Part shown: positions 1 through 64,000 of the stretch, one piece after another
Numbering within the stretch: position 1 is the first letter of the stretch
Layout: every line of letters starts with the position of its first letter
Virus record (IMG/VR): IMGVR_UViG_3300009111_000004
From: an uncultured virus (IMG/VR IMGVR_UViG_3300009111_000004)
Lineage: Duplodnaviria > Heunggongvirae > Uroviricota > Caudoviricetes
Length of the DNA stretch: 64,000 nucleotides
Strand: one strand, 5' to 3'
The notes under the pieces: generated by a model
Told to the model about the DNA's origin: nothing
Database searches by the model: none
What the model saw: the letters and a program-made list of their open reading frames with translations, nothing else
Made by a program: the position numbers and the translations under genes

Positions 1-73
1 GTCTGGTCGTCGCTCATGTCGTGCCTCGTTGTGCTGCGTGGTTGCCGTGGCGGACGATCCGCCCCGGTTGCTG

Positions 74-156
74 CCCTCGCCCTGCATCTGCCGTGCCGCT
101 CGCCCACCCTCGCCCGATCCCCTCGCCCACCCTCGCCCTGCATCTGCCGTGCCGCT
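74..156. repeat. 27-bp direct repeat (ccctcgccctgcatctgccgtgccgct) in the GC-rich left end
   Basis: Identical copies at 74-100 and 130-156, with extra ccctcgccc sub-units nearby. Confidence 0.9.
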
Positions 157-202
157 GATCCGCTCCGATCCGGGGGGGGCGTCCCGGATCGCTCCGAGCC
201 CC

Positions 203-219
203 TGCACCGAGCGTGCCAA
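203..219 (-). promoter_or_regulatory. sigma54-type promoter (near consensus)
   Basis: Minus strand reads TTGGCACG-CTCG-GTGCA, i.e. GG-N10-GC. Confidence 0.55.
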
Positions 220-247
220 GACGCGTTGCGTCAACCCCGTAGATCAA

Positions 248-264
248 AGCAAGAAACGTGCCAA
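248..264 (-). promoter_or_regulatory. sigma54-type promoter (perfect consensus)
   Basis: Minus strand reads TTGGCACG-TTTC-TTGCT, matching YTGGCACG-N4-TTGCW; points to a GC-rich gene that starts at ATG 17 (- strand) and leaves the window. Confidence 0.8.
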
Positions 265-374
265 AACAAGAAAGGGTGACTGCCCTCAAGGGACCCGGTT
301 AGAGTTGTAGCTGAATTTAACTGGATAGATATATGTATACCAAAATAGTCACGCGGGACCCAAGCTGTGATGAG

Positions 375-390
375 CGGCCCGCATCTTGCA
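375..390 (+). promoter_or_regulatory. sigma54-type promoter
   Basis: CGGCCCG-CATC-TTGCA (GG-N10-GC); predicted +1 about 401, followed by GGAG (402-405) and GTG 412. Confidence 0.7.
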
Positions 391-411
391 TCTTTCGGCG
401 CGGAGCCGGCC

Positions 412-642
412 GTGTTTAAAACTGGAGATATTATTACGTGGCAGGGACCCGAAATGGCAAGATTGTCCTCTATTGGAGATGGGTATAATATTGTATCTGG
501 GGAGAAGTTTATCGTAAAGACTATTGTTCAAGTTAGTATAGATCATTATAGATGGCGAGGATATGCGCGCATTCTACGAACAAGTGGATCCTTAACTTAT
601 ATATACGATAATGAATATCACCATTGTAGTGTTACTAACTGA
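412..642 (+). CDS. Small 'G-x-x-W...KFII' family protein (SH3/KOW-like?), paralogue 1
   Basis: Start moved to GTG 412 (GGAG upstream); N-terminus FKTGDIITWQGPE is identical to that of the next gene. Confidence 0.7.
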   Translation: MFKTGDIITWQGPEMARLSSIGDGYNIVSGEKFIVKTIVQVSIDHYRWRGYARILRTSGSLTYIYDNEYHHCSVTN

Positions 643-710
643 AGTGAGTTTCTAGGGTAGCAAACCTATGTTTAAAACTGGAGATATTATTACGTGGCAG
701 GGACCCGAAA
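413..710 (+). repeat. 42-bp exact direct repeat at the 5' ends of two adjacent genes
   Basis: tgtttaaaactggagatattattacgtggcagggacccgaaa at 413-454 and 669-710. Confidence 0.95.
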
Positions 711-904
711 GAGGGAGAATATATGGTGATTACCCAGAGATTAAATATGGGGATAAATTCATTGTCACCAATGAACGTATGAAACCATTCATTGGTTATA
801 ACTACCAGATTGAACAGTCCACGGTACTAATAGGATTAGATGGACGTACATCATATGTATATGATAGCGAATTTTACCACTGTCTGGTCCTAGAGACGAA
901 ATAG
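668..904 (+). CDS. Small paralogue family protein 2
   Basis: MFKTGDIITWQGPE...GDKFIV...YVYDSEFYHC; aligns with 412-642. Confidence 0.75.
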   Translation: MFKTGDIITWQGPERGRIYGDYPEIKYGDKFIVTNERMKPFIGYNYQIEQSTVLIGLDGRTSYVYDSEFYHCLVLETK

Positions 905-908
905 TCAA

Positions 909-1166
909 ATGCTTCCGATTCGTGGTGAGCTCTATGAAGTGGTTAAATCCTGCAAACGACGATCTAGAAGTAATCAAGATTGGAATCGTGATTGGGAAGT
1001 CGGGGATCGTTTTATTATAGATTTTGTTCAATCATTATATAGAGATGGGGTCAAACGTAAGGACCCAGAACATTTAGTACCACTACTAGTTTATGTTATT
1101 TTCTGGGGTCGTCACTACAGGATCAATTCCTATTTCCTGGAGCATTTTTGTGTTAAAATCGGCTAA
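909..1166 (+). CDS. Small paralogue family protein 3
   Basis: RGELYEVV...GDRFII pattern; tightly packed with neighbours. Confidence 0.65.
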   Translation: MLPIRGELYEVVKSCKRRSRSNQDWNRDWEVGDRFIIDFVQSLYRDGVKRKDPEHLVPLLVYVIFWGRHYRINSYFLEHFCVKIG

Positions 1167-1467
1167 TCTACCGAGCCAAGTCATTGTTCGAAGAAGTTCA
1201 GTAAATTTAGAAGTCGGCCAGGTCTGGCGTGCTGGTATACATATTTATCCTGATGCTTGGATGGGGATTACCATTGAGGGTCGGAAGCATAATTTACAGC
1301 CTTGCGAAAAATTTATTATTGCAAAACAACCTAATAATCCAGAATGGTATCTAGATGGTGACGATGTGGAAGTAATGTTGACTGACGGCCAACATATTAA
1401 ATTACCGCGCTGGGCATTTGAGCAGGATCAATTTTTATCACAGATTGGCCAGAATGACGCTAAATAA
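1093..1467 (+). CDS. Small paralogue family protein 4 (true start probably downstream of 1166)
   Basis: LEVGQVW...EKFII...VEVMLTDG. Confidence 0.6.
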   Translation: MLFSGVVTTGSIPISWSIFVLKSANLPSQVIVRRSSVNLEVGQVWRAGIHIYPDAWMGITIEGRKHNLQPCEKFIIAKQPNNPEWYLDGDDVEVMLTDGQHIKLPRWAFEQDQFLSQIGQNDAK

Positions 1468-1475
1468 TTATAAGA

Positions 1476-1736
1476 TTGGTGAACGCAATGACTTACACCA
1501 CCAAATGTTGTTATAAAGATTTAGTAATAGGTCAAGTTTGGATTGACGAGAGCCCAATTAATGAAATTGAGGATGACCTCTGGGTTGATGAAAAACTAAT
1601 TATTTCAAACCTACCACATAAGAGATATAACTACAATCATGGCCTAGTCGAAGTGACTAGGTTAGATGGTACTAAGAAGGTTGAATATTGCTGTGTATTA
1701 TTCAGTGAGAAGACATTAACTAAAATTGCTAACTAA
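1476..1736 (+). CDS. Small paralogue family protein 5
   Basis: LVIGQVW...EKLII...VEVTRLDG. Confidence 0.65.
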   Translation: MVNAMTYTTKCCYKDLVIGQVWIDESPINEIEDDLWVDEKLIISNLPHKRYNYNHGLVEVTRLDGTKKVEYCCVLFSEKTLTKIAN

Positions 1737-1739
1737 AAT

Positions 1740-1994
1740 ATGACACTAACACGAATCGGGCAGGTTTGGGAGATAACTAACCCACTTTCACAACAATATG
1801 GGGACAAATTTATTATAGTAGGCCGCCCGATTGCACTGAATGAGCATGTCATGAAATATATTGAAGATATTAGTTTCGAAGATCAAGTAATGGTAGAATT
1901 CGAGTACATTAATGGTTCTCGCGGCGCTGGTAGTCTAAGATGGGTTCGTCACGAATGTACCCTTCTAGACAACCAAAGTTCTACTATCAAATAG
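1740..1994 (+). CDS. Small paralogue family protein 6
   Basis: RIGQVWEI...GDKFII...YING. Confidence 0.7.
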   Translation: MTLTRIGQVWEITNPLSQQYGDKFIIVGRPIALNEHVMKYIEDISFEDQVMVEFEYINGSRGAGSLRWVRHECTLLDNQSSTIK

Positions 1995-2027
1995 AATTAG
2001 TGTATTACTACTTAATCTAAAATAGGT

Positions 2028-2077
2028 ATACAGATGAGCCCGGAAAGAGTTCAATATCTTTCCGGGCTCATCTGTAT
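2028..2077. terminator. 21-bp perfect-stem hairpin closing the small-gene array
   Basis: atacagatgagcccggaaaga-gttcaata-tctttccgggctcatctgtat, 33 nt after the last stop codon. Confidence 0.75.
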
Positions 2078-2131
2078 TAATTTATAGTTTTACAAAATTC
2101 TATGACTATTAGGCATCATTCCACAAGTACC

Positions 2132-2161
2132 ACCCATAAGAATAATATTATTCTTATGGGT
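2132..2161. repeat. 30-bp perfect palindrome with no loop
   Basis: acccataagaataat|attattcttatgggt. Confidence 0.9.
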
Positions 2162-2361
2162 ATATTAGTTGGATCCGCGGATCTAGACTTTATCAATAAT
2201 GAATATGTTTACCTGATTAAGATATATTAACATAGGATTGAAGTATATACTATCTACACGTACACCAAATATAATGTGAGCTTGTTAAATTTAGCCTTGG
2301 TGCGGTAGTTTGTTATTCATACTATGATGCTAGGTTAGGGTAGACCACCATCATTGGCTTT

Positions 2362-3117
2362 ATGAGCCATCCTTTTTATCGAACTGCGTCTAATGTATCT
2401 GGGCTGCCCAGCCGAGTTGAATCTACTATGTGGGATAAATTGAGAAAGGTGTCTCATCGAGTTTGGGAGATTAAAAGCTCAGATGATGAAATCATCCCTG
2501 TCCGTAAAGAAAATGACATAGTGGAACCACAGATGGAGGAAGATGAGGAAGATGAGGAAGTTTCGGACGAACAATCTGATTTGTCAGAAATTGAACCTGG
2601 AGATCTAGTTATATTACTGCTGGGTGGTCGAGAGCTACAGGCTAGAGTTTTATCACGTTGGGAAGACAATACTTACTCGCTGGTATCTAATGAAGGATAT
2701 CTAGACAATATCGACAAATCTTGGTTGCAGAGAATGGCTCAGGCGGCACCTGCTTTAAATTTGTCATCACCACGCGCAATTACTCGTGAAGACACTCCTG
2801 CACAACCCGGCGCACCTGCACAACCCGGCGCACCTGCACAACCCGGCGCACCTGCAACTACACCTGGAGACCCAGAAGCAATCGATTCATTACAACGACT
2901 ACTTCAATCCAGAGGTGGACACGCTGCCGTAGAATTATCACCTAGTAGTATTCTAGAATTACGACAAAGCGCGACTGGGGTTGCTGCTATACTATGGCAC
3001 ATATCTACTCAAGCCGCAATGCAGCGTAGCTACAAAAACATGCAAGATTTAGTGTATGATCTACAGCTCAAAGGGTCTTACCAAGAACGTCCAGTTCAAT
3101 TACTTCAACGACAATAG
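2362..3117 (+). CDS. Hypothetical head-associated protein (acidic tract, Tudor/SH3-like segment, RMAQ junction, PAQPGA x3 repeat)
   Basis: 251-aa ORF; IEPGDLVI...ARVL segment; 18-bp tandem repeat at about 2797-2856. Confidence 0.75.
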   Translation: MSHPFYRTASNVSGLPSRVESTMWDKLRKVSHRVWEIKSSDDEIIPVRKENDIVEPQMEEDEEDEEVSDEQSDLSEIEPGDLVILLLGGRELQARVLSRWEDNTYSLVSNEGYLDNIDKSWLQRMAQAAPALNLSSPRAITREDTPAQPGAPAQPGAPAQPGAPATTPGDPEAIDSLQRLLQSRGGHAAVELSPSSILELRQSATGVAAILWHISTQAAMQRSYKNMQDLVYDLQLKGSYQERPVQLLQRQ

Positions 3118-3198
3118 AATTATATCCACGAGTAACTGAGCTACGAGTTTACTGATCTTGTAGCAACACCTAATTTTGATTAATTCTATATATACATT

Positions 3199-3215
3199 TA
3201 GGCATATTGTTTGCA
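3199..3215 (+). promoter_or_regulatory. sigma54-type promoter
   Basis: TAGGCATA-TTGT-TTGCA (GG-N10-GC) in the intergenic region upstream of 3389. Confidence 0.5.
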
Positions 3216-3388
3216 TCATTCGGTCTTGATTTGATATAGAATCCAAGTCCATAGTATTGCTGGCAACATATAAGACCTTCTACTAGTGCGTGCTGCGTCG
3301 GAATGAATTTGTAAGGCTCGTGCCGCAACATAGTACCTGATAAATGTTGCGGCTTATACCATAAAATTATTATTTAGTAGAGGTTACC

Positions 3389-4594
3389 ATGTCATATCTT
3401 GCACATTTCAAAATGTCTCAAGTTAATTGGAAAAAATATCCTAATCAATATATTAAGCGACCATTTACGGATCCAAAAGGGGTACGTGTGTCACCAAAAT
3501 TAGTGGTGGCTCCCGCAGTACTTAATATACTCAAGAAGATCGACGCGCTAGGATTCAGTATATCTAATTATTGGGATGTTGTTAGTCTTATGAAGATGCA
3601 GGCGGATCCATCTTTGCTTGGTGCTATCGAGGATATGACTCAAGAAGAATATCAATTAGTATATACCACATTAATTAAAGGTACACCACCGTCCAGCAAC
3701 CCTATAGCTAAAGTATCTATGAGTATATTAGGAAATACGTCACATCTTACTATGCACACCTTGATTGCTCAAGCTGAAAACATAGATGAATTTAAGGAAT
3801 TATTACAATTATTACTCGAAGCCGGATTTGATATGTCTAAGCCTCAAATAGCGTACCTTGTACTGATCATCCTAGGACGGTCTAACTCTCCATTCGCTAG
3901 TCTAGCTCAGCGATTATCAACGGTAGCCCGCGATCCCACAGCTTGGGGAAATGCTATAATTAATAATTGGCATTTAATTGAACCTCATGCGCCAACACCC
4001 GATGAACTAACATATAATCCAGTTATGGAGAAACAATATTTTCCTTCGTCTGATCCAGGTAAAATGGATGAACATGAGGAGTCAGAGTTAGATCCAGCTA
4101 CTGAGGAAGATATCTTACCAACAGACCACGATGAGTCTGAAGAATTAATACAAAATATCAATCAGCCTACCTCAACGGCACCTAGTACTCAAGTACCAAG
4201 TAAACCTACGGTCCCAGTACCAAATATGCCCGCAATGCCCACTAAGACTCAAGGGCAAGGAGCTAGATCAACTAGTAAACAATTACAAGAAACAGTTGAT
4301 AATTATGAGGAATTACGATTGGCAGTTCCTCCTGGGGTACGTAGTTTAGAGTGGGGAGCCAATAGTGGAATTAGAGTTATGGCTAAAAGTGGGCATGGAT
4401 CAGATATCGCCAAAGGCGGCATGCTACTTAAGCATTTTGGTACTATGGAGGATGGTATTTTAGTTGGAATTACTAGGTCTAATAAATTATATATACGTGT
4501 GCCACCAGAGTTAAGAACTGCGGAATGGGATCCAAATACTGAAGATATTAGGATTTCTGCGCATCATGGTAGGTGGAAGCCGTCAAATTATTAA
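3389..4594 (+). CDS. Hypothetical modular protein, probably virion-associated
   Basis: 401-aa ORF with GAGG RBS, N-terminal KMSQ and an acidic/Pro-rich linker. Confidence 0.8.
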   Translation: MSYLAHFKMSQVNWKKYPNQYIKRPFTDPKGVRVSPKLVVAPAVLNILKKIDALGFSISNYWDVVSLMKMQADPSLLGAIEDMTQEEYQLVYTTLIKGTPPSSNPIAKVSMSILGNTSHLTMHTLIAQAENIDEFKELLQLLLEAGFDMSKPQIAYLVLIILGRSNSPFASLAQRLSTVARDPTAWGNAIINNWHLIEPHAPTPDELTYNPVMEKQYFPSSDPGKMDEHEESELDPATEEDILPTDHDESEELIQNINQPTSTAPSTQVPSKPTVPVPNMPAMPTKTQGQGARSTSKQLQETVDNYEELRLAVPPGVRSLEWGANSGIRVMAKSGHGSDIAKGGMLLKHFGTMEDGILVGITRSNKLYIRVPPELRTAEWDPNTEDIRISAHHGRWKPSNY

Positions 4595-4650
4595 CATGAC
4601 CATTTTTAACATGACCATTTTTAATATAACCATTTTAACATGACCATCTT
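4592..4650. repeat. Four tandem copies of an approximately 15-bp unit (taacatgaccatttt)
   Basis: Units at 4592-4606, 4607-4621, 4622-4635 (variant) and 4636-4650. Confidence 0.85.
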
Positions 4651-4722
4651 AATAATTTGATAGTATTGCTATCTTAATGATTTATGTTATTATTGTGATT
4701 ATTTTAGTCTGGAGAAATCCAT

Positions 4723-5025
4723 ATGGCTTTTACCAAAGTTAGTGTTGATGATGCTGCCAAGCAATACTATAAGCTCTTGTGGGGCGAATACGGTGAGGAA
4801 CTAGTTAAGAATATCCCGAGACGCATTAAAGCGATGCTATTAGAATCTAGAAAAGTTGCTAGTATTGATGATAAAGCGGTAGTACTACCACTAGCTCATG
4901 CTAGAAAAGGTACTGATTTAGTTCTTGAAGGTTTATATAAGGATGCAACTATACGTTTAGTATTTCAAGCGACTATCTCTAACAATGGTAATATTGGGAA
5001 TTTAAAGAGTTTTGAGATTAGATAA
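4723..5025 (+). CDS. Hypothetical head-region protein
   Basis: GGAG RBS; N-terminal motif shared with an internal segment of 8846-11311. Confidence 0.8.
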   Translation: MAFTKVSVDDAAKQYYKLLWGEYGEELVKNIPRRIKAMLLESRKVASIDDKAVVLPLAHARKGTDLVLEGLYKDATIRLVFQATISNNGNIGNLKSFEIR

Positions 5026-5219
5026 TGAGTACACTGATTAATATTAGTGGCGGTAATCTACACCTAGAAAGCATCGGGATTTACCTATCACCAGGCGCTA
5101 GACTAGAATTTGATAATATTGATGAATTATTGGTACGATCCCCTGAAGTAACTCTTTACTTAGAACGGGGGCGGGTTCTAATTACTGAGCCTACGCAAGA
5201 ATCACCAAGGGAGAATTAA
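5025..5219 (+). CDS. Small hypothetical protein
   Basis: TAATG translational coupling to the upstream gene. Confidence 0.65.
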   Translation: MSTLINISGGNLHLESIGIYLSPGARLEFDNIDELLVRSPEVTLYLERGRVLITEPTQESPREN

Positions 5220-5223
5220 GTTT

Positions 5224-8200
5224 ATGCAAACTCGTGCGGCGCTTCAGGCCCTTAGTAAAGGTAAACATATATACGGCGATCGAGTTGGATCCTCATTACT
5301 TGATCGTAGCAATAAATATATTGAAGACTACAATCAGATTGATAATCAGATCTTAGATCGACAGGAATCATTAATTGTATCAAGCCAATTACCGTTTGTG
5401 GAAACCCTTCGTAGAAAAGTCGCTAAATTAATGAGCGAACCTAATGGAGATCTACCAGTAATTACTAGATATGATTTGTATACTGGTATCCGTAAGGTAT
5501 CAGAGAGAGCTCCGTCAGATATTGGACTAAGCAAGACTACTACATTGTTAGAACGAGCATGGCATCAGGATCCGTTAGGGACAATGACTTATAAAGTAGT
5601 ATCTCAATTGATGAATCAAATTAAGGATCAGTATCCACGTTCAAAGGCCCGAGATGCTATTGAAGCTGAATGTGCACGAGTTGGACTACATAAGCTACCA
5701 GTAGCCAAATTGGCACGTATTGCATCAAGGATTGATAACCAGTCTGATTACGATCTTGCAATGGAAACACATGGGTTCGGCGGTAAACGCCCAGAACAGA
5801 TTCGGGCTCGTGCTTTAGTTCGTGGTTTGGTAGCTTTGCGGGGTAAGATGATGGATTCTAATGAATCGCACCCTAAGAATTCACAAGATATTGGTGAACT
5901 AGTAGGATCTAAAATAGCGAGACTACAAAAAGAAGCTGATTACCAATTGACTTTAAATATGTTAACTGATGCTCAAGCACTTGCTAATAAATTAAATGAT
6001 TTAGTAGATAAAGCAAGTGTAGAAGCCCACGCTGATGGAGCAGATGATGTTGGAACTGGTTTAGCCCAGCTTGCCGAGAAAATGTCTGCATGGGTATCTG
6101 AATTGAGTGCTGTTGGGCAGCAAGCATTGCCAATTTCTGAAGAACAAGTAGATCAATCATTACCTCAGAAATCAGAGACATCTGAAGTTCCGGCTAAAAG
6201 CCAAGAACAGCAAGATATTGAAGATGCAGGGATAGGTCCTAAAAAATGGTATGATCCTAGTACGTGGTTTAAAAAATACCCTAGTACAGCTGGGTTACTA
6301 AAAAACGCGCAACTAGTGCTTAATACTATTAATAACGATACATTAAAATACGAATTAAATAATTTTATTAATAGACTAAGTCAGTTTGCTCCACCTAATC
6401 CCGCACCAGAACATGAAATATTGGAGACTCCAGGTGAAGAACAACTTGAGCATTCATTAGGAGTAGAGGTTAATCCAGATTTACCTGATGGTCAAGTAAC
6501 TCCAATGGAAGTAGAGGAGGGAGTAGATGTTGTTGAAGATATTCAGGATGCGGCAGATCAAATTATTCAGGAAGCTCCACCTGAGGCGTTGGATTATATA
6601 GATCATGAGACTAGTGAGGGTCACGGTGCGCCTCCTGGAACCGCACAATGGGGTGCTGAAGAAATTTTGGACGAGGGTCACGATGCTCCTCCTCCAACTG
6701 ATCAATGGTTACAAGAAGAAATGGAAGAAATTAAAGGCGGTCCAGTAGGTGGCCTTAGATCGATGCAGCCACTTAATGAACTACCAGTTACTGCTAAGGC
6801 ACCCCCTGGAATGGAAGACGTGGTTATGAAGTTGAAGAAACAATATCCAGGAGAACCAGAGAAAGCATTCGCCACTGCTTGGAGTATATATAATAAACAC
6901 AAGAAAAATAGCCAAAGTAAGCCTGGTAAATGTGATTGTGGCGAATGGTTAGGTGACTATGATCAATGTTTAGCGGGTCCAGATTGTATTCTTGAGCATA
7001 TATCAAGAGAAGATTGGGAATTTGCCAAAGCTAATGATCGTACTGACTTAGAATATGAAGAATGGGTTCAGATGATGATTGGAGATACTGGCGATAGACC
7101 ATCAGAAAAGCAAAGTGCACGTCGCCCTAATCATGGAAATGGTATTCCAGTACCTGGTAAGATTAAGACCCAACCCAAAGTTACTACTTATGCTAAAGAA
7201 GTAGGTAAAGATGGCGGACAAGTATTGAAGACTTCTCAGATCGAAGATAGTCTACTTTCTGGGAATACGGTAAAAATCGGCAATGTGTCCATTAGTATCA
7301 ATCAACAGAATGAGATTGAATTACATAATAAAACTTCTGGTCGTGCCTGTGATCTACTTCATATGGACACAGCTATTGCCGACTTCATAGCGATGGTTAA
7401 GTCTGATGAGATGGAACGTAAAGCTAGTCGGTTAGACTATGTTTATGATATTACTCAATTAGTAAATGTCCCATGCGAGTCTTGTGGTGACATTACTTTA
7501 TTTGAGAAAGCTGCGGACATTAAAACTGGGCAATATGGATGCCTTTGCGGGCATCGTATTGCTGCATCTACCGTTGATGAATTAATGCGCCTTATGCCTT
7601 GGACTCACACCTATGAGTTGAAAGTAAAGTATAATAATCAGCCATCGCGATATGTCGCGATCAAGGTATTACAACAAACTTTCCCTGATGTAGAAGTTAG
7701 GGATAATAAGAAGTTCTCTATATTGTCAAGTATCATAAATAGTGCGAGTAAATTAGATGTCTCTACGATACACAGGATCTTCAAGGCGGCAAACGCTAGA
7801 CCAGGTAGGATTCGGGTTGCCCAAATGGGGCAATTAGGTACTGATCCTCCAGCAACAGTTACACCTGCATCTGGTGGGAGTTTGACTACTACTGGCCCAT
7901 CGGCCTCACCCATTGGTGAGAGCGGACTACCTCCGATGGATTTCAATCAGGTGGCTCAGGCTGCAATGACTAATTATCGTGCCCAAGGTATGACTTTACC
8001 AGAAGCCCTGAAGAGCTTTATGAAAGAGCATGGTGAACGCTGGGGTGAGGGTCCAGATAATGATAGTATCTTCATGACCGCTTTAACTCAGACATATGGA
8101 TCTAGCGGTGCCCCAGCGACTAGTCAAGCAGCTCCACCACCTCAGCCTACCGGTCCAGGAATGATGGCGTCAAAACATGCCGCTGATAGTAAAATGAAAG

Positions 8201-8832
8201 AACCTACAATTCGTAAACCAAAAGATCATGTATCCGTACCCAACGATCTTGGACCAGATTCTGAGACTAAAAAATCAGTTCCAACCCCTGGACGTATAAA
8301 GACTCAACCAAATAAGGAACAACATCAAAAACTAGCTCCTAAAGATCTTGGACCAGATTCTGAGACTAAAAAATCAGTTCCAACCCCTGGTATTACTAAG
8401 GTAGAACATAATCCTAGAAGTCAACCTGGTGTGCGATTACCAGATAATGAGCTTGATCCTGATTCAGAGCCGAATACTCCGTTCGAAGATCCATCATTAG
8501 GAGCAGTTCCACAAGTACATAAGGCCCAAACTAAGTCCCAAAGACAACAAGATATCGAATCTATATTTAGTATTATGGAGAATGCCGATAGTACTAAATT
8601 TGAACATCTGTGTGATGAGTTAGTACAACGTGGACTATTTACCTCTGAAGATCAGGCAGTACATGCATATGAAACTTGGTTATCAAATCAAAAAGAGTAT
8701 CATAGAGCTCAATCAATTTGCATGTGCGAAGGTCGGTCTTGTCAACACCCCACTGAATATCCTAATCCACCTACTCATTCGTCAATTGATGGTCCAGTCT
8801 GCCAATCTTGTGCAGCTAGAATAATGATGTAA
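5224..8832 (+). CDS. Large modular head/core protein (ChaB-like segment, Zn fingers, DLGPDS repeats)
   Basis: 1202 aa; APPGMEDVVMKLKK...AFATAWSIYNK; several CxxC motifs; 47-bp repeat at 8245-8291 and 8344-8390; several K/R-x-A/S-Q junctions. Confidence 0.8.
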   Translation: MQTRAALQALSKGKHIYGDRVGSSLLDRSNKYIEDYNQIDNQILDRQESLIVSSQLPFVETLRRKVAKLMSEPNGDLPVITRYDLYTGIRKVSERAPSDIGLSKTTTLLERAWHQDPLGTMTYKVVSQLMNQIKDQYPRSKARDAIEAECARVGLHKLPVAKLARIASRIDNQSDYDLAMETHGFGGKRPEQIRARALVRGLVALRGKMMDSNESHPKNSQDIGELVGSKIARLQKEADYQLTLNMLTDAQALANKLNDLVDKASVEAHADGADDVGTGLAQLAEKMSAWVSELSAVGQQALPISEEQVDQSLPQKSETSEVPAKSQEQQDIEDAGIGPKKWYDPSTWFKKYPSTAGLLKNAQLVLNTINNDTLKYELNNFINRLSQFAPPNPAPEHEILETPGEEQLEHSLGVEVNPDLPDGQVTPMEVEEGVDVVEDIQDAADQIIQEAPPEALDYIDHETSEGHGAPPGTAQWGAEEILDEGHDAPPPTDQWLQEEMEEIKGGPVGGLRSMQPLNELPVTAKAPPGMEDVVMKLKKQYPGEPEKAFATAWSIYNKHKKNSQSKPGKCDCGEWLGDYDQCLAGPDCILEHISREDWEFAKANDRTDLEYEEWVQMMIGDTGDRPSEKQSARRPNHGNGIPVPGKIKTQPKVTTYAKEVGKDGGQVLKTSQIEDSLLSGNTVKIGNVSISINQQNEIELHNKTSGRACDLLHMDTAIADFIAMVKSDEMERKASRLDYVYDITQLVNVPCESCGDITLFEKAADIKTGQYGCLCGHRIAASTVDELMRLMPWTHTYELKVKYNNQPSRYVAIKVLQQTFPDVEVRDNKKFSILSSIINSASKLDVSTIHRIFKAANARPGRIRVAQMGQLGTDPPATVTPASGGSLTTTGPSASPIGESGLPPMDFNQVAQAAMTNYRAQGMTLPEALKSFMKEHGERWGEGPDNDSIFMTALTQTYGSSGAPATSQAAPPPQPTGPGMMASKHAADSKMKEPTIRKPKDHVSVPNDLGPDSETKKSVPTPGRIKTQPNKEQHQKLAPKDLGPDSETKKSVPTPGITKVEHNPRSQPGVRLPDNELDPDSEPNTPFEDPSLGAVPQVHKAQTKSQRQQDIESIFSIMENADSTKFEHLCDELVQRGLFTSEDQAVHAYETWLSNQKEYHRAQSICMCEGRSCQHPTEYPNPPTHSSIDGPVCQSCAARIMM

Positions 8833-8845
8833 TTTTGAGGGCACA

Positions 8846-11311
8846 ATGCAACTTACAGATAAAGCCTTCTATAATAAATCAGTAGAGCCTGAACAACGAC
8901 CGGCATCTAAATATTTTGGTTCCTCAGCCCAGATATTTGATTATATTATCAAAGAGGCTCAATCAACTACTAATGCCCAGGAATTAATTAAACAATATGT
9001 ATCTTCAACACCTGAATTAACATTGGTGGTAGAAGATGCTATTAAGGCTGGGGTATCTAAGGACGCAATTAAGGCCCACCTTATTTTCATGCGAGTGGAT
9101 CTTAATGATGGAAAAACATATGAAGAGGCCGAGCGTAATTGCGTAAATGCAATCAATAAGGAGATCACCACTATACAAGATAGTACATCCGACAAGCGAG
9201 CTCAGGGTGGAGCCAATATGCTGGCGCCTCAGCAACAGCAATTAGATCAGACCCCAATTCAAGATAAAGTACAACAATTCAAGGATATTGGACTAAATGA
9301 CCAACAGATTGAACAGGTAATGAAGACTGCTCAATCTAATACAGAGGATGAAGAATTATCAAGTGAGCAACCGAGTATTAGTGATCCGGATCCAAAGAAA
9401 TTATTACAGGATAAGTCGTTAAAGCAGAAGCAAGCTGTTCTATTATCATTTATGTCATTTATATCTTCACTACACCAAAAATGGACACAATTATATAGTT
9501 TATTAAATAGTGCAGAGCATCCAGAACATACTATGACTAAAGAGGGGCCACGAACTGTTCCCCCAGAATATGGGACTAAAGCTGATAAACAATATCTACG
9601 AAGAGAACTTGGTAGATTACAAGTTAAGATTTCTAAGGCCGGAAGTATGTGGAAACGGCTAATAAAGTTATTTGGTGAAGAAGAGATGCCTAAAGATGAA
9701 TTATTAAAATGGCTAGATCAGATGCAATCTCAGATGCAAACTAGACCGGATCCAATGTTGCAACCATATAAACCAAAGAAAACATCTCAATATCTTGATA
9801 ATTTAGATCAACTTGAAATGAAGGTGGAACAGGAAATTAGTGCTCTTGAAGGGGATAATAGATTAGCATCTGATGGAAATCAACCAGCCGGTACCACCGC
9901 AAATCCAATGAATGGTCAACGAGATAGCCTATCAAGTACAGAATTAGAGGGTACAGGTAAGCTCGCGCAGCAAATGGTGCCACCACCAACTACCGCACCT
10001 GCCCCACAGACACAGAATCAGGGGATGCCGCCTCCCGACATTCAAGATGATATTGAGGACACTCGCACTTTACAAGAGGTGATTGAGGATCTTAAGAGAG
10101 ATGTTAGTGTTGTTACCGAAAAGATTGAGAATGGGGAGACTATTTTAGATGGAGAAAGCATGGCTCCAGTTACTACTGATACGGGTGCTGTCCCTGCACC
10201 CGCCCCAATGGTTGCCGCAGAAGAGAAGATAGCGGTGGATCAGGCAGCTAAGGACTATTTCTCTGATTATTATGGATTATATGGAAATCAACTAACTCAT
10301 GATCGTATTGCTGAAATTGTGGATATGGTCGATGATGTGGCTCGTCAATACCAAGTAAAACTAACTACAGCCAAAGTAGGTAAAATTGCAACCTTTGTGA
10401 ATCACAGTGGTATAGATGGAAAATTTGGTAATCATCCTAAATTAGCAGCTATTCTAGATCTTAATTTAATTAATTACTTGTTCAAGACTGGAATGATTCA
10501 CAATATTGAGGATCTTTATAAAGAACAGGTATTATCATCTAATCTACGGCGAGCAGCCATTTTGAGAGCTCCTGCGGCCCTTCGTGCTAAAGTTGATCAA
10601 TGGTGTAAAGAAATTAAAATGATCCATATGGCAGAATTTAATAAAGAAGCTTTACCTAAAATGAAGCAGCCATCGGTTAAGGGTCAATCGGATGATGCTG
10701 TAAAGATTGATGAGATTGGTGATAATGCTAATAATATAGATCATCTACTAGTTCGACCTAGCTATCTTCCTATGGAGATTGTTGATCAAGAGGTTGATGG
10801 TGCTTATTTGAAATTAACGATTGAATGGGATCCTAAGCATGATGCGGCCTGTCAATCTACTGATGGTTTGAGACAAAGTGTACTATCATTTGTTAAGGGT
10901 CTAGAATCAAATAAGGAATTTATTGATTATGGATTTCTCGGTCAAATTTCATTTGATGAATTTAATTCAAAGAATGGCATCGCGAAGGTGTCTATACGAA
11001 CCAAGAAACCTGGTGATGCACCTGGTCATGTGAAGACTACTCCAAAGAAAAAGGCACAATCATTAGCAAAAATGGCTCAACCTAATACTAAGACTATAGC
11101 TGTTCTCGAAAACTTGAAAGAATCATGGTTATCAAATATCGACTCAACCTATGAACAGTGGCGCCAAGGTGTTGAAAATTTAAAAAGTAGGGGGCAGTTA
11201 GATCCTAATGATTCTACTAAATTATTACAGGTAGCATATCGAATCTCATATGAATTAACTACAGTAATACAGACATTGAAATCATCGTTTCTAGCCATGG
11301 TGATGCCATAA
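8846..11311 (+). CDS. Large modular head/core protein
   Basis: 821 aa; KEAQ, KRAQ, KTAQ, KLAQ, KKAQ and KMAQ separate short domains. Confidence 0.8.
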   Translation: MQLTDKAFYNKSVEPEQRPASKYFGSSAQIFDYIIKEAQSTTNAQELIKQYVSSTPELTLVVEDAIKAGVSKDAIKAHLIFMRVDLNDGKTYEEAERNCVNAINKEITTIQDSTSDKRAQGGANMLAPQQQQLDQTPIQDKVQQFKDIGLNDQQIEQVMKTAQSNTEDEELSSEQPSISDPDPKKLLQDKSLKQKQAVLLSFMSFISSLHQKWTQLYSLLNSAEHPEHTMTKEGPRTVPPEYGTKADKQYLRRELGRLQVKISKAGSMWKRLIKLFGEEEMPKDELLKWLDQMQSQMQTRPDPMLQPYKPKKTSQYLDNLDQLEMKVEQEISALEGDNRLASDGNQPAGTTANPMNGQRDSLSSTELEGTGKLAQQMVPPPTTAPAPQTQNQGMPPPDIQDDIEDTRTLQEVIEDLKRDVSVVTEKIENGETILDGESMAPVTTDTGAVPAPAPMVAAEEKIAVDQAAKDYFSDYYGLYGNQLTHDRIAEIVDMVDDVARQYQVKLTTAKVGKIATFVNHSGIDGKFGNHPKLAAILDLNLINYLFKTGMIHNIEDLYKEQVLSSNLRRAAILRAPAALRAKVDQWCKEIKMIHMAEFNKEALPKMKQPSVKGQSDDAVKIDEIGDNANNIDHLLVRPSYLPMEIVDQEVDGAYLKLTIEWDPKHDAACQSTDGLRQSVLSFVKGLESNKEFIDYGFLGQISFDEFNSKNGIAKVSIRTKKPGDAPGHVKTTPKKKAQSLAKMAQPNTKTIAVLENLKESWLSNIDSTYEQWRQGVENLKSRGQLDPNDSTKLLQVAYRISYELTTVIQTLKSSFLAMVMP

Positions 11312-11335
11312 ATCTAATAATGGAATTGTTAATTT

Positions 11336-11542
11336 ATGGCTAGGTTCATTATACATAATAAATCTACCGCCCAAATTCAATTATTAATTCCGACTAGTCA
11401 TAATTCAGCAGCTTTGCTTATTCCCTCATCTGGATCGATCAATATTCTTCCATGGGTTGGCTCAATGGAAACATGTCGTCATATTGGATATATCAGAACA
11501 TTGAAGTCACGTGGATTAGTTGATGTAATCGAGGAATTATAA
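11336..11542 (+). CDS. Small hypothetical protein
   Basis: 68-aa ORF coupled (TAATG) to the next gene. Confidence 0.65.
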   Translation: MARFIIHNKSTAQIQLLIPTSHNSAALLIPSSGSINILPWVGSMETCRHIGYIRTLKSRGLVDVIEEL

Positions 11543-12321
11543 TGTCAGATGCCTTGCAAGCTCCTCCGATTATATTCGAACGACGATGTAAGATCTGTAT
11601 TATGGGACAGACTCATTCAGATCTATTTAAGGACCTACATTTTAATGTGTTAGAAGTTGGTATGTCTCAGAATCGCGCAATGAATCAGCATAATCGTCGA
11701 ATTGATTCTGAGAATATTGACGCACCCAAATTGAATAATCAAAATATGTCTGTGCATTTTGCTAGCCACATTACTTTACCAGAGCGTGTTAATGTTGAGT
11801 TAGTTAAAGGATCACCTCAACAACCCGCACTACGTGAAGTAAATCCAGAGATGGGTGGATACATTGACGATCTCGTTCGACGTAAGGTCGGAAACGAGGT
11901 TAGCGATTATTTAAATCTAGACCAACTTCGCGCCCGAATGATGCAAAAGCTAGAGGTGTTGGATGAAATTGTTGAGCGAGAACATGATGGTAAGCCAGTA
12001 ATTGATCTAGAAGCCCTTAAGGACTATACTGTTCTAATCAAAGAAGTTAGAAGTACAATTATGGATCTTAATAAAATCAGATCTTCTAAGCAATTGATGA
12101 ATATCGTAATTCAATCTCTAATTGAGAAAGCTACTTTTACTATTGTACAACAGTTATCTAGGGAATACGAACAAGTTAAGAGAGATTTATTAGATGCTGG
12201 TGTGGATCACGCAATTGTAATTAAAATTGATCAAAAACAACGAATTAAATTAGCTGAAATCGTAGCTCAAGTAGCGCGGCGGGCTGTTGAAGACACAATA
12301 AGAACTTATAAGCTCAATTAA
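11542..12321 (+). CDS. Probable terminase small subunit / Zn-binding DNA packaging protein
   Basis: N-terminal CKIC...HFASH, helical C-terminus, located upstream of TerL. Confidence 0.45.
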   Translation: MSDALQAPPIIFERRCKICIMGQTHSDLFKDLHFNVLEVGMSQNRAMNQHNRRIDSENIDAPKLNNQNMSVHFASHITLPERVNVELVKGSPQQPALREVNPEMGGYIDDLVRRKVGNEVSDYLNLDQLRARMMQKLEVLDEIVEREHDGKPVIDLEALKDYTVLIKEVRSTIMDLNKIRSSKQLMNIVIQSLIEKATFTIVQQLSREYEQVKRDLLDAGVDHAIVIKIDQKQRIKLAEIVAQVARRAVEDTIRTYKLN

Positions 12322-13431
12322 ATGTTTAATAAACAATTAGGTAATTTACAGGATAAGATCGCTAGACAGCTTTTAGCGCAACATGGACCAGTGCTTGATA
12401 CTCGTACTAATAATGGATGGTGGACTGAGTTAAAGGATAGACAAGATAAACTTGAGGCTGAGAAGAATGATTATGATCGATGTACAATAGGGTTTGGTGA
12501 TGATCTACATACAATAGTTAGTTGCCAACTCGCCGATACCAATGAGCTCCAGACTATTGGTCTGAGTAAACATGCATTAATATCACCTAATGAGGGAATG
12601 ATCTTCCCATATCCAACACCTCGTAAGGTTAGTTTCTGGATGTCAACTGTTCCATTCCCATTAGATATGATTTTCGTTGGAAGTGATGGGCGAGTTACCC
12701 GAAAAGTGGAGAATATTGAGCCAGGTGATCCAGGGCGATGGGGTATGGATCATATATCAGCAGTGATTGAAGTAAATGGAGGATTCTGCACATCTCATAA
12801 GATTGAGGTAGGTACGCCAGTTTACGAAATAGTAAATAATCAAAATAAAGATAGTGAATCTAAGATTGCTCAGGAACATTTTCCATCAGCACCTCGAAAG
12901 GATATTGATCCAAAACAATTGCCGCCTAATCCAACTCGAGAGCGATTTCTAAATCGAGACCTACTTGATCAACAGGTCAAAAATCAACCAATGACACCAG
13001 ATCGTAAAGAACAATATGGATACGATCCAGTTTCCCTACATGATGATCATGGGAACATAGCCCCAGTGAGGATGTCAATGTTAGTTAAACTAGCGGAAGT
13101 GAAAGGATTACAACCGGCATTTATGAACTCTAAGACTAATCAGATAATCAAGTCTCCAGGAGTTCATGACCTTTCATTGGTGCCATTGACTGATGAAGAT
13201 AAAATGAGGCTTGAAGATACTATGTCGTGGGCTAATAAGTTAAATAAATATACTGACTGGATTGATGGATTCGTAGATAGTACAGGTGAATTTTATACGA
13301 GAGAACAGGCAGCCGATGCAATCTTCCCGGATGAACGGTTTCCATTAGTACTACACTCTCCATTTATTCCTAAGGAAAACACAGATCCGACCTCATACCA
13401 ACTACTACAACAACGTCGAAAGAATTATTAG
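12322..13431 (+). CDS. DUF192 (UPF0127)-domain modular protein
   Basis: GLS...EGMIFPY...FWMSTVPFPLDMIFV...VIEVNGG is typical of DUF192; followed by KIAQ and further domains. Confidence 0.75.
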   Translation: MFNKQLGNLQDKIARQLLAQHGPVLDTRTNNGWWTELKDRQDKLEAEKNDYDRCTIGFGDDLHTIVSCQLADTNELQTIGLSKHALISPNEGMIFPYPTPRKVSFWMSTVPFPLDMIFVGSDGRVTRKVENIEPGDPGRWGMDHISAVIEVNGGFCTSHKIEVGTPVYEIVNNQNKDSESKIAQEHFPSAPRKDIDPKQLPPNPTRERFLNRDLLDQQVKNQPMTPDRKEQYGYDPVSLHDDHGNIAPVRMSMLVKLAEVKGLQPAFMNSKTNQIIKSPGVHDLSLVPLTDEDKMRLEDTMSWANKLNKYTDWIDGFVDSTGEFYTREQAADAIFPDERFPLVLHSPFIPKENTDPTSYQLLQQRRKNY

Positions 13432-13452
13432 AATATTCATTAGGATACTTTA

Positions 13453-15240
13453 ATGGCAAATTTAAGTAATTATTTCTCTCGACCTGAACGTCTTCAACGT
13501 CGTTCCATGCGTTTAAGTCAATTTAAGAAAGTTGCTAATGGTTTCTCATCTAGACCGACTAACCGTCTCACTACTCAAAATATTGGATCTCGTGCATTAA
13601 CTCTAGTGCATGATATTCTAGGTAATTATATTCTACCTTCGCGACCAAAATTATCTTACTCTATGGTTAGAGATGCTAGAGTAGCCAGTGGTAATAATCT
13701 TGAGGAGGGCGTAATCACGATTCACGCTGATTTTCATACTAGGACCGGTGTACAAGTTGGGATTGACATACCTATTGAGGTTAGACAGGGACAACTTTCA
13801 GAACCGTCAGTGGTCATACACGATGGAATTCCGCGGGTTATTGCACAATCTACGTTTGATGGCCTAACGACAGCCAATACATTCTATGAGACTTTACAAC
13901 AACGAGAGATGTACGCCGCGCCATTCTCTCCGCAGATTCAAAAGAACATGCAAGAACGTCATATTAGGATGGAACGAGTTAATCAAGGTATGTTCTCACT
14001 TAAGGCTAATCAAGATACTTTGAGGGCTATTGTTCAAGGCAAATCTACCGCCGGGCAAGTATTAAGATGGCCAACAGATTCGAATTGTCGACAAGCTTCA
14101 CCTGAAGACTATGATGCTGATGATCGTTATAAGAAACCAGATCCTGATCGCAACATTCAAGAGGGCGATGAATTAGATCCGGCCGAGCGGGACAATCGAG
14201 ACATTGAAGTGGGGGAAGATTACTCACTCACTGAAGCTATGGAAGTTAAGGAGAGAGGCGGGGTAGCCTATGACCTATCTAAAGGTGTCAAATGTACTGT
14301 CTTACGGGATCATGCTGGAGATAATAAATCATTTGTAGTAGAATTTGAAGACGGATTGCAGGCGATTGTAGAACGACGCTTCTTAAAGCAATCAGCTAAA
14401 AATATCGCACCTAAAAAGTTACCCAAGGACAAATTGGATATACCCAAGTTAAAGGGCCAACCAAAACCATGTAAGAAATGTCAAACTGGTACCTGTGAAC
14501 GCCATCGTAAGAAGGCTCAGTCATTTGGTGTTTGTCTTAATTGCGGATGGAATGCCACCGATAAAACATGGGTAGATATGGTATATAATTGTCCAGATTG
14601 TGGCAATGAACTCCAGACTAATCTTAATGTGCATACAAGCGCATCAAATTTTTTAGATAAAGTTAGCCAAGAGGTAGATAAATTATATAATCAAGGGTTT
14701 ACAGACATTGACGTGAAACTTGCGGTTCGTAGTAAATATGGAGATGAAGCAGTAACCGCACTATTTAATAAAACTGCGCAGGCCAATAGTATCCAGATTT
14801 ATACTGGATGGGCGCTAGATCCTACTACCTATGAAGATTATAATTTTATTGGTAGACCTGTACGTAATATTAAACCACTAACTGATGAGCAGGAAGGATT
14901 CTCATTTGAATTATATATTCATGAGTCTAAACAATGGGTAACAGTCACATCACCTGAAGAACCTGAATTTGTTGGTGTAGTCGATGACTTAGATGACCAT
15001 CCTACTGAGCAGCTCTATACGCATTCTGATGATTTACTATCTCAACCAACTGATTCACCGAATGATAATCTAGATAATTTACGTGTAATAGATCAAGCAT
15101 TTAGTGATGCTCAAGATATTAATGAGATAAAGCAAATTCATAGAGATTTTAATACCCCAAAGAAGATGCGTCCTTCTGACGAAGGTAAATTCCAATATCC
15201 AGTAGTGCCATCTAGGAAGTTATCAACTAGTCATGTGTAG
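13453..15240 (+). CDS. Modular hypothetical head-region protein (SH3-like and Zn-ribbon modules)
   Basis: 595 aa; CKKC, CLNC and CPDC motifs; KKAQ and KTAQ junctions. Confidence 0.75.
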   Translation: MANLSNYFSRPERLQRRSMRLSQFKKVANGFSSRPTNRLTTQNIGSRALTLVHDILGNYILPSRPKLSYSMVRDARVASGNNLEEGVITIHADFHTRTGVQVGIDIPIEVRQGQLSEPSVVIHDGIPRVIAQSTFDGLTTANTFYETLQQREMYAAPFSPQIQKNMQERHIRMERVNQGMFSLKANQDTLRAIVQGKSTAGQVLRWPTDSNCRQASPEDYDADDRYKKPDPDRNIQEGDELDPAERDNRDIEVGEDYSLTEAMEVKERGGVAYDLSKGVKCTVLRDHAGDNKSFVVEFEDGLQAIVERRFLKQSAKNIAPKKLPKDKLDIPKLKGQPKPCKKCQTGTCERHRKKAQSFGVCLNCGWNATDKTWVDMVYNCPDCGNELQTNLNVHTSASNFLDKVSQEVDKLYNQGFTDIDVKLAVRSKYGDEAVTALFNKTAQANSIQIYTGWALDPTTYEDYNFIGRPVRNIKPLTDEQEGFSFELYIHESKQWVTVTSPEEPEFVGVVDDLDDHPTEQLYTHSDDLLSQPTDSPNDNLDNLRVIDQAFSDAQDINEIKQIHRDFNTPKKMRPSDEGKFQYPVVPSRKLSTSHV

Positions 15241-15260
15241 TATCTGGCTAGTGTTATATT

Positions 15261-17273
15261 ATGGCTACTGATTTAAATACTTTCTTGAGTGGATTACAAC
15301 AGAGTTTAGTCCAAACTGCTCAAACTCAAGCTATATTAATCCCTCAGAAGGATAGCCAGTTAGATTATTTTTGTACACCAGCACCCAATGCAATTGAATG
15401 GGCGATCAGCCCTGAGTATGCCGATGTCCCAACAATCTATCATCATCGACGTCAATATCAAATAATTAGAGATTTTTTCCAACTACGCTGTCCTTTACCA
15501 ACATGTAATAATCAAAGTGAAGAGTCAAAGGATTGTTGGAATAAGGAACGAGAATACCTAGAGAGTGAGAATCTATTAGTATGGTCATCTAAATATGAGG
15601 AAGATGTGTGTCCTCATTGTAATACTACTCGTTCAGAATTTCTTCAAGATGGATTATTGAAAATTTATAATCAAATGAATGTAGTGGCTGGAATGCGAAG
15701 CGGCAAGACCGCAACAGCTGGGATTATTGGTACCTATATTGAGCATCGGGTAATAACTATTGGTCATAAAATACCTGGAGGACTATCACAATATTTTAAT
15801 AATCAATTACCAAAACAACCATTTGAAATTACTTTCATTGCGTCTACTGATGTACAATCAGCAGACACCATCTGGGCTAGGTTTACTAGTCTGCGCCAAC
15901 AAAGTCAATGGATTCAGAAATATATTCGTTGGATTAAGGCTGAGGAGCTAAAGCAATCAACTCCTGATGGTGCCAAACCATGGACCTATGTTGAGCAAGA
16001 CAAACAAATCGTCCATGGATTTCTACATCTTAAATTAAATAGTCTAAATTCTAACTCTGGTGGTATGGCAGGACGTACACGTCCAGCAGCTTTCGTAGAT
16101 GAATTAGCTAGATTCGATAATACTGAGTCAAAGCGATCTGGAGATGAAGCATACCGAGTATTAGAGAACTCATTGCGTACCATCCGTACTCCTTCAATGA
16201 AGAATAAAGCAACACCTTGGCTAGGTACAATGGTTTCAATTTCATCTCCAATTTCAGAAGACGATAAATCTATGCGTCTATTACGACAAGCCAATGAAAT
16301 TAAAGGAATGTACTCAGGCCACTGGGCCACATGGGAATTTAATCCTGACCAACCTAAAGAGGCATTCGATGATGATTTCGCTAAGGATCCTATTGGAGCT
16401 ATGCGAGACTTCGGAGCTAGACCTCCTACAGCAATTAGTCCACTCATTGTTGATCCTATGCGATTTCGAGAATTAGCTATTCAGAAGGATTTGTCGCCCA
16501 CTACTCGCTTTAAACACATTGTTCACACCGATCCAACTGGGCGAGAATATGTTAGTGCGATTATAGAGAGCGCACAGTTATTACGAAATGGTGAACGTTA
16601 TATATGTTATGATGCAGGAGCTAGTTTTGATCAATTCGCTGGTGCTTGTGCTCATGGTGAATGGATACATACTCCAGAAGGTCGTCAATTAATCACAGTC
16701 TTTGATTGGGTATTTAGACTAATCCCTGAGCGCCAACCTAAACGAGATGTGTGGTTCGATTTCGTGGTTAGTGCTGTCGAGCAATTAAGTAAATATTATT
16801 ATATTGGACGGGTTGAATTCGATCGCTGGCAATCTACCTATTTAATTCAACAAATCCGTAATCGTGGCATACTCTGTGAAATGAAGTCTACAACTGCCGA
16901 TCAATTTATTAAACTTATAAATGATGTTACTTATGGTAAAGTACGAATGTTGCCACCAGATCCAGACGATCATAAACTAGATCCACCATTTATGAGTGCA
17001 CCCGGACTAGCTTTCTACGAGCTAGAACATCTAGAACGATCGTCCGATCTTAAAAAAATATATAATCCTAAGAAAGGTCAAAGAAGAGGTTGGGATTCAG
17101 ATGACGTTGCTACTGTAGTCGCTCATGTAAATAATATGTGTCAGTCTGCAGTTATTGATGTTGGTAATTCAAATAGTGTTCAATCACGTCTACGTCGAGA
17201 GGCTGTAGGTTCATATGGGTGGGAGTCTGGTGGAACATTATTTAGACCAAGCATTAGCAAACGGAATTGGTAA
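15261..17273 (+). CDS. terL: Terminase large subunit
   Basis: Walker A GMRSGKT, Walker B AAFVDE, ISSP coupling motif, nuclease acidic residues (YICYDAG, FDRWQS, DDVA). Confidence 0.9.
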   Translation: MATDLNTFLSGLQQSLVQTAQTQAILIPQKDSQLDYFCTPAPNAIEWAISPEYADVPTIYHHRRQYQIIRDFFQLRCPLPTCNNQSEESKDCWNKEREYLESENLLVWSSKYEEDVCPHCNTTRSEFLQDGLLKIYNQMNVVAGMRSGKTATAGIIGTYIEHRVITIGHKIPGGLSQYFNNQLPKQPFEITFIASTDVQSADTIWARFTSLRQQSQWIQKYIRWIKAEELKQSTPDGAKPWTYVEQDKQIVHGFLHLKLNSLNSNSGGMAGRTRPAAFVDELARFDNTESKRSGDEAYRVLENSLRTIRTPSMKNKATPWLGTMVSISSPISEDDKSMRLLRQANEIKGMYSGHWATWEFNPDQPKEAFDDDFAKDPIGAMRDFGARPPTAISPLIVDPMRFRELAIQKDLSPTTRFKHIVHTDPTGREYVSAIIESAQLLRNGERYICYDAGASFDQFAGACAHGEWIHTPEGRQLITVFDWVFRLIPERQPKRDVWFDFVVSAVEQLSKYYYIGRVEFDRWQSTYLIQQIRNRGILCEMKSTTADQFIKLINDVTYGKVRMLPPDPDDHKLDPPFMSAPGLAFYELEHLERSSDLKKIYNPKKGQRRGWDSDDVATVVAHVNNMCQSAVIDVGNSNSVQSRLRREAVGSYGWESGGTLFRPSISKRNW

Positions 17274-19435
17274 TGACTAGGCTTCACCGATTATATCGTC
17301 GTCATTTTCAAGCTGCTGTAAATGTAATTGATGAACCTGAAAATAGACAACCCAGTGGTAAGGATGAATTAAGTTACCCAGCAAAATATCCTCAGAGTGA
17401 AGAACCAGATAATCAAAACTCATTCCCTGAGTTAGATTTCGGTCATACCCGACGAATAGAAGGGGCTGAGCATACTAGTGCTATTATTGCACTTAAGCCT
17501 TCACTAGATGCCGCTACTCAACTACAAAATGCTTATCCTGATATAGATATTGATCCAGACGAATTACATGTGACAATCATCTATTTAGGTAAGGGACTAA
17601 ATAGTGAAGATATCGATCATTTATGTGAATTAATAAGTCCTATCTGTGATGCCCACCAGCCATTAGAATGTCATACTCAAGGATTAGGTATTTTCGACCA
17701 TGTTGATGATGATGGTCGCCCTTTTTATGCAAGTGTAGACGCACCTGGGTTAGCTGCTCTATATGTTGACTTAAAACGTATTCTAACTGATGCGGGCATC
17801 GATCTTCCATCGGATCATGATTTTACGCCACATATGACTATAGGGTATGTAGACCCAGGGGATATCTCAATAATTGACGGATCACCATGTATTCATTGGA
17901 TTTCTGATGAAATTATAATTATGTCTGGTGATGAACACATCACGATGAAATTGGGAGGACTTCCTAAGGAAGCATCTGGATTTGGATATTCTTTAAATGA
18001 GATTATTACTCCTAGTAAAGGCCAAGGATTCACTGATAACCCAGCTGATAATCATCAGACTGAAAATATTAGTGAAGATCCTGATTTAAAATTAGGAGAA
18101 GTTGAAGAACCATATTCTTCTGATCAGGGCCCTATAAATTTTCGATTCGAGAACGATCCAGAAGATAATATTGTTAAGGGAGCATCAATTTATCGAAAAC
18201 TGATAGCCTCAGTGGGTAATATCCAACGATTATTGGGGTATGATAAGGAAACAGCTAATTATATTCATGAGCGATTCCCACATAATGATTTTGCGGCGGC
18301 AAAAATTATCGATTTGTTAGGACAGCACCATGAGAAAGATGTTTGGCATCACGTCGATCCAGATCCATCAATATCATCTATATATAATCCATGGATTGGT
18401 GGTATATCAGCTATTAAAGCTTATATTGATGAGAATCCACATGCAATATTGGTTGATCTAATGAATCCTAATATACCATCAAACAAAGTTAAATTTATTA
18501 ATAATTTTAATGGAGGTTGGGAACAATTAGAATATCAATATTACGATAAGTTTACGACTCTAGATCAATCTGAAGTGATATTACAATTCCAAGATGGATT
18601 TAAGTGGGTTAAAGTACCTTCTTGTGATTATAGTTCGATGGCCAGTGTGATGCAACATTGTACCGAATTTGCTGGTGATATTTATTCATTACGCGATTCA
18701 CAGAATAAACCACATGTAACTGCAGATGTAAGTGGTGGAAGTTTAATACAAATTCAAGGTAAACAAAATACTTTACCAGATCAAAAATACTGGCCTTATA
18801 TTAAGGAATTAGTCAATAAATTAGATATTGGATTTAGCGCATTTATATACTCAGAGATACAAAAATTAGTACCTGGACGGTCTTCACCCCATAGTGTGAA
18901 GGAAGAATTTATTCGCGGTAATTATCAACCTTTATTAGATGCATCTAATGGTGTTAAAGACGCTATCATTAATGATCCAGCCGGCGTTAGTTACGATGTT
19001 CTTATGGCTCTAGTAAGAGATCCATCGGCACATATTAGAGAGGAAGTGGCTCTTAAAGCCCATGATGAGATAGCGACCTTACTATTAAATGATCCAGCTG
19101 CTGATGTTCGTATGGCATTGAGTAGCAATCCGACACTATCATCTAGTATAATTGATATTTTGGCTAAAGATTCCAACTATAATGTGCGCGCGCGGGCTAC
19201 TATACATCCTAATATATCACAAAATGTACTTCAACAACTATCAAAAGATCAAAATAAGACGGTAGCTGAATCGGCAATTGAACGATTAAATCAATTAAAT
19301 CCACAAGATAAACAATCTGTTGCCATTCCTGATTCTGGTAGTATTGATCAGAATAGTTATACTGATGGAGATAATACTCGCCAAGACCGCAGTATTCCTC
19401 GTTCACCCAACAAAGAAACACTAATGTACACGTGA
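17267..19435 (+). CDS. Multidomain protein: 2H phosphoesterase (Acb1/2'-5' RNA ligase-like), PcfJ-like domain and HEAT-like repeats
   Basis: Paired HxT motifs LHVTIIY and PHMTIGY; MQHC...IYSLRD...PHVT...IQIQGKQN; DPxxxVR repeats. Confidence 0.75.
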   Translation: MVMTRLHRLYRRHFQAAVNVIDEPENRQPSGKDELSYPAKYPQSEEPDNQNSFPELDFGHTRRIEGAEHTSAIIALKPSLDAATQLQNAYPDIDIDPDELHVTIIYLGKGLNSEDIDHLCELISPICDAHQPLECHTQGLGIFDHVDDDGRPFYASVDAPGLAALYVDLKRILTDAGIDLPSDHDFTPHMTIGYVDPGDISIIDGSPCIHWISDEIIIMSGDEHITMKLGGLPKEASGFGYSLNEIITPSKGQGFTDNPADNHQTENISEDPDLKLGEVEEPYSSDQGPINFRFENDPEDNIVKGASIYRKLIASVGNIQRLLGYDKETANYIHERFPHNDFAAAKIIDLLGQHHEKDVWHHVDPDPSISSIYNPWIGGISAIKAYIDENPHAILVDLMNPNIPSNKVKFINNFNGGWEQLEYQYYDKFTTLDQSEVILQFQDGFKWVKVPSCDYSSMASVMQHCTEFAGDIYSLRDSQNKPHVTADVSGGSLIQIQGKQNTLPDQKYWPYIKELVNKLDIGFSAFIYSEIQKLVPGRSSPHSVKEEFIRGNYQPLLDASNGVKDAIINDPAGVSYDVLMALVRDPSAHIREEVALKAHDEIATLLLNDPAADVRMALSSNPTLSSSIIDILAKDSNYNVRARATIHPNISQNVLQQLSKDQNKTVAESAIERLNQLNPQDKQSVAIPDSGSIDQNSYTDGDNTRQDRSIPRSPNKETLMYT

Positions 19436-19472
19436 TAGACTCTAGTGTGCTCTCTGAATTGACTATTCGACC

Positions 19473-21818
19473 ATGATTGAGGTTTATAATAGGTACGCCA
19501 ATGTGCGTAAAGAAGTAAGTCTAGCACCGGCTGCACATGGACTAGCTGGTCATGAGATTGAGCGACTTCACTCTAGAATGAGTGAATTTGCGCCTCAACT
19601 AGCTCAAATTGGACCGGCTAATCGTTTCCGTACTCTTTTTGATGAATCATTACCAGAAGGTGCATCTTGGACACCGACACGTTTAGCTCAATCATTCGGT
19701 ATGGGGGGTAATCCTGGTGGTGGACGTACGATGGTGACCCAACAAACGCCCTATCAACCAGAATTTGCTAGTCCTGACCGACAACAATATCCAGTTCACC
19801 GTATTTTAGCCAATCGTTATTGGCGTCTGTTTTTTAAATTAGATCCAGTGGTCGGGAATTGTATTGAATTATATTCTGATCTTCCATGGTCTAATTTCGA
19901 ATTAACTGGGGAGGGTGTTGAAGGTGATGTTAGGAACGCTTATGAGGATATGTGTCGTGAGAGTCAAGTACTCGCGATGCTTCCTTATTTCGTCCGCGAA
20001 TTTCTAGTAGTAGGTGAGTGCATACCGCATACCTTCTTTGATAATGAGCGCGGTATTTTTACATATATCGCAATGCATAATCCGGATCAATTAGAAGTGA
20101 TCGACGCGCCGTTCATTAAGATGGATCCAATACTTGAGTTTATCCCAGATGATCGGCTTCGCGCTGTACTTTCTGCTCATCAACCTTCACTACAAAAGAT
20201 TAGAGATCGGATTCCACCGGAGTTACTAAGTAGATTACAGAGTCGACAGAACATTCCTCTATCGCCGATTAACGCAACGTTTATTCCCCGTAAGTTGCAT
20301 CCGTATGATACCAGAGGAACTTCGATTCTTAGCCGTCTATGGCGAGTATTAATGTTAGAAGATGCTATTTTTAATGCGACAATTCAGACCGCTCGGCGTC
20401 ATGCGGCTCCTATTAAAGTTGCAAAATTAGGTAATGCTGCAACTGGGTGGATCCCTCCTCCCGAACAGGAAAAGCGTTTACTAGAACTACTTGCTCAGGC
20501 AGAACAAGATCCTAATGCTTGGTTAGTATATCACTATGGGATTCAGTTCGATACTGTCGGTACAACAGATCGCATTATGTCAGTTAACCGAGAGTGGGAC
20601 ATCATAGAGCGTATTAAATTAGTAGCACTCGGTATTAGTAAGTCCTTCCTACACGGTGAAGTAAGTTATGCATCTAGTGCCACTGGACTTCAGGTCTTCT
20701 TACAGAGGCTGAAGTCCATGCGCATGTTTTTTGAGCAAAAATGGCTCTATCCTAAGTTTTTTAGACCAATTGCTCAAATTAATGGATGGATTAAACCTAA
20801 GCCAAGTGAACTTGCTCATCGTTTCCGAATTAAACGTTCACAACGTGAATTACAAGAGGAAAATCGCTATATTGTACCTAGGATTGTCTGGGACAAAAGT
20901 CTTGATCCACAGATTAATACTTCATTAATTCAAGCCATGCAGGCGTTAGAAGCTTTAGGAGTGAAATTTTCTAAGACCTCTAAAATGGCCACTGTTGGAT
21001 ATTCTTATGAGGAAGAAAGTAAGAAGATTCATCGGGAGATAGAATTCGAAAAGACTTTCCTACCGAAGCCTCCTGAAGATATTCAAGAAGGTGAGGCACC
21101 CGGAGGTGCCCCAATGGTTGGCGGTGAACCACCTCTGCCTCCAGGCGGAGGACCAGATACTGCTCCTCAAGGTGGACCTGGCGGTGAGCCCCTTCCTCCA
21201 ACCGGTAGTCCGAGTAAGGCTCCTCCCGGAGCTGGTGGGAAAATTACTCCAGGTATTAATCCTCCCCCAGCGGCCTCTAAAATAGAGGCCGACAATGACC
21301 CTACTAAACAATCAACAACTAACTCATCTCAACCATCGTTAAAATCAAAGATTTGGACCGATGATAAATATGGTAATTGGACAGCAACTGAAGTAAATAA
21401 TCTTATTGATCTTATTAATACATGTGATACTGAAGATGCATTTTGGGCAAAATTAGGAACTGAACGTGAATTTAAACAAGCGGTGTTGTCTAATGATCGT
21501 GCGGCGGTGTGGTCATCAATCGATCGTTATTTAGAAGATGAAGGTTATCCAGATTCTGACATTAAGGAACTTCAGACAATTTTAGAAGCAGAAGGTATTA
21601 TTATTCCATCTGAGTCACTACAGACATTAGAGCGTATTGAGAACTCACTTTCTGATAATATTGAACAGTCAACAGATGATGAATTTATTGCAAAGGTTCA
21701 ACAGGCCATAGTTGCCCGAGGTCCTCTTGTTCCTATAAACGATACATTTCTTTCTGGTATAGAATCTACTACCCCCAGGAGCCATTTAGATGGTAATTTG
21801 ACTCCACACGAGTCATAA
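19473..21818 (+). CDS. Portal protein
   Basis: Lies between TerL and the protease; DPVVGNCIELYS, RGTSILSR and ALGISKSFLHGEVSYAS portal-like segments; Pro/Gly-rich C-terminal extension. Confidence 0.85.
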   Translation: MIEVYNRYANVRKEVSLAPAAHGLAGHEIERLHSRMSEFAPQLAQIGPANRFRTLFDESLPEGASWTPTRLAQSFGMGGNPGGGRTMVTQQTPYQPEFASPDRQQYPVHRILANRYWRLFFKLDPVVGNCIELYSDLPWSNFELTGEGVEGDVRNAYEDMCRESQVLAMLPYFVREFLVVGECIPHTFFDNERGIFTYIAMHNPDQLEVIDAPFIKMDPILEFIPDDRLRAVLSAHQPSLQKIRDRIPPELLSRLQSRQNIPLSPINATFIPRKLHPYDTRGTSILSRLWRVLMLEDAIFNATIQTARRHAAPIKVAKLGNAATGWIPPPEQEKRLLELLAQAEQDPNAWLVYHYGIQFDTVGTTDRIMSVNREWDIIERIKLVALGISKSFLHGEVSYASSATGLQVFLQRLKSMRMFFEQKWLYPKFFRPIAQINGWIKPKPSELAHRFRIKRSQRELQEENRYIVPRIVWDKSLDPQINTSLIQAMQALEALGVKFSKTSKMATVGYSYEEESKKIHREIEFEKTFLPKPPEDIQEGEAPGGAPMVGGEPPLPPGGGPDTAPQGGPGGEPLPPTGSPSKAPPGAGGKITPGINPPPAASKIEADNDPTKQSTTNSSQPSLKSKIWTDDKYGNWTATEVNNLIDLINTCDTEDAFWAKLGTEREFKQAVLSNDRAAVWSSIDRYLEDEGYPDSDIKELQTILEAEGIIIPSESLQTLERIENSLSDNIEQSTDDEFIAKVQQAIVARGPLVPINDTFLSGIESTTPRSHLDGNLTPHES

Positions 21819-21877
21819 ACAACAGTTATATACCTAACCAGATTTAACATTATACTATATTTCAATAGGGGAGTACC

Positions 21878-22015
21878 ATGGGGTTCTCAAAAAGCGGGGT
21901 AGCGCAGTCACTTGGATCGGTACAAGTTCCAATTGATCCACAGACACCTAAACCAGCTAATTCGAAGAATATTAAGGATAATTCTTCTCAGCCTAGTAAA
22001 ACTACAAATAAGTAG
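21878..22015 (+). CDS. 45-aa small protein missing from the ORF track (MGFSKSGVAQSLG...)
   Basis: AGGGGAG RBS; fills the portal-protease gap and stops 8 nt before the protease ATG. Confidence 0.6.
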   Translation: MGFSKSGVAQSLGSVQVPIDPQTPKPANSKNIKDNSSQPSKTTNK

Positions 22016-22023
22016 GATAATAT

Positions 22024-25000
22024 ATGTTTATTAAGAACGCTCGGGTACCTATTATTGCATTAGCTGAGGGGAGATTTAGCCCTAGTACCGATGGTTTATT
22101 ATTTAAGCGTCGTGCATCAGTTAAAACTGCTTCGTTTTACCAGGAGAATGCACAGCAATTAGACATTAAAACAGCGCTGGCCCTAACTGCTAGTGAGTAT
22201 GATATATCTAATGATCCAAAAGATTATATCTTTGAGGCTGTACGAGCAGTGACAGCTGAGATCCCAAACGAAAATGGAGATGGATTTCCTCGCAATGAAC
22301 TTCTACGATTTGACCATCGGTTAGGTAAAGCTGTATACCAGACTTTTATCGGAAAACCTCACCAGATTAATCATAGGGCTGACAATCCGAAGACTGCTCG
22401 TGGGGTAGTGCTCGATGCATCCTATAATGATTTATCACCTGCTATGGAGAATTGTCCTGCTTGCAATAATCGAACAGCTTCTCCAGAGGGTAGAGATTCG
22501 ATTGGTATTAACTGCATTAAATGTGGTACTACTGTAAAGGATGAGTTTGTAGAATTACTTTTAGCTATAGATACTCGTAAAGATCCAACATTTGCGGATG
22601 GTGTACGCACTGGAGCCCTTGATTCTCTGAGTATGGGTTGTGAAGCAGGATACACAGATTGTTCAATTTGTGATAATCGTGCTCGATCTGCAGCTCAATT
22701 TTGTGAACATATTCGTGGGGGCAACAAGAAGAAGAGCTTTAAGACCGCTTCTGGTCAGGAACGTATGGCTTTTGAGAAGTGTGGTGATGTAGTTTTTACT
22801 GAGATTTCTCGGGTTGACCAGCCCGCAGATCCCAAGGCCAAACAGCAAGAAGTACTAAAGATAGCTGGTCTACCATTAGCGGTTGAATCTGAAATGTTAA
22901 TTATGAACGCCCGCCTAGCTAAGTTAGAACAAATGAGTAAGATCGCACAGGTGGCTAAAGGTTATTATTATGGTCCAGCGGAAGAATTATATTGGAATGA
23001 TGGTAAAGATAATTGGTCAGAGTGGAGTGATCAGTCAAATAGTTGGTCACCAATAGATTTAGATGAGTCTGACACCGACTTATTTCCGGTTGGTAATGCT
23101 GGCGGTTTGCCTCGACCGCCGAGTTCACCTCCATTTATTGGACAAGCCCAAGCTCAACCAGGTGATCCTGAAGTAGTCCCACAGGTGCCATTTAAGAACA
23201 TTGCAGAATCTATTCGTTGGGCGGAATCTTCTATCCATAAATTAAAGGCTGAGATGCGTCGTCTTGCTTCTGAAAAGAACAATAAGCAACGTGAAGCTGC
23301 AGGATCTAGTCGTCCATTTTATGCTTGGGAGAGCGCCACCTATGATGCTCAAATTAAGGCAAATCGACAATTTGTCTCTCGTCTAGAGGATTATGTAACT
23401 AAAGCGCGTGAGATGCAGGCTGCTGGAACCCCCTGGGAGAAGGGATTGACTCGTCAAATGTCTCGATTTTTCGCTAGTAAAGAGGGTCAGGCTATTGATG
23501 AAGTTAGACAACAGACTGATCAGTTGGAGCAGTTGAAGGTGATGCATCCTGAAATGACTCAGCAGATTGATCAACTTTCTGGACAGAGTGATGTTCCTGA
23601 GCCTATGTCCATTGATGATTATACTAAGAAGCATGAAGAATCCTTTGATCAAAACATGACGCTAGGTGAGATGGGCATGAAACCAGATGATCAGTCTGGG
23701 TTAGCGTTACCGGTTAATGTCAGCGCCGGGAAGGCCATTGATGAGAAGATTGCGGCTGACTTTGACGCTTTAATAGATACTGTGAAGGAGAATAATGTGG
23801 GAGCAACCCAGGATTTTGCTGATTCTTATAAGCATCTAGAAGCAACAGTTACAGGTACTGGTAATGTGAAGGTGCACACTGCTGCCGGGACATTATTCGT
23901 AGTACGACCTACTAATCGCCCAACAACTAAGGAAGCGGCGGCGGAGGTTGCCCGCGAGGTATTAGCTAGTATTGCTTCTGATGGATTAGTAGGCGCTGTT
24001 GCTAAGTATGATGCGATCGTTGGCCCTAAGGCTGCACAGGTCTTAGAACATCATTTAGAAGATTTCGCTGGTGGTCGAGAAAAGGGTGATACTAAAGGTA
24101 TGCCAGAAGGTGGATTAGTTGACCATCAAGATGATCGTTCTAAACCAGAGAAGTCGATGGTTGGTGAGGAATACACCGATCGTAAGGATGAGACACGGGA
24201 ACATCGGGATCAGTCTAATTCTGATGTACTAGAGAAGCACCAGCCTGATCATAAGGAATCGCTACCAAGCGGTTTGATTCCTATGACTGAGAAGGAGTAT
24301 TCAGATATGGCTGACGGGCACGGTAGGCCGTCCAAGACTACTTTAAAGCATACCATGGTTGATTTTAAAGATAAGCAACCAAAGAGCGCTCGTGCACCTA
24401 TTAGTCGCTTAGCTCAGTCAACTAGTCCAACTTTACTATCATTTAAGGCAAATGATCAATTTGCTATTTATGAGTTTAGTGATGGTACTAAGTTATTTGA
24501 AGATAGTGTTGGTGGTGGTGCGGTATTAGTTAAGTCAGACGGTACTCGTGAAGAATTATATGGTGTAACCGATAGCCTATATGATACTGTGATAGTAAAT
24601 ACTAAAATTCAAAAACAGCCAATAACACCAGCGGATGAGCAAGAATTAGATACGGTATTTGGGTTTGATGATAAGCAACCAAAGGGGGCAAGTAAGAGAG
24701 CTCAGGCGTTGCAGGTTGTAGACTTCTCGGTGAATGATGACTACGATAGTGTGGTAACATTCAGTGATGGTACAACCTGCAAGGGTAATGAAGAAGGTGG
24801 TCGTTGGATGGAATTTGATGGCCCACTTGGTCATCAGGAGTATAATGCTAGAACTGGTACAACCTTAGATGGTAAACCTGGGCAATACAATCAACATTAC
24901 AAAATGATTATGAAGTCATATGAAACACATGGTGGTCCTGGTTACTTACCTGGAATTAAGCAACCAAAGGGCGCAAATAAGAGAGCACAGGTAGCTAATG

Positions 25001-26133
25001 GCGGTAAATATTTAATTGATTCTGATGGTGAAGTATATATAATTAGTAACGGTAAATATTGGATCTGGGATGAGGCACATGTCAGTTGGATGGGTCCATA
25101 TCTGGATGATCATAGTAAGGATTGGGAGTCAATGCAAAGTACGGACCAGTTCCCTGAAGATCCAGTCGATATTGATCATCGACGGTCAGGTCCGCCGTCA
25201 GATCCAGATGGATTTAGTAATAAGATCTCAATGGATGTATGCGCTAATGAAATGTGTTCAATGCACTCTAGCAAGAAGGGAGCTGGCGATGACTGTAGCT
25301 GTGCTCCTAATTGTGGTTGTCAGTGTGGTTGTAAGTGTGCGGGTTCCCATAAGGCTCAAGGGGTACCCAACGCTCCAGCAGTTCCAGGTCAGCAGCCTTC
25401 CATCCAGCAGCCTTCCATCCAGCAACCAGGTATGGTGGCCCCACTAACCCAGCCAATGGCCCCACTAACCCAGCCAATGGCACCAACGGCTAATAAACAG
25501 GCTAGATTAGACGATAGCGCTAAGAAGTATATGTCTAGAGTAGAGCGTTTATATAAAAATCGTTTGGCACAGTCTGAAGCAACTGCTAAGGATCAGTATG
25601 TGAAGGCGCGGTCAGTGGCCGTTAAGGATGTTACGGCACGTATTCTCCGTGCCCTACATTTAGTAGCGAAGCGCCAACAACTTAATTTAGAAGAGTCTGC
25701 CATTAAGAGCGCCATGTTTGATGTACTCACTAGGCAGGCAGATCTTGATGCTGACACCTTTTATCCTGGTATGGACGAGAGTACTGCTGCTCATATTGTT
25801 GAGGCTACTTCTAATGAAGGTCTAGGTAAGTTTGTTGATTCGTTACTAAAGCGTGCTTCTGAGTTTATGGATATGAATGAGGACGCACTTACTGCCTTAG
25901 AAAATGACATCAAGCATCTGCGCCCTATGGCGGTAAACGTGCAGGCCAGTGCTGTTCGGGTGGCCTCACGTCAAGATATCCGCAAGCAGGCGGCGAATGG
26001 TAATCTAGTAATCGCTCCTACTGCGACTGAGTCATCTATTTCTAGAAATGGAAGTAGAGATACCATTAGGTCAGCTTTAGGTTCTACAAAGGTATCTAGA
26101 ACTTCTAAATTTGTTAGTAGTAATAAGGGCTAA
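22024..26133 (+). CDS. Prohead (capsid maturation) protease fused to inserted modules and a C-terminal scaffold-like coiled coil
   Basis: NENGDGF, YQTFIGKP..NH, SMGC, CSICDN...CEH and FTEISRVDQPADPKA are typical of large-myovirus maturation proteases; upstream of capsid genes. Confidence 0.85.
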   Translation: MFIKNARVPIIALAEGRFSPSTDGLLFKRRASVKTASFYQENAQQLDIKTALALTASEYDISNDPKDYIFEAVRAVTAEIPNENGDGFPRNELLRFDHRLGKAVYQTFIGKPHQINHRADNPKTARGVVLDASYNDLSPAMENCPACNNRTASPEGRDSIGINCIKCGTTVKDEFVELLLAIDTRKDPTFADGVRTGALDSLSMGCEAGYTDCSICDNRARSAAQFCEHIRGGNKKKSFKTASGQERMAFEKCGDVVFTEISRVDQPADPKAKQQEVLKIAGLPLAVESEMLIMNARLAKLEQMSKIAQVAKGYYYGPAEELYWNDGKDNWSEWSDQSNSWSPIDLDESDTDLFPVGNAGGLPRPPSSPPFIGQAQAQPGDPEVVPQVPFKNIAESIRWAESSIHKLKAEMRRLASEKNNKQREAAGSSRPFYAWESATYDAQIKANRQFVSRLEDYVTKAREMQAAGTPWEKGLTRQMSRFFASKEGQAIDEVRQQTDQLEQLKVMHPEMTQQIDQLSGQSDVPEPMSIDDYTKKHEESFDQNMTLGEMGMKPDDQSGLALPVNVSAGKAIDEKIAADFDALIDTVKENNVGATQDFADSYKHLEATVTGTGNVKVHTAAGTLFVVRPTNRPTTKEAAAEVAREVLASIASDGLVGAVAKYDAIVGPKAAQVLEHHLEDFAGGREKGDTKGMPEGGLVDHQDDRSKPEKSMVGEEYTDRKDETREHRDQSNSDVLEKHQPDHKESLPSGLIPMTEKEYSDMADGHGRPSKTTLKHTMVDFKDKQPKSARAPISRLAQSTSPTLLSFKANDQFAIYEFSDGTKLFEDSVGGGAVLVKSDGTREELYGVTDSLYDTVIVNTKIQKQPITPADEQELDTVFGFDDKQPKGASKRAQALQVVDFSVNDDYDSVVTFSDGTTCKGNEEGGRWMEFDGPLGHQEYNARTGTTLDGKPGQYNQHYKMIMKSYETHGGPGYLPGIKQPKGANKRAQVANGGKYLIDSDGEVYIISNGKYWIWDEAHVSWMGPYLDDHSKDWESMQSTDQFPEDPVDIDHRRSGPPSDPDGFSNKISMDVCANEMCSMHSSKKGAGDDCSCAPNCGCQCGCKCAGSHKAQGVPNAPAVPGQQPSIQQPSIQQPGMVAPLTQPMAPLTQPMAPTANKQARLDDSAKKYMSRVERLYKNRLAQSEATAKDQYVKARSVAVKDVTARILRALHLVAKRQQLNLEESAIKSAMFDVLTRQADLDADTFYPGMDESTAAHIVEATSNEGLGKFVDSLLKRASEFMDMNEDALTALENDIKHLRPMAVNVQASAVRVASRQDIRKQAANGNLVIAPTATESSISRNGSRDTIRSALGSTKVSRTSKFVSSNKG

Positions 26134-26151
26134 TTGGCCTAGGAGAACACG

Positions 26152-26934
26152 ATGGGTTCTGTCGGACTTGGAAATAACGCCAACCTTGGCGCTTTCAACA
26201 ATCGAATCTTTCCAGAGGGCCTAGATCTGGGACGTTGCCAGATTAAAGAAGCCCTGGGTGTCTATGTGGCTGACCCGGCTAATACTTTCCGGGCTGGTAT
26301 GATCGTGATGCAGAATGCCTCAGGATTAATAGTTCCATCCGATGGCGTTAATGTGTTAGGTGTGGCAAAATGGAATCATACTACTAGTATGTATGCGGCT
26401 GTGGTTGATGAGCCGGTTGTACTTAATGGTACTACAGCATCCAATTTAAAGCATGCTCTAGTTTCAAACGTACGTGTATCCTCAGCGATTGCTGGTGGTG
26501 GCACCACATATACAGTAACTACGGATTACACTGTAAATGCGACTAATGGTACTGTTACTCGTGTTGGCGGTGGTGCCATTTCTGATGGTCAGACTGTATA
26601 TGTATCATATACTTTTCAGATTCCAGAAGCCGATCTATTACAGCTTCAGGGTAAGAATTTCTGGAATACGACCGATGAGGTATCTCAGGCAGATAGTCGT
26701 GTTACCGTAATTACTGACGCAGAATTACTTTTCACCACCCAGTATGATACTTCTAAGGTCTATTCTATAACCGGCGCTACTAGTAATCTATACGCTTCTA
26801 CGGCACAACCTGGGTTGTTTACTACTGACACTGCTGGTTCAGCTAAATATGTTGGCCGTGTATTTCAAGTACCCACCGCCGCTGACCCATTTCTCGGTCT
26901 ACGATTCGTAAAGACCCCGCTTATTGGGACCTAA
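26152..26934 (+). CDS. Head decoration / minor capsid protein
   Basis: Beta-rich, lies between protease and MCP, AGGAG RBS. Confidence 0.65.
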   Translation: MGSVGLGNNANLGAFNNRIFPEGLDLGRCQIKEALGVYVADPANTFRAGMIVMQNASGLIVPSDGVNVLGVAKWNHTTSMYAAVVDEPVVLNGTTASNLKHALVSNVRVSSAIAGGGTTYTVTTDYTVNATNGTVTRVGGGAISDGQTVYVSYTFQIPEADLLQLQGKNFWNTTDEVSQADSRVTVITDAELLFTTQYDTSKVYSITGATSNLYASTAQPGLFTTDTAGSAKYVGRVFQVPTAADPFLGLRFVKTPLIGT

Positions 26935-26961
26935 TTAGTTTAGTATAAATTGGAGATAACA

Positions 26962-28251
26962 ATGGCAAGTGCTATTCAGAATCCTTACCGTCAATTAAAG
27001 GGAGCACCAATCCAGAAGGAAGCTTCTACTCAAGTAGTGGCTCCTTCTGCTACTGAAGTTAGAACTGCTCTCCCTAAGGCGCAGCCACGGGGTGTGGCAC
27101 GTCAGGCTACGTCAGCCACTCATAATGAAGAACTACATGACAGTAGCGGAGCTTTCAATCCACGTCCATTTGGTGGCTACTCAGACTCTAATGGATCTCG
27201 TGATGGAATTAGAGCAGCGGTAGGAGCACCTAAGGGTCGTATGTTCGATGATAAGGGCGAACTCAACGCTTATGATCGGCGTGATGCTCTTCAACAGATC
27301 GCATATCTATTGAACAATGTTACTAAGAAGACTGCTGGTTCAGGTTCAATCTATCGTGAATCATCGACTATCCCAGCTGAAGAGCGACGCAAGGTTTTAG
27401 CAGCTGCGATGCGTGATCCTACTGGTGAAGGATTTGCAATTGTAGGGCAAGAATTACTTCTTCCTATTAAGGATATTATTGATTACGAGGGCTGGGCGCG
27501 TAAGATTTATCGTGTTCGACCGTTAGCGCAGGGCGAATTGTTCCGTATTGCTAAGGATGTTCGTTCTACGGCATGGGTAGTTGGCCAGGATGGTCAAAGT
27601 ATTGAATCTCGTCTTTTCGGTAAGTATATTACACCGAGCGAGTTCAAGATCACTTCTTTCCCCACTGTTGACATCGAAGATATCTATCAGATGAATTTCG
27701 ATGTATTGGATCGTGCACAAGACACTGCTCGTCAGGAGATTGAATTAGAGGAAGATAAACGTGGTCTGACTCTAATTGATAGGGCTTCTACTACAGTTAA
27801 TGCGACGACAATCTTTAGTACATTAGGTGTTGCTGCTTTTGAAGATATTCGTTACCAGGTAGAACGTCACCGTTTAGTGGTTGAGAAATTCTTAATTAAC
27901 CGCCGAGAGCTGTCTGATCTTATTAAGACTGCGGTTGGTCTGGGTGCATCCAGTCAGCATGTAGATCCAGTAACTGAGCGTGAGCTAATTCTAGCTGGCT
28001 ATGTGGGCAACGTACTAAATGCCCAGATTATCACTGCTGCAGGTACAGGTGTTGAGGAAGTGGTTCCAGCCGGTACGGTATACGCTGTGACTGGTAGTGA
28101 GTACATGGGAGAAATGGGAGTCCGTGTTGAATTGTTCTCTGAGCCATTTAATAAATTTGGTCTGCGCGAGACTGTAAAAGGTTGGGCTTTCTGCGAAATG
28201 ATTGGATTCGCCATTCCTAATAGTCGAGCGGTAGCGAAGGGCACTAAGTAG
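26962..28251 (+). CDS. Major capsid protein with N-terminal propeptide
   Basis: GGAG RBS before ATG 26962; LLPIKDIIDYEGWARK, DVLDRAQDTARQEIELEED and GWAFCEMIGFAIPN are HK97-type capsid segments; synteny. Confidence 0.9.
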   Translation: MASAIQNPYRQLKGAPIQKEASTQVVAPSATEVRTALPKAQPRGVARQATSATHNEELHDSSGAFNPRPFGGYSDSNGSRDGIRAAVGAPKGRMFDDKGELNAYDRRDALQQIAYLLNNVTKKTAGSGSIYRESSTIPAEERRKVLAAAMRDPTGEGFAIVGQELLLPIKDIIDYEGWARKIYRVRPLAQGELFRIAKDVRSTAWVVGQDGQSIESRLFGKYITPSEFKITSFPTVDIEDIYQMNFDVLDRAQDTARQEIELEEDKRGLTLIDRASTTVNATTIFSTLGVAAFEDIRYQVERHRLVVEKFLINRRELSDLIKTAVGLGASSQHVDPVTERELILAGYVGNVLNAQIITAAGTGVEEVVPAGTVYAVTGSEYMGEMGVRVELFSEPFNKFGLRETVKGWAFCEMIGFAIPNSRAVAKGTK

Positions 28252-28287
28252 TATTTAATAATTATTACTCTTTAGATTAGATATGCA

Positions 28288-28321
28288 TTGGCCCCGAGAG
28301 ATCATGATCTCTCGGGGCCAA
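28288..28321. terminator. 34-bp perfect palindrome; probable bidirectional terminator after the MCP gene
   Basis: ttggccccgagagatca|tgatctctcggggccaa between convergent genes. Confidence 0.75.
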
Positions 28322-28339
28322 GGTGTGTTTATATTTAAG

Positions 28340-28543
28340 TCATTTGATGCCGCTGGATCTAATGGGCTTAAGAGGTTTAGGGCGAATCTGATCCCTGATC
28401 TTTCTATAGCAGCTAGGACACAAATCGTGGTCGGCATCGGACTTGTATTTGTGGTGATGGCGAAACCGAGATACTTTTTTATCACACAATGAACACAGTC
28501 TTTTCTGACTATTAGTCCATTTTGGCAAACGGGCCGGGCGCAT
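28340..28543 (-). CDS. Small basic Zn-finger protein
   Basis: CSLC...CPSC; a sigma54 motif directly upstream predicts a near-leaderless mRNA. Confidence 0.6.
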   Translation of the reverse strand: MRPARLPKWTNSQKRLCSLCDKKVSRFRHHHKYKSDADHDLCPSCYRKIRDQIRPKPLKPIRSSGIK

Positions 28544-28555
28544 GTCCGCTCAAGT

Positions 28556-28571
28556 TGCAAGCGCCGGGCCG
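28556..28571 (-). promoter_or_regulatory. sigma54-type promoter
   Basis: Minus strand CGGCCCG-GCGC-TTGCA; predicted +1 about 28545, 2 nt before ATG 28543. Confidence 0.65.
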
Positions 28572-28585
28572 CCGCTGGAGGCTAG

Positions 28586-28891
28586 ATGAAGTTTCATATT
28601 AGAACAATTATAGATAAATTTAAGATTTGGTGGTATCAAATCATAAAGTCGTCTGGTATGTCATTTGCAGACAGCAATTATTTACCTATACCGACTGCTA
28701 ACATAGATTCAATTTTAGTTAAAGATTTGGTACAAGCTGATTTTGATCAGCGAATAAGTGTTGGGTTAGAAAAATATGGCACTTATTTGCAGGTTAACGA
28801 TGGGCGCGATCCTCTAATTGATCTATATCAGGAGTTATGGGATTCAATCATCTATCTAAGGAAGGAGCTATATCATCGATATGGTAAGTGA
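28586..28891 (+). CDS. MazG-like / nucleotide pyrophosphohydrolase-like protein
   Basis: R..VGLEKYGT.L...GRD.LIDLYQELWD pattern; adjacent to dCMP deaminase. Confidence 0.5.
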   Translation: MKFHIRTIIDKFKIWWYQIIKSSGMSFADSNYLPIPTANIDSILVKDLVQADFDQRISVGLEKYGTYLQVNDGRDPLIDLYQELWDSIIYLRKELYHRYGK

Positions 28892-29315
28892 AAAACGGAT
28901 TGGTTGGGATGAGTATTTTATGAATATTGCACATCAGGTTGCGGCTCGATCTACATGCCCTAGGCTAGCAGTGGGTGCAGTACTTGTTAAAGATAAGCGA
29001 GCGATTAGTATGGGTTATAATGGTTCTGGGCGGGGCCAAGATCATTGTTCTGATGCTGGATGTATCATAATAAATAATCACTGTATACGTACAGTACATG
29101 CAGAGACTAATGCATTACTCAATGCGCCGCGTAGTGAGGATTTGAAGTATTCTACTTTATATGTTACATGTATGCCTTGTCTTGATTGTTTTAAGAATGT
29201 GGTTCAAGCTGGCATTAAACGTATTGTATACGATCAGCCGTATGATGTTGACTATAGTATTTTGAAGATTAATATAAATCAAATGCCAAGTATAGCACAG
29301 CTCGTCTCTAGCTAG
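28881..29315 (+). CDS. dCMP deaminase (ComEB-like)
   Basis: WDEYFM, RSTC, GYNG, HAE and PCxxC motifs. Confidence 0.92.
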   Translation: MVSEKRIGWDEYFMNIAHQVAARSTCPRLAVGAVLVKDKRAISMGYNGSGRGQDHCSDAGCIIINNHCIRTVHAETNALLNAPRSEDLKYSTLYVTCMPCLDCFKNVVQAGIKRIVYDQPYDVDYSILKININQMPSIAQLVSS

Positions 29316-29406
29316 CAAATGGGGAGAAGACCATATTACTAGTATCGCAGCAATCATAAACATCTTAATCATCGGTTAAGAGTATTTTACACTTAAAGGA
29401 TATATA

Positions 29407-30141
29407 ATGACTCAGGCTATAAATTTTACTGAATATTTCAAAGAAGAACGAGACGTATGGGTTCAGAATGTGTCGCAGTGCCAAGTAAGTGTAATGTTTG
29501 ATCTTGGTCCAGGTCGTTCTGAGTCTTATTTATTCGTACCTAATACTGATCCTGTAAATCTATCTCAGGGCTTTCCATTTCAGGCAATTAAAACCTCAAT
29601 GGATCTTCGGCGTATGTTAATCCGGGTTCCTCCTGCGTTAAAGTTAATGACCGAGGATGAAGCTAAAGCTTATTATGAGCGTCAGGCTAGTGACAATGGA
29701 CTAAAAGATGTGAGCATAGCTATGTCTCAGGCTGAGGAACGACGTGCGATAATTCATAGTCGTCAACCATTACCTGACGCGCCAGATCCAATCAAGTTAC
29801 ATGATGTTGTATCCGATGGGCAGCATCTAGGTGAAAAGAAGATTGTTCGATCAACCTTGGGGTCAGTTTCGCAAGAGGATGAAATTAATCCTCGCATATT
29901 AAATCTATGTTTACAAGTTCACCCTCAGGTTCCAGATCAAGAGAAGATGAGTGCACAAACTATGATTGCTGAGATCGCTGCAATCCCAAGTCTTAAGTTA
30001 TTAGACTGGGAATATCTTAATTCTCATGGGTTTTATAAGTCTGTGCGTAATATGGCTAAGCAGCAAATTGCGAGGCTGATTGAAGCTGATTCGGAAGTAG
30101 AGAAACCAACCAAGAAGACTAATAAGAAAGCTGGTGGGTAG
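29407..30141 (+). CDS. Hypothetical protein
   Basis: 244-aa ORF with AAGGA RBS. Confidence 0.75.
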   Translation: MTQAINFTEYFKEERDVWVQNVSQCQVSVMFDLGPGRSESYLFVPNTDPVNLSQGFPFQAIKTSMDLRRMLIRVPPALKLMTEDEAKAYYERQASDNGLKDVSIAMSQAEERRAIIHSRQPLPDAPDPIKLHDVVSDGQHLGEKKIVRSTLGSVSQEDEINPRILNLCLQVHPQVPDQEKMSAQTMIAEIAAIPSLKLLDWEYLNSHGFYKSVRNMAKQQIARLIEADSEVEKPTKKTNKKAGG

Positions 30142-30144
30142 TCG

Positions 30145-30564
30145 ATGAATCTAGCTGCGCAACGTATAAGTCTTTTTGGGCCTACTGAATTAGTTCATTC
30201 ATCGACTGCTGGATTGAATGGAGGGGAACCAGAGACTAGTATCTCTACTGGTCCAGCTAGATTTCAGTGGTCGCCTAGTCAGAATGCGGGCCTAATTGAT
30301 CCTACCGGGTTAGGTCTATCTGGTACATATCGCATTATACGTTTACAAGTTTTTGGGGACACAGATACAATAACAGTAAGTCTGATTGATGGAGATAAGA
30401 CACTCATACTGGTCAATGGCGCTAGCCTTCCATATGTTAATGAAGGTCTTGGATTTGTTACTTCTGGTCAGAAATTAAAGGTCACTAGTGGATTTAATAC
30501 TACTTCTTTGAAAATGATCATTACATTAGCTGATGCCTTAGCTTGGTCTCCATCTCCTAAATAA
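30145..30564 (+). CDS. Hypothetical beta-rich virion protein
   Basis: 139-aa ORF in the late operon. Confidence 0.65.
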   Translation: MNLAAQRISLFGPTELVHSSTAGLNGGEPETSISTGPARFQWSPSQNAGLIDPTGLGLSGTYRIIRLQVFGDTDTITVSLIDGDKTLILVNGASLPYVNEGLGFVTSGQKLKVTSGFNTTSLKMIITLADALAWSPSPK

Positions 30565-30577
30565 TACTAAACACTAG

Positions 30578-30628
30578 AATAAGGGCATAGATTATCATCT
30601 CTCAACGGAGATAATCTATGCCCTTATT
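30578..30628 (+). promoter_or_regulatory. 19-bp stem hairpin that sequesters the start codon of the holin-like gene
   Basis: aataagggcatagattatc (30578-30596) pairs with gataatctATGcccttatt (30610-30628). Confidence 0.7.
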
Positions 30629-30983
30629 GTTATTTGTTACTATTACTGATCAATCTATAGGTTGGGTTATAATCTCAATTCAATGGTTAATAACCCAACT
30701 TCAGAATCATAATTACATGCCAGCGTGTGGTATGTTGATGATGCTTCTAGTTTGGGTAATTAAACGGATTAGTGGCGATGCTCTTAAAACTGAGCGGTTA
30801 GCCTTATTATCAGCTGGTCTCGGGGTACTCTCCGCAGTTGGAATAGAATTATTGGCTTTAACAATAGACTCTAATAGAGTAGACCTACTAACAGCCATTA
30901 TTAATGGTCTCATGGTCGGCGCGGGAGCATCAGGATTTTGGTCACTTCTAGGGAAGAAACTTTTGGACACGAAGAGCAACTAA
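30618..30983 (+). CDS. Holin-like membrane protein
   Basis: Three or four hydrophobic helices, GLxxGxGASG motif, basic C-terminus. Confidence 0.6.
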   Translation: MPLLLFVTITDQSIGWVIISIQWLITQLQNHNYMPACGMLMMLLVWVIKRISGDALKTERLALLSAGLGVLSAVGIELLALTIDSNRVDLLTAIINGLMVGAGASGFWSLLGKKLLDTKSN

Positions 30984-31300
30984 TGGTTAAGGATGGAATT
31001 TTAACGATCGTCTTAGATCGAATTGATAAGGCTACGGGCGAAATGCGAGAGGATGTATCTAAGATTAAGGCCGATATTTCTACACTGGTGACTACTAGTG
31101 TACGTCAGCAGACTATTCTTGAGGATCAGTCTCGACGTTCTGAGGCAATTGAGAAGTCTGTTAAGCTATTGGAAAATCGTATCACACCTCTAGAACAGCA
31201 TATTGCCATGTGGAGCGGTGCTAGTAAGGTTCTCGTTATTTTAGGTGGTATCACAGCTTTGGTATCAGCCATTGTAGCGATCTATAAAGTATTACGCTAG
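30983..31300 (+). CDS. Coiled-coil plus C-terminal transmembrane protein (XhlA/hemolysin-like lysis accessory)
   Basis: TAATG coupling at 30983; heptad region followed by one TM helix. Confidence 0.55.
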   Translation: MVKDGILTIVLDRIDKATGEMREDVSKIKADISTLVTTSVRQQTILEDQSRRSEAIEKSVKLLENRITPLEQHIAMWSGASKVLVILGGITALVSAIVAIYKVLR

Positions 31301-31307
31301 GATCTAT

Positions 31308-31865
31308 ATGATTAATCGGTTATTATATACTATTAAAAATTGGCGATCTAGGTGGAGGGCTATAGTATTTGGGGCATACACCCCAGTTCCTAATTCACAT
31401 ATTGTTGTTCATGGGGAACTATCAGCTAAGGTTATTAATGCTAGCCAACAAGTTCAGGATTATGGTGTAATTTCGCGACGAGTTGTTACTACTACTGGAG
31501 TTAATTTTCTTCGTGATGATTTTAGTGGTGGTATTGGTGGTGCTGATATTAGTATGTTGAATTATCATGATTCTGGCACTGGAACTAATCCAGAATTAGT
31601 TGCAGATATTGACTTACAGATCCCGTCTGGACCTAGCATTAGGGTAACCGGTGCTCAAAGCACGCCGGCATCTAAACAATATAGATCAACAGCGACCATA
31701 AGCTATACATCCACACTAGCTATTACTGAACATGGTATATTTAATCAGTCTACGCGTGGAGCTGGAAGTGTATTATGGGATCGTAGTGTATTTGCTCCAA
31801 TTAATGTCACTAATGGCGATTCTATTCAATTTATATATACGTTAACTATTATGGATGGAGGATAG
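31308..31865 (+). CDS. Virion structural protein
   Basis: GTGT, ITEHGIFN and DSIQFIYTL motifs of tail/baseplate accessory proteins. Confidence 0.65.
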   Translation: MINRLLYTIKNWRSRWRAIVFGAYTPVPNSHIVVHGELSAKVINASQQVQDYGVISRRVVTTTGVNFLRDDFSGGIGGADISMLNYHDSGTGTNPELVADIDLQIPSGPSIRVTGAQSTPASKQYRSTATISYTSTLAITEHGIFNQSTRGAGSVLWDRSVFAPINVTNGDSIQFIYTLTIMDGG

Positions 31866-32483
31866 ATGTCTGATATTAAAATATCTGCTCTACCGCCAGT
31901 GAGTAGTGGATCCGTTTTTCAGGAATATGGTGTAGCTGAACTTGGATCTAGTAAGAAGATTAATGGTAGACAGCTACAAGAATTTCTTGGATTTATTAAA
32001 GTTCTTTTGCCCACTAGACATACTATTTCATCTACTACTGCTACTGAAGTTATTGATATTAGAGCATCAGATGTAGGTGTTGGTACATACGTGTTTCGTT
32101 ATTATCTAATTGTGCAGTCTACAGCTACTACTACTGGATTAAAATTTGGTATTAACTTTACCGGTGTCGCTACGCGGTTCGTAGCACATATGGTTTACCC
32201 TAGTTCTGGTTCAACTGCAGCAACTGGGGTTGCTGCAGATATATCTAATACAGCCTCCGGTAGATTAGAAGAGTCTATGGCCGCAAGGTCACTTAGTACT
32301 ACTGGTGCAAATCTTGGTCCATATACTGGAGTTACAACAATCAACGCCGATATTCTCAATGTAATTGAGGGAATCATAGTTATAACTAATCCTGGTCACC
32401 TGCAGCTATGGCATGGATCGGAGGGTAATGTAGGTACATCTGTTGAGATTGGTAGCAGTTTACTTTTGACCAGAATTGGATAA
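31866..32483 (+). CDS. Fibre-like virion protein
   Basis: IKISALP N-terminus; Ser/Thr/Gly-rich beta content. Confidence 0.55.
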   Translation: MSDIKISALPPVSSGSVFQEYGVAELGSSKKINGRQLQEFLGFIKVLLPTRHTISSTTATEVIDIRASDVGVGTYVFRYYLIVQSTATTTGLKFGINFTGVATRFVAHMVYPSSGSTAATGVAADISNTASGRLEESMAARSLSTTGANLGPYTGVTTINADILNVIEGIIVITNPGHLQLWHGSEGNVGTSVEIGSSLLLTRIG

Positions 32484-32486
32484 AAT

Positions 32487-33131
32487 ATGGCTACTATTGC
32501 GGCTATTACTCAATTTTTAGCTTCTGATGTTAATGATTCAAATGTGGCATTAGGAGTAGCATATGCTATTTATGACAGCGATCAACAGCGAACACGTCAA
32601 TTTAGTATTTATGATATTCCAGGTCTTACTTTGGTTAACTTATTAGATTGGAAATCTATTATAGTTCAGGCTGTTATCAATCATGCTGCAACTGAAGGAT
32701 TCGTTTTACCAGCTGCTAATTTAAATTGGATCCCATATGAGGGCGGTAACCAGAGATTAACCAAATTAGTGTTTCGTTCTAGCCATGAGCACACATTTAA
32801 CCTAAATGACACTAATAAAGTTAATATTCATCAGGGACTGGATGGTGAGCCTCAAATTGTAGATTTTACACGATATCGTCAATATCGTCTATTAGTATAT
32901 TTAGATAAAAATAGTGGTGATGGAGTGGTATATACTTTAACTGATATTAATAATATATCTAATAATTTTTCAGCTACTTATAGTGGACCTACTGGTGAAA
33001 TTATGTTAGATAGTGGATGGGTTAATCTACCAACATGGGCATTTGGTGAAAAATTATTAGCTTGTCAAATTGGTACAACAGATCCAATTACAGTGTTAGT
33101 ATATCATCAGTCTCTCCTATATTTGCGATAA
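32487..33131 (+). CDS. Hypothetical virion protein
   Basis: 214-aa ORF in the operon. Confidence 0.6.
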   Translation: MATIAAITQFLASDVNDSNVALGVAYAIYDSDQQRTRQFSIYDIPGLTLVNLLDWKSIIVQAVINHAATEGFVLPAANLNWIPYEGGNQRLTKLVFRSSHEHTFNLNDTNKVNIHQGLDGEPQIVDFTRYRQYRLLVYLDKNSGDGVVYTLTDINNISNNFSATYSGPTGEIMLDSGWVNLPTWAFGEKLLACQIGTTDPITVLVYHQSLLYLR

Positions 33132-33134
33132 TTA

Positions 33135-33563
33135 ATGCCAAATTATTATCAACTTGCCGAAAGTACTGATCGGTTTCTATTAGAAGATGGTAGTGGTGCA
33201 CTACTACTAGAAGAAGATCAGTTGTTTGTTAATAATGTTAGTGCAGATATATTATTTATTGGGTCAGTAATTAAGCAGTGTAATAAATTAGTTACTGGTG
33301 TATTATTGTTTAGTATAACTCTTTCTAATATAGCATTTAATATAATTAGCTACTTAGCAACATTTATTGGTCTAGTAACGACCATCTTTGAAATAAAGTT
33401 ATTTGGTATTGTTAGAACTATTAAGTCTACTACTAAATATATATCAACGATTATTATTGATGATGTAAATCGATTGACAGGTAGGGTCGGTGCCATTGAC
33501 GCAGATCCAAACACTAGTATAATTAGTATATCATCAGATGCTGCAGTTATATCTGTGGAATAA
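33135..33563 (+). CDS. Hypothetical virion protein
   Basis: FLLEDGSGALLLE motif of the kind seen in fibre-attachment proteins. Confidence 0.55.
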   Translation: MPNYYQLAESTDRFLLEDGSGALLLEEDQLFVNNVSADILFIGSVIKQCNKLVTGVLLFSITLSNIAFNIISYLATFIGLVTTIFEIKLFGIVRTIKSTTKYISTIIIDDVNRLTGRVGAIDADPNTSIISISSDAAVISVE

Positions 33564-33566
33564 TAT

Positions 33567-34643
33567 ATGGCATTATCAATTATTAATGTAGGAACTATAA
33601 CATTACAGAACTCCTCAACCAGATCTAAGATTATAGTACAGGACTTAACTATAGATCCACCAGTTAATACCGATCCTTATAGGTTAGTGGTGACATTAAC
33701 TGATCTTGGTGGGTCACCTAAAATTTATGATGTATGGCCGTCTCCAGCGACCCGTATTGTACGAACTGGAGTTGGGCAATTTTATATAGATTTAGGACCT
33801 GCTGATGCTGAGTTGGATGGTAGTCATCCGATTGGTAGTACCATTCTTAATGTTAAACTAGCTAATCCCACTAATACATCTGGATGGCCCGCTACTGGGC
33901 GGATTACTATTAATTCTGGTAGTTTAATAGAAACTTTAGATTATTCGGCAGTAAATATTGTATCTGGTTCAGGTACTATTACGTTACCGTCACCAACTAC
34001 TAAGCTATATAATAGTGGAATTCTTATTGTTGGTCCTAATACTGAGACTAATACTATTGGTGAATTTATAGTTAATTGGCAAACTGAGTTAGTAGCTGGT
34101 GGAGCGGTTACTAACTCAATTGATAAATTTAAAGTCATATCTATTCGAACAGCTTCGTTTTTGCCTGAATTTAAATTACTTATTGATAAATCAAGGAAAT
34201 TGACTGCTCCGTCCTCTGAGTGTTTTATAGGGTACACAGATGGTCAATTAATGTCATATCTTGAGGGTGGACTAGGTACCATTAATGCTTATCAACCATC
34301 ACTTACATTTACATTTGAAAACTTTCCATTAGATTATAAACAGATTTTATTAGATGCAGGTTTAGTCACTGGGGTAATGAGTCAACAGCTATATGCTATT
34401 GATACTGATATACCAAATTATAATGATCAGGGTACATCATTTGTCATTGTTCATCAACCTCAATTAGCTAGTTTTTTGAATCAAATTAGTCAACGATTAG
34501 ATCGTCTGATCCCCATGATGAAATTGCAGCTTTTACAGCCAGGATCGTTACATATTCAAGCCGGACCGAATTTTAGACTTACACAATTGATTCAGGCGGC
34601 GCCATCAGGTTCGTTATTTAGAAATGTATTCTTCAAGGGTTAA
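33567..34643 (+). CDS. Neck / head-tail adaptor protein
   Basis: C-terminal helical domain (YTDGQL...YNDQGTSF); synteny before the sheath. Confidence 0.55.
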   Translation: MALSIINVGTITLQNSSTRSKIIVQDLTIDPPVNTDPYRLVVTLTDLGGSPKIYDVWPSPATRIVRTGVGQFYIDLGPADAELDGSHPIGSTILNVKLANPTNTSGWPATGRITINSGSLIETLDYSAVNIVSGSGTITLPSPTTKLYNSGILIVGPNTETNTIGEFIVNWQTELVAGGAVTNSIDKFKVISIRTASFLPEFKLLIDKSRKLTAPSSECFIGYTDGQLMSYLEGGLGTINAYQPSLTFTFENFPLDYKQILLDAGLVTGVMSQQLYAIDTDIPNYNDQGTSFVIVHQPQLASFLNQISQRLDRLIPMMKLQLLQPGSLHIQAGPNFRLTQLIQAAPSGSLFRNVFFKG

Positions 34644-34648
34644 GTATA

Positions 34649-35674
34649 GTGGCTTCTAAATTCGATATTATATCTGGACGAGCCCCTGGGTATTGGGGCG
34701 GCAAGAATATTCGATGTCGCATTAATAGCGAGTCTATAGTGGATAAGGTCCTATCTTCTAATTATGATAAGATCTATGCTATGGGTCTACCTATTGCAGT
34801 ATGGAGAGAGGCATCATCATTAGTTGACAATCTTACTGTTTGTTCTTGCTTTAAAGATACTTCTAAGCAACCAGATATTCCTTGTCAATCTTGTTATGGA
34901 ACCGGAACTATTCCAGGGTTCTTTAAATTTGGGACCAGAAACTATTGGAGTGCTTCTATTGATACTGGATGGACCTTTACTAATATTGTATTAGATCAGA
35001 CTAATCGTCCATTTCGATTTATGTTAGCGAACGATTCTATTTCTGGGATCGCAATTTCACCTAACATATCTATTTCAACCATAGGGAAACTAGGAGCATG
35101 GGAATCTAGATATGATGGATTTACTAGGGATGGTGGAGTAAATAGTGCTATTATAGTGGAGGCATCTAAGGATAATGGACTAACTTGGTTTGCTCTTTCT
35201 GGTCTTGAGTTAGAGGGGCCTACTACTCAGTTGCGATTTAAAGTAACTATGTCTAGAACTACTACTTCAACTAAATCTCCTATGTTCGAGATTGTACGAG
35301 TACGTTATGCTACTATTTTTGATATTAGAAATGAATTATTTGAGCCAGTTATTCGAGTTTTACCAACATGGTTAACTGAGGCTGAGATTAGGCAGGCCCA
35401 TGGTTTAAAAATGGAGGCGACTAATAATAAGTTTTGGACGCTACCACTAGCCTTTTTTGATCCTAGTATTGAAATTCAAAATAATGCATCTAGGGTTAGT
35501 GATGATGTATTTGTCGAACAGCGGGTTGGTGTAGAAATTGGTATTCGATATGCTATTACTGAGTTCTCTTATTCAGAGACTTTCGGTAAATTTACTAGAC
35601 AGGAGTTTAGTACACGTAAATATTCAGGTAAGCCAGGGGAAATTATTGGAGAATATGCATATAGAGTGTTCTAG
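34649..35674 (+). CDS. Head-closure / neck protein with Zn ribbon
   Basis: CSC...CQSCYGTG motif; synteny. Confidence 0.55.
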   Translation: MASKFDIISGRAPGYWGGKNIRCRINSESIVDKVLSSNYDKIYAMGLPIAVWREASSLVDNLTVCSCFKDTSKQPDIPCQSCYGTGTIPGFFKFGTRNYWSASIDTGWTFTNIVLDQTNRPFRFMLANDSISGIAISPNISISTIGKLGAWESRYDGFTRDGGVNSAIIVEASKDNGLTWFALSGLELEGPTTQLRFKVTMSRTTTSTKSPMFEIVRVRYATIFDIRNELFEPVIRVLPTWLTEAEIRQAHGLKMEATNNKFWTLPLAFFDPSIEIQNNASRVSDDVFVEQRVGVEIGIRYAITEFSYSETFGKFTRQEFSTRKYSGKPGEIIGEYAYRVF

Positions 35675-35676
35675 CC

Positions 35677-36801
35677 ATGCCGGTACATAATCGACAAGAT
35701 CTGGGTCAGATTCCTACTGTACCCGACAACTTAACTCAACCACCTAGATTTGGTGCAATCCATGAATTAGTAAAGGATGCATTTGTTTTAGAGTTGCGGC
35801 ATTTTTTGTCAACCGCCAATAATCGACTTCGTATAGGTGAACTGCCGCGTATTGATAAATATGCAGTAGCCATTGATACTAAGATTGATCCACTCGAAAC
35901 CGCAGTCAGTCTAATTCGCAGTTATCCTGATATTACTGAAGATTTACCGTTAATCGCAGTATTAGCTACTACTGGGCGCAATCTTAAGCTAAGTATATCA
36001 GACAAATATACATCTATGATAGTTCCGCCAGCTAAGATTATAGGATCTGCAAATGGTCCATTTGCATTGACTGATGGCATGGATTTACAAATCACTACCC
36101 AGCCTGATGGAATAGATACCAATGTGGTTACGTCTAGATTTGTGTTTCCTTCGTTCATGTTTACCAATATTGCTGCTGCAACCCCAGAAGAGGTTGTATA
36201 TGCTATTAATTTTCAGTCACTATATGTTACTGCTTATGTTGTAACCGATGGGGTTATTAAGCATGTCGGAATCAGGGCAGGTGGACCTCATGGTACTTTA
36301 TTCCCAAATAAGATTACAATTGTTGGTGGTACTTCTCTAGGTACTCTTGGATTGGCCATAGGCCAGACTGATCAAAATTATGGTGTTGGTAAACAGGCGT
36401 ATGAGCGTTATCATATGGCAGCAGAATTGACAGTAGCTATCGAAATTGTAGCTGAATCAGAGAATGTACGTACAGATATCTCAGATTTACTATATGATTT
36501 TTTCTCTTATGTGATGGCTGATCGCAAATTTCAATTTTATGGTCGATCAATATTTGATGAGTCTGTATTAGATGAGACTTATCAGATTATATTAAAAGAT
36601 AGTCAAATTTCATTTTCTGGAGAACAAGAGATAAATAGATTAGGCGACCTTAGGGATAAATTATATATTAATCGGATCTCTATTCCGGTTATAGCTATCC
36701 AATACTCAGATCGGTTAATGACGAATATTGATGGCTCAACCACCACCCCGTTAATCAATATTGGACTTATATCTAATTTTAACCTTCCAGAACCTAATTA
36801 A
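35677..36801 (+). CDS. Tail terminator / completion protein
   Basis: YPDITEDLPLIAV...EIVAESENVRTDISDL; directly before the sheath. Confidence 0.55.
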   Translation: MPVHNRQDLGQIPTVPDNLTQPPRFGAIHELVKDAFVLELRHFLSTANNRLRIGELPRIDKYAVAIDTKIDPLETAVSLIRSYPDITEDLPLIAVLATTGRNLKLSISDKYTSMIVPPAKIIGSANGPFALTDGMDLQITTQPDGIDTNVVTSRFVFPSFMFTNIAAATPEEVVYAINFQSLYVTAYVVTDGVIKHVGIRAGGPHGTLFPNKITIVGGTSLGTLGLAIGQTDQNYGVGKQAYERYHMAAELTVAIEIVAESENVRTDISDLLYDFFSYVMADRKFQFYGRSIFDESVLDETYQIILKDSQISFSGEQEINRLGDLRDKLYINRISIPVIAIQYSDRLMTNIDGSTTTPLINIGLISNFNLPEPN

Positions 36802-36932
36802 TCGAGAGGTATATTTTATCTATACTAAAATAAATAGAATCGGTAGCTAGATAATTTCGTGGACTGGTCTCGAAATGGGTCACCATTGCCGACCTTTAAA
36901 CATCATTAACTATATGCGTTAGGGGTGATTAG

Positions 36933-39440
36933 ATGCCGAATATTAGTGGCTATGTTGATCCTGGGGTATATATCTCAGAGGTAGTTGTTCCAGGTACTGT
37001 TTCGGTAGCCACAGTACCGCTTACTGTTTGTTTAGTAGGTATTGGGAATCGGTTTAAACGAGTAAATGATGAGGCAGTAGTTCGTGGGTTGACGTCAGCG
37101 TCTGCCAACGTTTTAATTGTTGATAGTACCCCCGGTGCCCATGACGCCACCCTAACTTTTGTCAGTAATCGTCAATCGGCTCAGACTGTTGTGACTAAAG
37201 ATGGAGTCCCTATTGACAGTATTTACATTACTTATCTACCAGCTGCAATCACAGGAGTTACCCTCACTACAGTAGATTTTACTGCACCAAATAATAAAAT
37301 TGCTTTATCTGTAGATGATAAACAACCAGTTACTATTGCTATCACGGCTGGTGGTACAGATACAACGGTTATTGTTGGTAATTTAATCACTCAACAACTA
37401 GCATCAATTACTAATATTGCGTTGGTAACTGCTGACATGATTGCTGAAGGTATTAATAAAGCACTGAATGGGGCTAGTTCATTGGGGTATGGCCCTAATT
37501 ATGCTGCTGTTGCGTCTACTAGCACTAATAAGGTTATATTATCATCTCCATTAAGCACTCCTATATCAGATATTAAGCTATTTGCAGCTTACCCTACGGC
37601 CACAGATCATACCGATGAAATATTCGGTATTGCATTCCCTGCATCTAGGCTATACCAAGTTCCTACTGTTATTCGGATTGCTGATTCCCAATATAACTCG
37701 TTGGCTACCTACATTGCTCAATATGTAGCTGTTGTTGGGGTTGATTATGATAATACTCTAGATTTTGGAGGTATAACTAATATAGTTAGGGTTGGTTCTT
37801 TCCCTGGGACCACCTCATTTACAGATCAATATTCATTAATGGATGATACTGTTGAGTGGACATCATCATATACACCAGCTACTTTTATTAGTTCTGTTGC
37901 TGCTGCATCTCATGATATTTCTATTGATGATACCATTGTACTTTTAATTGATGGTAAAGCTGCAGTTAATATTGATCTTAATGGGTTAGGTTCTCCTCCG
38001 CCAGGGTATATTAACCCAGTCTCCGCGAGCGCAGCTACACCGACTGAGATCGTAAATAATATTAATGCTATATTATCATATGCTGTTAATTATGGTCCTT
38101 CGTATGGAGCAGTGGCTAGTGTTATTGGATCTGGTATCAATTCTAGAATTGTGTTAACCTCACCACGAGAAGGTGGTGCAGGTAGTTTGATTCAAATTGC
38201 TGCCCCTGCATTAAATAGTGCAACAACTACTCTATTCGGATTGACTAGTGCTCAATTGCCTTACACAGTAAGGGATCCTGGGACTCGACCTGCCCCAGGT
38301 ACAACTTACTATGTTACTTATGAGTATCCTCGTCCCACTAGTGATTATAATTTACCTAAGCGTTATTTCAGTCCAGATGCGCTATATGCCGATATTGGTT
38401 TCCCAGCGGCGGGCAATGATTTAGCCATTGCTGGTAGTATTATATTTCAAAATAACGCACCATCTATGATGGTAGTTCAAGTTGATGATTCTATCACCCC
38501 AGGATCACCGACGCCACCTGAATTCTTAGAAGCTTTTAACGCGGCTGGAGGAACGTCGGTTGCTACTGAAATATGTGCCCTTAGTACTGATCTTGGAGTT
38601 CAGACTGATTTAATGACTCACATTATCAATGAGTCGTCTCCAACTCAGAAGAATTATCGGCGTGGATGGTTTGGTATGCCTCGTAATACTACTATTGGAG
38701 ATAGAGATACCTTAGACACATTTGTTTATCGGGCCACACGAACCCTACAGGTATCAAGTGACTCCCCAGGACGTGGGCGATTGATCTTAGTAGCACCGGC
38801 CAATGTAACACGTACGGTTACTTTGGAAGATGGATCTGAAATTGATCTAGATCTTGATAGTTCATACACAGCAGCCGCTATTGCTGCTCGAATGACCGCA
38901 TTTACTTCTCCTGCGGACACTCTTTTACGAAAGACCATTTCCGGATTTAAGACTGATAATTTTCAAACATATTTAAAAAGTGAACGTGCCCAATTAGCAT
39001 CCAATGGTGTAACTGTAGTTACATTAGATGCAGGTAAATTAGTATTACTTGATCCTATGACTACAGAGGGTGGGGGTGGAAAATTAGTTAGTTTTCAGGA
39101 GATTTCAGCAAGTACCCAGAAAGACGCAACTACTACAGCAATAACTCAATCGGTCGACGCAAATTTAGTAGGCGTAGTACCTTCTGATTTGGCTTCCTTT
39201 GTTGTCACGATCAAGGGTTATATTGGTGGAGTACTTCGTTCTTTGATTGCATCGGGGGCTATTGCACCATATAAGACCGATAGTGGTATTACTAGAGATA
39301 TTGACTTTTCTCGCGATATTCAAGTATTTCAAGATCAGTCGGATCCTACTAAATATTTTTTCAGATATTTTTTCAATCTGAGAAACCCAGCAAAGAGATT
39401 TTACGGAGATTATTCGGTTGATAATCCGTTCTTTAGCTAA
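36933..39440 (+). CDS. Tail sheath protein
   Basis: GYVDPGVYISEV N-terminus and QDQSDPTKYFFRYFF..RNP C-terminus; 835 aa; followed by the tube gene. Confidence 0.9.
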   Translation: MPNISGYVDPGVYISEVVVPGTVSVATVPLTVCLVGIGNRFKRVNDEAVVRGLTSASANVLIVDSTPGAHDATLTFVSNRQSAQTVVTKDGVPIDSIYITYLPAAITGVTLTTVDFTAPNNKIALSVDDKQPVTIAITAGGTDTTVIVGNLITQQLASITNIALVTADMIAEGINKALNGASSLGYGPNYAAVASTSTNKVILSSPLSTPISDIKLFAAYPTATDHTDEIFGIAFPASRLYQVPTVIRIADSQYNSLATYIAQYVAVVGVDYDNTLDFGGITNIVRVGSFPGTTSFTDQYSLMDDTVEWTSSYTPATFISSVAAASHDISIDDTIVLLIDGKAAVNIDLNGLGSPPPGYINPVSASAATPTEIVNNINAILSYAVNYGPSYGAVASVIGSGINSRIVLTSPREGGAGSLIQIAAPALNSATTTLFGLTSAQLPYTVRDPGTRPAPGTTYYVTYEYPRPTSDYNLPKRYFSPDALYADIGFPAAGNDLAIAGSIIFQNNAPSMMVVQVDDSITPGSPTPPEFLEAFNAAGGTSVATEICALSTDLGVQTDLMTHIINESSPTQKNYRRGWFGMPRNTTIGDRDTLDTFVYRATRTLQVSSDSPGRGRLILVAPANVTRTVTLEDGSEIDLDLDSSYTAAAIAARMTAFTSPADTLLRKTISGFKTDNFQTYLKSERAQLASNGVTVVTLDAGKLVLLDPMTTEGGGGKLVSFQEISASTQKDATTTAITQSVDANLVGVVPSDLASFVVTIKGYIGGVLRSLIASGAIAPYKTDSGITRDIDFSRDIQVFQDQSDPTKYFFRYFFNLRNPAKRFYGDYSVDNPFFS

Positions 39441-39532
39441 GACTCGTTTAGGTACTTGTATCCATCAATCGAAGATATCTGACAGTGTATAAGCTGAGAC
39501 TATTACTGCAACCACTTTAATAGAGGTCTTAA

Positions 39533-40012
39533 ATGCCTCCAGTCTATCCTAAGAATCAATTTAATCCGCCAGATACGTTAGCTAGATCATCTCATTCATT
39601 GACCATCAAGGTAAATGGAATTACTATTGGGATGATTAATGGTTGGAACCCTCAACAGAATCGACAGATTACTCCTATTTATGAGCTTAACGCAGAGACT
39701 TCTGGATTACCACTAGAAAATGTGCCAGGTAATGTTCAGAATCTAACTATTGCAATTCAACGTTTTGATATATGGCCCATTAGAATGGAGCAGGCGTTTG
39801 GGACGATTGATCTAACTATGTTATCTAATCAACAGTCTCCATTTGCAGTACAGGAACTTTGGACTTCACCAAATGCAGCTTTAGAGATCTGGCAGTATGA
39901 TGGTTGTTGGTTTGAGAATATTGGGCGTACATTTCGAAGTGACGATACGCGGATTGTAAATGTAAATGCTAGCATGCGATATGTTTATAAGTCTAAGATT
40001 CAGGGTATTTAA
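39533..40012 (+). CDS. Tail tube protein
   Basis: 159 aa directly after the sheath; IYELNA..VPG and YDGCWF motifs. Confidence 0.85.
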   Translation: MPPVYPKNQFNPPDTLARSSHSLTIKVNGITIGMINGWNPQQNRQITPIYELNAETSGLPLENVPGNVQNLTIAIQRFDIWPIRMEQAFGTIDLTMLSNQQSPFAVQELWTSPNAALEIWQYDGCWFENIGRTFRSDDTRIVNVNASMRYVYKSKIQGI

Positions 40013-40022
40013 CAACTAGTCA

Positions 40023-40280
40023 ATGGGTAATTATAAAATGGATACATTAAATAATCAGTCACAAATGCAGCTCTCTATTTCAATTCCATCCGGCCGTTCT
40101 TTGACGTTGACCGGCGGTGATCTCAGCGAACTTATTAGTCTATTAGTCCAGGTTGCTACTGCCGTACCTAGCGCCCTTAAGGCTGTAGCTGCCGTGCTTG
40201 AATGGTGGCCTGATAATACCCAGGTTGATAAACTAGGTAAGAAACTACGTGCATTTGTAGAGTCATTAGAATCTCGATAG
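40023..40280 (+). CDS. Hypothetical protein
   Basis: 85-aa ORF. Confidence 0.55.
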   Translation: MGNYKMDTLNNQSQMQLSISIPSGRSLTLTGGDLSELISLLVQVATAVPSALKAVAAVLEWWPDNTQVDKLGKKLRAFVESLESR

Positions 40281-40292
40281 GATCAGATTCTA

Positions 40293-40351
40293 ATGAATAA
40301 GTGGGAATAGTGGAACGTAGTACCTGAGCCACTAAATAACGACTAGTCCAT
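40293..40351 (+). pseudogene. Decayed copy of the MN(K/R)WE...PLGQRMAQ leader
   Basis: atg aat aag tgg gaa TAG ... cca cta aa taa cga cta gtc ca aligns with 44987-45046, with stops and a 1-nt gap. Confidence 0.45.
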
Positions 40352-40453
40352 TGCGTCTATAGATGAGCATGAGTTATATAGAGCATTTAGTTGGGAATAA
40401 TAATTATTATAAGTTCATTCGATCCTAATAATTTATAGTTTAATGGGTAATAT

Positions 40454-40912
40454 ATGGCTAATGACTATCGTGCTAAGCGACATTCTGTGCTTGATGATCT
40501 GAAGAAGGATTTGTCTAAAGGATTTATTGAGCAGGAAGTGACCGTATTAAATACTAAGTTTAAGTTGCGTAGTCTTAATGAAGATGCTGAATCTTGGGCT
40601 GATGGGTATGTTCGATCTAATAGTCCATTAGCAATGGTTAATACTCGCCGTGCCCCTCGACTCGCTGCAGCGATCCAATCTATTAATGATGTGCCTATAG
40701 ATCAGCTTTTTATGTATCCAAATGATATGCCTGATGGAGTTAAACAGGCATTGAATGAGAATCCTATTGCTAAGTGTTATTGGCTTCGGGAACAAATGCT
40801 TTATTTCTTATCTGAAGATGCTGGTCGATCATTCGTAAATGAGCTTTATGGTACGCTTGCGAAGATGGATGAATCTCGTGATAAGTCTCTAGAGAAGATC
40901 CCAAACTCATAA
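40454..40912 (+). CDS. Tail assembly chaperone (G-like)
   Basis: Lies between tube and tape measure; ends in the slippery heptamer C-CCA-AAC. Confidence 0.8.
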   Translation: MANDYRAKRHSVLDDLKKDLSKGFIEQEVTVLNTKFKLRSLNEDAESWADGYVRSNSPLAMVNTRRAPRLAAAIQSINDVPIDQLFMYPNDMPDGVKQALNENPIAKCYWLREQMLYFLSEDAGRSFVNELYGTLAKMDESRDKSLEKIPNS

Positions 40913-41454
40913 ACGAGGATCCCGACTGGGCCATCCGAGCATATGTTTTAGCTCGTAAGGGGGTTCTCGCATCTAGCCCGGATGTGCAGAGCATGAGTCG
41001 TGCTCAATGGGTATTAGAGTTCCATGCTCTTCAGGCGAAGGAACGCTTATGGTTCGATATGCTGTTGAAGGGCCTACGCCATACGCTTATTGGTGTACTT
41101 GGATTGAATGCCATTCGTCCAGAGGATGAACATGGTAATCCAAAGGACTGGCAAACAATGACTGATGAGGAACGCCAAGCTTTTATCCCACTAATTGCTT
41201 GGGTGGGTCGCCCAGAGCTATTAAAGACAGTTAGCGATCAGCAACAAGCGGAGATTGATCCTGATAAGATCATAGGTGATAGTAATTATGAAGAAATTGT
41301 CCGGGCTATTGATGAACTTGATGGGGATATGACCCCGATCTTTAAGAATCTCCACGGTATTGATCCTGACACTATTCCCACAAAGCACGTTACACATAAG
41401 CAAGTAAATATTAAGACCGCAGATGAGATGAAGGTTGATCTGGAAAACCCCTAG
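40900..41454 (+). CDS. Tail assembly chaperone -1 frameshift extension (GT-like)
   Basis: The -1 frame is open from 40885 to 41454; CCCAAAC at 40900-40906. Confidence 0.75.
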   Translation, partial: PKLINEDPDWAIRAYVLARKGVLASSPDVQSMSRAQWVLEFHALQAKERLWFDMLLKGLRHTLIGVLGLNAIRPEDEHGNPKDWQTMTDEERQAFIPLIAWVGRPELLKTVSDQQQAEIDPDKIIGDSNYEEIVRAIDELDGDMTPIFKNLHGIDPDTIPTKHVTHKQVNIKTADEMKVDLENP

Positions 41455-43644
41455 ATGGCTACCGAGACAGAACAAGTCACGCAAGAGATCAAAGAGGCTC
41501 TAGAAGGGTTTAAAGCAATTGGTCAATATGCCAAAGATCTAGCTTCAGCAATTGCTTCCGCTGATCAGCCGCTGCAGCGTGCTAACGATATGACCAAAGC
41601 CATCGAAGTACAGATGGAAACCATTGCTGAGAATTCGCGTGGAATGGTTGAATCTGTCAAGAAGATGACCGATAGTGTCGGTGCTACCATATCTAAAATG
41701 CGGGAACTAAATCAAGTTCAATCTGAGGCTAAAACACGACTTACTGAGGCTAGAGAGGAGTTAGTTCGTCAACAGGTTGAAACTGAGACTCTTAGAACTA
41801 AGAAAGCACAGACTCAATTAGAAGAACGCGAAGCCTGGACCAGATTACGTAATGAGCAATCCAAATCTCATGAAGCCGCAGAATCCACGCGCGGTATATG
41901 GTCCCGCACAATTGATTCTGTAAAGGAATTACAAGTTGAGATTGCGAAGGCGGGTTATGAAACTGATAAGTTTGGTGTAACTAGTAAAAAGGCTGGTTTG
42001 AAGGCTGGAATGGCTCGGTTTACTGCTGGAGCAATGAGCTCAGCTGCTGAATTGTTCACTGGTCAAGCCGATCCAGCAGGAGCCGTGCGATCTATCGGTG
42101 CAGCAGTAGCTAGTCTTGGCCAGACTGCCGGTATTGGTGGTTTAGTCGGTATGATGATTTATGGTAAGATTAAGGATGCTGAGTTTCGGGCCGTAGGTGA
42201 GACTGCAGGTCAGATGTTCGACCAGATTAGTGGTCATACTTCTGGATTTGCAGCTAGAATGGGCGGTGTTGCCCGCTCTTTATCAGTATATGCTATGGCT
42301 GCTAAGGAGGACCTAGCCCAGGTTGCTGCCGCATTCGCTGCTACTGGTGTTAATGCAGCAACTGCTCAGATTAAGATTGATGGATTTGTATCATCAGTAG
42401 GTAATGATCTTATTATTGCGACTTTAGCAGCAGATAAAGCCCTAGAATTACCAGCAGGAACATTCGCTAAGTTAAGTGGGACTATTGCTCGGGATTTTAA
42501 TACCTCAGCTGACAAGGCATTCATTAATTTAATGAATTTAGCAACTGCCGCTAAAGAGGCTGGTATGAATGCTGCTACCTTCCTACAACAAACTATGGAG
42601 GTCTCATCTAGTTTAAGATTGATGAATGCTAATGCCGGAGCTGCTGGGGCTACAATGCTTGGGTTATCTAAGACCATGCAGGGGCGGGGCATGGGGGCCG
42701 CCTATGCTCAAGCTTATACTGGGGCTGGTATGGGATCTGTTGCTTCTGCTACCGCAGGATTAGGTGAAGGATTATCAGCGATTATTGGTGAGAGATTAGG
42801 ATATAGTTCAGGACTAGAGGCTCTTTATGCGATGAAGACCGGATCTGGACAATCAGCTCGAGGATCTCAACAATTAGATTTAGCTGCGGTAATGAAAGAG
42901 ATGCGGAACATCGTCACTGGTGATATGGCTCTGACGAATCGATCAGAGCAGGCTTTTGCGCTTCAGAAGCTTTTCGGAGTGGATGTGACTGGTGCTGATG
43001 CTATTATTGATGCGATGGAAGAAGCGAATAAAACGGGAAAACTCAGTGCAAAATCCCAGGATGAATTAAATCGAGCTTTTCAGAGTGAATCAGCGAAGAC
43101 CAATCAGATTATGAAGTTGATTGATGTCATTAAAGATGCAATTTCAAACGTAATGGTTGGTTTACTTGGAATGATAGTTAGTGGGCTAAAGATGTTACTC
43201 AATGGTGTAATGTATCTCACTTCACAGTTAATGACTAGTACACTGCTTAACACAGATGCTAGGTCGAGAGAGGAGTGGAGTGAGGCCGCAAGGCGATATA
43301 ATGCTAATATTGAATCAGGAGTGCTTATCAGTGGTAAGGCTACCGATCGTATTCTTAAAGGGCTAAATCAAGGAAGTGGTGCGATGGGTGGGTTGATTCG
43401 TGAATTTGATTTAGCTGGGGGTTGGCCCTGGTCTAAGGGTCGATATCCGTCGTCTACTGGAGATTCAGGTAGTGGACAAGGAGAATTGGGTGATCCAACG
43501 GTTTATCCAGCGGCCCATATTACTAAGACAAGATATAGTAAGAACGTGCCTCAGGTAGGACGTGTTGAGGTAGAGACTAAATCAAGTGTACATGTGGTCC
43601 GGCCGGACCGTGGCACTAAGAGATACGATAGCGGGGCTTACTAA
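41455..43644 (+). CDS. Tape measure protein
   Basis: 729 aa, Ala/Gly-rich and helical, directly after the chaperone pair. Confidence 0.85.
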   Translation: MATETEQVTQEIKEALEGFKAIGQYAKDLASAIASADQPLQRANDMTKAIEVQMETIAENSRGMVESVKKMTDSVGATISKMRELNQVQSEAKTRLTEAREELVRQQVETETLRTKKAQTQLEEREAWTRLRNEQSKSHEAAESTRGIWSRTIDSVKELQVEIAKAGYETDKFGVTSKKAGLKAGMARFTAGAMSSAAELFTGQADPAGAVRSIGAAVASLGQTAGIGGLVGMMIYGKIKDAEFRAVGETAGQMFDQISGHTSGFAARMGGVARSLSVYAMAAKEDLAQVAAAFAATGVNAATAQIKIDGFVSSVGNDLIIATLAADKALELPAGTFAKLSGTIARDFNTSADKAFINLMNLATAAKEAGMNAATFLQQTMEVSSSLRLMNANAGAAGATMLGLSKTMQGRGMGAAYAQAYTGAGMGSVASATAGLGEGLSAIIGERLGYSSGLEALYAMKTGSGQSARGSQQLDLAAVMKEMRNIVTGDMALTNRSEQAFALQKLFGVDVTGADAIIDAMEEANKTGKLSAKSQDELNRAFQSESAKTNQIMKLIDVIKDAISNVMVGLLGMIVSGLKMLLNGVMYLTSQLMTSTLLNTDARSREEWSEAARRYNANIESGVLISGKATDRILKGLNQGSGAMGGLIREFDLAGGWPWSKGRYPSSTGDSGSGQGELGDPTVYPAAHITKTRYSKNVPQVGRVEVETKSSVHVVRPDRGTKRYDSGAY

Positions 43645-44507
43645 TGGCAATTCTCGATGGGCCAGGATTGTTCCGTAATACAATTATTCCTACAATAGGG
43701 GGCACTGGTGCGGTTCGGCGAATTCCTTTTACTTTTACTTCTACAGCTCGTCTCTTACGGTCTGGGAAGTTAAAAGCATTAGGTAACGATTTTGCTAGGT
43801 TACAATCTGCTCAGGATCGGCGTAATGAGTTAGCTAGTATTGAACTAGCTACGCGCGGAATTAATGCTGCTAATCAGTTAGGATTATCTGATACAATAAG
43901 TTCAATTAAGAATGCATTACAACTATCGATTGGATTAGGCATGCCTATTATTGAGATGGCAGTTAATCCTCATGCTATCAAGTGGAGTCAAAATAAACGT
44001 ATAACTAAACGTGATACGATGAATGGATCTGTGTTCTTTCATTTTACTAACGATGACGATCAAAATAATGATATTCTAAGTGTGTCGTTTACTGGTCGGA
44101 CTGGAAATATTAATACCCAAGGTAATATTATTGATGCATTTACTACTGGTTCTAGTTTGAAATTACGGATTTGGCATGAACTTTATAATTTAACTCGAGA
44201 GCCAATGTTATTGAGTCAGAAGAATGCCGAGCAAGGATTACCAAGGGGGTTAAAGAACGAATTCTTCATTACCTATCGTAGCATATTAATGCCAGTGCAG
44301 ATTACTCTTATTGGTCATTTTAGTAAGGTATTAGAATTTACTGAGACTGCAGATGACCCATATAATCGAGAATATAATTTTACTTTTACGGTTACTAACA
44401 CTAGTCCACGATTAGATGATTTGTCTGCATTAATGAATTCTGCTCTTTCAATCTCAGGGCAGACTGAATCATTAGTTAGCAATATTACTTCATTGGGTGT
44501 GCCATAG
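43644..44507 (+). CDS. Baseplate / tail tube initiator protein
   Basis: MAVNPHAIKWS...KRDT..G and FTETADDPYNREYNFTF motifs; follows the TMP. Confidence 0.65.
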   Translation: MAILDGPGLFRNTIIPTIGGTGAVRRIPFTFTSTARLLRSGKLKALGNDFARLQSAQDRRNELASIELATRGINAANQLGLSDTISSIKNALQLSIGLGMPIIEMAVNPHAIKWSQNKRITKRDTMNGSVFFHFTNDDDQNNDILSVSFTGRTGNINTQGNIIDAFTTGSSLKLRIWHELYNLTREPMLLSQKNAEQGLPRGLKNEFFITYRSILMPVQITLIGHFSKVLEFTETADDPYNREYNFTFTVTNTSPRLDDLSALMNSALSISGQTESLVSNITSLGVP

Positions 44508-44508
44508 T

Positions 44509-44961
44509 ATGAATAGGTGGGAGCGACGAATAGGTATGATTGGTCCGTTAGGGCAACGAATGGCGCAAACAGTAGATCCATCTTGGATTGATCCATATAT
44601 CTTAGATGTGATTAATCGGATCAATTCATTAGGATATATTCACACCACCCATTCTTGTGCTGGAATTGGTCCACGTGCATATATTGAAGGTGGTGGAGAT
44701 CATATATTAGATGAGATTGCTTCTGCCTATCTAGTATTCGAAGTAGATTTACCTAATATGGAGGCTGCTGAATTATTATCTAAACTAAGCACTATTTGTG
44801 TATATGGATTCGAGTCTCCGGAACAAATACTTAGTACTATGTATGAATGGCATGCAAATTCTAACAAATATAGGTATGTTTGGAGACCATTTAATTTAGA
44901 TCAAGATGTTACACGTCAAGAAGTAGAAATGGCATGGAATAAATTAAGACAGATTATTTAG
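44509..44961 (+). CDS. Leader-bearing putative capsid cargo with a Tyw3-like motif
   Basis: Leader MNRWERRIGMIGPLGQRMAQ, then IDPYILDVINRINSLGYIHTTHSCAG. Confidence 0.7.
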   Translation: MNRWERRIGMIGPLGQRMAQTVDPSWIDPYILDVINRINSLGYIHTTHSCAGIGPRAYIEGGGDHILDEIASAYLVFEVDLPNMEAAELLSKLSTICVYGFESPEQILSTMYEWHANSNKYRYVWRPFNLDQDVTRQEVEMAWNKLRQII

Positions 44962-44971
44962 GTTAATTTAG

Positions 44972-45271
44972 ATGGGGTACTATAGTATGAATAAATGGGA
45001 GTATCGAGTAGGTATGATTGGCCCATTAGGGCAACGAATGGCTCAGGTAGATGAATACCAGAAAATCATTGACTGGATGCGATCGATGGACCCCAATTGG
45101 GATCCAAATGATGATGAATCATATTTTAATCCAACTGGGTTAGAAGGACCTAGTGAAATTGTAGTTAATCCGGATGGGAGTTGGGAAGCAAGTAATGAAT
45201 CACGTGTTGATGAGTTTGAGTCTGGGATTGGACTAGCTGCACTTCAGGCATTATTTACATCAGTCCATTAA
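44972..45271 (+). CDS. Leader-bearing small acidic putative capsid cargo (start 44972 or 44987)
   Basis: Leader MNKWEYRVGMIGPLGQRMAQ, then a D/E-rich domain of about 74 aa. Confidence 0.7.
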   Translation: MGYYSMNKWEYRVGMIGPLGQRMAQVDEYQKIIDWMRSMDPNWDPNDDESYFNPTGLEGPSEIVVNPDGSWEASNESRVDEFESGIGLAALQALFTSVH

Positions 45272-45282
45272 TATTAAGAATT

Positions 45283-47553
45283 ATGTCATGTCCTACTGTT
45301 AGATATGGATTTCCGAAGTTTAAGGTATTCATCTTTGGGGTAGATATTAGTAATGATGTTTTGAGTATTAATACTACTAGTCATGATGGAGCTGCGCCTA
45401 ATACCTGCCAAATTACTTTGGCCAATGAATTAGATAAATATATCTTAACGACTGAAGATGTGATAGCTTTGAATAAGCTTAAGTTTACCAATGATCAACT
45501 TGACATACCTTGGCTCAGGAATCAGGAGTTTACTACAGTCGATCCTATTGCTGAACGTGGTGGTTTGTTGTCTGTTGGTTCAGCGGCTTTTCAACAGGCC
45601 CTCAATACAGGATTTACAGGAGTTAAATATTCAGTATTGTTAAAGAAAAATCAAGTGGTGCAGAATGTTGATCGATCTAGTTTAGTAGATATTTTTGGTA
45701 GACAGATTCAAGGTACTCGTTTCGCTGATTATTACGGTGCGGTTATTAAGAAGTATCCACTTGCTGATGGTAGTCCAATCTTCCATCCAATGGATCCAGT
45801 GCGAGTATTTATGCGAGATCCATTCGATCCAGGACGGTGGTATTACCATTTTACAGGGTTCGTTTCAGATATGGTAGACAATGTTGATCAAAATAACGTT
45901 AAAACATTAACTATTGTTGCTGAAGACCCTACTAAACTATTTAGATATACTAGAATTTTTATTAATCCGGGTATCATTGATGCTAATGTGGTAATTGAGA
46001 AACAAGACATGCGAGTACAAAGTTTTTATTCGCATTTTATGAAAGGATTCAATTTACCCGAGGTTTTCTTTACATTAATTTTTGGCCCAGATCGGGTTAA
46101 GGCCGAAAAAATCCTAGAACGCCAGCATGGTAATTCAGGTAGCTCAAATCTTACTACTAGTATGCGTGGTATTGGGCATTTTGCCTTTGATACATCTGGA
46201 GTATTTACCTTTGGTCCATCATTAGATCAACCTATTAATCAATCGGCACAACAGCAACGCGAGCAGCCGGCCGCTAAATTATTGGATGTTAAACCAGAGA
46301 TTAATCTACCTTCTTTAAAGGTTTGGCAATCTATTGTTGATCACGAAGTTCAACCATCCGATTTATATACTATGGCTACACAAGAAACTAGGGAGGCTGA
46401 TTCAGGTGTACTGGTTGAAGCGGCTAACGCGACATTCAATGCTCTTGGCATTGAAGGTGTAGTTGATGAGATTGGGAGACACCCGGAAGTCTATTTGGTT
46501 GATGGTGGGCGATTGTTGATGCTTATTCCTAATAGTTTAGGTGTAGATAATAATAAAGTTATTATTAATGATATTATCCAAGCATACCCATTAAATAGTG
46601 AATGGAGTTCTGCCGGTTCAGTGATGTATGAAGTAATTGATAGAATTCAATTTATAATGTACTGTTCACCTCGGGGTGATATCATCATTGAGCCACCTCT
46701 ATATGACTTTGATCCAGATGATTTCGGTATGGAAAGTATTCCTTCTACCGAATTGGTTAATATTTTATCTACTGTGGGTATGACCAATACTCCGGATGTT
46801 GCAGGATCATTGGTATCTGTCTTGGGTAATGCTGAGAGTCAGATTCCTGGTACCCCACGTGGTCCTTACGGTCCGAATTATGTGTTGACCAGAGGTAATA
46901 CTTATCGTTGGGAGGCAGCATTTATTGATGAAAAGGTCTACAATGTAGCCACTGCGCCTCACTCTATTTTCCAGAATTATGAATCATTACCAAATACTTC
47001 TATCATTGGAGATCTGGCTGTAGTGAAAATCCCACACTTAATCCCTTTATATGGAGTACGTCAAATCCCATTAACACCTAGAGGATATATTGCCAGTTCG
47101 GATGGGGCATTGCTTTTCTGTCATATTGCTTTAAATAAGTTAAATGCCGATGCTCATACTTTTAAGGTCGATATGACCCCTAATATTAAAATGGGGGTAA
47201 ATCGACCAATATATATTCAAGGGCGAAATTGTATTTCAACCATTAAGCAAGTTACCCAATCTCTAACTTGGGGTGAACAAGGTGACATGGAAACATCTAT
47301 AGATGTATATGCTACACGCACTTGGGACGGGCATGTAGCAAGGAGCAATCTGAATCAACCAATATACTCACCTATTGGTAGTTTTGCGTCTCGCCCACTA
47401 GATTATAACATATTATTTGGTAACCAAGCTGTTCCTAATATTACTGATGAAGAGGCTGGTGCTAGATCATCGTTATCATCAGATGCGCTTGGTAAAATAT
47501 CTGCGGCAGTAAATCAAGCTGTTGGTGGCTTGAAGAACGGTGGAGTTAAGTAA
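45283..47553 (+). CDS. Baseplate hub-like protein
   Basis: 756 aa; synteny; HFTGFV..., YCSPRGDIIIEPPLYD. Confidence 0.65.
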   Translation: MSCPTVRYGFPKFKVFIFGVDISNDVLSINTTSHDGAAPNTCQITLANELDKYILTTEDVIALNKLKFTNDQLDIPWLRNQEFTTVDPIAERGGLLSVGSAAFQQALNTGFTGVKYSVLLKKNQVVQNVDRSSLVDIFGRQIQGTRFADYYGAVIKKYPLADGSPIFHPMDPVRVFMRDPFDPGRWYYHFTGFVSDMVDNVDQNNVKTLTIVAEDPTKLFRYTRIFINPGIIDANVVIEKQDMRVQSFYSHFMKGFNLPEVFFTLIFGPDRVKAEKILERQHGNSGSSNLTTSMRGIGHFAFDTSGVFTFGPSLDQPINQSAQQQREQPAAKLLDVKPEINLPSLKVWQSIVDHEVQPSDLYTMATQETREADSGVLVEAANATFNALGIEGVVDEIGRHPEVYLVDGGRLLMLIPNSLGVDNNKVIINDIIQAYPLNSEWSSAGSVMYEVIDRIQFIMYCSPRGDIIIEPPLYDFDPDDFGMESIPSTELVNILSTVGMTNTPDVAGSLVSVLGNAESQIPGTPRGPYGPNYVLTRGNTYRWEAAFIDEKVYNVATAPHSIFQNYESLPNTSIIGDLAVVKIPHLIPLYGVRQIPLTPRGYIASSDGALLFCHIALNKLNADAHTFKVDMTPNIKMGVNRPIYIQGRNCISTIKQVTQSLTWGEQGDMETSIDVYATRTWDGHVARSNLNQPIYSPIGSFASRPLDYNILFGNQAVPNITDEEAGARSSLSSDALGKISAAVNQAVGGLKNGGVK

Positions 47554-48821
47554 TGAGTTTGTATGGTAGGAGAGAAGTGCCAGGAGAACAAGGGGTCTCT
47601 GGAGTATTAGATCAACGAGCAGTTTTGAATCGTACCATTCGTGCTCAAGTAGTTGCTGTTAATCCAGAGAATGGATATGTGATATTAACTTATGAAAATA
47701 TGCCTTCAGGAGGTAAGTACGCTACCGTACCTCCATTATGGATGTCTTTCCCTGATGCTGCTACAAATTCTGGACCGGCGTGGGGTCGATTCATGCCACA
47801 GCAATCAGATTTAATTAAAGTCTCATTCGATTATGATGATAGACCTCATATTGTAGGATATGATATTAAAGCAGGCAAGAGTGATGTTGCAGACGGAGAA
47901 TCAGGGTGGCCGCAACTCCTAGATCAATATCAGTCTAGTCGTCAGGGTACGGACCCAGATCGAGCTAAATTCGCTCAATTTATTCCATTAAATCCTGGTG
48001 AATTTGATTTTATGTCATCTGGTGGTGCATATATATATGGTAATAACCGTGGTAAGTTATATTTAGCTGGGGGTTCGGTGTCTGTCGCTCTCACCAGAAA
48101 TGATTTGCGTTTAAGTCAGCGTGCCCAACTCTGGACCCATAATGCTGATGATAGTGAATTCAGGTTTGGCCAGGTACGTCGCTTAGATCCTAGTGATCAA
48201 CTGGAGAAGCCTGTAGGATCGGGACAAGATAAGGAATTATCACTCATTATTAAGCGCACAACTACTCCAGGTACGACTATTCCAGTTGTTTCTATGCGAG
48301 TTGGTAATTTACTCAACAATGATGGTATACTAGAGCAATCCTCGCATGGTAATCAAGATTTGCGATATTTATATATATCTCACGATGATACTGGAACCAA
48401 AACTGCTGAAATGGCTATTGATAAGGCAGGTAACTTTGAGATTCTTAGCCCAACAGCACCTAATGGTGCTTACCTAGATTTCGGAGTTGGTTCTATTTCT
48501 TTAAAAGGTAATAAGGTACTACTCGGGGGTCCAGGCGCAGAAAGTAATCCTCTATTACTTTCGTCGGTTTATCGGCAAGCTGAAACCACATTTATTAATG
48601 ATCTAGTAGGGCAAGTTGCTAGTCTTGCAAGTGAACTAGCCACGTTAGCTACTACTGTAGCTACTCTGGCTAGTTTAGTACCTGGCGGGGGACCTTCAGC
48701 GATAGCAGCTACGGCGAGTGCCGTCAAGGCTACTATCATTTCCAGTCAAGTACTAGTTATATCTAGCACATTTACTGGCTCCTATGATTCTTATTTGTCT
48801 ACTACTTCATCGACTCGATAA
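47553..48821 (+). CDS. Baseplate spike / gp5-GpV-like protein
   Basis: N-terminal OB-like AQVVAVNPENGYV...WGRFMPQ. Confidence 0.6.
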   Translation: MSLYGRREVPGEQGVSGVLDQRAVLNRTIRAQVVAVNPENGYVILTYENMPSGGKYATVPPLWMSFPDAATNSGPAWGRFMPQQSDLIKVSFDYDDRPHIVGYDIKAGKSDVADGESGWPQLLDQYQSSRQGTDPDRAKFAQFIPLNPGEFDFMSSGGAYIYGNNRGKLYLAGGSVSVALTRNDLRLSQRAQLWTHNADDSEFRFGQVRRLDPSDQLEKPVGSGQDKELSLIIKRTTTPGTTIPVVSMRVGNLLNNDGILEQSSHGNQDLRYLYISHDDTGTKTAEMAIDKAGNFEILSPTAPNGAYLDFGVGSISLKGNKVLLGGPGAESNPLLLSSVYRQAETTFINDLVGQVASLASELATLATTVATLASLVPGGGPSAIAATASAVKATIISSQVLVISSTFTGSYDSYLSTTSSTR

Positions 48822-49273
48822 TGGCTACTGAAATTTCATGTGCTAGAGCTGCTTTAGCTCAATTAGAAAATGAAGTACTCCAGGCTATAAAAGAAATAGC
48901 TCTTAGTGCTAAGACTAGTTTGCTAGAATTAAGAACACAAAAGGAAGCTTTACTTACGTCATTGGATATTTCATTAATTCCACTACAGGATCGTAAGCAG
49001 GTTCTAAATACTCTAATTGAGACAGCAAGATCTAATAGTAAGATTATTCCGACCGATCTAGTTTTATCTTGCGCTCAGCTAGGTAATATTAATACTACTT
49101 TAGAAGCTGCTTTACTCGGTCATCGGGAGGGCATACAAAATTTAGTATTTGATATAGATAGACTAATTAGTGAGAAGAGTATTACAAATGCTCAGATTAG
49201 TCAACTTAATACTGGGGCAGATTTTCTAGATACGATTATTACCATAATAGATAGTATACTATTAGGGATCTAA
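48821..49273 (+). CDS. Coiled-coil baseplate-region protein
   Basis: 150-aa helical ORF, translationally coupled. Confidence 0.6.
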   Translation: MATEISCARAALAQLENEVLQAIKEIALSAKTSLLELRTQKEALLTSLDISLIPLQDRKQVLNTLIETARSNSKIIPTDLVLSCAQLGNINTTLEAALLGHREGIQNLVFDIDRLISEKSITNAQISQLNTGADFLDTIITIIDSILLGI

Positions 49274-49288
49274 ATTACACTATCTATT

Positions 49289-49708
49289 ATGAGTCAAACT
49301 TTGAAGATAGAATCTGGAGATGTAGTTATAGCTGCTGGTACCGGCCGGCCAGTTACTACTGCTGATAATATCAAAGTTAGACAAGATTTAACTGAATTTT
49401 TTACAGTAGAAGTTTTGCCTAATGGTTTTGGTGCTGGTTTGGAGCAACTAATTGGGGTGGTTGAAATTAGTCCAGATGTGTTTGTAAGCTTAGCTAATCG
49501 ACAAATTCGAGATGGTTTCGATATATTACGATCACTACAGTTATCCGATCGTCGAATTCCGCGCCCAGCTAGTGAGCGTTTATTAATATTATCTTATTTA
49601 GCCATTGAGAGGGACTCATCAGATCTTACAAAATATTGGATACGGGCCAATTTTATTACTGAACAAGGGGCACAGCTAGCTTTATCTATTCCCCATAGTA
49701 GCATATAG
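49289..49708 (+). CDS. Baseplate wedge gp25-like protein
   Basis: LKIESGDVV...FGAGLEQLIG; size and position before baseplate J. Confidence 0.65.
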   Translation: MSQTLKIESGDVVIAAGTGRPVTTADNIKVRQDLTEFFTVEVLPNGFGAGLEQLIGVVEISPDVFVSLANRQIRDGFDILRSLQLSDRRIPRPASERLLILSYLAIERDSSDLTKYWIRANFITEQGAQLALSIPHSSI

Positions 49709-49716
49709 AGAATAAT

Positions 49717-51126
49717 ATGTCAATTTCTCGTAAAACCGCTAACGAATTCGCTACTGAACTTAAGGAAGCTGTATTATCAAGGAATAGTAGTTATGACACT
49801 GAGATTGGTCCAATCCCAGATCTGGTGATTCGTCCACTTGCTGGTGTTTTAGAATTACAGAATGAACGGATTCGTTCAGTTCAACAGTTATTGTCATTAA
49901 TAAATGATGGATCGTTTACCGATACCGATTTAGATAATTTCGTTTTTAATGAACTATTATTAAGATTGAGGGGATCACGGGCGCTTACGACCTTAGTCTT
50001 TTCTAGGGTAACACCACCGACAACAGACTTAGTGGTGCAGGCTAATTTTCCAGTTGCTACCTTAGCAGATGAATCCACGGGCGTTACAGTAACATTTTTA
50101 ACTTTGGCTCAAGCTACACTAGTAGCTGCTAATGCCTCTGCATATTTTAATCCAGATACTCAAAGATATGAACTATTAGTCAGTGCTCAGGCAACATCAG
50201 CTGCTGAGGCTGGCAATGTGGGTCCTAATCGTATTCGTCGTCCTTTGCGACCACTCAATGGATTTGATACAGTTTTTAACCGAGATGCTGCTATTGACGG
50301 CCGTAATCCAGAGACTACTGATGAATTAATTGGTAGATATTACTTATCATTGATAGGAACCTCACCAGCTACTGTAAATGGATTAAAGAAAATTTTACGA
50401 GATCAATATCCTACTGTGGAAGACTCAAATATTATCTATGGTAATAATCCTTTAAATGTGAGAGCATCAAGTGATAGTGGGGCGGTCGATATTTATGTTA
50501 TTGGGACCGTTCCAACTAATATTACAGAGAATATTATTTTTCCTGGTCCAGATCAGGTAATTATACTAGATCACCAACCTGTTATTGCTATTAATGGAGC
50601 TGGATCTTTCATTCAAGGTGTAGATTTTGTTTTAACAAAAGATACTAGTGGAATTAGTGGTAGTATTAGAGCCCAGGATGGCATCAAATGGTTGTCCACT
50701 GGAGCTATTCCCGCTATTGGTGATGTGGTTCCTGTAACATATACTTATAATGGATTGGTTCGGCAATTACAGGATGCCTTTTCGTCTGATGATTTGGTTG
50801 TTCCAGGACGGGATTTATTGTTTAAGGTAGCTGCTCAAGTGAATGTTACTATATCAGCGAATATTAAAATTCGATCTGGATTTAGTGTACCATCAGTTAC
50901 ATCAGCTATATCCTCAGCAATCTTAACCTTAATTAACGATAGCAAATTAGGTATGGATGTTGAAGGATCAGATATTCAAGCAGTAGTACGTGCATTTACT
51001 GGTGTTGATAATTTTGTTATTACAAATCTGGCCAGAGTTGGTCAGGTTGGGACTATCGACATACCAATTGATGATAACGAGTTTGCTAGAATGAATATAA
51101 TTGACTTGATTTTAACAGTGATCTAA
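49717..51126 (+). CDS. Baseplate J-like wedge protein
   Basis: GNVGPNRI, DGRNPETTDELIGR and GAVDIYV motifs. Confidence 0.85.
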   Translation: MSISRKTANEFATELKEAVLSRNSSYDTEIGPIPDLVIRPLAGVLELQNERIRSVQQLLSLINDGSFTDTDLDNFVFNELLLRLRGSRALTTLVFSRVTPPTTDLVVQANFPVATLADESTGVTVTFLTLAQATLVAANASAYFNPDTQRYELLVSAQATSAAEAGNVGPNRIRRPLRPLNGFDTVFNRDAAIDGRNPETTDELIGRYYLSLIGTSPATVNGLKKILRDQYPTVEDSNIIYGNNPLNVRASSDSGAVDIYVIGTVPTNITENIIFPGPDQVIILDHQPVIAINGAGSFIQGVDFVLTKDTSGISGSIRAQDGIKWLSTGAIPAIGDVVPVTYTYNGLVRQLQDAFSSDDLVVPGRDLLFKVAAQVNVTISANIKIRSGFSVPSVTSAISSAILTLINDSKLGMDVEGSDIQAVVRAFTGVDNFVITNLARVGQVGTIDIPIDDNEFARMNIIDLILTVI

Positions 51127-52025
51127 TGCCTCCGATAATTGTCCCAAATGAAGGGTTAACTACTGGTGGAGATATATATATAGTTAGTAACCTAAGTATT
51201 ACTAATGATGCATATAAAGATGCTTTCCCTGGTAGCAGTCTAGATCTAGGTAAATGGGTAGACATATCTACTGGAGGTGGATCGGTAGTAGTAAATAATG
51301 CAGCATTATTAACGGTTCCAGCCGCTGGCGGACTTGCGGCTATTTTTACTCAGGACACCTATAATAATTTTGATATATCAGTTACATTTGATTATAATAA
51401 TACAATTGAAGGCTTTAACCCGACAACTCGGATCGACTTTCTTCAGCTTATAGCTGACGCTGGTACTAAGAAGTTCATGGTAGCTCACATATGGGATCCA
51501 ATTTATGGGCCCGCTATTACTGTATCGTCACGAATTGGTGTATCCACCACCACATTAGTTACTAAAGTGGCATTAGGTTCAAGTCGTACCTTACGACTAG
51601 TGCGTTATGGTGGACGCATGCTAGCCTATGCGGGAGCCGTACTATTGGTAGATTATTCAGGATGGACTAATAACCCAGCTAATATACAGGTTTCTTCACA
51701 GTCTAATTTTGCTATAGCTCTCGGTATCACGACTACTGTTACTAACTACAATCCTAAATTGCTTGTTACGTTTGGGTCTGAAATTGGTCCCAATACTGAG
51801 GAGGGTAGTGGTCGAGTCTCTGGTTCAACCCCATCTATTAAACTGCCGTCATTAGTGGAGGTGCAGGTTCATGCTGTAAATTCCACAACGTCTTTAGGAG
51901 CCGATTCTTTCCAGTATAATTCGCCTTTACAATTAACTGTCTCTAACAACACTAGTCAATTAGTCATTAATGATGATAGTACTTTACGCGATGCATCCCC
52001 GATACTACCTGGATTACGACTTTAG
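51126..52025 (+). CDS. Baseplate-associated beta-sandwich protein
   Basis: 299 aa, translationally coupled, lectin-like composition. Confidence 0.6.
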   Translation: MPPIIVPNEGLTTGGDIYIVSNLSITNDAYKDAFPGSSLDLGKWVDISTGGGSVVVNNAALLTVPAAGGLAAIFTQDTYNNFDISVTFDYNNTIEGFNPTTRIDFLQLIADAGTKKFMVAHIWDPIYGPAITVSSRIGVSTTTLVTKVALGSSRTLRLVRYGGRMLAYAGAVLLVDYSGWTNNPANIQVSSQSNFAIALGITTTVTNYNPKLLVTFGSEIGPNTEEGSGRVSGSTPSIKLPSLVEVQVHAVNSTTSLGADSFQYNSPLQLTVSNNTSQLVINDDSTLRDASPILPGLRL

Positions 52026-52026
52026 T

Positions 52027-55000
52027 GACTATAACACCACCAGTTAATCGATATCGACAACTGCTAGCATCAGTACCTAAGGGTAATTTTTATGCGGCAG
52101 ACGGTCAAGTTATACCATATCGAGATATATCATATGAATTACGTTTAACTACTGGGGTATCAGATCGAGAATATGGTATATATGTTAATGATAAGTTTCG
52201 TGGTGTCACAACTACTAATGGGTCAGGATTAGCATTAGTACAGGTTTTACTTGATAAGGGACGAAATGATCTTAAATTGGTAGACTCAGTAACACAGGCG
52301 GTTATAACTTCTAGTCTAACTACACGGGATTATGCTACATGGATGGCTGCACAAGCACAGATCATTGAGGATCTAGATATACAAATTGAACAAGTACTCG
52401 CAGATTCATACTTAGCTACTTCTTCCATTGCTTTGATCGACCTAGTCTTTGGGCAAACTGTTCAGACTGGTAATGATTTTAGTTATGATTTAAATACATA
52501 TCGAGAATTATTACAAGAATTACGTGTAGCATATAGATACTATGGATCTACACTTGAAGGACTTGATCGGGTCGTTCGAGCATTTACTCAAATCAATCCA
52601 TTATTTTATCCTAGATCATTTGGTCCTAGTTGGATTTTAGGTGAAGATTTTTTATACCCACATACCAAGAAAGACCACCATTATCTTTATAGTACTAGTG
52701 CATTGACAGCAGTAAATTCGGGTGGGGCCGGTGTATCTGTGACATTCGTAGATCCATCGGTTGGTATCGGGTCCGGTTCCCTCAAGATCTATAGTAATTT
52801 ATCTCCTAAGAAGTTATCGTGGGAACCGCCTAACGGTAATGAAGGTCCTCAGGTAGATATTACTGCTAATGGGGATTATGTACTTTATGGCAGTAATTAC
52901 ATGGACTCAATTGATAGTCTTGAAGAATCATTTCAAATTGTTGCTGGACAAAATGATCAATTATCTTTAGAATTTGATGATCGCGGCATACTTATTGTGA
53001 CTCTTACTGCTGGAGCCACCCGAACTGCTGCTAATATCGTTGCTGACATCACCGCTGCTATTACGGCAGATTCTCGATATGGGGTGTCTTATTCAAGTGC
53101 TGTTAGTGTATCAGATTTTTGGGGGTCTGGCGTAGCTAGGGTCAGTTTGATTAGCCCAAATGCTGCTATTGGTGGTAGTGTAATGATTAGGGTACATTCA
53201 ATTGCTGACGCATCTCAAACTATATTTGGTGTGCCAGGTGTGCGCTCTGGATTAAATGTGCCAGTATTAGCCGGGGCATTAATACTACCATTAAATCCTA
53301 CTACAGATATGAATTATTGGCCTACTCCGACGGTAGATAGCCCAGTCGAATTTCTAATTGGCCAAGATGGGTATCACGCCGATAATGTTTCCGGTGGCGC
53401 CGTTACCCCTATTTCTCAAGAATTGGTTTTAGCGGTAGATATTGATCGAACCACTAAAACACTAACTTTAGCTACCGGTCTACTTACCAATCATAATAGT
53501 AATGAATTAGTCATACTAAGTAAAGAGCAAGCATTTCGTAGGGAAAGTATTATCAATGACCGATCTATTACGGTACATGTGACCGATTTTAGCTTACTGC
53601 CTAGTGGTGGACCTTTTACAGATACGGTTGTTATCAGTGGTTCAGGTGTAGCTAATGGGTGGATTTATGAAACTAATAGTGGGGCACCAGGTACCTCGGG
53701 CGGATATCCGAAGCGGTGTTATTTCAATCGAGATAGAGATTTTCCGTTCACCGTTGATGGAGATAGTCGAGTTTCTATTCCTATTCCTGACGATATATTA
53801 AATTATCGAGGATATACTGTAGTAATTTCGGTTTGGGGTAGAGAGGATCATCCGTCTTCAATCTTAACCATGACTACTCTTAATCAGCTTGGTGTATCCT
53901 TCGATAATCAAGTAAATTATACGATGTATGCACCAACCACAACTGGAATTGATATTGAAGCACAGTATCGACCGCTGCAGTATCAATTTGTTACGACTAT
54001 CCCCAATTCTGCAACCAAGATGTGGATGCGTTTAACCACTACTGCTGCAGGTACCGGGTTTTTTAATATAGCAAAGATTAGGGTGACTGTTCCAGTACAT
54101 AATGGTTTATATCTGGGAGAAGGTACTATCCCAAGAGACGAAACTCGTATTAATCAAGGTGGATTCACATTTATTTGGGGTCCTAACCAGTTGACCGCGC
54201 CAGAACAAGACTCGTTGGGGTTAACTGATAATGTTCAGTCTAAATTGGGGCATATCGATAAGATTATTCCTGCTAATCTTAGTCTTGATCGATTTGATGT
54301 GTCTGAGTATAACATTAATAATGATCCAATTAATATCGTTGGGGCTTTTACTGAGGAAGACTTTTTGGCTGGGACCCGTACCAATTTAGACATGGTAATT
54401 CGTACTCCTGCTCGATTTTCGTACCTACAACCTAATGTTATTAGTGAGATTACTCAGAATTTATCTTGGACCGGTGTTGGACCTTATTTAGCCACTCTTG
54501 ATGTTGTTGCAGATCAGGATATGTCCAGTGCCATTTTATTTGAAGATGGGGTACCAGTAACCCAGGATCAATGGCAATTTAATAATGGAACTCAAATACA
54601 GTTGCTTTATTCTCCTCTTAGTGTTAATTATGAACTCAGATATCAGGCTCTTATTCGTTTCGAGACAGCAGTAATCGATACACTAGAGAGTTACTCTAAC
54701 TATTTGTGGTTTGGGGACTTTCATGTCTTTTTGCGACCAGAAATCAATCCTCAGATTGTTAATGCTGCTAATGGAGTACAATTCGATAGTAATGGTATTG
54801 CTCGACTAACTGAGCAGGCAAATCCGGATCAAACTTTAGCTACTTTAGTCGAAGACACTGGTTTGAGTCAACGAATAGTCCCTACAAATGATTGGAGTTT
54901 TATTGATAATCAACGAATTCGAATCTCATCTATTGTCTTCCAACCTGCTGCGTTATATCAATTTTCTTATCAATCTAAAGTGAATTATCCGATCACTCAA

Positions 55001-55240
55001 GCTCATGCTAAGGTTGAGTTACGATCGGCTACATCTAGTGTGGCTGTTGGTAGTGCTATTTATGAGGAAATTAATCCTAATACAGTTATTGGTCATTCAT
55101 TTAGATACCATCAAATGCGGATTACCTTATCACGTGTAAGAGATATTAGGGATGCTCGCGTGCAATCCCTACTTTTAAAGGGATTGCATCTTTTCGAGTT
55201 CTTTAGTCCGGGTGGATCAGTACCAATCCTGCGACCATAA
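52027..55240 (+). CDS. Large baseplate wedge / tail protein
   Basis: About 1070 aa; FGQ...YRELL...STLEGL segment resembles baseplate I-like domains. Confidence 0.65.
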
Positions 55241-55326
55241 TATCTATGAACTTCAACTACGAACTATTATATCATGACTACTTTTAATGATTATAATACA
55301 CCGTTCGAATTTAATGGAGTCTAAAA

Positions 55327-58300
55327 ATGTCTAGTCGATCTTTATATCCGGATGGAGTAGAGGTACATTCTAGGCATTTAACTTATGAGAGCGAACAGCG
55401 GATTACCGATCAACTTCAGGGTGTGACCAACTCTACCACACGTGGAGTAATTGCTGGGTTAGCAATTACTGTAAACGGATCGGTTAATACGAAAATTGAT
55501 GTGGCCGCTGGTTATGGTTATGCTCCTAATGGCGAGTATGTGGTATTGGATACATCTCAGACTGGTGTATCACTAGCCTCTAGCACATTAGGCGTACTAA
55601 ATTATGTGTTGTTGATGTATGATGAAGTCAATTCGGCTCCTGAGGCACACGAGTCTAATGGGACGACCCAGAATACAAAGGCGGTGGTCACTCCACGTTT
55701 GGTCGTTTTAACTAGTGCACAATACTTAGCGCTACCCACCACTGATACGGTGTTATCCAATAACGCAAAGGATCGAGCACTTTTAGTTGGTATTGTGACT
55801 GGAACAGGAGGAGGGCTTACTAGTGGCGCTATCGAATCTCCTTCTGTTTTTAATACCGTCCTTCAGACTAATCAACCAACTAATATTACTGGTATCTCAA
55901 TTGTTACAGTTTCATCTGACACATTGGTAGGTACGGGGGTACTAGATTTCGATATTAGTACTACCTCTTTAACTTGGCAAGCACCAGGGGATGGATCTTC
56001 GGGTGCTCCCGTATTACTTACTGCTACTGGACTATATACTATAACATCATTGGGTGGGGCGACTTTACAGGTTGCAGTTGAGTTTTCCGTTCTTCCGATT
56101 ACTGATCAATCTGACCTTATTACGGTTGTTAGTCTTTACACTCAATCGATACCTCGATTCTCTGCTGAAGATTTTCAACATCGATCTAAAATTGGATCAG
56201 GTATTCCAACTGAAAATAATCCTCATGGAATGACTATTGAAGATCTAAGTCCTGGTGCGAGTGGATCCTTAGAAGTTCATCAAGATCTAGAACATGCTAA
56301 TGGTATTGTACGCACCTCTGCTACTTCTTTATTGTCAGCATCAGTAAATACAGCTCCAGCTCCTGATAATATTAGTTTAGTTAACTTTGCTCCTGGAGAT
56401 GTAGTATATATAAATGGTAAGAAAATTGAATCTCTTGCTTCATCTTCAACCGTAGCTTTTGGCGACGGTTCTGCTGAGGCCGGAACTTATGGAATTTTCT
56501 TAAATCAAGATACTACTATTTTTAAGCAATTAATTGCTCAATTCCCCAGTTCTAGTAGTTTATCAGATAAGGTACAGATTTTAGATGTTGTGGATATGGG
56601 TGCTGGTAATTATAATTTAACTTGGACTAATGCTGGCGGCGGGTCGTTGTCATGGGATTTAGGCCCATCTGTGGTAGCTACTTCCATCGATCATATTATT
56701 CGATTATATAGTCAGAATCGATTAGGTTATATTGATGTATATATTAAGGGCGGGGCTACACCGGGATCACCACAAACTGATTTAATTACAATTCCAGCAT
56801 CTGTTACTATGGACGAAGTTCTACCGTTAGTGAATGTACCTTGGTCTGGTTCTGCATCAGGATTTGTAGGTTATGGATTTGGTGCTTCTAATTCTCCTAA
56901 TGGTGTGTTTGATAAGAGACTATTTGGAACTTTAAGTATTCAGGAGACTCGTGAAGATGCGGGTATGATTGATGCCGCTCAGTTAGAGCTAGACCTTCTT
57001 GGAGATGGATTGGTCGTTCGATCGCGTACACAGTCGGGGACCACCAACAATGAGGTTAGTGTATCCTCGGCGCTTGCGGATGCGTTTGTTATGGGAGCTT
57101 TGGCAGCAGGGCCAAGCATCACTATAACAGGTGGATCGGCTTATCTTGATGGTCATCGTCTAGAAGTCGTAACCACCACTTTGAACTTAACTGATAACAC
57201 TACTAATCGTATCTATCTCAATGCAAGTGGACTAATTATATCATCTACTCTATCTTGGGCGAACATTATTGCTGGGCAACTAAATGATCCAATTCTACGT
57301 CTCTATGAAGAGGTTATTTCTGGAGGTTCTGAAACCTCTCGTGTAGATCTGCGAGAGTATGTCGGTCATAAACGTGACGCAGCGATGGGTGTAGTAGCCC
57401 TTAATGTTAATAAACAGGCAACTATTGGGGCAACGTCTGGTGTATCTTTAACTATCACTGGATCAGGATCGTCTGCGAGTCAACCTAGTTTATCTGTTGT
57501 TGGTGGTACTAATAGCGGTAAGGCCGCAGACTTTATTGGCGGTACTCCTAATGGATATGGGTTGACAGCACTAGGTACTGGTACTGGTAATGGTATTGGT
57601 GCTACTGGTGGTTCGTCAGGTGGAACTGGTGTAACTGCTACTGGAGGAGGTGGGAATAGTGTTGGTTTAGATGCACTAGGCACTGGTACTAGTGCTGGTA
57701 CTTATACTGAGGGCGGCACCACTAGTGGCCCAGGACTAATAGCTCAAGGTGGTGCACCGAATGGTGATGGATTACAAGGTATCGCTGCTGGTACCGGAGT
57801 TGGACTTAAAGGTACCGCATCTTCTACGGCTGGTAGTATTGGCGTATATGGAGTAGGGGCTGGAAATAACCCAGGGGTAAAAGGCTCAGGTGCCGGCTCG
57901 GGCGCTGGTGGCACATTTATAGGTGGTAGTTCAACCGGAGTAGGATTGACTGCAACCGGAGGTTCCTCAGGGGCAACCGGCATAACTGGTATCGGTGGTG
58001 GTGGAAACTCGATTGGTGTTAATGGTACCGGGACTGGTACCGGGGCAGGGGTTAGTGGTACTGGTGGAACAACTGGCCCAGGAGGATCTTTCTCCGCAGG
58101 TACTGCTGCGACAGGCGCCACTCCTCAAAATGCTGCGATATTGACTAATGGTAATTTGGCTCTTGATGGAGCCGAACCAAATGCTACTGTAGGATTTACC
58201 GATAAGCTTACTCCAATAAATATAGTTAAAGCTTGGGCCTACATCTATACTGATGGTGCTGGTAATGTGAGTATTACTGATGGGTTTAATGTGACCAGTG

Positions 58301-58554
58301 TATCAGTGAGCACTCAGACCGTTACTCTTACTATTGCTGACAATATGGTCGATTTAAAATATGGTGTGGTTTTTGGTGGCGGGTCAGCTCAATTGGGTGG
58401 TGGTATTATATTTCCATATGAGAAAGGCAATCTACGTGCTGTAGGCACCATTGGTATTGGTGCATTCGCATTGTCTTCAGGACTATCACCAACCCAAGTA
58501 GATTTTAGTACTGCCCAGACTGATTTTAGTGTATGGATTATTGGACGGCAATAG
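55327..58554 (+). CDS. Tail fibre / receptor-binding protein with Gly-rich repeats
   Basis: 1075 aa; G-x-G-x-x-A-x-G repeats at about 57480-58120; last gene of the tail operon. Confidence 0.8.
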   Translation: MSSRSLYPDGVEVHSRHLTYESEQRITDQLQGVTNSTTRGVIAGLAITVNGSVNTKIDVAAGYGYAPNGEYVVLDTSQTGVSLASSTLGVLNYVLLMYDEVNSAPEAHESNGTTQNTKAVVTPRLVVLTSAQYLALPTTDTVLSNNAKDRALLVGIVTGTGGGLTSGAIESPSVFNTVLQTNQPTNITGISIVTVSSDTLVGTGVLDFDISTTSLTWQAPGDGSSGAPVLLTATGLYTITSLGGATLQVAVEFSVLPITDQSDLITVVSLYTQSIPRFSAEDFQHRSKIGSGIPTENNPHGMTIEDLSPGASGSLEVHQDLEHANGIVRTSATSLLSASVNTAPAPDNISLVNFAPGDVVYINGKKIESLASSSTVAFGDGSAEAGTYGIFLNQDTTIFKQLIAQFPSSSSLSDKVQILDVVDMGAGNYNLTWTNAGGGSLSWDLGPSVVATSIDHIIRLYSQNRLGYIDVYIKGGATPGSPQTDLITIPASVTMDEVLPLVNVPWSGSASGFVGYGFGASNSPNGVFDKRLFGTLSIQETREDAGMIDAAQLELDLLGDGLVVRSRTQSGTTNNEVSVSSALADAFVMGALAAGPSITITGGSAYLDGHRLEVVTTTLNLTDNTTNRIYLNASGLIISSTLSWANIIAGQLNDPILRLYEEVISGGSETSRVDLREYVGHKRDAAMGVVALNVNKQATIGATSGVSLTITGSGSSASQPSLSVVGGTNSGKAADFIGGTPNGYGLTALGTGTGNGIGATGGSSGGTGVTATGGGGNSVGLDALGTGTSAGTYTEGGTTSGPGLIAQGGAPNGDGLQGIAAGTGVGLKGTASSTAGSIGVYGVGAGNNPGVKGSGAGSGAGGTFIGGSSTGVGLTATGGSSGATGITGIGGGGNSIGVNGTGTGTGAGVSGTGGTTGPGGSFSAGTAATGATPQNAAILTNGNLALDGAEPNATVGFTDKLTPINIVKAWAYIYTDGAGNVSITDGFNVTSVSVSTQTVTLTIADNMVDLKYGVVFGGGSAQLGGGIIFPYEKGNLRAVGTIGIGAFALSSGLSPTQVDFSTAQTDFSVWIIGRQ

Positions 58555-58987
58555 CCTGATAAGTAACTGTGATAGGTTCACTATATTTACAATCTAAATC
58601 CAGCGCTCGGCCAGTTCCGGTACCAACGATTTTATTTGTAGATTCTCTATAAACAAAATCCAATGATTGATAGTCGAGAGTGACCTTACGACACCAAATT
58701 AAATCTATTGGGAAGCAGGTCATAATCCCATTCCAGGTAACCACGGCCCGAGCAACTTTATTCTGGCCCTCTAGGGCAAATTGATCATTCTGACTTAGAC
58801 ACATTCCAGTACCGACATATGATCCGGTATCTGATACGGAGGAGATAGTCAAGACTGATTGATAGATTAATGAATCATGCTGCGGTAGCATCACCACAAT
58901 CTTCGTATTCCAAGATCCAAGAAACCTAGGATCTAGAGTCGGTCCACAACCTACTACTACCATTACTACCATTACTGTCCATTTCAT
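58538..58987 (-). CDS. Lipoprotein
   Basis: GGAG RBS, then MKWTVMVVMVVVG|C lipobox; beta-rich with Cys residues. Confidence 0.7.
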   Translation of the reverse strand: MKWTVMVVMVVVGCGPTLDPRFLGSWNTKIVVMLPQHDSLIYQSVLTISSVSDTGSYVGTGMCLSQNDQFALEGQNKVARAVVTWNGIMTCFPIDLIWCRKVTLDYQSLDFVYRESTNKIVGTGTGRALDLDCKYSEPITVTYQAIAVQ

Positions 58988-59050
58988 ATGTTCTCCATTG
59001 TTACAATGTTCAATAATAAACATTGTTTGCGCTTAGCGCCATCTATCAAT

Positions 59051-59066
59051 TGCAAGCCGCGAGCCG
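59051..59066 (-). promoter_or_regulatory. sigma54-type promoter
   Basis: Minus strand CGGCTCG-CGGC-TTGCA upstream of the lipoprotein gene. Confidence 0.65.
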
Positions 59067-59239
59067 GCGAAGGTGTTTAGATAGATAATATGACTACTAA
59101 TCATTATGAGTCATTATTGTATAGGTAGGATCTAATTATTAATATGCTCAATAATTAATGGGCGGTCGCATTGTGAATGCAGTATGAAGTAGTTGGTCTA
59201 TGTATTGTGTTCTAGTTCACTTTGGAAGATAGGATAACT

Positions 59240-60529
59240 ATGGAATTAACATTGGTTAATGTTATTGCAGATATTGAAAAGGTTGCAAAAGAGAATAATA
59301 TTGAGCCAAGCGAGATGACTATTTCTCAATATTCTAAATATGGTGGTCATTTTGATGGTCGACTACTAAGAAAGATTGGTGGTTTCCAAGCTATTATTAA
59401 TGAGGCTTATAGGGATCAAATTCATTGTGATTTTAATACCAAGCAATATCTAGACAGACGCAGAAACTATGTTAATAAATTGGAGCGTCAATTAGGGGAC
59501 TGGAACTATCTTTTGCGTGAATTTGAACACTCTTGGACAAGAGTGTTCAATGAGGTCGGTCCAGTTTATGTTTCTAAGTTGACGAAGCCCTCTCTACCTA
59601 AGGCTTATAATAAGGAACGTCAGAATGTAGCGTTTGTCTCTGACTTACATCTCGGCTTGCGCATTGATCCAGAAGAAGTTGGTTCAAATAAATATAATTG
59701 GCAAGTTGCGGCTCGGAGACTTGGTAAGTATGCGGAGCAAGTGGCTACATATAAGATTGTTCATCGAGATGAGTGTCCAATTCTTCGTTTATGTCTTGGT
59801 GGTGATCTTGGACAGGGCGTGATTCATCCAGATTACGGAACTGATGAAATTACACGTCAGTGTTATGGGATTTATCTATACTTGGCGAGTATGATTGATT
59901 ATTGGAGGCATCATTATCAGCGAATTGAGGTAGAATTTACTCCCGATAATCATATGCGGATGCCGCATCGTGGCCCAGATCGAAATTTTACACAGAAATA
60001 TGATAGTTTTGCCACTATCGGAATTCTTCTACCTCTTCAAGCTGCATTTCGTGGAATGGATGATGTTGTTTTTCATCCGACTAAGTCTGGTATATCTACT
60101 TTTGATGTATTGGGACATAAATTTGGGATGACTCATGGGGACACGCATATTTATGCTGGAAACGTAGGGAAATCAGTTGACGTAAAGAATATTGCGAATG
60201 AGATCTTAAAGTTAAATGCTGCTCAAGTAGATCATCGGCCCTATGATGCTATGCTCTTAGGACATGTTCACACCCCACTTTTCATGTATTTGAATGAGGC
60301 AGATACATTTTTAATTATTAATGGATCTGGTAGTGGATCTGATGGGTATGCAGTTTCACAAGGATTTTTTCAGGGACGGCCTCATCAGATAATTTTGGAA
60401 TCAACTGTACAATATCCTGTAGGAGATCTTCGTATGGTCGCGCTGGATGATGCAGATAACGAGCCCAGGTATGAGAAAATTGTTCCAGTGTATAAGTATG
60501 GACTAGAAATACCTAAGACCACCAAGTAG
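59240..60529 (+). CDS. Calcineurin-like metallophosphoesterase
   Basis: SDLH, GGDL, DNH, THGD and GHVH motifs. Confidence 0.85.
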   Translation: MELTLVNVIADIEKVAKENNIEPSEMTISQYSKYGGHFDGRLLRKIGGFQAIINEAYRDQIHCDFNTKQYLDRRRNYVNKLERQLGDWNYLLREFEHSWTRVFNEVGPVYVSKLTKPSLPKAYNKERQNVAFVSDLHLGLRIDPEEVGSNKYNWQVAARRLGKYAEQVATYKIVHRDECPILRLCLGGDLGQGVIHPDYGTDEITRQCYGIYLYLASMIDYWRHHYQRIEVEFTPDNHMRMPHRGPDRNFTQKYDSFATIGILLPLQAAFRGMDDVVFHPTKSGISTFDVLGHKFGMTHGDTHIYAGNVGKSVDVKNIANEILKLNAAQVDHRPYDAMLLGHVHTPLFMYLNEADTFLIINGSGSGSDGYAVSQGFFQGRPHQIILESTVQYPVGDLRMVALDDADNEPRYEKIVPVYKYGLEIPKTTK

Positions 60530-60548
60530 CTGAATCAGTAAATACGTT

Positions 60549-60572
60549 TGAGGCCGCCCTTGGGCGGCCTCA
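60549..60572. terminator. GC-rich hairpin; probable bidirectional terminator
   Basis: tgaggccgccc-tt-gggcggcctca between convergent genes. Confidence 0.75.
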
Positions 60573-60596
60573 TGATTATTAAGAATCTAATTAAGT

Positions 60597-60788
60597 TTAA
60601 TAAACCAATAGTCGTCCATGGGATTCAATCCAACGTGTGGCGACATCTATAGAAGATCCGTCCGGACGTAAACAATGCCATCCTAGATAATTAGGATCAT
60701 AATCAGCATTTAAGCATGGTTTATGAATAATTAATTTGATCTCTTCATTATTAAGCGGTATCAACCAGATTTGACCAATCTTAATCAT
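60597..60788 (-). CDS. Small paralogue family protein 7
   Basis: MIKIGQIW...IKLII...RPDG. Confidence 0.65.
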   Translation of the reverse strand: MIKIGQIWLIPLNNEEIKLIIHKPCLNADYDPNYLGWHCLRPDGSSIDVATRWIESHGRLLVY

Positions 60789-60969
60789 CTAATAATCTAC
60801 CACATTCAATGATATGTCCGGTAAAATATAAAGTAGTACCAGTTGATGATACGCATTGATAATAACCTGGATAATATTCATCTTCTATAATTATCTTTAC
60901 ATAGATAGCGTACTCATCCATATATTGACCAAGTAGATCCACTTCCCAGACTTGTCCAGGTTTAATCAT
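60781..60969 (-). CDS. Small paralogue family protein 8
   Basis: MIKPGQVWEV...VKIII. Confidence 0.65.
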   Translation of the reverse strand: MIKPGQVWEVDLLGQYMDEYAIYVKIIIEDEYYPGYYQCVSSTGTTLYFTGHIIECGRLLDD

Positions 60970-61244
60970 TAACTATCTAGTCTCCAATTACGCCAAGTAG
61001 TTGAAGTTGCACGTAATACAGAGATTTGTCGTTTTGCTTCAACCTTACCCGATCCATGGCAAGTGTAACAGTTAACTCTAGGGTTGGATTCGCAGAAAGT
61101 TATTTGGCTTCCGACCGCTAATCCATTACAAGCCTTACATTTACAGCTAGGACAATAGATTTTTGCTGTGTCGAATTCGCTAATTTTAACATTGGCTTCA
61201 AAGGTAGATTGGCAGTCAGGACAAGAATAATCATATATAGCCAT
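60969..61244 (-). CDS. FmdB-like zinc-ribbon protein
   Basis: MAIYDYSCPDC...FE...CPSC, plus CKACNG and CYTCHGSG. Confidence 0.75.
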   Translation of the reverse strand: MAIYDYSCPDCQSTFEANVKISEFDTAKIYCPSCKCKACNGLAVGSQITFCESNPRVNCYTCHGSGKVEAKRQISVLRATSTTWRNWRLDS

Positions 61245-61246
61245 AA

Positions 61247-62476
61247 TTAACCCTCATTATTAAAAATTCGTTTAAAGATCGTGTCAATATATTTATGATC
61301 ATCTATAGTAATGTTTTCTTGTAAGGTACCATCTATAGCTGCTCGTTGAACTTCACTATAGGCGGCTTGGCGGTTTAAACCTGACTGTATTAGATTAAGT
61401 AACGTAGTTTGTGATTGGCGATAGTCCTTACTTATATCTAAGTTGGCTTGCATTTTATCTTTATCCACAGTCAGACCATTTAGAATAGATAAAAATCTGG
61501 TAAGCATGAAATCTAATGCAATAGTTGTATCTGGTGCAATAATTCGTTCGACTGATGAGTGAGAGAGATCACGCTCTCCCCACAGAGAAATGTCTTCTAA
61601 TGCACAGAGAGCATACCCCCTAATGAGTCGGGCCATTCCACATAAATTTTCTGCGAGAATAGGATTACGTTTATGTGGCATCGCAGAAGAACCTTGCTGC
61701 TCTTTAGAAAATGGCTCTGCGAGTTCAGCAATCTCTGTTCTTTGAAGATTTCGAATTTCCGTAGCAAATCGTTCAATAGAAGAAGCGCAAATGGCGAGGG
61801 TGGTGAAAAATTCGGCGTGGCGGTCTCTAGGAATAATTTGGGTTGATACAGGCTCCATTTCTAGATCAAATTCTTTACAAACAAATTCTTCCACAACCGG
61901 AGATAGATGGGCGTATGTACCTACTGCCCCCGAGATTTTTCCAGTGGAGATACCATCGATTGCCTGAATTAAACGATTAATATTTCTTTGAGTTTCTGTG
62001 TACCAAGATGCGATTTTAAGACCAAGAGTAATTGGCTCAGCATGCATTCCATGAGTACGACCGATCATTGGGGTATGTTGATACTCATAAGATAGGTTCT
62101 TAAGTTTACTTAATATCTCTTGAAGATCATTTAAGAGCACCATTCCTGATTCTTTAAGTAATAAAGATAGAGTTGTATCCATCACATCTGATGATGTCAT
62201 TCCGTAGTGGATATATCTCATTAGAGGGTGATGAATACTCTCTGAAAGGAAAGCTAGGAAAGCCGTGAATTCATGTTTAGTTTGAGATTCTAATTTTTCA
62301 ATTCGTTGTGTGTCTGAATTAGTAATCTCCGGAATAGATGGTAGATCTCCTGTAGGAACAATATCAGCAATCATCATACCCTGCAGTGCACTCAATTCAA
62401 TATCCACCCATTTCTGGTATCGGTTAGTAGATGACCAGATTTTGCTCATTATGCCTCTAGTATAACGGTCGATCAA
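61247..62476 (-). CDS. purB: Adenylosuccinate lyase
   Basis: MIDRY, HYGMTSSD, GRTHG, GAVGT and the SSAMPHKRNP signature. Confidence 0.95.
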   Translation of the reverse strand: MIDRYTRGIMSKIWSSTNRYQKWVDIELSALQGMMIADIVPTGDLPSIPEITNSDTQRIEKLESQTKHEFTAFLAFLSESIHHPLMRYIHYGMTSSDVMDTTLSLLLKESGMVLLNDLQEILSKLKNLSYEYQHTPMIGRTHGMHAEPITLGLKIASWYTETQRNINRLIQAIDGISTGKISGAVGTYAHLSPVVEEFVCKEFDLEMEPVSTQIIPRDRHAEFFTTLAICASSIERFATEIRNLQRTEIAELAEPFSKEQQGSSAMPHKRNPILAENLCGMARLIRGYALCALEDISLWGERDLSHSSVERIIAPDTTIALDFMLTRFLSILNGLTVDKDKMQANLDISKDYRQSQTTLLNLIQSGLNRQAAYSEVQRAAIDGTLQENITIDDHKYIDTIFKRIFNNEG

Positions 62477-63726
62477 TTTGTCTCCTCGATATTAACTGAA
62501 TTGCAAAGAATGGGCTTAACTGCCTGTACATAATCGTTTAGTAACTCTAAATCTTCGCCACCAGGGACATTTTTGGCTTTGCCCCAGCTTTTTACTAGTA
62601 AGTCGAAAATGAATTGTCTCGCAATTTGGCCCATAAAAAATACTAGGAGTGATCGCTTATCTTCGATTTTATTATCTGTTCCGGCCCGCGTTTTAAAGTG
62701 TTTGATTAATTCTGACTCTGACTTTGATATACCTAGATAGTGTAGATATAAGTCTTGAGCCTTTTGAGTTAACCATTGGACTGGTAATAGATCTACAGTC
62801 ACTAAGTCTGATTTACATAATTCAGTTAGACATGACTGAAAGACCATTTCATCGCGAGTAGATTTCCACTCTTCGGTAACTTGCTTAGTTATTTTAGTGA
62901 TTAGTTCAGCATAGGTACTAACGCCATGAATTTTAGCTAGTTCTAAATCGTCTGGTATCTCTCGTTTATAAATTTGATTAACAGTGAGTTGAACCATCCC
63001 CTTTTTTCCACGCATCTCTGGGGTAAATTGTTCATTAAGAGTAATATTAACAACTGTAGTCTCTCCATGAACCATATCAAGAAGAGCCTCGTACATTTCC
63101 GGAATACGGAAGGTTTCTGGACGCATTAACCATTTATTGTCTTCAAAGGTCCCCTGAGCCCATGGTTGTAAATCAATTATAGACTTAGCACTAATAGACA
63201 CTACCATATCCGGCTGAACAGAAGCTCCATCGGCTTCTGGTATAAGAATTACTGCCTGCTCACGTATTTGGGCAAGTTGATTTTGGACTAGATCTTGAAG
63301 GATTTTGTCTGGATGTTTAGGCATCTTAATAGTAAGTGGTGAAGTAATTCCGGGCGGTGATCCTTGTTTCCAGATGACAACTGGCTCAGGGCAAAATCTA
63401 GTATTTAGCGTGTAACTACTAATACCCTCTTCAACTACTATGAAATCAATTAGTAGTGTAGACTTTTTCTGGGCCTTTAAGTGGTCTCTGATTATTTGAG
63501 TAAATACCGGCTGATAGAAGGTTGCTAGTCCACCTGATAGCTTAACTACTCGATCCCGTGGTGGATGACGATATCCACCTTTAGTGGCCGCACGTATTAA
63601 AGTTTCAGGTAGTTTATCCTTATATTGATTCCAATATGCTTGTAATGCTGGCTCAACTATAGCTTTATCTAAAACTAATTCTAATGATTCGACGGTGGTT
63701 TTATGATCGGTAGGTGTGTCTGTCAT
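62473..63726 (-). CDS. Divergent trigger-factor-like protein
   Basis: Three-part layout; FKBP-like core (DMVVSI...IPEMYEALLDMVHGETTVVNIT...GKKG..QLTVNQIYKREIPDD) followed by LAKIHGVSTYAEL. Confidence 0.65.
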   Translation of the reverse strand: MTDTPTDHKTTVESLELVLDKAIVEPALQAYWNQYKDKLPETLIRAATKGGYRHPPRDRVVKLSGGLATFYQPVFTQIIRDHLKAQKKSTLLIDFIVVEEGISSYTLNTRFCPEPVVIWKQGSPPGITSPLTIKMPKHPDKILQDLVQNQLAQIREQAVILIPEADGASVQPDMVVSISAKSIIDLQPWAQGTFEDNKWLMRPETFRIPEMYEALLDMVHGETTVVNITLNEQFTPEMRGKKGMVQLTVNQIYKREIPDDLELAKIHGVSTYAELITKITKQVTEEWKSTRDEMVFQSCLTELCKSDLVTVDLLPVQWLTQKAQDLYLHYLGISKSESELIKHFKTRAGTDNKIEDKRSLLVFFMGQIARQFIFDLLVKSWGKAKNVPGGEDLELLNDYVQAVKPILCNSVNIEETN

Positions 63727-63734
63727 AGTGTGTC

Positions 63735-63890
63735 TTATGGTGATGGGGGATATGCATCCCATGAAGGTAAAGTAGTCTGTGCGATAAACTCATCGAAAGT
63801 CATATGGCCCATATGTTCGATCCAGTCAGGATCTTGTTCGGCCCAACAATAATGAAACCAATAACGGAACATATAGTTTAGTTCGGTCAT
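63735..63890 (-). CDS. 51-aa hypothetical protein (MTELNYMFRYWFHY...)
   Basis: ATGA-coupled to an upstream truncated ORF (63887 to beyond 64000). Confidence 0.45.
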   Translation of the reverse strand: MTELNYMFRYWFHYCWAEQDPDWIEHMGHMTFDEFIAQTTLPSWDAYPPSP

Positions 63891-64000
63891 ATTTGATCAT
63901 TGATGTTCGTATTTAGACAGATTGGTTTCAGCTCGTACAATAGCACTTTATGAAGTTTACAGGTAAATAGATGATTATATGCTGATTCCCAGACCATATT

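Follow-up and report, generated by a model that had tools for sequence, protein, structure and literature searches.

In bacteriophage T4, otherwise unrelated small internal proteins share a short N-terminal leader, the capsid-targeting sequence (CTS), which ends at a prohead protease site. According to the available text of two papers (PMC9026906, PMC3012670), the first 10 residues of IPIII are sufficient for encapsidation, distinct leader positions determine targeting and processing, and the CTS is regarded as an evolutionary device for loading diverse proteins. The ipII and ipIII genes, which served as our control, are adjacent. Identity of their DNA begins about 15 nt ahead of the ATG and extends over the ten leader codons, after which the sequences are unrelated.

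Two further systems are relevant. In SPN3US, a jumbo phage, the head proteins gp225 and gp45 carry N-terminal propeptides of 20 and 24 residues, which are removed by the prohead protease gp245, and several copies of the protease motif are present in many of its head and ejection proteins (available text of PMC10052503). In phage P1, the packaged anti-restriction (Dar) proteins are placed in the head and delivered alongside the DNA, as described in the accessible parts of PMC9024508 and PMC12810830.

Two Adjacent Genes with a Common Leader

The window, that is, the whole stretch of DNA analyzed, covers 64 kb of a jumbo phage genome of at least 174 kb. The two genes studied here, A and B, and the repeat that they share are as follows.

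44509..44961, forward strand: gene A, 150 aa, consisting of the leader and a 130-aa acidic payload (pI 4.69); begins MNRWERRIGMIGPLGQRMAQ
44987..45271, forward strand: gene B, 94 aa, consisting of the leader and a 74-aa very acidic payload (pI 4.05); begins MNKWEYRVGMIGPLGQRMAQ
44504..44568, forward strand: repeat copy 1, ATAGT (overlapping the TAG stop of the upstream gene) and codons 1-20 of A; found by alignment
44982..45046, forward strand: repeat copy 2, ATAGT and codons 1-20 of B; found by alignment and pattern scan
44557..44568, forward strand: R-M-A-Q codons of leader A, the proposed prohead protease site, where the homology of A and B ends exactly
45035..45046, forward strand: R-M-A-Q codons of leader B

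An earlier note on this DNA had described two adjacent ORFs with a common 20-aa leader ending in RMAQ, and both the ORFs and the leader were confirmed. The common block is 65 nt long (ATAGT and 20 codons), and 55 of its 65 bases are identical in the ungapped alignment of 44504-44568 with 44982-45046. The upstream ATAGT is identical at 5 of 5 positions. In contrast, only 17 of the 60 nucleotides past the AQ codons are identical, and the 30 nt upstream of the block agree at 15 positions. Thus, the DNA is conserved from the ATAGT onward and the similarity stops after AQ, as had been claimed. The payloads are unrelated, again as claimed (BLASTP of payload A against payload B, E = 0.36). A 32-nt degenerate pattern of the leader core matched twice in the window, in A and in B, and not at all in 100 shuffles. 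The shared leader is a real, non-random feature. The leaders are basic (pI 12.0 in A and 10.0 in B), whereas the payloads are acidic.

The anatomy of this locus resembles that of T4 ipII and ipIII. The genes are adjacent, the DNA is common from shortly before the ATG through the leader and then unrelated, and a short N-terminal leader is found on otherwise unrelated small proteins. The T4 leader ends at the prohead protease site, and the A/B leader ends at a putative one. However, there is no sequence similarity between the leaders. Local BLOSUM62 scores over the first 25 residues were 97 for A with B and 60 for ipII with ipIII, whereas the A/B leader scored 9-18 against the leaders of IPI, IPII and IPIII; with these scores, membership of the A/B leader in the T4 CTS sequence family was rejected. 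The systems also differ in leader length (20 or 11 residues in A/B, 10 in T4), in the site ([KR]xAQ as the putative site in A/B, E at the end of the T4 leaders) and in the payloads (acidic, pI 4.0-4.7, in A/B; basic, pI 8.9-9.5, in T4). Moreover, A and B lie in the tail operon of a jumbo phage unrelated to T4, and the role given to them here is a proposed one. To regard the leader as T4-CTS-like in anatomy, in an unrelated jumbo phage, seems a reasonable, unproven reading.

SPN3US is like the A/B phage in being a jumbo phage, in having a propeptide (a proposed one in A and B) of the same length on small proteins and in the repetition of the motif in its head proteins. The SPN3US sites were mapped by mass spectrometry, whereas those of A and B are deduced from the motif. 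The protease and the motif of SPN3US differ from those of the window phage, and the available text of PMC10052503 gives no sign that its short propeptides are shared between unrelated proteins. The P1 Dar proteins correspond to what is proposed here for A and B, as they too are accessory proteins that travel in the head and are delivered together with the DNA.

A Sec, Tat or lipoprotein signal peptide was also considered for the leader and rejected, since its longest apolar run is IGMIGPLG (8 residues, where a hydrophobic core would need 10-12 or more) and it contains no cysteine for a lipobox. As to Tat, RR occurs in copy A only and B has YR, by direct reading of the sequence.

Genes A and B and Their Payloads

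The in-frame codon usage, compared with that of the long genes of the phage, was 0.757 for A and 0.715 for B. The neighboring genes gave 0.66-0.71, and the out-of-frame values were 0.48-0.52. Since A and B resemble the long genes of the phage, both are considered to be real genes. A contig from a second sample (X2) is identical to the window across the 3′ end of A and the leader and payload of B. Therefore, the layout is not a one-off assembly artefact. The contigs matched to this stretch of the window showed no variants and no joints. In addition, a 155-base contig identical to a part of payload A (window 44664-44818) was found in a freshwater metagenome (run X4). The study of this run differs from that of the wetland runs, and the phage or the payload A gene may occur beyond one site.

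In the public annotation, A begins at the internal Met10 (P0001, 141 aa), whereas B begins at Met1 (P0003, 94 aa). The leader of A could therefore be 11 aa, MIGPLGQRMAQ, instead of 20. A G-rich tract lies 9 nt before Met1 in both copies, and GGGAG lies 12 nt before Met10. Met1 of A is one base past the stop of the upstream gene, and the frame is open in both copies. Judged by this spacing, the adjoining upstream stop in A and the open frame, Met1 is more likely the true start.

Payload A has two distant homologues, P0005 (150 aa, E = 5e-4) and P0006 (173 aa, E = 7e-4), which were obtained in a full HMMER search of 1.84 billion representatives. Neither has the leader, and the domain conserved in them begins to align at about residue 23 of A. 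Thus, the leader is an add-on to a domain that exists without it. Payload A also shows a weak TYW3/Taw3-like N-terminal motif (SCAG). It scored 17.9 bits against Pfam PF02676 (cut-off 27; 27 of 211 profile positions covered) and 18.5 bits against NCBIfam NF047731 (cut-off 200), and Atlas's own model of payload A matched TYW3 clusters with a TM of about 0.59. As both curated cut-offs were missed, membership in the TYW3/Taw3 methyltransferases was rejected. The AlphaFold models had a mean pLDDT of 44.8 for A (3-row alignment) and 48.8 for B (single sequence), and the leader was below 50 in both; neither model was reliable enough for use. On the structure side, a profile search of PDB sequences gave nothing below E = 0.79.

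For B, relatives were found in no search (word index, GenBank phages, Atlas). The word-index protein searches returned only A and B themselves, tblastn and blastn against GenBank phages gave nothing below E = 2 for either, and no PHROGs family was found for A or B. Both payloads are absent from two complete relatives, G2 (178 kb) and G3 (166 kb), and from the other related loci.

Genomic Context and Insertion

The capsid protein of the phage shares 70% identity with its counterpart in Virus Rctr197k; its relationship to PaBG, Lu11 and phage G is more distant (for the kinship of the PaBG group, see the available text of PMC7412058). Upstream of A and B lie genes for the terminase, the portal, a 1369-aa protease-scaffold protein and the capsid protein. 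Genes A and B themselves are situated between a tape-measure-like gene upstream and a hub-like gene downstream, and the downstream tail genes include a baseplate-J-like gene (49717-51126). The label "baseplate operon" used in the earlier note is thus right. The genes directly flanking A and B are as follows.

43644..44507, forward strand: conserved 287-aa tail gene upstream of A, which adjoins the hub-like gene directly in relatives
45283..47553, forward strand: conserved 756-aa hub-like tail gene downstream of B

We compared this region in 14 related records (13 IMG/VR loci and Rctr197k). In 12 of them, the homologues of the flanking tail genes abut or overlap, leaving no room for a gene between them. 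Of the other two, one locus is incomplete and one has a different large gene abutting. No small genes between the flanking tail genes were found in any of the 14 records. Since the flanking genes abut in 12 of the 14 relatives, A and B together form a lineage-specific insertion. Gene order thus marks A and B as accessory genes inserted into the tail operon in this lineage. No promoter-like or terminator-like signal above chance was found around A and B, which are therefore probably co-expressed with the late structural genes. A and B would then be made when heads assemble.

Selection on the Leader Peptide

The two leader peptides are identical at 16 of 20 residues and at 12 of 12 residues in the core, GMIGPLGQRMAQ. 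In the 12 codons of this core, A and B differ at 4 nucleotides, and all 4 differences are synonymous. Only 25 of the 108 possible single changes in the core are synonymous, and the chance of 4 out of 4 is about 0.003. This indicates that selection acts on the peptide itself, not on the DNA or RNA, and that the two copies have diverged and are not a fresh duplication. On the evidence of its codons, the leader peptide is under purifying selection. The first nine codons of the leader are looser, with 6 nucleotide changes and 3 amino-acid changes (R/K, R/Y and I/V).

These observations bear on the possibility that the repeat is a remnant of recombination or duplication, that is, a gene-start cassette of ribosome-binding site, start and first codons that would provide inserted genes with expression, with no role for the peptide and a coincidental RMAQ. 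Such a cassette would account for the inclusion of the 5 nt upstream of the ATG, for the G-rich tract at the same distance in both copies and for the weaker conservation of the first nine codons, and it suits the status of A and B as a lineage-specific insertion. It is contradicted by the silent changes in the core of the diverged copies. In addition, a [KR]xAQ site is rare by chance, 0.02-0.04 sites being expected per protein of the size of A or B. We therefore regard the cassette as an improbable explanation.

Search for the Leader Elsewhere

A strict 33-nt pattern of the leader matched in IMG/VR only the record of the phage itself. A 27-nt pattern, encoding GP[L/F]GQ[R/S]MAQ, gave 9 matches in metagenome contigs and 7 in prokaryote genomes. 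All 16 matches were rejected as leaders, as they were internal or in stop-laden frames and none followed M-I. Moreover, 15 of the 16 were in DNA of 53-77% G+C. The matches were accordingly taken as chance. These scans of the collections demanded the nine core residues GPLGQRMAQ (F for L and S for R being accepted), and diverged versions would be missed by them. When the leaders were compared by tblastn with the two complete relatives and ten further related loci, the best E value was 0.89; G2 and G3 have no such leader.

The earlier note had called the leader portable. Since it was found nowhere else, the word "portable" applies to two genes of one phage. These two copies come from the 64-kb window, the genome being 174 kb or more in size, and further genes with the leader may exist.

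The [KR]xAQ Motif in Head Proteins

The leader ends in RMAQ, an instance of [KR]xAQ. The occurrence of this motif was counted in the proteins of the window, with the expectation taken from shuffles of each protein. In the 14 proteins of the head module (2362-28251), 19 sites were found and 4.08 were expected (Poisson p = 7e-8), and the maximum in 300 shuffles was 10. The other 32 proteins of the window, with A and B left out, had 2 sites against 2.77 expected. Among the 53 AQ dipeptides of the head proteins, P4 is K in 14 and R in 5, whereas in the other proteins [KR]x precedes AQ in only 2 of 36 cases. By these counts, made without A and B, [KR]xAQ appears to be specific to the head module in the window. 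The genes concerned are as follows.

2362..21818, forward strand: head-module genes with [KR]xAQ sites, by motif count
2362-3117: head-module protein with an identical QRMAQ at residue 124, its single site
5224-8832 and 13453-15240: head-module genes with 2 sites each
8846-11311: head-module gene with 6 sites, the first at residue 36
12322-13431: head-module protein with a DUF192 domain (Pfam E = 1.6e-23) and one site
19473-21818: portal, with one site at residue 70

The enrichment was also observed in the relatives, although it was weaker than in the window. The homologous regions of G2 contained 13 sites against 4.57 expected (p = 9e-4) and those of G3 contained 8 against 3.62 expected (p = 0.03). 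Outside the homologous regions, both genomes were at expectation. The G2 homologue of the DUF192 protein has four [KR]xAQ sites.

In the major capsid protein, canonical [KR]xAQ sites are absent and only LPKAQ occurs, near residues 41-45; the sites in its relatives are of the AQ or AE type and do not line up in position. The site in the portal is not conserved in Rctr197k. The N-termini of the other putative substrates showed no similarity to the leader.

The Protease-scaffold Protein

22024..26133, forward strand: 1369-aa prohead protease-scaffold fusion, the proposed processing enzyme (PHROG 18299, E = 1.3e-37)

The match to PHROG 18299, "head maturation protease", lies at the N-terminus of the 1369-aa protein. 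Searches of Pfam, NCBIfam and PDB sequences gave nothing beyond the PHROG name, and the word "protease" is absent from the available main text of the PaBG paper (PMC7412058). Of the six [KR]xAQ sites in the protein, two occupy positions that are also conserved among relatives, and two come from an internal repeat, by which the count is slightly inflated. All six protease-scaffold fusions that we compared carry [KR]xAQ sites. A GP[KR]xAQ site followed by V is kept in five of the six (window, Rctr197k, G2, G3 and G004), and in these five the protease domain is closely followed by a K-x-A-Q site. The protease domain of the window protein takes up about residues 1-320. A complex prediction for the protease domain with residues 1-40 of A gave a score of 0.02.

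The earlier note had proposed cleavage at K/R-x-A-Q. The enrichment of the motif in head proteins and its conservation in the protease-scaffold fusions speak for this model, while the capsid protein, which is without a canonical site, speaks against it.

Two repeats occur in the long part of the 1369-aa protein, the internal QPKGA[SN]KRAQ and the P/Q-rich PLTQPMA. The protease domain was seen to include an insert that is rich in Cys and zinc-ribbon-like (weak Pfam DZR match); this insert is absent from stand-alone homologues of roughly 305 aa. A leader-like segment, GMVAPLTQPMAP, is encoded at window 25429-25461, and 7 of its 12 residues are identical to the leader core. It scored 34 against the leader, with a shuffle maximum of 30, and it is not conserved in Rctr197k. 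For this reason, we treat it as a weak, unexplained resemblance, which might reflect mimicry of a scaffold segment by the leader, or chance.

The Leader as a Possible Docking Tag

The leader could also be a tag that is never cleaved and that attaches two small proteins to one partner, which could be part of the tail or baseplate or a host target that both proteins bind. The position of A and B between tail genes agrees with such a role, and selection on the peptide fits any binding function. Anchors of this kind occur in the group: two adjacent tail-fibre genes of G3 (G003:C1:95347-100595, loci L045/L046) have their first 38 residues in common, with 79% identity. The N-terminal anchors of tail-fibre and receptor-binding proteins are indeed like A and B in that a conserved N-terminus precedes divergent C-terminal parts in adjacent genes. 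However, those are large fibre proteins, whereas A and B are 94-150 aa long, acidic and absent from relatives, and their leader ends in a head-specific motif. As a structural anchor, a 12-residue core would be short, and among the tail proteins of the window none scored higher against the leader than the shuffle maximum. Furthermore, the 12 relatives in which the flanking genes abut build their tails without A or B. A docking tag also leaves unexplained why the homology ends exactly at a tetrapeptide class that is enriched only in the head module. Thus, docking is unlikely to be the function of the leader.

Proposed Mechanism

We propose that the leader is a capsid-targeting propeptide which is cut by the prohead protease, and we consider this reading about evenly balanced between right and wrong. 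The earlier note had read the leader as a targeting-plus-cleavage signal, and the in silico results favor this reading in three respects: the T4-like anatomy, the selection on the peptide and the enrichment of [KR]xAQ. The one argument that links the leader to the head is that the block of homology ends exactly at a motif which is specific to the head module and conserved in the protease-scaffold proteins.

According to this proposal, A and B would be accessory late genes between conserved tail genes of an Rctr197k-related jumbo phage. Each would be translated with a basic N-terminal propeptide of 20 residues (11 if translation starts at Met10), and the propeptide would carry the acidic payload into the assembling prohead. 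The protease, presumably the N-terminal domain of the 1369-aa protein, would cut after R-M-A-Q, with [KR]xAQ as its cleavage site. The freed payload might then stay in the head and enter the host with the DNA.

Several points stand against capsid targeting. A and B lie in the tail module, not in the head module, and their payloads are acidic, whereas the T4 internal proteins are basic. The capsid protein is without a canonical [KR]xAQ, the site in the portal is not conserved in Rctr197k and just two copies of the leader are known.

It is very unlikely that the leader is instead an inhibitory propeptide, cut by the prohead protease and without a targeting function, which keeps the payload inactive until it is in the head or until late infection while the payloads drive packaging: the motif evidence fits this as it fits capsid targeting, and payload A looks like an enzyme fold (weak TYW3-like motif, TM about 0.6), but two unrelated payloads would each need their own route into the head, and an identical 12-residue core on both is more simply explained as one shared recognition step.

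If the capsid-targeting reading is true, accessory proteins are taken into the head in the T4 manner in an unrelated, environmental lineage of jumbo phages as well, and a short leader serves there as both address and cleavage site, with a leader and a protease motif different from those of T4. A and B would be marked as injected effectors, and [KR]xAQ would be a sequence rule that predicts processed head proteins in this phage group. A second natural packaging tag would also be on offer. Since the phage is uncultivated and two copies of the leader are known, the practical value is limited for now, and the use of the leader for loading foreign proteins is speculation.

A broader picture can be put together from these parts, which we offer tentatively, as possible but somewhat short of probable. 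Uncultivated jumbo phages related to Rctr197k and PaBG would own a modular RMAQ address tag that loads arbitrary accessory proteins; a zinc-ribbon-bearing, [KR]-x-A-Q-specific protease-scaffold fusion would remove the tag; two acidic effectors would be co-injected; and the principle of the T4 CTS would have been invented independently. One of the effectors would have a TYW3-like enzyme fold and the other would be of no known family, and they are possibly directed against host defences.

Other Features of the Window

A fibre gene of the window (55327-58554) begins MSSRSLYPDG, similarly to the G3 fibres. Four small ORFs, located at the two ends of the window (1476-1994 and 60597-60969), have a common N-terminal motif, (I/P)GQ(V/I)W, and two of them begin MIK.GQ.W; the four have the appearance of a small family of paralogues. 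The region that separates the head module from the tail module (window 28586-30983) encodes a dCMP deaminase (28881-29315) as well as a holin-like protein (30618-30983). Finally, the gene at 17267-19435 encodes a 722-aa protein with a 2′-5′ RNA ligase/LigT phosphoesterase domain (Pfam E = 5e-12). It is located between the terminase and portal genes, which is an unusual spot for an RNA-repair-type enzyme.
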